Shown: piece by piece, positions 1 to 31,239 of the stretch | Numbering within the stretch: the first letter of the stretch is position 1 | Layout: each line of letters starts with the position of its first letter | From: a virus | Lineage: Duplodnaviria > Heunggongvirae > Uroviricota > Caudoviricetes | DNA: 31,239 nucleotides | IMG/VR virus record: IMGVR_UViG_3300037245_002365 | Direction: 5' to 3' (one strand) | Notes under the pieces: model-generated | Told to the model about the DNA's origin: nothing | The model's database searches: none | What the model saw: the letters and a program-made list of their open reading frames with translations, nothing else | Made by a program: the position numbers and the translations under genes

Positions 1-859
1 AATTTAATGGTGGTAATGGGGAAGCATCAGCTTCCGTTAAAACGTCAACTCCGTCTCCACCCCCTAAAGTACCTACTCCGATTTTAAACGTAGTGCTAGT
101 GGTCCCAGCAATACTCAGATTATCTGTATCAGTAAAGTTTATCGGACCTGATATTTCTGTTGTTCCACTAAATTCTATATTCTGCGAAAAAGCGTTTGAT
201 CCGGTTGATGCTCTATCTCTAAATAATATAATTTGATCATCAAGTACATTTGGATCAATCTTTAATGAATAAGAAGCCCTTAGATCGATAACGCCATCTA
301 CCGATGCTGTACCATCTCTGGACCAACCTGTTTCTAGTGCAGTTCCACCAACATTAACTTTTATGATACCTAGTGCTACTTCATTTGTTGATACAGATAT
401 TGCGCCTGAGCTTCCTACGTCAGTCAATACAACAGTATAATTATCTGTAAATTCTGAATTTCTGGTTGAATATGGCTCTGTTCCTGTTTTGTCATAAACA
501 AACGAAGTCATTGTTGGCACAGGTACGGACCCTAATTCAGAATATTGTAATTTAACTGAATAATAAACATCTCCATTATCTGATGTTGTTTCAGTATGTG
601 TGGTAGATATTTTAATTTTTTCGCCAACTTCCACAAGAGCCTCTCCGGGCTGAATGTTGAAAGATAATCCAGAAGTTAAATTTACTTTTAATGTTGTGAT
701 GCTTTGTATAGTACCATATAACTGGTCTGTTACTGGGCCATAACTAGAAAATATTTTGGCGAGCCTAGATGATACATTGCCAGAAACAAATTCCTGTAGT
801 CTATCAAATAGGTGTTCTATTTTTTGTTTTGTTCCGCCATGAACTTTAATGCGATCCAT
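1..859 (-). CDS. Putative tail fibre/baseplate-associated structural protein (partial, runs off the left edge)
   Basis: Not in the ORF track because it is truncated. ATG at 859 with GGAG 6 nt upstream. Open frame MDRIKVHGGTKQKIEHLFDRLQEFVSGNVSSRL...FNIQPGEALVEVGEKI...VALGIIKV...VIDLRASY to the window edge. Ser/Thr/Gly-rich and lies after the wedge genes. Confidence 0.6.
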   Translation of the reverse strand, partial: MDRIKVHGGTKQKIEHLFDRLQEFVSGNVSSRLAKIFSSYGPVTDQLYGTIQSITTLKVNLTSGLSFNIQPGEALVEVGEKIKISTTHTETTSDNGDVYYSVKLQYSELGSVPVPTMTSFVYDKTGTEPYSTRNSEFTDNYTVVLTDVGSSGAISVSTNEVALGIIKVNVGGTALETGWSRDGTASVDGVIDLRASYSLKIDPNVLDDQIILFRDRASTGSNAFSQNIEFSGTTEISGPINFTDTDNLSIAGTTSTTFKIGVGTLGGGDGVDVLTEADASPLPPLN

Positions 860-870
860 AAATTACTCCG

Positions 871-1383
871 TTATAATACGTATTTTTTCGCTTCTACATA
901 AGAAGGAATGTTGTTGTTAATATAATTGTTTACTAACCTTTCATTAAATGAGAGGTTAGCTAGTGCAGCATCTCTGCCAATTGCTAAAATATAATAATAT
1001 TGCTCTGGATTTAACACATCACCCGCACTATCTAAAATATACATAGGCTGTCCCATGTTTTTATCTATTGATGACTGTATATACAATAGACTGCCGTGTC
1101 CGGCGTTTGGTGTAAAGTTTACTTGAATTATATCCAGAAGAATTGAATCTACTGAGTATGATGTGCCAGTATAAATATTTCCGTCAGTATGATATAGGAT
1201 GTCCCCGGTATATGTACTGCCGTCTGCTTTTCTATAATGGTAGGTTACACCATCATTAACAATATTGTCAAAGGTTCCTCCTACGGCAGAATCAGTGATA
1301 ATGAAAGCTTGCTCAGCAAACTTACGATTAAATATGTTGAATGTGTAATCTGTTCCTTTTATAAAACTAAGAAAATTAGCCAT
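871..1383 (-). CDS. Hypothetical baseplate/tail protein (170 aa)
   Basis: Fills the gap in the tail operon. The C-terminus (ERLVNNYINNNIPSYV) loosely resembles the ends of gpI-like wedge proteins. Confidence 0.55.
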   Translation of the reverse strand: MANFLSFIKGTDYTFNIFNRKFAEQAFIITDSAVGGTFDNIVNDGVTYHYRKADGSTYTGDILYHTDGNIYTGTSYSVDSILLDIIQVNFTPNAGHGSLLYIQSSIDKNMGQPMYILDSAGDVLNPEQYYYILAIGRDAALANLSFNERLVNNYINNNIPSYVEAKKYVL

Positions 1384-2163
1384 TTAAATATTTAACTCCA
1401 ATCTTTTTGTATTAATATATTCATTAAGATTAAATCCATCTGGTACTTTAGTTGCTTTTCTGGCATTATCCTCTCTTGTTAGTGGTTGCAAATTAGTATA
1501 ATGACATGCTACTTTCTGCTGAATAGGATTAGTTAAGTCAAAAATACTTATTGGTATAATGTGATCAATTACAAAACTTCCTGATTTATTCCAAGACATA
1601 TTATTTGTAAATTGTTTTTCTAAATGCTGTCTTACTTTATTTATATTTTCTACACCAAGTAATGTAAGAGTGTCGTATGCTTTATTTTTGCTTTGTATTG
1701 CTTGTGAAATACGCTTCCCGAGGTTATGTCGTAATCTAAAATTTGAATCATTATAATATCTATTACGTACATATGTTCTTTGTCTTTCCCTAACAGACTC
1801 CCTATATTTAATATCATTTTGTAATTTAGGTTTTATAACTCTTATATAATGTTCATGCTTTTTTTCCTTAACTCTTATACAATACTCATGCCTTTTTTTC
1901 CTTACAAACTCTTTATACTCATCATTATTTTGTAATTTAGGTTTTATAATTCTCATATAATACTCATGCTTTTTTTCTGGACGATAATTATCTTTTCCGC
2001 GCTTACTTTCTTTGTTTGAGTCATATACATTTCTGCGATGAGTGTTTGAGCATTCCTTACATTTACTTACGTATCCATCTTTTACCCTTGAATCTTTATA
2101 AAATTCTATAAGCAATTTTTGTTCATTACAATTAGTACAAATTTTATGTGTTAGATCCGCCAT
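1384..2163 (-). CDS. Free-standing HNH homing endonuclease with N-terminal zinc finger
   Basis: N-terminal CxxC...CxxC (KICTNC...SKCKEC), basic linker and C-terminal HNH core IDHIIP...CHYTNLQPL...DNARK. Start placed at ATG 2163 (MADLTHK) rather than the track's TTG at 2175. The region is very AT-rich. Confidence 0.85.
   Translation of the reverse strand: MADLTHKICTNCNEQKLLIEFYKDSRVKDGYVSKCKECSNTHRRNVYDSNKESKRGKDNYRPEKKHEYYMRIIKPKLQNNDEYKEFVRKKRHEYCIRVKEKKHEHYIRVIKPKLQNDIKYRESVRERQRTYVRNRYYNDSNFRLRHNLGKRISQAIQSKNKAYDTLTLLGVENINKVRQHLEKQFTNNMSWNKSGSFVIDHIIPISIFDLTNPIQQKVACHYTNLQPLTREDNARKATKVPDGFNLNEYINTKRLELNI
1816..1977 (-). repeat. Imperfect ~50-bp direct repeat (111-bp period) inside the HNH gene
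   Basis: ttttgtaatttaggttttataa.tct.atataat..tcatgctttttttc occurs at ~1817-1866 and ~1928-1977, encoding EKKHExYxRxIKPKLQN twice. A partial third copy lies at ~1871-1904. Confidence 0.8.
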
Positions 2164-3598
2164 CTTTATTCTCAATAATTGTTAAATTTTCTTTTCCCAG
2201 TAATAACTCATCTGCGAGTTGTTTTGTTATAAAATATTCGGGCCTGGAGCCACCACGATTGTGTGTGTAAACATCAAACGTTAAATTGTCTCCTTCTTTG
2301 TTCATTTCTCCAGAAACCAATGGTAGGTCACTAAGGTAATCATCTATAAGTACTCCCGACGCTAGTAATCCAAACTTGTCTACAACGTCATCAATGTTAT
2401 ATATTAAAGATAACTCATCCGGTATATCATAGCAAGTAGTATTTGTTGCTTCTGTATTTTCTATCGTAACAAAATTCGACCCAGAGGCATTAACTATATC
2501 AATGACTGTCCCAGCCTCATATGAGAAGGGAACGTTATTTAAAAGGGCTATTGCATCGTTTATATTATCCATTGTGGGCGACTTTCTTAATGTCGCGGTT
2601 GTTGCATTAATCCATTTTAATAGATGTTTAGTATACAGTATCCTTTGGTCACCATAATCTGCAACATCATACCCATTTATATATGGTAGATATTCTCCAT
2701 CCCTAATCAGTTTTTCAGGGTCATCTGTTTCCCCAAATCCTGGTAAATAGATGCTTGTCAATGACGGCAATAGACAGGTAGACGTAGTATTTAAAACCTC
2801 TAAAGATATATCTCCTATTTTATCTGTCTCAACTTTTACTTTACCGACTTCATCCGTAGTCGTAAAATTGTTTGGTATAGTTAATGTGTGTAAATCATTA
2901 ATATAATAATCTGTGTTTTCAACTAATGTTTGCTCTGTATTAGTTCCTATTAATGTAGGTATAGTCATCCAAATCCATGGCTCAGTCAAGTCAAAATGAT
3001 ATTCTTTAATAGTAGTATTTTTAATTGGAGGTACACCATCCGGTGTATCCATACCGTCATCAACATAAGTTGTTCCAACGACATTAGCCAACAATTCACT
3101 ACTTCCCGCTGTTCTACCATAAACATTATAACTATCTACACCATCTACTGCATACCATTCTACAGTGTTCGAGTTACCGGCCAATACTGAAGCACCACTA
3201 ATAGTTACTACTGGAAGAGACACTGGTGTCTCTTCACCATCAAACACAGCAGATATGCTATAAGAATATGTCTCTCCAGAAACCACTGGAGTATTTGGTG
3301 ATACTCCACTGCTTAATGGAATTGCGTATCTTGTTACAAAACTGTAATTTGTGTCTTCTCCCTCAAACACTAGATTGTAAGACTCATAGCCTCTTTCAAT
3401 CACACCCTCATGTATGCTTATGTATGGGGTTAGGTATGCCTCGGAAAGATTAAAATGTAAACTGTCCGTTCCTCCTACCAGCCCATCCCAAATATTTTCA
3501 AAGTTAGACCTATCTTCTTCACTAAGTAACGTATAAAACGATCCAAGTAAACCCCAAATCTCGCTGGTGTCTATTGGTGAGTTTGAATTAAATGCCAT
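2144..3598 (-). CDS. Putative baseplate wedge protein (gpI/gp7-like position) with an FN3/Ig-like insert
   Basis: Directly follows the J-like gene with a TAATG overlap. FN3-like segment YSYSISAV...VEWYAVDGVDSYNVYGRT...YVDDG. LRKSPTMDNINDAI resembles the gpI-type KGT motif region. Confidence 0.55.
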   Translation of the reverse strand: MAFNSNSPIDTSEIWGLLGSFYTLLSEEDRSNFENIWDGLVGGTDSLHFNLSEAYLTPYISIHEGVIERGYESYNLVFEGEDTNYSFVTRYAIPLSSGVSPNTPVVSGETYSYSISAVFDGEETPVSLPVVTISGASVLAGNSNTVEWYAVDGVDSYNVYGRTAGSSELLANVVGTTYVDDGMDTPDGVPPIKNTTIKEYHFDLTEPWIWMTIPTLIGTNTEQTLVENTDYYINDLHTLTIPNNFTTTDEVGKVKVETDKIGDISLEVLNTTSTCLLPSLTSIYLPGFGETDDPEKLIRDGEYLPYINGYDVADYGDQRILYTKHLLKWINATTATLRKSPTMDNINDAIALLNNVPFSYEAGTVIDIVNASGSNFVTIENTEATNTTCYDIPDELSLIYNIDDVVDKFGLLASGVLIDDYLSDLPLVSGEMNKEGDNLTFDVYTHNRGGSRPEYFITKQLADELLLGKENLTIIENKDGGSNT

Positions 3599-6500
3599 TA
3601 TACTTGTGCAACTCCTTCAAGTTCATCTATGTGTGTGTAAAACTCGGATACAACATCTGCTCTGATGTCATATGTTTGATCTACCATTCTTACGGTTGTT
3701 CTAGTACCTTCTGTATCGTACTCTCTTATTACTATGTCGATGCTTAGATTGACAAAGGTTGCTCCTGCATTATATAAAACCTGTACTAAATCAGATTTAT
3801 CAAATGTTTGTTCGCCTAATGTATTGAAGTAATTAACAACTACTTCTTTCATATCATCCGAACCCGGACCACCAGAATATTCTAATTTTTCTATATTCAC
3901 TACAGTAGGAGGCATTACTTTAACTAATTGGTCTGATATTGGTAAAGAGCTTTCACTATCTAATAACGCAGTTACCGCGTCTCCGTTGCCCCAATACCTG
4001 TAAACAAACTCCAATAAAGCCCCATCAAGTACAGGGTCAGAGAAGGAAATTTGATAATTAGCTTCAGATGAATATGTCTTACTAGGACTTAGATTGGTTA
4101 TATTATATAATGATGAATCCAAAATAGTTCCTGAAATAGCTTCCTTAATCTCCATTATCTCTTGTATATTGTCATCAATTCCTGCTATGTTCTCTGTTTC
4201 TATTGTGGTGCCAACTAACGTATCAGTAGCAGAACCATCTAGTACATTTATTGGATCGTGCACATAAATATCCATAGCATTTCCTCTATGTACTTGTGGC
4301 AGATCAATATTATTCATTTCTACATAGTAAGTTCTTAAATAATGTAAAGTATCACTGCTAAAGTCTGGACCACTGTTAGTAGCAGTAGCAGACATATTTA
4401 GATAGCCATCTCCATCAACATAGTCACTTAACAATGGCAGTATTCCAGTAATCAGTTGATTTGCTCTTACATCATCAATAGTATATGTGTGTTCTCCTTG
4501 ATCCTCCCATTGTTGCTGAGTAACATTCCACACGCTCATTCTTACAGAACTGTGTCCTGTATTACCGTCCTGTGCATAAAGAACCGGATCGTAACCAACA
4601 CCATAATAATTTACTTCAACCCTATTACTGGTATCAAAACCAGCAGCATCTACTTTAAACCTAAACAGATGCATTGGGAATGTTTGTACGAATGATTTAA
4701 CTTCTAAGTTATCTATATACCATTCATAATTTCTGGTCTCTCCAACTGCAACGCCGAAGTGATTTCTATAACTTTCTAATATTTCTAGACCAGTATCGGT
4801 CTCAACTTTATCGCCTGACTGAGGTACATATGGAGGATAAGTTTCTCCTCGATTCAACAAACGATTTGCATTTGCATATGGTTCTTCTGGTGGGTTTGCT
4901 ATGTCGTAAACCCAAGCTTCAAATCCCATATTACTGTAAATTTTAGCCCGTACTTGATATACAAGGTTTGGCTCTATCCAAGCTTTTGCTGCTTGTAAGA
5001 ATTGGTTTTGACCAGATGTTTGGTCCCAAAGTTGCTCATGCCCAATCCATATCTCTTCTTGCAGAGCATCATTATCTACTAGATAAACATTGTATTTCCA
5101 GAATACTGGGTTAGCCTTAATGCTGCCCACATAACTCGCAGCAACAAGTTCACTTACACCATAATGCTCTGCAAACTTAGTAATATCATCAGTAGTCTGC
5201 GTGCCTGCTTCCATTCTTAGTAAGAATCCAGGCTGTTTTCTTAAAGCAATCCCATAACCATCGTGGGGTATAAATACTTCAGAGTTTCTAAGAACAGTAG
5301 CATAAGCCATTTCTCCGTTCTCCGTCATGTCTGTGGTTTCCATGGTGAATCTAACATCCACACCTAAATGCTGACTAATTTGTCTATGGAAAATTGGTGA
5401 AGTATTATTCACGTTGTCTGGTGAGGATAACCCAGAAATGATTCCACGAATAGCATCTATTTGCTCTTGAGTTACACCAGAAACGAAACTAAATATTAAT
5501 GCAGCTACTGCATGTGTTGATGGGTTTGTACCATCTTTTCCACGAATAACGGTTACATTTGTTGCGTCTATAATTGTCGATATTTCAACAATTTCTGAAT
5601 CTATTTGAATAAACTCACCAACAACAAATTCGCTAGTATTTGTTAATACAAAGTTTACTGCTTCGATACTATCTATCTGTTGTGCTAATGTAGCAGTTGC
5701 TTGCGTTCCTGTACCTGTGTAACTTATAACCTTCCTTAGAGCAGACACCGACACTGTTGTAAAACTATCCTCTATTGTAGAGTTCTGTGTTTTACCTAAA
5801 CGCAGTCTAGAAGAATCTACTCCAATCTCTTCAACATAATATAATGACTGAGATGGATTACTTCCATCATGTACTTGCCATTGACCGGAAGTTAGCAAGA
5901 TTGCTAACTCAGTTTGTCCTGTACTTGGATTAATTAAATCATCGAATAATTCTTTTATAATATAGTTTTCTGCACTTTCAACATAATTTGCATCATTTTT
6001 TCTATAAATACCTTCATACATATCATTAGATAATTCTTTGGTCCAACCGGAAATCGCTGGATAAAACACATCGGCGCTTTCATTATTATCAATAAAATTG
6101 TTTGCATAAGCGATATTCTTTCTGTCGTATTCTCCACCGTGTTGTCCGGAATAAACAAGATAAAAATCATCAGAAATATAATTTGAAACATCATCTAAAT
6201 AACTCGTTAAATCCCTAATCATTAATGGATGTCCAGCACCAATAGTTTCTACAATTTCTACATCTGTAAAACTAGTTTTTATTTGTGACTCAATTGCACT
6301 AGCAGAAGCTAAACTTTTGTTAAATACTGTATCAATAATACGCGCAAAATAAGTTTCGTTATCTTCCCCAGTAGTTCCACCGCTAAATTTTTCTACTGAA
6401 ACCGTTTTGTTCGGTGTTATTGAGGTAGTACTATCAATTGTAAATGCAGAACCATTTGCAATATTGTATTCTACACCTGCTGCTGACGCTTGGATAAAAA

Positions 6501-6924
6501 TGTCACCACTATCGTAATTTGGATAATCATCTACATTATCTGCCATCTGTGATCTAGTAACAGAGTAAACAGAGGAAGTAGTAAATTTAAGACCGTTTGG
6601 TCCGGTAAATTGTGTTCCTGCAGGAATAACAAGGTTACGCGGTTTTGTGAAATATAACCGTATATTTCCTCCACCTCTAGTACCAGAGTTCCTTTCTATT
6701 AAAAAGTTAGCACCAACGGCATCTAGTTCTGCGTCTGTAAGTTTCGTTAAATCAACGATAGACTGTGTTTTTATTACATGGTCGTGATCTGTCTGATACG
6801 ATGATAAAAGCGAACTTAGTGGATAAATCACCAAGTCGCTGTAAACGCTTCCAGCTCTAGTATCTATGTTTGGGTTTATTTCTTTTATTTTTTGAATAAT
6901 AAAATTTTTAACATCTATTGCCAT
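3598..6924 (-). CDS. Baseplate J/gp6-like wedge protein with large internal insertion (1108 aa)
   Basis: N-terminal ~230 aa match the Baseplate_J pattern: IDTRAGSVYSDL, LDAVGANFLIER, VIPAGTQF, IQASAAGVEYN, FSGGTTGEDNETYFARI. The C-terminus has a typical 'VVNYFNTL...DKSDLVQVL' segment. AAGGA lies upstream. Confidence 0.85.
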   Translation of the reverse strand: MAIDVKNFIIQKIKEINPNIDTRAGSVYSDLVIYPLSSLLSSYQTDHDHVIKTQSIVDLTKLTDAELDAVGANFLIERNSGTRGGGNIRLYFTKPRNLVIPAGTQFTGPNGLKFTTSSVYSVTRSQMADNVDDYPNYDSGDIFIQASAAGVEYNIANGSAFTIDSTTSITPNKTVSVEKFSGGTTGEDNETYFARIIDTVFNKSLASASAIESQIKTSFTDVEIVETIGAGHPLMIRDLTSYLDDVSNYISDDFYLVYSGQHGGEYDRKNIAYANNFIDNNESADVFYPAISGWTKELSNDMYEGIYRKNDANYVESAENYIIKELFDDLINPSTGQTELAILLTSGQWQVHDGSNPSQSLYYVEEIGVDSSRLRLGKTQNSTIEDSFTTVSVSALRKVISYTGTGTQATATLAQQIDSIEAVNFVLTNTSEFVVGEFIQIDSEIVEISTIIDATNVTVIRGKDGTNPSTHAVAALIFSFVSGVTQEQIDAIRGIISGLSSPDNVNNTSPIFHRQISQHLGVDVRFTMETTDMTENGEMAYATVLRNSEVFIPHDGYGIALRKQPGFLLRMEAGTQTTDDITKFAEHYGVSELVAASYVGSIKANPVFWKYNVYLVDNDALQEEIWIGHEQLWDQTSGQNQFLQAAKAWIEPNLVYQVRAKIYSNMGFEAWVYDIANPPEEPYANANRLLNRGETYPPYVPQSGDKVETDTGLEILESYRNHFGVAVGETRNYEWYIDNLEVKSFVQTFPMHLFRFKVDAAGFDTSNRVEVNYYGVGYDPVLYAQDGNTGHSSVRMSVWNVTQQQWEDQGEHTYTIDDVRANQLITGILPLLSDYVDGDGYLNMSATATNSGPDFSSDTLHYLRTYYVEMNNIDLPQVHRGNAMDIYVHDPINVLDGSATDTLVGTTIETENIAGIDDNIQEIMEIKEAISGTILDSSLYNITNLSPSKTYSSEANYQISFSDPVLDGALLEFVYRYWGNGDAVTALLDSESSLPISDQLVKVMPPTVVNIEKLEYSGGPGSDDMKEVVVNYFNTLGEQTFDKSDLVQVLYNAGATFVNLSIDIVIREYDTEGTRTTVRMVDQTYDIRADVVSEFYTHIDELEGVAQV

Positions 6925-6933
6925 TTTTATTCC

Positions 6934-7443
6934 TTATTGTACTGTTAATAGTATTGAATTGTTTTGTGCTGTAATAATTCTTATAGTCATTATCCATCCA
7001 CCATATGTTTCGTCATAAATGACGTTTTCTAAAATTAAATCTTGTAATTTTTCATTAGATTGCAAAGTCTCACCAGTCGACTCATACTCAATATCTTGTT
7101 TTTTTAAAGAATCTATTGTAGTCTGAATCAATACTGGTATTTGTCCTTTTATCTCATCTATTTCGTCTAATGATCGTGTACCAAATAGATGAAAAAAGTT
7201 TGATCCTGCATTAGTATCATAAGCATTAGAGCCTTTTAATGTAAAAATTGATTTTATAATACGTTGCACTAAATTTTGTTGGCCCATAATTAGATTGCCA
7301 GCCGTACCAATGCTATAAGTGATCGCTCCGTCCGTATCTTTTTCGATAATACCTAAATTTTGTAAATAGGCGTTCTGGTCTGCATTCGTCGGTTTTACCG
7401 AATATGTACCATCACTTTCTCTATTACTATAAATATTTGTCAT
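6934..7443 (-). CDS. gp25/GPW-like baseplate wedge (sheath initiator) protein
   Basis: GQQNLVQRIIKSIFTLKGSNAYDTNAGS fits the gp25 LxQxIxxxLxTxxG...GS pattern. The size and the position immediately before the J-like gene are canonical. Confidence 0.7.
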   Translation of the reverse strand: MTNIYSNRESDGTYSVKPTNADQNAYLQNLGIIEKDTDGAITYSIGTAGNLIMGQQNLVQRIIKSIFTLKGSNAYDTNAGSNFFHLFGTRSLDEIDEIKGQIPVLIQTTIDSLKKQDIEYESTGETLQSNEKLQDLILENVIYDETYGGWIMTIRIITAQNNSILLTVQ

Positions 7444-7460
7444 ACCTAATTATCCTTTTG

Positions 7461-9578
7461 TTATGATGCTAATAGTAAAAGAAGCTCTTGTTTGTTTTTT
7501 AAGTATGCAAATGCTTTGCCCTTTTTCGTGGAAAAGTCATCTACTTTTTTACTATCGCCATTAAAAATATCTTTTAATTTTCCTGCCAACTCATCGCCTA
7601 AACTTTCTTCTTTACAAGTAAGCATCTTTAATACATCGTTTGCCACTTTACCAGCAACCAGTATATCAGTTAATCCACCCAAATCGCCATTACGGAGTGC
7701 GTCTGCAATGCTGCCAGTAAGAGTTCCTTCAAGCATCGATCCTATTAGTTGATTATATAAATCCATAAGAGGTTGAAAACTTGAAAGTGATTCTATCTTT
7801 CTAATTATTGTGTTACACAAGTCTAGGACAATTTTATCTTCCCCGAATTGTTTATTTAGGTTAATAATATTACTTATTAAACCTTGTCTGACTCTTCTAG
7901 AAATCTTTTTATTTAATAATACTACTTGTGATGCAAGTAACGGAGTTAAATACTTTTCAGAAGTTTCTATAACAATGTTTCCATACGATTTTTTCTTTGA
8001 TCCATCATCATTAGTATTCTGTGACGCAATCACATCTTCCAGTGTTTCAAGAAGAAATTTTATTTCACTCTGTAATCCCATGTCCGCACCTAGATTAATA
8101 TCTACTCCGGCAATATTAATGACTTCAGGTGGAGACAGCGTATCAACAACGCTTTTTGCTCCGGATAACCGAGTTAACCATGCAGCCTTTTTTGCAGACA
8201 ATCCTAAAGTATCCTGTACCGAACTTGTTGTAGCCAAGTCATTAACTGTCTCTTGAATTTCATTGCGCGTATCAGTAACAGTTCTTAATGAGCCCAGCAA
8301 AACACTTCTAGTAATCATTCCCGCTTCTTCTAATAATAGCCAATTCGGTCCAGCCAATAATACGACCCTTTCCGCAGCGTCAACACGACGTATTGCGCGA
8401 GCGTATGTTAAATCCGGAAACGTAGTTAGAATGGCAGGCTCGGCCATCTTCGGATTTGCTATTCCTGTTGCTTCATAAAATCTTTCTGGTGGACTAACTC
8501 TATCGGTGGCATATTCCGTAATAGTAGTATCCATCTGAGTAATGCTTTGTATAGCTTGTATAAGTCCCCTATCTATTGGAGTATGTTTAGCTATACGGTT
8601 TACGGAACTTCCAGCAAATTCTTGCATTGCAATTATTTTAACAAGTTCAGATGTAGTACCTAATAAAGTACTCATTAATCCATCAATTTCTTTTATAGTA
8701 TTATTTTGTCTAGCATCGTAATCAGGGGATATAAGATCTTCCTTGGTACTTGATCCAAACGCTGCCCGGGAAATACCAACACTAATATCAGTCAGGAAGC
8801 TTAAAATGTCTCCTACATCATCGCCGTTTGAATTAAGTTCACCAAAAAGTGTATCACCTTCTAATCCATAATTTTTGGCAATTTTATTTATTACTCCTTG
8901 CGAAATCTTTAATGTGTCAGAGGTTAGTGAGTTCATTGCGTCGTTTATTAGTTCGGTTATACTATTAACTTTACCTGCAGAAACAGAGTATCCTTTACGC
9001 ATACCTAATTTATTGGCTTCTGCTGCCATCGATAACGCTGCCTCATTTAAAAATTTTATAGCTTCTTTTAATTCTGCCTTTGTTTCGTTCGTAAGTGCAT
9101 TATCATTTATAAATTCTTCTAGTTTGTCTATATACATTTTTAGTAACCTCATATCGGTTAATAAAACTTTGCTTATAGCCATCTTTTTTTCCATTTCTTT
9201 CTTTAGATTGTTAAGAGCTAAATAAGTGATTATGAGCTGAAAACCTTCTATAGCGGTAATAACTAAGGCTAGCATGGCATATAATGTACCAAGGCCTTTT
9301 TGTATAAATTCATTTATAAGATTATCTACTATAGCGCCCGCTAATCCTAAGCCCATGTTTAAAAATTCGGTAATAACTATAGCTATAAAGGCCATTAGTT
9401 GTGCGCCAGTAGCCTCAGAAACTAAATTATTAAAAGTATCTATAATTTCTTTTTCTAGGTCCTTCCATTTCTCTTGAAGGATTGCACTAATCTCTGTTTC
9501 ACAGTCTTCCTGCTTTGTTCTAGCTAGGCCAAACCGTGATAGCAATTCTACATTACTGCCTACTTCTTCTCCGGCCAT
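7461..9578 (-). CDS. Hypothetical alpha-helical protein with N-terminal hydrophobic segments (705 aa)
   Basis: Long ORF flush with its neighbours. Hydrophobic stretches LMAFIAIVITEFLNMGLGLAGAIV and LGTLYAMLALVITAIEGFQLIITYLAL are followed by a coiled-coil-like region. Confidence 0.7.
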   Translation of the reverse strand: MAGEEVGSNVELLSRFGLARTKQEDCETEISAILQEKWKDLEKEIIDTFNNLVSEATGAQLMAFIAIVITEFLNMGLGLAGAIVDNLINEFIQKGLGTLYAMLALVITAIEGFQLIITYLALNNLKKEMEKKMAISKVLLTDMRLLKMYIDKLEEFINDNALTNETKAELKEAIKFLNEAALSMAAEANKLGMRKGYSVSAGKVNSITELINDAMNSLTSDTLKISQGVINKIAKNYGLEGDTLFGELNSNGDDVGDILSFLTDISVGISRAAFGSSTKEDLISPDYDARQNNTIKEIDGLMSTLLGTTSELVKIIAMQEFAGSSVNRIAKHTPIDRGLIQAIQSITQMDTTITEYATDRVSPPERFYEATGIANPKMAEPAILTTFPDLTYARAIRRVDAAERVVLLAGPNWLLLEEAGMITRSVLLGSLRTVTDTRNEIQETVNDLATTSSVQDTLGLSAKKAAWLTRLSGAKSVVDTLSPPEVINIAGVDINLGADMGLQSEIKFLLETLEDVIASQNTNDDGSKKKSYGNIVIETSEKYLTPLLASQVVLLNKKISRRVRQGLISNIINLNKQFGEDKIVLDLCNTIIRKIESLSSFQPLMDLYNQLIGSMLEGTLTGSIADALRNGDLGGLTDILVAGKVANDVLKMLTCKEESLGDELAGKLKDIFNGDSKKVDDFSTKKGKAFAYLKNKQELLLLLAS

Positions 9579-9581
9579 TGC

Positions 9582-10307
9582 TTATACAAGCCCCTTAATT
9601 TCTTTAGCAATCTTTAACTCACGCTTTTTAAGAGCCGATGGACTCATTTTTAAGTTCATCGAAATATCTTTTGAGGATAAACGTCTTACGCCGCTCAAGC
9701 CAAAACGATATTCCATAATTTTTTTATCTATCGGGTCTGCATCATAATACACAAACTCAATTGCTTGTCGTGCTGCTGGGTCTTCACCAGAAGTTTCAGC
9801 ATAGAAATAGAAACCACCATCGTCCTCATCGTCCTGTAAAGTCATTGAAAGGTCTTTACGTAATTCTGATTGAAGTCGTTCTACTTCAGCAATACTTACA
9901 TATAGATTATCAGATAGTTCAGGAACTGTAGGTTCTCTGCCTAATTCAGATTCAAGATTGTCAAACACTGTATTGTATTTACCAATCATTAAAATACGAG
10001 GTTCAGGTATGTGACCTATATTCTGATAGTTCATAACAAACCTACTTAACTTTTTAAGGCTGTTTGTAACATGTGTGTTAAGTTGAGCTTTGCTTGGATC
10101 ATATGTATCTATAGCCTTAAAAGCCAAATCTTTGGCTTCTAGTTCTAAAGCTATATCCGGTAAACCAGAGCCTTTAAATTTATTTACCTGTCCATATATA
10201 ACCGGTGCTAGTGACTGCATTAATTCTGCTTTTGCAGTGGTACTTCCGGCACTATACTCTTGGAACAGCCGTCTTTCTTTTTCTTTTATATCTTCAAAAT
10301 ATGTCAT
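9582..10307 (-). CDS. Phage RNA polymerase sigma factor, sigma-70 family (group 3-like, SigF/FliA-sized)
   Basis: Region 2-like EAKDLAFKAIDTYDPSKAQLNTHV, region 3 LESELGREPTVPELSDNL and region 4 HTH KKIMEYRFGL...SSKDISMNLKMSPSALKKRE. Confidence 0.9.
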   Translation of the reverse strand: MTYFEDIKEKERRLFQEYSAGSTTAKAELMQSLAPVIYGQVNKFKGSGLPDIALELEAKDLAFKAIDTYDPSKAQLNTHVTNSLKKLSRFVMNYQNIGHIPEPRILMIGKYNTVFDNLESELGREPTVPELSDNLYVSIAEVERLQSELRKDLSMTLQDDEDDGGFYFYAETSGEDPAARQAIEFVYYDADPIDKKIMEYRFGLSGVRRLSSKDISMNLKMSPSALKKRELKIAKEIKGLV

Positions 10308-10309
10308 AA

Positions 10310-11422
10310 TTATTTAATTTTTGTAAGGTGTATACGCTTCTGTATTAACAAGTTATCTTTTATCTTATTTAATTTTTGTGCTGCTACCTGCACTTCTTCA
10401 TATACTGTATTATCAACTCTATTGTCTGTCCAAAATGTATCTTTGGTAAAACGTATGGCCAGTGCCTCAAAAAATGCCTGTGCATCACCTATTTCACTAC
10501 TTACTATTTCAGAAAAATTACCTAAATCAACATGTACAACCGCAACCTTATCCTGTACTGCTGTACAAAAGTCACTTTGGAAATCAGCAAAATAGGCGTT
10601 AATAACTCCTTGCGTGGTAGCAAGCCAATTGGTCGTACTAACTCCTGAAAACAGGTCACCCTCATAATTTTTAAAATTTAAAAACCCATTGATTGCCTCT
10701 ATAGCAAAATCGATGTTTGCTATATATTCCGCAGTTTGCGAATCTAATCTACTCATGTCAATTGCCGAATATAAAGTACGCAATTCAGTGTCATTAACAA
10801 CACCCGGTAAAGTAAGTAAATGTTTGGTTACAAACCATGACATAGCAAAAGTAGCTGTCTTCTGAAAACTTGCATTATAACTCACAGATAAATTTAATGG
10901 ATAACCATAAATTGTGTGATTATGCACAGACAGCACGGCTATATTGTCATTCTCAACTAATTTTGTTCCTCTCATCATTTCATCATACATTTTAATTATA
11001 CTACTCTGATGATAATACTGTGAAGGATTTGATTGTCCAGCATAATCTACGGCAGTGCCTTGTAAATTGTATATCTTTGCTTTCTCTCCAAAAAAGGATA
11101 ACGCAGAGACTCCAAAAGTCTCCAATATTTGTGCCCTTTCTTGTGAAGCAACAGAAAAGCCAGATAAGAAAAACTTATTTGTTTGAGCTTTTATATTACC
11201 ACTCTCATTATTCTGTACAATAATAGTTGCACCTGCTTCGGTGCCATTGATCTTTTCCGCTAAATCCATTGGCTCTGCTTTTGCAGATAAACTGCCGCTA
11301 GCCAACATAGGTTCTAAGAAATTATAACCTGATGACTGTGGTATTTCTGGACCTTTCGTTCCGTTTATTATTCCACCTACAATGCCTGCGGCGCTAATTG
11401 GCCCTATATTTGATCCTGGCAT
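10310..11422 (-). CDS. Hypothetical tail/baseplate protein (possible tube-initiator-like)
   Basis: 370-aa ORF after the hub-like gene, with a beta-rich N-half (FFLSGFSVASQERAQILETFG...FFGEKAKIYNLQG). Function is inferred from position only. Confidence 0.45.
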   Translation of the reverse strand: MPGSNIGPISAAGIVGGIINGTKGPEIPQSSGYNFLEPMLASGSLSAKAEPMDLAEKINGTEAGATIIVQNNESGNIKAQTNKFFLSGFSVASQERAQILETFGVSALSFFGEKAKIYNLQGTAVDYAGQSNPSQYYHQSSIIKMYDEMMRGTKLVENDNIAVLSVHNHTIYGYPLNLSVSYNASFQKTATFAMSWFVTKHLLTLPGVVNDTELRTLYSAIDMSRLDSQTAEYIANIDFAIEAINGFLNFKNYEGDLFSGVSTTNWLATTQGVINAYFADFQSDFCTAVQDKVAVVHVDLGNFSEIVSSEIGDAQAFFEALAIRFTKDTFWTDNRVDNTVYEEVQVAAQKLNKIKDNLLIQKRIHLTKIK

Positions 11423-11425
11423 AAT

Positions 11426-13927
11426 TTAATTCTTTGTTACCAAAGTCCCGTCTACATTTATATAATCTTTTAATCCTTCCAAAACATGTGCCCTACTAGT
11501 TAAATTATAAGGTCTAAATGCCGCTTTAGCAACCACTTTCGCTTCATTCAGCAAATCTTCTGTACTTCCTGTAGTTACTTCAGATGCTTCTGAATCTTTG
11601 TTGTTTACAATATCGTCTTTAATACTATCCACGTTTTCCGCTGCACCCATTATAGAGATTGCATCCTTATAATCTTTTAGGTGCCCAGTGTTTGTAACAC
11701 CTTCTGGCCCTATTGACTTTAAATACATATCTTTTGGAACAAGTGGTCTCCAGTTCATTAAAGTCTCCCATAACATTATGTCTTCTGCGCTGCCACCCGC
11801 TTCTATACTTTTATAATCTTTAATGAGTGATTGTATAGAATTATATATTTGGTAAGCATATTCTCCAGCAATAGGTAGGGGTTCTGTGGCATCGCCAGCG
11901 CGTGGCGGAGTTAATGTTGTATTTCCAACATTATCTGATTTTTGTTCGTCTGTCCACGAACTTATAGGTTTCCTAATAGAATAAAAAATGGATTGGTCTG
12001 GTCTTGCCAATGTATCTTTATTTAATTCGTCTAATCCAGCCCATCTTTGTTTTGCATTATCTACTGGTAAATCTGCTGCCTCCTTTGTTTGCCCAGCTCC
12101 GTCTGCTGTATAAGTCTCTTGCAATTTATTTAATTTTTTTCTTTTATGGCCTTTACCAAAAAGTATATATGAGTAAATGTCCATACCTATATTAAATCCA
12201 TTATATAGTGCACCATCATATAATGATGTATTATAGAAATAATCTGTTGTTCTCCCATAATCCTTTAATAAATATCCTTTTACTGGATCAACTGCATCAT
12301 TAGGTGCGACTGTAACAAAAGGCGATGTAAAGTCTTCTTCATATATAACCTGCACATTTCTCATGGTTACACTGCTAATGGCCTGCCCAGCAGCATTAAT
12401 GGAAGTGTTTATAGAGGAAAGTACGCCCAATATAGATGGACCGTTTGTGTCAATAAATACCGCTGGAAATCCAATTATTCTGTAAGGACTCCAATCACAG
12501 GTAAAAGATGCTGTTCTTTGTCCATACTTCATTTTAAAATACCTTTGTGCACCTTCTAACTGAAAAGCTTGTGCTAATGGACCAGATTTTTCAATATCGT
12601 TCTCTGCCAGCCAATTAGCTTCATCTATCGGATTATTTCTTCCTGCAGTATCTGCTGCTATTAATTTGGCGATTGCTGTCCCGGCCTTTTGTTCATCTAT
12701 TTCATCTTGAATAGCCTTATAAAATGGCCCATCAAATTTATAAAAATGTGGACGTACACCAAATAAAGCCTCTTCTTGCGTTAGTGCTGTTTGTCCCGTT
12801 TCCTTATCAATCTTTAGATTTGGTGTCATGTAAGTTGGGCTAAGCGTATCCGCAGTACTTCCAGGTTTTACAAATCTCCATGATCCTTGACCAATAACCC
12901 TTGTTATTTCCTTATTCATGGCTCTTGAATAATCTACATCTGTTACTTGATCCCTAAAAAACACATTACAAAGAGGCGGTGGGCTTGTATCTAAATCAGG
13001 AGTAGCTAGTACTCTAATGGGTCCTATATTATTAGGATCGGTAGTATGAATTCTTCTATTTTTTAAAGGTGCCGCAGGTGTAATAAGTTTATAACGTAAT
13101 ACTTTCAACACTTCATTTAATACAGCATTTAATCCGATTTGGTTATAATCACCAATCCTAAGACTAGAATTCTGTCTTAAATTATTTAAAGTTGCGCGCT
13201 GCAATTGATTCTGAAATTTAAACTGTGTATATATTGGGTTTGGTAGAACTAGTATAGACTCTGGAATTTTAAAAGCCTTCGAAGCTATACCATAAAAGAC
13301 GTCATAAGTTTCAAAATATGCACTTATTGTCTGTATTAGGTCTGTATAATCTCCGTTCTGTATAGTGGCCCTATTAAATAATTGTGTGATAGCTCCTATA
13401 ACTCCATCAAAGCCCTTGTTAATTTTTATATCACTTATATCTATTTTAGTACCAGAAATATTTGCTAATTCCACCGCAGTTTGTTCCGATGTTTCATCGG
13501 ATTTTTCGTTAACGCCTGTAGTTTGCGGCCATACAGTATTAAGGTGTAAATTTCTAGCAAGCTCATCTGTAACAATAGAATCTGTTGGCTGTACTTGTGC
13601 TTTATCCCACCTATTTAATAAACTAGAGCACATTAATGCTATTGAGCGTCCACCAGAAGTTAAAGAATAAGAATGTCCTGTGACTTCGCCTTCAAATAAT
13701 AATACTTTTTCATTAGTGTCACTTGGTCCGTTGCCTGCTGTATTTTCGGCTAGTGCTGTTCCGAATACTTGAACGATTGTACCCTCTAAAATACGTAATG
13801 AGCCTGATTGGGCTGGAAATGAAAGTGAAGCGCTTGGATAACCAAACTCGGTTTCAGTTATATTCACCGCCGAGCATGGTGTTCGTATCCCTTCTAAATA
13901 TACTTCATATTCTACTTTTTTAGCCAT
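11426..13927 (-). CDS. Putative baseplate hub protein (gp27/gpD/Mu gp44-like)
   Basis: Follows the tape measure gene with a TAATG overlap. N-terminal pattern YEVYLEG...SASLSF...LLFEGEVTGHSYS...IALMCSSLL and later 'GILSSINTSI'-like strands are typical of hub proteins. Confidence 0.65.
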   Translation of the reverse strand: MAKKVEYEVYLEGIRTPCSAVNITETEFGYPSASLSFPAQSGSLRILEGTIVQVFGTALAENTAGNGPSDTNEKVLLFEGEVTGHSYSLTSGGRSIALMCSSLLNRWDKAQVQPTDSIVTDELARNLHLNTVWPQTTGVNEKSDETSEQTAVELANISGTKIDISDIKINKGFDGVIGAITQLFNRATIQNGDYTDLIQTISAYFETYDVFYGIASKAFKIPESILVLPNPIYTQFKFQNQLQRATLNNLRQNSSLRIGDYNQIGLNAVLNEVLKVLRYKLITPAAPLKNRRIHTTDPNNIGPIRVLATPDLDTSPPPLCNVFFRDQVTDVDYSRAMNKEITRVIGQGSWRFVKPGSTADTLSPTYMTPNLKIDKETGQTALTQEEALFGVRPHFYKFDGPFYKAIQDEIDEQKAGTAIAKLIAADTAGRNNPIDEANWLAENDIEKSGPLAQAFQLEGAQRYFKMKYGQRTASFTCDWSPYRIIGFPAVFIDTNGPSILGVLSSINTSINAAGQAISSVTMRNVQVIYEEDFTSPFVTVAPNDAVDPVKGYLLKDYGRTTDYFYNTSLYDGALYNGFNIGMDIYSYILFGKGHKRKKLNKLQETYTADGAGQTKEAADLPVDNAKQRWAGLDELNKDTLARPDQSIFYSIRKPISSWTDEQKSDNVGNTTLTPPRAGDATEPLPIAGEYAYQIYNSIQSLIKDYKSIEAGGSAEDIMLWETLMNWRPLVPKDMYLKSIGPEGVTNTGHLKDYKDAISIMGAAENVDSIKDDIVNNKDSEASEVTTGSTEDLLNEAKVVAKAAFRPYNLTSRAHVLEGLKDYINVDGTLVTKN

Positions 13928-16308
13928 TATTTTATTTCTTTAGTCGGCATTGCGCCTTGATTATCTTTCATTCTATCGGCAATATACTTAATTGCCGTTG
14001 CCGTTGTTTTTTCAGAAGTACCATACATTTCCTGTACAACCCTGCCAAAGGCTTCCCTATCTTTACCCTCTAGTTCTCTATAAGCCTTCATAGCTTCAGT
14101 GGAACTTACACCACTTATCTTTGAATAATCTATTTCGCCCTTTGTACCAAAAAACCTTTCTTTGGCGCTTTTATATCCTTCTAACGCCAGCTCTGCAACC
14201 TCTTCATCTTCTGGCATTACCAAACTTCCTTTTTCTGCTATTTCAATTGTTAATCTATCGCGCAATTCATTGATACTGGTTTCTTTCCAACCCATTGTTT
14301 TTGCTTGAGCTAATAACATTTGGCCACCTGGTGAAACTCTCAATGCCTCTGTAGCAGTAAAGATTGCTTGCTCTTCTTCAGTTAAAGGAACACTGGATTC
14401 ACGTAAAGTCGCTGCAGTATATGGTGTACCAGAAATTAACATACCTGTCTTTTCACCATACTTTGCTGGTTCTACAAATCCTGATGGTCTTTTTTCCGCT
14501 ATGCTTGCTCTTATTGCAGCGAGGTCAATAGGTTCGCCGCCTTCTCTTAAAGAGCCTTCTATATTATAAACCTCTCTGTTTATTCCTCTAAAAGCCTCTT
14601 TGACCCTTTGTTTATAACCTATACCTGCCGGATCAAAACCAAGTCCTGAAAAGGCACTTTCTACAAAAGCAAGTCCCTTAGCAATTACACTAGCAGAGTT
14701 TTCTTCTACTATTCCTTCCATTGTACGAATACCTGCTTCACCACTTATCTCTAACATGCCAGCCCGCCCAAGACTACTCATAGTTAGTAACAGTTGCGCC
14801 TGCGCTGGATCAGCAATACCTTGTGATACCATAAATCCGCCAACGTTTCCTTGTGTGGGATCAATACCCATTGCACGCAATTGGTCAGCCATAGTATTAA
14901 CCATACTCATTGTGCCGCCAAAGAAACCTCTCTGCTCTTGTATAGCGGCAGACTGCGGCCCTCTTGCCATCAATGCGGTAAAATAATTTTCAGGTGTTGA
15001 TAGGAAATTCGCAGCTCCAGTAAAACGCTCTTGGAATGTTCCGCCTAAGCCGCCGCCCCCCATGTAATTATAAACATCAAGTTGGCCAATAGCACTTTGG
15101 TTATAACGTAATACAGTCTCAGCCATATTCATAGAGGCTGCTTCTCTTCCACCAAGATCTCTAACCATAAAATTAGATACTGGGTTTGCCATCATTAATG
15201 CATCTGTTGTCATTAATGCCGATTGAGCCATCTCAAATCCGGTAGCTGCGCCAAGACCAGTACCCATGACCATTTCTGCTCCACGCATACCAAATTGCAT
15301 AAAGTCCAATCCAGACATTCCAACGGAAGTTCCCATGGCTTGTTGTGATATAGCAAAGCCACCAATACCGCCCATCGTGGTAATTCCTTTTTGTTGCAGA
15401 CCACCCATTATAGCAGCAGCCTCCTCTTGGAAAACACCTAAAGCATGAGCAACAGTTCTAACATTTTCTACAACACCTTTTACTGTTTGTGTGAAATCTT
15501 GCGTACCTTGCATACCTTGAAAACCACCAGCATTACTGAAAACAGATAATACTTCTTGAATGTCTTGTCTTGTTACATCATTTAATTGTCCCTGAAATGA
15601 AGTCGTATAAGCTTCTAGATCAGTTGCTAAAGCTAATCCAGCCTTTCTGGATATTCCACCAATTGATAAATCGGCCAAATTTTGTATACCTTCAAAGATC
15701 TCATTTCTATCACTTACTCTACCAGTTAAGAAACTTAGCCCAACATCAGCTGCCATACCAAAACCGCCACCAACTAAACCAAAAGCTGCAGTACCCATGA
15801 TTGTTAGAGCGTTTTCAGCAAAGAAGTCTCCTATATCTTCTCCTAAGGATTCTCTAACTGCCCCACCATAAGCTCCTCTTGATAATGGACCTCTTGGATC
15901 ATATCCTAACCCAAGGGTTGCTGCTCCAACTCTTCCAAAGAACCCTTGTGGAAGGTTAGCATCTAATCGAGAAAGGGGCGCAGTGAAATCTGGATAATCT
16001 GTAGGTTGCATAAGACCAACACGTCTCATATCACCAGTAAACTTATTAAATCCAAGTTGTGCACTTTCAGCCATCCTATCCATCATTTCCATAGCGCCAC
16101 CAACACCGTTTTGGAAAGTTTGCATAGCGTCTGTAGCTTGGAATCCGCCAGTACCGGACATAAAATTAGAAAGACTAGGAGGTGGTACAGCAAAGGCCGC
16201 ACCTCTTCCCATCGCCAAATCTATTTGTTGGCGTACATTGTCTAATTGCGCTCCTAAATCCTCTTGATCTAGTTCTATCTTATATTTTACAACTTCATCT
16301 AAAGCCAT
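13927..16308 (-). CDS. Tape measure protein-like (793 aa)
   Basis: Gly/Ala/Met-rich helical protein with hydrophobic segments, located immediately downstream of the frameshifting chaperone pair. Confidence 0.75.
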   Translation of the reverse strand: MALDEVVKYKIELDQEDLGAQLDNVRQQIDLAMGRGAAFAVPPPSLSNFMSGTGGFQATDAMQTFQNGVGGAMEMMDRMAESAQLGFNKFTGDMRRVGLMQPTDYPDFTAPLSRLDANLPQGFFGRVGAATLGLGYDPRGPLSRGAYGGAVRESLGEDIGDFFAENALTIMGTAAFGLVGGGFGMAADVGLSFLTGRVSDRNEIFEGIQNLADLSIGGISRKAGLALATDLEAYTTSFQGQLNDVTRQDIQEVLSVFSNAGGFQGMQGTQDFTQTVKGVVENVRTVAHALGVFQEEAAAIMGGLQQKGITTMGGIGGFAISQQAMGTSVGMSGLDFMQFGMRGAEMVMGTGLGAATGFEMAQSALMTTDALMMANPVSNFMVRDLGGREAASMNMAETVLRYNQSAIGQLDVYNYMGGGGLGGTFQERFTGAANFLSTPENYFTALMARGPQSAAIQEQRGFFGGTMSMVNTMADQLRAMGIDPTQGNVGGFMVSQGIADPAQAQLLLTMSSLGRAGMLEISGEAGIRTMEGIVEENSASVIAKGLAFVESAFSGLGFDPAGIGYKQRVKEAFRGINREVYNIEGSLREGGEPIDLAAIRASIAEKRPSGFVEPAKYGEKTGMLISGTPYTAATLRESSVPLTEEEQAIFTATEALRVSPGGQMLLAQAKTMGWKETSINELRDRLTIEIAEKGSLVMPEDEEVAELALEGYKSAKERFFGTKGEIDYSKISGVSSTEAMKAYRELEGKDREAFGRVVQEMYGTSEKTTATAIKYIADRMKDNQGAMPTKEIK

Positions 16309-16312
16309 TTCT

Positions 16313-16720
16313 TTATTCCCTTGTTTGTTTTACTAATTCACCTAAACTTACAGAATTTAAATCACTAGTATACTTTTCAGCGTCTCCTAATACTATTTCT
16401 GTAGGTGTTCCACGACCGCCGATTAGTTGTTGTAGTTCGTCCTGCATTGATTGTTTTGCGTCTTTTGTTTCGCCTGTTATTCCGAAGGTTACTCTGTGAT
16501 ACTCGTTCATCAGTTTACTGTGTTTTTCCATAGCATCTGTTTGATCGATGGTTTCTACACCAAGTATCGCAGAAGATGATAAGATCATTGTCTCCAAATA
16601 TCTGAGTGTTTTCTCCTTCTCTAATGAGCGCAACAAAACAAACTCCCTCAATCCTCCTCTTGTGCCTAAGTCAACACCTTTGGAGATCGCTTCAACTCTT
16701 TTTAGATTGAGGGGTCTTCG
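16313..16720 (-). CDS. C-terminal (gpT-like) part of the tail assembly chaperone, reached by -1 frameshift
   Basis: The frame of ORF 16313-16651 stays open upstream to the slippery site: (FF)RRPLNLKRVEAISKGVDLGTRGGLREFVLLRSLE... The fusion product would be about 296 aa. Confidence 0.8.
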   Translation of the reverse strand, partial: RRPLNLKRVEAISKGVDLGTRGGLREFVLLRSLEKEKTLRYLETMILSSSAILGVETIDQTDAMEKHSKLMNEYHRVTFGITGETKDAKQSMQDELQQLIGGRGTPTEIVLGDAEKYTSDLNSVSLGELVKQTRE

Positions 16721-17202
16721 AAAAAATATTCGTCTACTTTTTCGTACTCAAGCGCAACTCTGATCTGTTTCTCAAATCCGTGCTGTGCCTTACCTAATTT
16801 GTCTACTGCTATTGGAGGCAGTTTTTTTAGAAAGTCTTCAATCTGTTCTGGTTTAGTAAATTTCTGTTTGACACCTTCTGTGTTTACACTTACAATTGCG
16901 GCTTTCAGTAATTCCATTGTATACTTGTGTAATACCTGTGCTGTTGTGCCTTCTAATTTACTTAAAAAGGTATCTAAGTGTAATTGATTTTCTGTAATAA
17001 GGTTTTTAAGAGTTACAGATTTCTTGCCGGGGATAATATCAATTTCAATAGTTGTAATTCCGTCTTCAAATAACTCTGTTAAAATTTTATCTTTTTGCTT
17101 GTCAGTAAGTTTAATTACTTTTTCTTTTTTTACTGGTACTTCCGGAGAGGATACTTCTTCTTTTGAAGTATCTACTTTATTCTTTTTCTTTGCTTCGGTC
17201 AT
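16702..17202 (-). CDS. Tail assembly chaperone (gpG-like, 166 aa)
   Basis: Two genes upstream of the tape measure gene. Ends ...DEYFFEDPSI with a T TTT TTC slippery heptamer. Confidence 0.8.
   Translation of the reverse strand: MTEAKKKNKVDTSKEEVSSPEVPVKKEKVIKLTDKQKDKILTELFEDGITTIEIDIIPGKKSVTLKNLITENQLHLDTFLSKLEGTTAQVLHKYTMELLKAAIVSVNTEGVKQKFTKPEQIEDFLKKLPPIAVDKLGKAQHGFEKQIRVALEYEKVDEYFFEDPSI
16720..16726 (-). other. -1 programmed ribosomal frameshift slippery site T TTT TTC
   Basis: The minus strand reads GAA TAT TTT TTC GAA, an X XXY YYZ heptamer in the correct phase. The -1 frame has a TGA a few codons before the site and none after it until 16313. Confidence 0.85.
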
Positions 17203-17238
17203 TTAATTCTTCTTTGGTTAATAAATTTTCTCTACCCT

Positions 17239-17270
17239 TAAATATAGTACATTTTTTGTTTTAAAGCCAA
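17239..17270 (-). promoter_or_regulatory. Putative leftward promoter TTGGCT-N18-TATATTTA
   Basis: Intergenic, upstream of the tail operon. Has the same TATATT element as the candidates at 19265 and 23823. Confidence 0.5.
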
Positions 17271-17326
17271 GCGGTATTTCATATTTTTTGGTATAAGAAG
17301 TTAGAACATAACCGTATTAATTATAA

Positions 17327-18697
17327 ATGATACAAATACAATTAGACAGCGAAACATTGCTGTCCGGATTAACCAAACAACATATTTCTAATATAAAAAG
17401 TTTGGTAACAATTAACAACCCAATGTTCTATAAGAGATTAGACATCGGGTTATCTAATTGGGGAGTTCCACCAGACCTTTCGTATTATACGGAAATGGGT
17501 GACTCCTCTATTATAGTGCCTATGGGCGCAACAGAAGAAGTCATAAATTTATTATTAGACAGCGGTCAAAAATTATCAAAAAGAAGTATTACAGATAACC
17601 GAGTAGATAATGAATTAGTAGACTATTTTTCTAAATTAAAATTTAACGGAGAGCCCAGAAAATATCAGGGTGATACCGTCGATGTTTGCATGGACAAAAC
17701 AGTTGGAGTCGTACAGGCCAAAACTGGTTCAGGCAAAACATTTATGTTTGTTGATCTGACTTTTAGAAGACAACAACAAACGCTTATTTTAGTCAACACT
17801 ATTGAATTAGCAGATCAGACTGTAGACGCATTCTGCAAATTTTCGAATATAAAGAAAGAAGACATTGGTTTTATTGGGAATGGAAAATTCGACTTGAAAC
17901 CAATCACAGTTTGCTTGCATCAAACTCTTGCAAAATTAAATGGTGAGAAGACTAAATTAGTATCTGATAAAGTTGGGATGGTTATAGCTGACGAGGTACA
18001 TATATGTGCCGCTGACTCATACTATAATAATATGTGTAAATTACGGGCCAAATATAAATTTGGTTTTAGTGCTACACCTAAGAGACCCGACGGCTTAACA
18101 AAAGTTATACACTGGGCGACTGGCCCAACTATACATGAGGTTGATCCGGCTTTATTAAAAGACGTTCTGATAACACCTGACCCAATATATATTAATACTA
18201 ACTATTATTTTCCTTATATGGGATCACATGAATATCAAGAAATGATTACTGACTTATGTGATGACGAGGAAAGAAACCAACTAATTGTTAGAACATTAAA
18301 TAGAGATTATAAGTATAACAATGTAGCCATGCTTTGTTCTCGCGTTAGTCAAGTGGAAACACTTAAAGAAATGATTGGTAGAAAAGCCGTCATGCTACAT
18401 TCTAAGATGACAAAAAAAGTTAGAAAAACAACTATGGATTTATTACGTAATAGAAAAAAGACTGTTGTTATTTCAACATATGGGCTTTTCAGCACAGGTA
18501 TTGATATACCTCACCTAGACACCTTATTTTTATGTGCTCCTATGCGCTCAGAAATAAAAATTCGCCAATCGGCAGGCCGATTAATGCGTATGTGTGAGGG
18601 CAAGACTGCTGCTACCATTGTAGATTTTGTTGATAAAAAAATTGATCCATTAAAATATCAGGCATATGCTAGAAAGAAAATATTAACCACCTTATAA
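17327..18697 (+). CDS. SF2 DExH-box helicase (SSL2/UvsW/ResIII-like)
   Basis: PRKYQ Q-motif, Walker A AKTGSGKT, DEVH, SAT, STGIDIP and QSAGRLMR. Confidence 0.93.
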   Translation: MIQIQLDSETLLSGLTKQHISNIKSLVTINNPMFYKRLDIGLSNWGVPPDLSYYTEMGDSSIIVPMGATEEVINLLLDSGQKLSKRSITDNRVDNELVDYFSKLKFNGEPRKYQGDTVDVCMDKTVGVVQAKTGSGKTFMFVDLTFRRQQQTLILVNTIELADQTVDAFCKFSNIKKEDIGFIGNGKFDLKPITVCLHQTLAKLNGEKTKLVSDKVGMVIADEVHICAADSYYNNMCKLRAKYKFGFSATPKRPDGLTKVIHWATGPTIHEVDPALLKDVLITPDPIYINTNYYFPYMGSHEYQEMITDLCDDEERNQLIVRTLNRDYKYNNVAMLCSRVSQVETLKEMIGRKAVMLHSKMTKKVRKTTMDLLRNRKKTVVISTYGLFSTGIDIPHLDTLFLCAPMRSEIKIRQSAGRLMRMCEGKTAATIVDFVDKKIDPLKYQAYARKKILTTL

Positions 18698-18699
18698 TT

Positions 18700-19233
18700 A
18701 TGAAAAAAGAAATAAACATTAAACCGAATACAATTCTAGACACACCAGCTGTAAAATGCTTAACCGTCAGTCTCGATAATTCCCTCACAGGGACATTATC
18801 TGGAGAAGACGCTCAAGAAACTTATATGCCTCACGTTATAGATTTAATTCGGGATTTAAAAGATACCGCAGAAAGTCTTAAAGACAATTGTCTTGGACTT
18901 GCAGCAAACCAAATTTGGGATAATCCTGAAATTGGCTGCCCTTCTGTATTTATTATGAGATGGCCTAACAGCAAAGATCCACAAGGTTGGGAATGGAAAG
19001 TTGTTATAAATCCAAGAATAAACACAACGGGCAAAACTTTGAAGTTCGAAGAATCCTGTCTTAGTATGCCAGGACGTATTAAACGTTTAAGTCGTGGACA
19101 AAACGTAGAGATGTCGTATCAAGAGGAAGATAGCCATGCAGTAAAATATATTAAATTTTTTCGTAGGCATGGAATCTATCCATCAATAGTACAACATGAG
19201 TATAATCATCTGATGGGAAAAACAATTATTTAA
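18700..19233 (+). CDS. def: Peptide deformylase
   Basis: Motif 1 CLGLAANQI, motif 2 EESCLS and motif 3 QHEYNHLMG. Confidence 0.88.
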   Translation: MKKEINIKPNTILDTPAVKCLTVSLDNSLTGTLSGEDAQETYMPHVIDLIRDLKDTAESLKDNCLGLAANQIWDNPEIGCPSVFIMRWPNSKDPQGWEWKVVINPRINTTGKTLKFEESCLSMPGRIKRLSRGQNVEMSYQEEDSHAVKYIKFFRRHGIYPSIVQHEYNHLMGKTII

Positions 19234-19240
19234 AAAACAT

Positions 19241-19272
19241 TTTGTTTTTTGAAACACAAAGAGGTATATTAG
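19241..19272 (+). promoter_or_regulatory. Putative promoter TTGTTT-N17-TATATT (also TTTG-N20-TATATTAG)
   Basis: Located in the intergenic gap after def, with canonical 17-nt spacing. Confidence 0.5.
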
Positions 19273-19273
19273 A

Positions 19274-19465
19274 ATGAGTACACAAAGAATCCTAACAAGG
19301 AAAGAAGTTGCAGAAAGAAAAGAAGCTATAAATAACTGGTACATTCCAGCAAACCAAATGTATGCTATGAGCGCCAATGGAACCATTGTAGCGATAGAAA
19401 ATACTTTTGATGCAAGAGTGCAGTTCAGAAGCGAAGATCTTTTTGTAAGTGGAGCTGGACGTTAA
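19274..19465 (+). CDS. Small hypothetical protein (63 aa)
   Basis: Fills the gap, with GAGG 9 nt before the ATG. No recognisable motif. Confidence 0.55.
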   Translation: MSTQRILTRKEVAERKEAINNWYIPANQMYAMSANGTIVAIENTFDARVQFRSEDLFVSGAGR

Positions 19466-19483
19466 AAATAACCATAAAAACAA

Positions 19484-19849
19484 ATGCCTAAAATTAATTA
19501 TGGCTTTGAAGAAGGTGTCTTAGAAACTACTGGGGCAGACCAAGAATATTTGATTCGACCAAATTACCGGATTACACGGTCATGTGGGAATTGTAAATAT
19601 TTTTGGTATCATTTTGCAAAGCAAAGGCGCGGCTTTTGTAAGCTACCAAATCCAAAAGAGAAAGACCCTAAAAAATGTTTTGGGGAAAGTTTTGATGTAG
19701 AGAGAATCTATGCCGAATGGCATAGAACGCACTCTTCTTGTTTGTGTGATAACCATGTTATGAAACCAAAAGTTTATAGCATTGGTAAGATTTCTGAATG
19801 GACAGAAAAAAAGTTTAACGCAGACGGTACATTAAAAGAAGATGACTAA
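19484..19849 (+). CDS. Hypothetical Cys-rich, probably metal-binding protein
   Basis: SCGNCKYF...GFCKL...CLCDNH. AACC motif 10 nt upstream. Confidence 0.7.
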   Translation: MPKINYGFEEGVLETTGADQEYLIRPNYRITRSCGNCKYFWYHFAKQRRGFCKLPNPKEKDPKKCFGESFDVERIYAEWHRTHSSCLCDNHVMKPKVYSIGKISEWTEKKFNADGTLKEDD

Positions 19850-20228
19850 TATATTATTATTAATCGCGTTAGTTGGGTTTATTGTTTACAGCATTAAGTT
19901 GTATAGAAAAGCAGAACTAGCCGAAAACAATTATTCTGCCTCAGTGCAGGATTACACTAAGTTGCTTTCTCAAAAGAAAAGCAGCGAGGTTAAGACAGGA
20001 CATATTGCTGAAAAGCTTGCTCCGTTCTTAAGTAATTTTCCAAAGCACTCAAAAACTGCCGACATTGTTCCAATGTTTATGCCTATAGATTATATGATAT
20101 TTGATACAGATGTTATTAAGTTTCTAGAAGTTAAATCTGGAGACGCAAGGCTAAGCAAAAAACAAAGGCATTACAGAGACCTCGTTAAAGCGGGTAAAGT
20201 GGAATGGCACGAAATGAGAATCAAATAA
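19842..20228 (+). CDS. Holliday-junction-resolvase-like PD-(D/E)xK nuclease (Endonuc_Holl/PF10107-like) with N-terminal membrane anchor
   Basis: SEVKTGHIAEKLAPFL, PIDYMIF and FLEVKSGDARLSKKQ...RDLV. Hydrophobic N-terminus ILLLIALVGFIVYSI. Confidence 0.85.
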   Translation: MTNILLLIALVGFIVYSIKLYRKAELAENNYSASVQDYTKLLSQKKSSEVKTGHIAEKLAPFLSNFPKHSKTADIVPMFMPIDYMIFDTDVIKFLEVKSGDARLSKKQRHYRDLVKAGKVEWHEMRIK

Positions 20229-20232
20229 ATAT

Positions 20233-23025
20233 ATGGATGTAAAGACCTTTAGAAAGCTGTTCGTCCATAGGGATGATTGTTATTCCGTACAAAGTGTTAT
20301 GGGCAGCTACCGATTAGAAGAGGAGAAAGTAACCGATGATGTGCTAGAAGCGCATCTTGACGGCAAAGTAACCGTAGGATTCTATCAAGTAATGCCCGTG
20401 CAAAACACTATTAAATGGGCTTGCTTGGACGTTGACTTATTAAAGGAAGTACACGGCGCTGAAGGCTATGATGTTGAGGAATGGAAACCGAAATTATTAG
20501 AACAAGCACAGATACTTAAAGACGCTTATGCGGCAAAAGGAATCCCTTCTTATATAGAATTTTCTGGATATAAGGGATACCACGTATGGACCTTCTTTGA
20601 GACACCCGTAGACGCGGGCGTTGTAAAACGAGGAATGGAAACCATATGCAAGGATTTAGTACCAGTACATAAATCCATTCTTTGGGAATACTTCCCAAAG
20701 CAAACACACGTAGCTGAGGACGGTAAGGGTAGCTTAGTAAAAGGCCCAGGGGGTTATCATCATAAGAGCAAGCAATTTAGCAAGTTCGTTGACGAAATAA
20801 ATCTCAAAGAAATCAAATACGCAGACGTTGCAAGATTTGCAAGTGTTAATAGTCCACACCAAATGGTTTTAAAGCGCTGTATGGCGATAAGAAATCTTTG
20901 GGAGAGGGCTTTAGAAACAGGCACAATGTCACATATGGACAGAATGGCTGTTAGTTTGGTATTCTCAAAAACTGAGGGTAGTAGAGAATTTCTGAAAACG
21001 GAATTATTTTCTAAACTCAAAGGCTATGATGAAAAAATTACAGATGATAATCTTAATAAAATATCAGCCAAAGTAAATGAGAACAGTGATGATCCTGGAT
21101 ACTTTCCTATAACTTGTGCAAGGCTACAAGACAGCGAATACGGAAACGTATGTACTGGAAAATGTAGCGAGATACAACGCGGAAGGAGTCCGATAGCATT
21201 CTATCATTGGGAAACCAAACAAGATAATGTAGAGTCAGACGCTATTAACAAAATGGACTTTTTGTTTAAGGCTGGAAACGCCTATTTTGAGAAGGTAACT
21301 AATCATAAGGGCGAGGTAAGTATTAAACAAATTTCTTCGTTTGTAATAGACCTACAAAAGAGATATTTAGTGTCTGATGGAATAACCGAACATATGGAGT
21401 TTGCTGGGATAATACAAGACGATGAAGTCTCAAAAGAATTCAAGATAGACTCTACAGTTTATTCAAACAATGAGAAATTGCGGGATGCAATTTATAAAGA
21501 ACTTAGTCCAGATAAATTACTTATCGATAATATAGAAACCGTAAGAAACGCAATTAACGCACACTCAGATACAGAAGAAATCAAAGTACTAAAGCAATTT
21601 GGTTATAATACAATAGATACTGTTGACCTGTACAAACAGCCAACTGTTTATAGGACACCATCTATGTGTATTACAGCAGAGGGTATTGAAGAAAACAAAG
21701 AGATTGTAATTGACTTACAGGATGAAGAATTTGGAAGAAACTTAGATTTTATAAATCTCAGTGATGAAGAATTCAAAACTGTAAAGAAAGCAATTAAAGA
21801 CGACCTCCTTACTCTTGGCGCAAAAGAAGAAACACATGTAATGTTGGCTTTTACATTCTTGCCTATAATCTTTCCATTCCTTTCAGGAGATAAAACCAAA
21901 TTCTCCTTAGAATTGAGAGGTACGACAGGAACAGGAAAATCCTATTTCCTAAAAGCGATGCAAAACTTCTATGGAGTCTTTAATCAGATTCCGACATGGG
22001 ACAGCACACCCAATTCACTTCCAAGAATTGGATACGTGTTCAAAGATGCACTATTTTCGATTGATGACTTTAAGAAAAGAACGCTGGATAAATACCATAA
22101 TGGTTACGCGGGTGCAATGACACTCTTGCAGAATTATGCAGATAACACCTCTAGAAGTCGTATGAACCAAGATAGAAGCATTGATAAAACATATATTGTT
22201 AGAGGGTGGTTGGCCATGACAGGCGAAGATACGCCAGAAGGCGAAGCATCTAACCTTGCAAGAATGTTTTTGAAAACATACCACGGGAATCCAGACGGAA
22301 TAGATCATGAAAAAGGCCATCGTACAGAACAAATACGACACTTGTATTGTGGAGTTACTCCAAGATACATTCATAAAATAATGTCAACTAATTCTGTTAT
22401 ACTAGATAAATCTTACAGAGATTATTTAGACAAGTTTTTTAAACTTGTAAAGGGCCAAATAAATGATATTAGAATCTCCAGAACAATAGCTTTGATGGCT
22501 ACTAGCTATCATCATGTTGCAGAGTTCCTTTGGCCAAAATCCGAAGCTACTGAAAATATTAAATGGTTTGAAGAATACTTATCTAATAAAATTGTAAGCC
22601 TTATTAAGGAAGCAGCCGGTGAAATGGCATCAGACAAATTCTTAGTATCTTTATCAGACATGCTAGGCGCAGGCCGTGTTAGAATGAAAAGACATAGAGC
22701 AGGAGATGGTGATGAATTAGACAGAGCACCTGTAATTGGGTTCTGGGGCAAATCAAAAGATAAAAGTCTTGCAGAAACATACCATGACGTTAACATTCCA
22801 TATGTAATAATAGGGACTGCCTACGGTCAGGTAAATAAATATTTGAAAGAGGGTGGCGGGAAACTGTCTCACTCACAAAAGGCATTATTAGAGCAACTCT
22901 ATGAAGGCGGTTATAGTCTTGACAAGGAGGCCAAACCTACTGGTTTTGGTGGCTCTAGTGTTAGGGTTATAAGACTTAAGCCAGAATATTTAAAATTCAT
23001 GGATGGAGACGAGGAAACCGAATAA
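20233..23025 (+). CDS. Primase-helicase: AEP primase domain + PriL-like Cys domain + DUF927/Cch-like P-loop helicase
   Basis: AEP motifs WACLDVD, EFSGYKGYHVW and YFPKQ. Cys cluster C...SHMDR...YFPITCARL...CTGKC...SP. Walker A GTTGTGKS and Walker B FSIDDF. Confidence 0.85.
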   Translation: MDVKTFRKLFVHRDDCYSVQSVMGSYRLEEEKVTDDVLEAHLDGKVTVGFYQVMPVQNTIKWACLDVDLLKEVHGAEGYDVEEWKPKLLEQAQILKDAYAAKGIPSYIEFSGYKGYHVWTFFETPVDAGVVKRGMETICKDLVPVHKSILWEYFPKQTHVAEDGKGSLVKGPGGYHHKSKQFSKFVDEINLKEIKYADVARFASVNSPHQMVLKRCMAIRNLWERALETGTMSHMDRMAVSLVFSKTEGSREFLKTELFSKLKGYDEKITDDNLNKISAKVNENSDDPGYFPITCARLQDSEYGNVCTGKCSEIQRGRSPIAFYHWETKQDNVESDAINKMDFLFKAGNAYFEKVTNHKGEVSIKQISSFVIDLQKRYLVSDGITEHMEFAGIIQDDEVSKEFKIDSTVYSNNEKLRDAIYKELSPDKLLIDNIETVRNAINAHSDTEEIKVLKQFGYNTIDTVDLYKQPTVYRTPSMCITAEGIEENKEIVIDLQDEEFGRNLDFINLSDEEFKTVKKAIKDDLLTLGAKEETHVMLAFTFLPIIFPFLSGDKTKFSLELRGTTGTGKSYFLKAMQNFYGVFNQIPTWDSTPNSLPRIGYVFKDALFSIDDFKKRTLDKYHNGYAGAMTLLQNYADNTSRSRMNQDRSIDKTYIVRGWLAMTGEDTPEGEASNLARMFLKTYHGNPDGIDHEKGHRTEQIRHLYCGVTPRYIHKIMSTNSVILDKSYRDYLDKFFKLVKGQINDIRISRTIALMATSYHHVAEFLWPKSEATENIKWFEEYLSNKIVSLIKEAAGEMASDKFLVSLSDMLGAGRVRMKRHRAGDGDELDRAPVIGFWGKSKDKSLAETYHDVNIPYVIIGTAYGQVNKYLKEGGGKLSHSQKALLEQLYEGGYSLDKEAKPTGFGGSSVRVIRLKPEYLKFMDGDEETE

Positions 23026-23038
23026 ACCAACATAACCT

Positions 23039-23791
23039 ATGTTTGTACACAGTCTGTTTAGTAGCAGCGAGGGCAATGCATGCTTAATTTATAATGATGA
23101 AACATCATTTATGATTGATGCAGGCATTAGCTTTAAAAAAATGGCAGCGGCCTCAACTATAGAGTTTGAGCCGAAAGCCGTATTTATAAGTCACGAGCAC
23201 TCCGATCATGTGCTTGGGGCAGGAATACTGGGACGTAAGAAAGGAACTAAAATATTTATTCCAGAAGCGTCCTTTGAGAAAAAGGCAACCTTATTTAAGA
23301 ATTGTACTGTGGAGTACATAACTGGTGGAGATATAAGAACCGTAGGTGATTTTGAAATCACATGCTTCAGCACAAGACACGATAGTCTAAATAGTGTTGG
23401 ATTCATAATTTTAGAGAAGTCAACTGATAAAAAGTTTGGCTATATCACTGATACTGGATCATTCTCCTCAATGATGAAAACGCAGTTAATTGGATGTGAT
23501 GCATACCTTTTGGAAGCAAATTATGATTCCCAAATGTTGGCGGATTATGATGATTACATCGAAGAACACAAAACAAGAATTGCCAGTCCATATGGACATT
23601 TAAGTAATGATCAAGTAATTACCTTTATTGAGGACAGCCTCAATGTAAGTAATACAAAGTGGATATTGTTTGGACACATGTCACCAAGAACAAATAGTCC
23701 AGAGATATTAATGAAATCTATTGAAGATAGATTGGGGCACTATGGAGATAAATTCTTTGTAGCGCCAACAGAAAAAGCTATGGAAATATAA
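23039..23791 (+). CDS. MBL-fold metallo-hydrolase (YycJ/WalJ-like exonuclease)
   Basis: SSSEGNA, IDAG, SHEHSDH, HDS, TDTG, EANYD, GHLSN and GHMS. Confidence 0.9.
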   Translation: MFVHSLFSSSEGNACLIYNDETSFMIDAGISFKKMAAASTIEFEPKAVFISHEHSDHVLGAGILGRKKGTKIFIPEASFEKKATLFKNCTVEYITGGDIRTVGDFEITCFSTRHDSLNSVGFIILEKSTDKKFGYITDTGSFSSMMKTQLIGCDAYLLEANYDSQMLADYDDYIEEHKTRIASPYGHLSNDQVITFIEDSLNVSNTKWILFGHMSPRTNSPEILMKSIEDRLGHYGDKFFVAPTEKAMEI

Positions 23792-23798
23792 AGTTTTA

Positions 23799-23830
23799 TT
23801 TGCTATAGCAGCGAAATCTAGTTATATTTA
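23799..23830 (+). promoter_or_regulatory. Putative promoter TTGCTA-N17-TATATT (also TTTG-N20-TATATTTA)
   Basis: Located in the 67-bp gap before the exonuclease gene. TTGCTA at 23800-23805 and TATATT at 23823-23828. Confidence 0.65.
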
Positions 23831-23858
23831 AGTATATAGCAAAACCAAAAAAAAACTT

Positions 23859-24542
23859 TTGAAAACAATAACCTTTGACATAGAAACTATCCCTCAAAGA
23901 TCAGACCTATCCCCCGCTCAAGTTGTAGAACTTGAAAAGCGAGAAAATAAATACTATTGGAACAAAGATCGTGAAGATTGCGATCAAGAAGATGTTCGTA
24001 AGATGCTTATGGGTACAAACCCATTACTCGGAGAAATAGTATGTATTGGTTTATTAGGGCATTCCGATTCAGGAGCATCAACCAGCAAATCTCTGTTCGT
24101 CACTGACGGTATAAGAGAGAAAGAAATGCTTGAAGAGTTCTGGGAAATCTTAGGAAACCCTAAAAGTAAAGGTAGTCTGTTCGTTTCGTTTAACGGACTA
24201 GGCTTTGATGTTCCTTGGATCATCAAGAGATCGATGGTAAATGGGATACTTCCTACAAACAACGAGTTTCTAAATACCCGCCGATATTTAAAGTATCCGC
24301 ATTTTGATGTCTTGCAAGTTTTGGCAGACTACTCACCCAGAGACTATATGACCCTGGATTTAGCATGTGACATGCTAGGAGTAGAAACACCAAAAGATGG
24401 CGAGATTAAAGCAGAGAATGTAGCGCAGGCTTTTAAAGACGGACAAATACAAGAAATAGCAGACTATTGTTTAAAAGACATTGAAGCTACATACAAAGTG
24501 TACGAGATAGTATCAAAATATGTACACACACAACGATATTAA
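23859..24542 (+). CDS. Stand-alone DEDDy 3'-5' exonuclease (PolB proofreading-like)
   Basis: ExoI FDIET, ExoII FNGLGFD and ExoIII YCLKD. TTG start. Confidence 0.9.
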   Translation: MKTITFDIETIPQRSDLSPAQVVELEKRENKYYWNKDREDCDQEDVRKMLMGTNPLLGEIVCIGLLGHSDSGASTSKSLFVTDGIREKEMLEEFWEILGNPKSKGSLFVSFNGLGFDVPWIIKRSMVNGILPTNNEFLNTRRYLKYPHFDVLQVLADYSPRDYMTLDLACDMLGVETPKDGEIKAENVAQAFKDGQIQEIADYCLKDIEATYKVYEIVSKYVHTQRY

Positions 24543-24554
24543 CCAAACTTATAA

Positions 24555-25502
24555 ATGAGTTTATTTGCACGGGCGGAAGCCTCTCCAGCCAGAATTAAAA
24601 TGATGGTTTATGGAAAAACGGGAACAGGAAAAACAGTCGCTTCCTTGCAATTCCCAAACCCAGTAGTTATTGATACTGAAAAAGGTACACAATACTATGG
24701 TGAACATTTTACGTTCGACAGACTAGAAACAGTTGATCCTGATAAAGTTATTGAAGCTTTGGATGAACTTATTGAAGATCCTAAAAACTACAAAACATGT
24801 ATTATTGACTCAGTTTCTGTTTTATGCGACCTCATAGTTGACAAACATACTATGCGCAAAAGACTAAAAACAGGCGATGACAATGCTGTTTTACAAGGAT
24901 TAGATTTTGGGGCAGTAAAGACTGATATTAAAGCGCTTATTAAAAGATTACTTGCCTTAGATATGAATATAATTGTAACTGCACACTCTAAAGATGTATT
25001 TGCTAAAGGCAAATTCATGGAAATAGAGGGAACAGTCCCTGAAAGTCATAAAGATCTGCCTTACGTTTTTGATGCTCTTCTTGAGTTACAAAGAGAAAAG
25101 GATACTAATAGATTCTTAGCTAGAGTAGAGAAGTCAAGAATAGATGCATTACCTGACAAAGATGAAGTATTTGAATTTAGTTATGAAAGCTTCGTTGAAA
25201 TGTTGGGCATAGAGGGCATGGAAAGAGACGCAAGTGCGTTCGAACAAAAACGTGAAATTAATGCAAGATCAGGACGAAGCACTCAAATAGAAATTGATGG
25301 CAATGAAGTCTTTACAGCAGGTATTGACTCGGAAACACTCATTAGCATTAAAGAGCTTATAAGTGATGCTGACCCAGAAGCAGTTGAGCATATGTTAAAC
25401 GAAAACTACATGGTTACTAGCCTTTTAGATTTGCGAGTAGATGAGGCAAAAGCCTTTTTAGCCGAGGTTCAATCAGCTAAACAAAATAAAGAAAATAATT
25501 AA
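24555..25502 (+). CDS. AAA_24 family ATPase (Sak4-like single-strand annealing protein)
   Basis: YGKTGTGKT, IDTEKG, IIDSVS and IIVTAH. Adjacent to a DUF669-type SSB gene. Confidence 0.85.
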   Translation: MSLFARAEASPARIKMMVYGKTGTGKTVASLQFPNPVVIDTEKGTQYYGEHFTFDRLETVDPDKVIEALDELIEDPKNYKTCIIDSVSVLCDLIVDKHTMRKRLKTGDDNAVLQGLDFGAVKTDIKALIKRLLALDMNIIVTAHSKDVFAKGKFMEIEGTVPESHKDLPYVFDALLELQREKDTNRFLARVEKSRIDALPDKDEVFEFSYESFVEMLGIEGMERDASAFEQKREINARSGRSTQIEIDGNEVFTAGIDSETLISIKELISDADPEAVEHMLNENYMVTSLLDLRVDEAKAFLAEVQSAKQNKENN

Positions 25503-25520
25503 TAAACCAAATAATAATTA

Positions 25521-25982
25521 ATGAGTCTAAATTTTAAGACATATAAGAAAGAAAATCCTAACGGACCCGGCGGAGATTTTTCTCCACTACCAACAGACCG
25601 TTATGATGTAGAAGTAGAGAAAGCAGATTTATTCATAGCAGATAGTGGCAATGCTTGCATTAAAACACAATTTGTTGTACTTTCCGATAAATTTAAAAAT
25701 AGGAAACTATGGACTAACTTTACGTTAATTCCCTCTTCAATGGGTTTTGTTTTCGCTTTATTAGAATCCAATGAGTCAGCCTTATTGGATCAAGACGGCG
25801 TCGAAAATGAAGCTATAGCTGAAGCATTGGTAGGCATGCGTTCTAACGCATATGTAGAGCCAGATAGCTATGGGGATAAGCCAGGAAATAAAATAGGCGG
25901 ATTTAAGCCAGTAAAAGGCGAGTATGGCACAGAGGAGAAAGCACCGGATGAGCCAGCAAAAGGAAGTAATTTATTCGGCTAA
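25521..25982 (+). CDS. DUF669-like single-stranded DNA-binding protein
   Basis: DFSPLPTDRYDVEVEKA...SGN...F.VL...FKNRKLW pattern and a flexible acidic tail ending NLFG. Confidence 0.8.
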   Translation: MSLNFKTYKKENPNGPGGDFSPLPTDRYDVEVEKADLFIADSGNACIKTQFVVLSDKFKNRKLWTNFTLIPSSMGFVFALLESNESALLDQDGVENEAIAEALVGMRSNAYVEPDSYGDKPGNKIGGFKPVKGEYGTEEKAPDEPAKGSNLFG

Positions 25983-26002
25983 ATAGTTGAATAATTAGTT
26001 TT

Positions 26003-26032
26003 ATGGGGTGACATTCGTGTCGCCCCATTTTT
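26003..26032 (+). terminator. Rho-independent terminator with UUCG loop
   Basis: ATGGGGTGACA-TTCG-TGTCGCCCCAT (11-bp stem with one G-U pair) followed by a T tract, right after the SSB gene. Confidence 0.9.
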
Positions 26033-26050
26033 AATTAACCAAGTGAAAGA

Positions 26051-26341
26051 ATGACAAACATATTATTTTTAAATCTGCCACATAAAGACTTATGCTCCGC
26101 CATTGATCTGCTAGAAAGCAGTAAGGATGAGTTCAGAGTTTTTGTTGCAGACACAGACGGCCTTGATCGCGAAGTAGATTTCTATGCCGGAATAAGGGTA
26201 TTTGATATGCCTTCTATTGACAATGCGGGATACACCGCTAGACTAGAAACATTAGTAGAATCCCTAGGAATAGATTACATACACGCTACCACAACAAGTA
26301 TTTTTCCACGATTAGCTAAAATTGAAGATGATAACAAATAA
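26051..26341 (+). CDS. Hypothetical protein resembling the N-terminal domain of ATP-grasp/PylC-like enzymes
   Basis: NILFL...FRVFVADTD...MPSIDNAGYTARLETLVESLGIDYIHAT. AACC motif 10 nt upstream. Confidence 0.55.
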   Translation: MTNILFLNLPHKDLCSAIDLLESSKDEFRVFVADTDGLDREVDFYAGIRVFDMPSIDNAGYTARLETLVESLGIDYIHATTTSIFPRLAKIEDDNK

Positions 26342-26354
26342 ACCATGTAAAATA

Positions 26355-26954
26355 ATGGGATTTTTTAGTTTTTTAAAACCTAAACCAAAACCAGAGATAG
26401 TAGAGATTGTAGAAGAGCCACTTTCTATAGATGACATCAGCGCTATTCTCCCGTGGCACGCAACAAGAAGTTGGTCAAAGAGAGCTTTATCTAGTGTCAA
26501 CAAGATTGTTGTGCACCAAAGCTTAACACCTAGAACAAGAAGTAGTTTTGAAAATATCAATAATTATCATATTACTCCTGGCGGTCAAAACCACATCAGT
26601 CCAAATGGTGCACCACACATATGTTACCATTATGGTATTGATGCAGATGGTAAGGTAGTGCAATTTAACAAGTTATACCAATCTGTATGGCATTGTAAGG
26701 GAGCTAATTCCACGTCCATCGGTATACTAGTTCTAGGTAATTTTTACGGCCCTACCTATGAAGGTGATGAAGTTACGCCCACAGAAGCGCAACTGTCGAG
26801 CCTTGAGAAGCTCTTAGACTTCCTAACTAGTGAAGGGACTGTTCGTGTAGACAAAGACAAGGTCTTCGGTCACAGTGCGTTTGGAAAAGAAAATTGCCCA
26901 GGGTTGGCAATAGATAAGTTTATAGAAATATATAATGAGGAAGTGACAGGATAA
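26355..26954 (+). CDS. N-acetylmuramoyl-L-alanine amidase (Amidase_2/PGRP, T7-lysozyme-like)
   Basis: IVVHQS, CYHYGI, WHCKGANSTSIGI and GHSAFGKENCPG (Zn ligands H, H, C). Start moved to ATG 26355, which removes the overlap and has AACC 10 nt upstream. Confidence 0.9.
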   Translation: MGFFSFLKPKPKPEIVEIVEEPLSIDDISAILPWHATRSWSKRALSSVNKIVVHQSLTPRTRSSFENINNYHITPGGQNHISPNGAPHICYHYGIDADGKVVQFNKLYQSVWHCKGANSTSIGILVLGNFYGPTYEGDEVTPTEAQLSSLEKLLDFLTSEGTVRVDKDKVFGHSAFGKENCPGLAIDKFIEIYNEEVTG

Positions 26955-26973
26955 TTATATCCTGGCGCTAGAA

Positions 26974-27657
26974 ATGAAGGAAGAGATAAAGAGCGGTATA
27001 TACATTATACGGAATGAACGTAATCAAAAAATGTATGTGGGTTCTGGTATAGACTTAAGAAAGCGTAAACGAGAACATAAAAATGATTTAGAGGCCAACA
27101 GACATGCTAATGGGCATTTACAGAATGCTTTTAATAAATATGGTTTAGAAGCATTCACCTTTAATGTTGTTGAGTGTGTCTTGGATGCAAATAACTTAAT
27201 TCCTAGAGAGCAGTTTTATATGGATTATTATAAAACCGCTAATGCTGTATTTGGTTATAATTTATGTTCTAAAGCAGGAAGCGTTTTAGGGTATAAACAT
27301 ACCGAAGAATCTCGCAAACAAATGTCAGAAGCACATAAAGGTAAAAAACTTTCTGAAGATACTAAAAAGAAAATGTCAGAAGCGCACAAGGGTAAAAAAC
27401 GCTCTATAGAAGTATGTAGTAGACTGTCAGAAGCGCATAAAGGCAAAAAGCTTTCTATGGAAACTCGTAAAAAAATGTCAGAATCAAAAAAGGGCGAAAA
27501 AAACCAAGAATCAAAACTAAGTGAAGTTAATGTGATAGAAATAAGAAAGTTAATCTCTAGTGGAAGTACATTACAAGACATAGGAGATATATTTGACGTA
27601 ACAGCGCAAGCGATTTACGCAATAAAATGCGGAAAAACCTGGTCTCACATTAAGTAA
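26974..27657 (+). CDS. GIY-YIG homing endonuclease with NUMOD3 repeats and C-terminal HTH
   Basis: SGIYIIRN...YVGS, HLQNAFNKYG, REQFYMD, GYNL, repeated SEAHKGKK and terminal LQDIGDIFDVTAQAIYAIKCGKTWSHI. Confidence 0.93.
   Translation: MKEEIKSGIYIIRNERNQKMYVGSGIDLRKRKREHKNDLEANRHANGHLQNAFNKYGLEAFTFNVVECVLDANNLIPREQFYMDYYKTANAVFGYNLCSKAGSVLGYKHTEESRKQMSEAHKGKKLSEDTKKKMSEAHKGKKRSIEVCSRLSEAHKGKKLSMETRKKMSESKKGEKNQESKLSEVNVIEIRKLISSGSTLQDIGDIFDVTAQAIYAIKCGKTWSHIK
27322..27501 (+). repeat. Four 51-bp coding tandem repeats (NUMOD3)
   Basis: (a/c)tgtcagaa... units start at 27322, 27373, 27424 and 27475. Confidence 0.85.
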
Positions 27658-28121
27658 TGGCCTCTCGTGGATCAGACTTAGAGAAGCGTGTTAATAAAGC
27701 AAATACTCTATATAAAAAAGAGAAAAGCGCATTAATAATGAAGGTGGCAGTACCTATACTTTACACACGTAAAGGCATGGTTGCAACATCCTCTACAGTT
27801 GACTATACCGGAGTGTTAAATGGTGGGCGTTTCTTGGCAATGGATGCTAAAGAAACACAAAGTAAAACATCATTTGCATTAAAGAATATCCACCAACACC
27901 AACTTACATATTTACAATATGTTAGGGATCTTGGTGGAATTGCATTTTTTTTAATACATTTCAAAAAAGTTCATTCAGATAAAGCATACATTGTGCCAAT
28001 AGAAAAGGTAGAAGAGTATCAAGTTGAAGGTATGCGTAAAAGCATACCAATTAAAGAGTTTCTACCTGAATGGCTTGTTGATATAGACAATTATCTAGAA
28101 AATATACAACCAAAACAATAA
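27657..28121 (+). CDS. recU: Holliday junction resolvase RecU
   Basis: RGSDLE, STVDYTGV, AMDAKET, NIHQHQLTYL and GGIAFFLIHF. Confidence 0.92.
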   Translation: MASRGSDLEKRVNKANTLYKKEKSALIMKVAVPILYTRKGMVATSSTVDYTGVLNGGRFLAMDAKETQSKTSFALKNIHQHQLTYLQYVRDLGGIAFFLIHFKKVHSDKAYIVPIEKVEEYQVEGMRKSIPIKEFLPEWLVDIDNYLENIQPKQ

Positions 28122-28123
28122 TA

Positions 28124-28786
28124 ATGAAATTAACAATTGGTATTCCTACCATAAACAGAGCGGATTTGTTGGCTGAAGCCTTAGAGGATATAAAGACCAT
28201 GGCAAATGATCTTCATAGCCTTATTTTAGTTGATAATGGAAACCAAGTAATACATATTCCAGAGGAGTTAGTTGGTATTACACACCTATACAGACCCGGA
28301 ACTAACCTTGGAGTAAGCGGTAGTTGGAATTATATGCTACGTAAAGCTTACAATGAGGATGGTACAGATAACGTGTTGTTATTAAATGACGACATCGTAT
28401 TTGGGAAATCTGTGAATGAGGTAAATACAATTATTTCAAACCACCCAAACTACCAAACTGTTGTTGGGCCAAAACATTGGTGTACGGTACTTGTATCCAA
28501 GCGATGTATAGAAACTGTTGGATATTTTGATGAAAAGTTTTTTCCAGCATATTATGAAGACAATGATTATGCATATAGAATAAACTTATTGCATAATGCA
28601 GACCCAGAAAACTATAATGGATTAGAGCTTGATCTAGCACTTAATCCTAAAGTATTTAGAAATTCTATGACTATTCAGAAAGACAAAACTTTAAATAAAC
28701 ACTTTAGTGAAAATAAAAAGTATTTTATAAAGAAATGGGGCGGAAAGCCACACAAAGAAACATTTACAAAACCATTTAACAAGTAA
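28124..28786 (+). CDS. Glycosyltransferase family 2
   Basis: IGIPTINR, LVDNG, NLGVSGSWN, LLLNDD and GYFDEKFFPAYYEDNDY. Confidence 0.9.
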   Translation: MKLTIGIPTINRADLLAEALEDIKTMANDLHSLILVDNGNQVIHIPEELVGITHLYRPGTNLGVSGSWNYMLRKAYNEDGTDNVLLLNDDIVFGKSVNEVNTIISNHPNYQTVVGPKHWCTVLVSKRCIETVGYFDEKFFPAYYEDNDYAYRINLLHNADPENYNGLELDLALNPKVFRNSMTIQKDKTLNKHFSENKKYFIKKWGGKPHKETFTKPFNK

Positions 28787-29988
28787 TGGAAGAAAAAAGA
28801 AAGATACCACTGTTTAAAGTATATATGTCAGACACGGCTAAAGATGCTGTGGGAACTGTATTAGATAGTGGATACATAGGACAAGGTCCTAAAGTTGAAG
28901 AATTTGAAGGAGCGCTTAAAGATAGATTTAATCACGATTTTGTTCTTACAACCAATAGTGCCACTTCAGCAGAACACCTAGCGTTGCACATGCTAAAAAA
29001 AGCAGCAGAGCATCGTCACGCCCCTTTAAATATTCCTGGATATACGGTTAAAAACTGGCCTGGAATACAAGAAGGCGACGAAGTGTTAACAAGCGCTTTA
29101 ACCTGCACAGCAACTAACTGGCCTATTTTAGCAAACAACTATAGGATTAAATGGGTTGATGTTGATGAGAATACTCTAAATATGGACCTAGACGACCTAG
29201 CACGCAAGATAACGCCGACAACTAAAGTAATTTATTTAGTACATTGGGGCGGGTATCCTTTAGATTTAGATCGTGTAAAAGCTATTCAAGAGAAGGCATA
29301 TAGTATGTACGGTTTTAAACCAGCCGTGATAGAAGACTGTGCGCATTCTTTTGGAAGCACCTATAAAAATAAGCCAATAGGTACACATGGAAATATCTGT
29401 ACATTTAGTTTTCAAGCTATTAAGCATGTAACCTCTGTCGATGGTGGAGCACTTTTTGTTCCTCATGAGGAGTTATATAAAAGAGGAAAACTGTTACGTT
29501 GGTATGGTATAGACCGTGAATCTAATAGAAAAGATTTTAGATGTGAAGCAGATGTCGTAGAGTGGGGTTTCAAATTCCACATGAATGATGTTTCCGCAGC
29601 AGTTGGAATCGAGAATTTAAAACATGCGGATGAGATTGTTGGGAAACATAAAGACAACGCAGCTTATTATAATGAGGCGTTAAAAGGTGTTTCGGGAGTT
29701 ACTCTCCTAGAAAACAAAGATGACCGTGAATCTGCCTATTGGCTTTATACTATAAAAGTAAAAGACCGTGATAAATTCACAGAACATATGGCAAAGCATG
29801 GCATAGCCGTAAGTCGCGTGCATGAACGCAACGATTTGCATACAACAGTACGAGAGTATATCACCGCCTTACCAGCATTAGATAAGGTTGTTAAAGAAAT
29901 GATTTGTATTCCAGTAGGCTGGTGGGTCACTGAAGAAGACCGCGAGTATATTGTAGAAACAATCAAGAGTGGCTGGAATGAGAACTAA
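28786..29988 (+). CDS. DegT/DnrJ/EryC1/StrS family PLP-dependent sugar aminotransferase
   Basis: GPKVEEFE, NSATSA, VHWGG, IEDCAH and FSFQAIKHVT (PLP lysine), DGGA. Confidence 0.95.
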   Translation: MEEKRKIPLFKVYMSDTAKDAVGTVLDSGYIGQGPKVEEFEGALKDRFNHDFVLTTNSATSAEHLALHMLKKAAEHRHAPLNIPGYTVKNWPGIQEGDEVLTSALTCTATNWPILANNYRIKWVDVDENTLNMDLDDLARKITPTTKVIYLVHWGGYPLDLDRVKAIQEKAYSMYGFKPAVIEDCAHSFGSTYKNKPIGTHGNICTFSFQAIKHVTSVDGGALFVPHEELYKRGKLLRWYGIDRESNRKDFRCEADVVEWGFKFHMNDVSAAVGIENLKHADEIVGKHKDNAAYYNEALKGVSGVTLLENKDDRESAYWLYTIKVKDRDKFTEHMAKHGIAVSRVHERNDLHTTVREYITALPALDKVVKEMICIPVGWWVTEEDREYIVETIKSGWNEN

Positions 29989-30700
29989 CTATATGGTAGC
30001 CTGCTGGGCAGGCGCAAGACGTAGGAAAGATCCTAATTATATTAATGATAGTGCTTACTACGTAAAAGAAAATATCAAACAGTTGTCCAAATTAAAACAT
30101 AATCTGGACCAGATTACTTTTATAGTGAATAAAAATGACGATCAAGTATACAATACTTACATGTCCAACTTAAATGGCAGTATGATAGGAACAGCTAAAG
30201 TAGAGGTCTTATTTAGACCTAACATCGGAATGTCTTACGCTGCTTGGGAACATGGATATAAACATAGTAAAGGGAAGTTTAAGTACTACATTATAAATGA
30301 AGACGACTACCTACCATATATGGATAACTTTGATACGCTATTAGAGGATATAATTTTAGAGAAGAAAGTTGATTACGTTTGTGGTATATACACAGACCAC
30401 GCAGCTTTCTGTCCTGGGATAATGTTGGCAGCAACACTTGATGCGATTTATCTTCGCGGGGGAAACCTGCCTTCTAGCAAAACTGCTACTAACTATGGAG
30501 ATACAGAAAATATAGGACAACGCGGTTACGACAAAGCCTTTACTAAGTTAGGTTATTTAGTAAAAGCTTATCAAGACAAAGGCTATTTAACGATATTCGA
30601 AGAAGCTAACGGAAGCTTCACTTATTATGGCGATAAAGCAGCCCCTTCAATTATAGTCCCAGTAAATTATCTGGAGTGGAGTAAAAAACAAGATGTATAA
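29978..30700 (+). CDS. Hypothetical protein, possibly a GT-A-fold glycosyltransferase
   Basis: RPNIGMSYAAW and YYIINEDDY (DxD-like) within the sugar cluster. ATG 29978 is preferred over GTG 29969. Confidence 0.55.
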   Translation: MRTNYMVACWAGARRRKDPNYINDSAYYVKENIKQLSKLKHNLDQITFIVNKNDDQVYNTYMSNLNGSMIGTAKVEVLFRPNIGMSYAAWEHGYKHSKGKFKYYIINEDDYLPYMDNFDTLLEDIILEKKVDYVCGIYTDHAAFCPGIMLAATLDAIYLRGGNLPSSKTATNYGDTENIGQRGYDKAFTKLGYLVKAYQDKGYLTIFEEANGSFTYYGDKAAPSIIVPVNYLEWSKKQDV

Positions 30701-31239
30701 ACATAAAAATGGACTTACTTTACGGAAAGTAGAGCTAAGAGATTTAGAAAAACTTAAAGAATTATTAGATACAACATGGTATGGTAGACATACTTGGTCA
30801 TTCATTTCTACTTGTGATCAAGTGGATTGGTATGAAAATTTACGTAAAGACAAAACTAAAATGTTTTGCCTAGTGTCTCAAGAAGACAAAGATGTAGGTC
30901 TTTATAAATTAAATAATATTGATTTGATCAATGGTGTGGCTGACTCAGCACACGATGTATTTGCAGAGTTTCAAGGTAAGGGACTTGGCTATACATTACT
31001 TGAAGCTGGGGTAGACATGGCATTTGAAATGCTTCCCATACACCGACTTAATACAGAAGTATTAACCAACAATATTGCCTCACGCAAAACAGCTATTAAT
31101 GCTGGATACACTCCAGAGGGCTTTAAACGTGAATCTGTATATCGTTGTGGAGATCGTTTAACTTCAGAATTCTTTGGCTTACTGAGAGAGGAATGGATGG
31201 AATTAGAAAGAGTAAAGGCTATGGGAAATTGTTGTAATT
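30693..31239 (+). CDS. GNAT N-acetyltransferase, RimJ/RimL/PseH-like (partial, runs off the right edge)
   Basis: Not in the ORF track. ATG 30693 gives MYKHKNGLTLRKVELRDLE...EFQGKGLG...AFEMLPIHRLNTEVLTNNIAS...GYTPEG, open to the window end. Confidence 0.88.
   Translation, partial: MYKHKNGLTLRKVELRDLEKLKELLDTTWYGRHTWSFISTCDQVDWYENLRKDKTKMFCLVSQEDKDVGLYKLNNIDLINGVADSAHDVFAEFQGKGLGYTLLEAGVDMAFEMLPIHRLNTEVLTNNIASRKTAINAGYTPEGFKRESVYRCGDRLTSEFFGLLREEWMELERVKAMGNCCN

Follow-up and report, generated by a model that had tools for sequence, protein, structure and literature searches.

Apart from Shine-Dalgarno (SD) pairing and leaderless initiation, bacteria and phages have, to our knowledge, hardly any known start signals that are defined by sequence. 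In phage T4, RegA binds the initiation region of about 30 early mRNAs, many of them for replication proteins, and so represses them; the RegB target is a GGAG-type variant of the SD sequence, cut by a nuclease. Other short start-proximal words include the -10 boxes of leaderless genes and translational enhancers of the T7 epsilon kind. SD-independent initiation of the Bacteroidia type involves sequestration of the anti-SD sequence mediated by bS21 (PMC7797042, PMC9976891), and passages of two further papers predict that phages encoding bS21 redirect initiation (PMC9723584, PMC7162821). The matching passages of these last two papers make no mention of a motif like TAACCA, the word described below, and a literature search for that motif found nothing relevant.

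In a 31,239-nt stretch of phage DNA (the window; IMG/VR record IMGVR_UViG_3300037245_002365), TAACCA stands at a nearly fixed distance before many start codons and, judged from sequence, appears to be a second, hitherto undescribed signal for the start of translation. AACC ends 10–13 nt upstream of 12 of the 31 starts in the window, and AATCA is found at the same distance before two more (20233 and 29978). When each 40-nt upstream stretch was shuffled, the mean expectation was 0.43 and the maximum 6, with none of 20,000 shuffles reaching 12; the binomial p for the observed count is 5e-14, and AACC occurs just 3 times in the window's upstream stretches outside spacers 8–15. Every spacer and coordinate listed in the original prediction was reproduced, its description of the leaders as lacking GGAG was borne out, and the SD-type sites it assigned to genes 859, 3598, 6924 and 7443 are present; positional enrichment over shuffled controls was found in the window, and three complete relatives have a peak at a sharp spacing.

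On the minus strand, TAACCA (17215..17220) places the end of AACC 13 nt before the ATG at 17202 of a 166-aa gene, the first of a leftward structural block. On the plus strand, the helicase gene at 17327 is preceded by TAACCG (17309..17314, spacer 13) and by a promoter-like box of the extended -10 type, TTTTTGGTATAAGAA (17284..17299), which is conserved upstream of this gene in relatives, its distance from the start codon varying. The plus-strand series continues with TAACCA at 18684..18689 (spacer 11), within the last codons of the helicase gene and ahead of the peptide deformylase gene 18700; TAACCA at 19469..19474 (spacer 10), before the Cys-rich 121-aa gene 19484; and the variant GAATCA at 20218..20223 (spacer 10), before the primase gene 20233. 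AAACCA at 23024..23029 (spacer 10) serves the metallo-beta-lactamase (MBL)-fold gene 23039, its first two bases being the last two of the primase TAA stop codon, and AAACCA at 23842..23847 (spacer 12) precedes the exonuclease gene 23859, whose TTG start is supported by an orthologue alignment that begins at residue 1. The TAA of the next box, TAACCA at 24540..24545 (spacer 10, AAA_24 ATPase gene 24555), is the exonuclease gene's stop codon. Then follow AAACCA at 25504..25509 (spacer 12, DUF669-like gene 25521) and TAACCA at 26036..26041 (spacer 10, 96-aa gene 26051), the latter directly adjoined by a terminator-like hairpin on the plus strand with an 11-bp stem and a T run (26003..26028). The remaining plus-strand boxes are AAACCA at 26340..26345 (spacer 10, amidase gene 26355), CAACCA at 28107..28112 (spacer 12, glycosyltransferase gene 28124), AAACCA at 28769..28774 (spacer 12, DegT aminotransferase gene 28786) and the variant CAATCA at 29960..29965 (spacer 13, 240-aa gene 29978).

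The phages that carry this motif are a family of uncultured marine jumbo phages of ~200 kb; megablast found no close relatives among cultured phages, tblastn gave distant matches only (a Gordonia phage among them), and a single-protein scan of viral contigs gave no match. A viral collection contained some ~200 relatives. On the same contig beyond the window (11.7 kb) the motif precedes the dUTPase, RNR, PolA, second sigma factor and other genes at spacers of 9–10, with the TTG start of dUTPase and the GTG start of PolA each behind a box at spacer 10. With gene starts assigned by a simple first-ATG caller, a genome-wide peak at 10–11 nt was found in three complete ~200-kb relatives (28 of 343 genes in G006, 37 of 354 in G007 and 43 of 316 in G010, or 8–14% of genes) and was not found in a fourth, G009. 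An unbiased 5-mer scan returned as enriched words solely SD words and AACCA/TAACC (p 1e-15 to 1e-22). The consensus, T-A-A-C-C-A, forms a compact hexamer whose base preferences are strict and which has no fixed partner upstream; AATCA and AACCG are its only enriched variants, and a hairpin pairing the box with an upstream GGTT is not enriched (10 of 93 motif genes vs 53 of 799).

A word lying 9–12 nt before an ATG is near the distance of a leaderless -10 box, and TAACCA could accordingly be a promoter element (-10-like, read by a phage sigma factor) or an RNA-processing site that gives each gene a short-leader or leaderless mRNA, the more so as a sigma factor gene lies in the window (9582–10307), a second one lies downstream of it, and one box directly follows the terminator hairpin. 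However, a different conserved promoter-like box, GGTATAAGAA, is present in about 25–30 copies per genome and lies upstream of the motif at a distance that varies, whereas it is TAACCA, AATCA or SD that holds a fixed distance to the ATG. In the window it precedes 12 out of 18 consecutive genes that share one orientation, in many cases lying within the preceding gene or sharing its stop codon, and across motif genes it is inside the upstream coding sequence in 23 of 93 and overlaps the upstream stop codon in another 23, or 46 of 93 in all. Motif-less G009 has the sigma factor just as the other genomes do, which also speaks against the factor as the reader of the motif; the TTG and GTG starts behind boxes (23859, dUTPase, PolA) are poorly compatible with leaderless initiation, which starts at AUG; and motif genes whose orthologues lie in motif-less relatives have an SD sequence swapped in there, not another promoter. 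At the terminator-hairpin site itself, TAACCA adjoins the hairpin in the window and SD adjoins it in L003. Like leaderless -10 boxes and T7 epsilon, TAACCA is a short conserved non-SD word near the start codon, but because it has a separate promoter upstream and precedes non-AUG starts it is not a leaderless -10 box, and a promoter or processing role is very improbable. The comparative evidence supports the original proposals that the motif follows the start codon and not operon starts, and that it belongs to translation rather than transcription, acting on the mRNA and not as a promoter.

As an mRNA element, the box shares with SD its short length and its position at a fixed short distance upstream of each cistron's start, and the two replace one another, rarely occurring together. 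SD-like words are found on 10% of motif genes vs 46% of others (odds ratio 0.12, p 2e-15), even though arrangements such as TAACCAGGAG show that box and SD can both fit in one leader. SD is not missing genome-wide: in each of the four genomes the words with the strongest enrichment are AAGGA and AGGAG. Unlike SD, TAACCA lies 2–3 nt further upstream with much sharper spacing (10–11 nt vs 6–10 nt), is confined to 8–14% of genes and one functional class, and has no complementarity to the anti-SD core CCUCC, offering C-C where SD has G-G; AAGGAG is depleted within coding sequence (z -3 to -5.5) and TAACCA is not (z about 0 to +3). The division into two classes of initiation region put forward at the outset is supported by the comparison, with the addition that ~45% of genes have neither SD nor TAACCA; a lack of SD is evidently tolerated, which weakens the case that TAACCA has to recruit ribosomes.

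The genes that carry the motif include those for the helicase, MBL-fold nuclease, exonuclease, AAA_24 ATPase, DUF669 protein, dUTPase, PolA, amidase and bS21, among others, and it stays with the same orthologues among phages that have about 35–43% identity in the proteins they share (with patterns such as AAAS and AA.S in the orthologue tables). Membership in the motif class is conserved between genomes (p 2e-4, 0.03, 0.01). Use of the motif is nevertheless patchy among related phages: whole clades lack it on shared genes, which carry SD instead, and in G009 SD is found for 10 of 14 motif orthogroups. In the TGA-recoded relatives G006 and G007, in-frame TGA occurs in 1 of 34 and 1 of 37 motif genes vs 26–31% of SD genes. 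This near absence of TGA from the motif class links it, indirectly, to a temporal or translational regime, as the proposed switch between early/middle and late translation would have it, but a plain two-way division into early/middle and late is too simple: a good many small genes led by SD lie downstream of the same promoter-like box as motif genes, and the bS21 genes, which adjoin the terminase gene, themselves bear the motif.

Patchy use among related phages could also track host range, and the motif might then be the ordinary non-SD initiation signal of the host ribosome, copied by the phages. In the search for the host, one scan of a genome collection gave matches of ≤35% identity scattered over many phyla, and an atlas search with bS21 gave viral clusters only. 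Among 402 sampled genomes (251 Pseudomonadota and 151 Bacteroidota), however, none has a real excess of TAACCA-N9-10-ATG, the sole apparent excess being a tandem repeat (the top case) or lacking leader-like context. Moreover, most phage genes that have a signal carry canonical AAGGAG, from which it follows that the host has a working anti-SD, and the motif is limited to one functional class instead of being spread over all genes. A host signal is for these reasons improbable. Bacteroidia-type and bS21 systems share SD-independent initiation with the present one, and the relatives, like the bS21 phages described in the passages cited above, have a bS21 gene adjacent to that of the terminase; but those systems have A-rich contexts with no defined hexamer, whereas here SD is the dominant signal in the genomes that carry TAACCA, and bS21 is missing from the relative richest in the motif.

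A repressor encoded by the phage, acting as RegA does in T4, would account for several of the same observations. On this reading TAACCA is the operator of such a repressor and effects late shut-off of replication mRNAs, while ribosomes load through an A/U-rich leader. The sites lie in the initiation regions of replication genes, as in a regulon, with a spread over DNA-replication and nucleotide-metabolism genes that is kept across distant phages; the motif is a defined hexamer of strict base preference; the clade-wide loss of the box from shared genes, with SD then present, is what would be expected on losing a cis/trans pair; and the absence of TAACCA depletion inside genes and the many phage genes that initiate with no recognizable motif fit as well. 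But an operator gives no reason for the loss of SD, which is about fivefold rarer on motif genes although both words fit in one leader, and so sharp a spacing (10–11 nt) is met more typically where an element sets the position of the start codon. No match to the RegA family (PF01818) was obtained in the five relatives G006–G010 or among the window proteins, the control genomes for the G006–G010 search having given none either. Direct comparison shows likeness to RegA operators in the phage setting, in sites within initiation regions and in a regulon rich in replication and nucleotide-metabolism genes; RegA sites, however, are loose, A/U-rich, placed over the AUG and found alongside SD, while the TAACCA hexamer is strict, occupies -16 to -11 and stands in place of SD. 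T4 RegB and the GGAG early sites offer the parallel of a class-specific ribosome-binding word that serves class-specific post-transcriptional control in a phage, but the word TAACCA bears no relation to SD, and nothing points to a nuclease. A repressor operator is on balance unlikely, though a better candidate than a host signal.

If the box acts in start-site selection, something must read it, and several candidates were considered. In the appropriate register, TAACCA was not found to be complementary to any known accessible site of the 16S rRNA. The 3' strand of helix 45 (GGUUG) in the 16S was rejected as a pairing partner, since a conserved hairpin holds that strand and pairing with it would set AACC at the start codon and not at -14 to -11, as judged from the E. 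coli 16S sequence. The tmRNA is a less likely candidate, as UGGUUA is found solely in that of motif-less G009 and in none of the motif-bearing phages, and bS21 is an uncertain one, being present in G006, G007 and G008 and absent from both motif-rich G010 and motif-less G009. A search for S1-domain families gave no match. Genes whose phyletic pattern does match that of the motif are those for RNR, NAPRTase and an RlaP-like nucleotidyltransferase, together with uncharacterized genes. The Cys-rich 121-aa family occurs also in the motif-poor L009 group, and its predicted model is poor (pLDDT 50).

By its sequence TAACCA could be either a ribosome-recruitment signal or the site of an RNA-binding regulator, the two roles first suggested for it. 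The reading that we favor, with moderate confidence, is that TAACCA is a cis element of the mRNA that replaces SD for a conserved class of standard-code genes. TAACCA, with AATCA tolerated, would lie in the translation-initiation region 10–11 nt (10–13 in the window) before the start codon, within polycistronic units and downstream of a separate promoter-like box; it would take the place of SD for the conserved gene set, the rest of the phage genes using ordinary AAGGAG. We infer that the box acts positively in start-site selection and that its reader is not the canonical anti-SD core; the likeliest reader would be a phage-specified factor on the mRNA or on the 30S subunit, and the consequence would be a separate translation channel for phage DNA-metabolism genes. 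A stronger form of this proposal, a true second ribosome-binding code in which a phage-specified reader recognizes UAACCA and sets the start codon 10 nt downstream, can be entertained only tentatively. Here the reader would be either a remodeled ribosome or a protein sitting on the 30S platform, possibly tied to the phage toolkit of bS21, tRNA and tmRNA. Through it the standard-code replication genes would have a private channel that does not depend on the anti-SD, alongside the SD-led and TGA-recoded genes.

For annotation, the practical result is that starts led by TAACCA will be put in the wrong place or scored too low by gene finders whose training rests on SD. For the biology of these phages, the strict hexamer is a concrete, mutable target with which to ask how a large phage divides the ribosomes of its host between classes of genes, a question that concerns jumbo phages carrying bS21, tRNAs, tmRNA and recoded stop codons.

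The window is AT-rich (GC ~36%). Structural genes form its leftward block (1-17202), and genes for DNA metabolism and sugar modification its rightward block (17327 onward), which encodes a helicase, peptide deformylase, Holliday-junction-type nuclease, AEP primase-helicase, MBL-fold nuclease and PolB-type exonuclease, and further an AAA_24 ATPase, DUF669-like protein, amidase, GIY-YIG endonuclease, RecU, glycosyltransferase, DegT aminotransferase and GNAT acetyltransferase. Its sequence is also contained in a 228-kb metagenome contig. A primase-based search for relatives led to uncultured marine phages, and five related IMG/VR records of 189-210 kb, rated 97-100% complete, place the window phage in a jumbo-phage family; searches for cultured relatives and for a host identified none. 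The complete relatives each carry ~16-30 tRNA genes plus tmRNA (loci L097-L099, L108-L109, L120-L121, L125-L135). On a piece of the same contig (L216) beyond the 3' end of the window lie genes for a JAB/ThiF pair, for a second sigma factor of the sigma-70 family containing regions 2 and 4, and for a family A DNA polymerase (L216:16596-20288; window coordinates ~39216-42908). The bias toward TAA stops is strong, not absolute: all 29 complete window genes (871-30700) end in TAA, and the next 11.7 kb (L216:8651-18815) has 13 TAA and 2 TGA stops.

The 12 AACC and both AATCA sites on which the original prediction of a start signal distinct from Shine-Dalgarno (SD) was built were all reproduced, in coordinates and in spacers. 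AACC ends 10-13 nt 5' of 12 of the 31 window starts, an enrichment that held against shuffled upstream stretches (mean 0.43; 12 reached in 0 of 20,000 trials). The TTG start of the exonuclease gene (23859) is real, as the alignment of its protein with the orthologue begins at residue 1. Within L216, AACCA or AATCA recurs at a spacer of 9-10 nt before genes for dUTPase (TTG start), RNR, the second sigma factor, PolA (GTG start) and proteins of 95, 133 and 62 aa; ahead of a 212-aa gene the spacer is slightly longer. The GIY-YIG homing endonuclease gene (26974-27657) is preceded by neither TAACCA nor SD, as expected of a recent insertion.

Genes in four complete relatives were called by a simple longest-ORF, first-ATG rule, so that starts there rest on a crude caller; on these starts the distribution of AACC spacers has a sharp maximum at 10-11 nt in G006 (28/343 genes), G007 (37/354) and G010 (43/316), and is flat in G009. 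An unbiased scan of all 5-mers from -20 to -4 found only SD words (AAGGA, AGGAG) and AACCA/TAACC enriched (p 1e-15 to 1e-22), the AACCA signal being absent from G009. Alignment of the leaders on AACC shows a compact hexamer, T-A-A-C-C-A, with no conserved partner further 5'; CC is followed by A in 88 of 98 cases, and AA is almost never preceded by G. Among the 15 single-base variants of AACCA, AATCA is enriched at the motif position (20 observed vs 3.3 expected, p 4e-10), AACCG weakly so, and the remainder not at all. SD spacing is broader and closer, AAGG ending 6-10 nt from the start.

SD-like words precede 10% of motif genes vs 46% of others (odds ratio 0.12, p 2e-15), and on balance TAACCA appears to replace SD at motif genes. 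The same orthogroups bear the motif in G006, G007 and G010 (45 core orthogroups, four genomes; Fisher p 2e-4, 0.03 and 0.01), with a mean identity of 34-43% among the proteins common to these genomes, and motif-less G009 has SD at 10 of 14 motif orthogroups. At 13 loci compared, the helicase, MBL, exonuclease, AAA_24 and DUF669 genes have TAACCA or AATCA in most relatives, SD in three (L003, L023, L025) and neither in two (L009, L021). RNR is led by the motif in the genome to which the window belongs and by SD in G007 and G010; in G006 its leader has no call. The motif class is mainly DNA metabolism, together with the amidase, a reverse transcriptase, an intein-bearing protein and the phage bS21 gene. 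The reverse transcriptase (RVT_1; L097:5230-6246), common to G006, G007, G009 and G010, is led by TAACCA in G010 and by SD in G009. The intein splicing domain lies in a 779-aa protein of G006 (L097:172-2511); an intein-like insertion also apparently interrupts the large terminase in G007 and in another relative, G008 (L092:1657-2574, L091:1824-2114). Directly 5' of the large terminase in three relatives, the gene for ribosomal protein bS21 (L090:1435-1660, L091:1469-1678, L092:~1408-1653) has AACCA or AATCA 10-11 nt before its start; in G006 and G008 it contains an in-frame TGA, at differing positions. Conserved structural genes in G006, G007 and G010 are mostly SD-led or have neither signal, except that the gene opening the leftward block has the motif.

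That TAACCA is instead a promoter or processing site is very improbable. A separate box, a T-rich run plus GGTATAAGAA, occurs in ~25-30 copies each in G006, G007 and G009, usually 25-45 nt 5' of SD and ATG, and probably represents the consensus of early promoters in this phage family; its copies there precede mostly small SD-led genes. It lies in the window at 17284-17299, before the helicase gene, where it is kept in seven relatives, and recurs beyond the window at window coordinate ~35359 (L216:12739). At the helicase gene its distance to the start varies, whereas that of TAACCA, AATCA or AGGAG to the ATG is constant. In addition, the window sigma factor is equally found in motif-less G009, and the TTG and GTG starts 3' of TAACCA-type boxes argue against leaderless mRNAs. 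Only one copy of the promoter-like box in the window is intergenic (another GGTATAAG falls within the exonuclease gene), so the rightward genes are probably transcribed together as a single long unit, in which most cistrons are preceded by a TAACCA-type box. Among 93 motif genes in G006, G007 and G010 the box is within the upstream coding sequence in 23, intergenic in 25 and at a block head in 22; in 22 of the 93 the TAA of TAACCA is the upstream stop codon (in the window, 24540-24542), reflecting either sequence economy or a termination-reinitiation link. A strong terminator-like hairpin (26003-26028) adjoins the TAACCA of gene 26051, and the equivalent hairpin in L003 adjoins SD. The separate box at variable distance and the motifs inside upstream genes support the proposal that the motif acts on mRNA rather than on transcription.

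TAACCA lacks complementarity to the anti-SD core. GGUUG of helix 45 is the one conserved 16S stretch able to pair with the motif; by our own reasoning it was rejected, its register being wrong and its strand locked in a hairpin. Within genes AAGGAG is depleted and TAACCA is not; elongating ribosomes thus seem not to see TAACCA. An ordinary signal specific to the host is improbable, since TAACCA-N9-10-ATG is not genuinely over-represented in 251 Pseudomonadota and 151 Bacteroidota genomes (the latter including unpublished G353 and G409, of which the null result is independent), the largest apparent excess being a tandem repeat. The lack of an anti-SD match or of an excess in the sampled bacterial genomes, the regulon-like distribution and the replacement of the motif by SD in whole clades together suggest a dedicated reader, probably phage-encoded. 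As candidates, bS21 is missing from motif-rich G010; RegA-family genes were not found in G006-G010 or among the window proteins, in a search of the relatives whose control genomes likewise gave no hit, and S1-domain genes were not found either. Genes whose phyletic pattern matches the motif encode RNR, NAPRTase, an RlaP-like nucleotidyltransferase, a structural protein and small unknowns. A conserved Cys/His-rich 121-aa protein (19484-19849), whose gene lies within the replication operon of most relatives, has invariant C34, C37, C52, C88 and H91, no Pfam family and a poor-quality AlphaFold model, and also occurs in a motif-poor clade. Literature searches of limited coverage found no description of a TAACCA start motif, nor is it mentioned in the SD and ribosome-binding-site passages of two papers on bS21 and huge phages.

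G006 and G007 need TGA as a sense codon, which raises coding coverage from 0.77 to 0.92 and from 0.82 to 0.91, respectively; G009, G010 and the window apparently use the standard code. The in-frame TGAs (L093-L103; L104-L114) are concentrated in structural blocks and, aligned to standard-code relatives, correspond mostly to Trp (64/168 aligned positions), as which they are most likely read. A 97-nt tRNA with anticodon UCA, scored tRNA-Sec-like, lies within the tail block of both genomes; G006 and G010 have an additional tRNA with anticodon CUA (possible TAG suppressor). In-frame TGA occurs in 1/34 and 1/37 motif genes of G006 and G007 vs 26-31% of SD genes, and this near-absence indicates that the motif class is translated under the standard code. 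The motif and recoding are separable traits, as G010 bears the former but is not recoded. The suggested switch between early or middle and late translation is thereby supported in part, through a motif class almost free of in-frame TGA, which would fit an early or middle programme.

The regulon-like gene set would equally fit the operator of a RegA-like repressor, and as ~45% of genes manage without a recognizable start signal, a repressor site on an SD-less leader is conceivable; a pure operator is nevertheless unlikely, given how sharply the spacing is set, how strongly motif genes avoid SD, and how orthologous genes exchange one signal for the other. The same three features lead us to favor, if modestly and from sequence comparison, a positive element in these phages: the TAACCA box would position the start codon as a substitute for SD, read by a dedicated factor.
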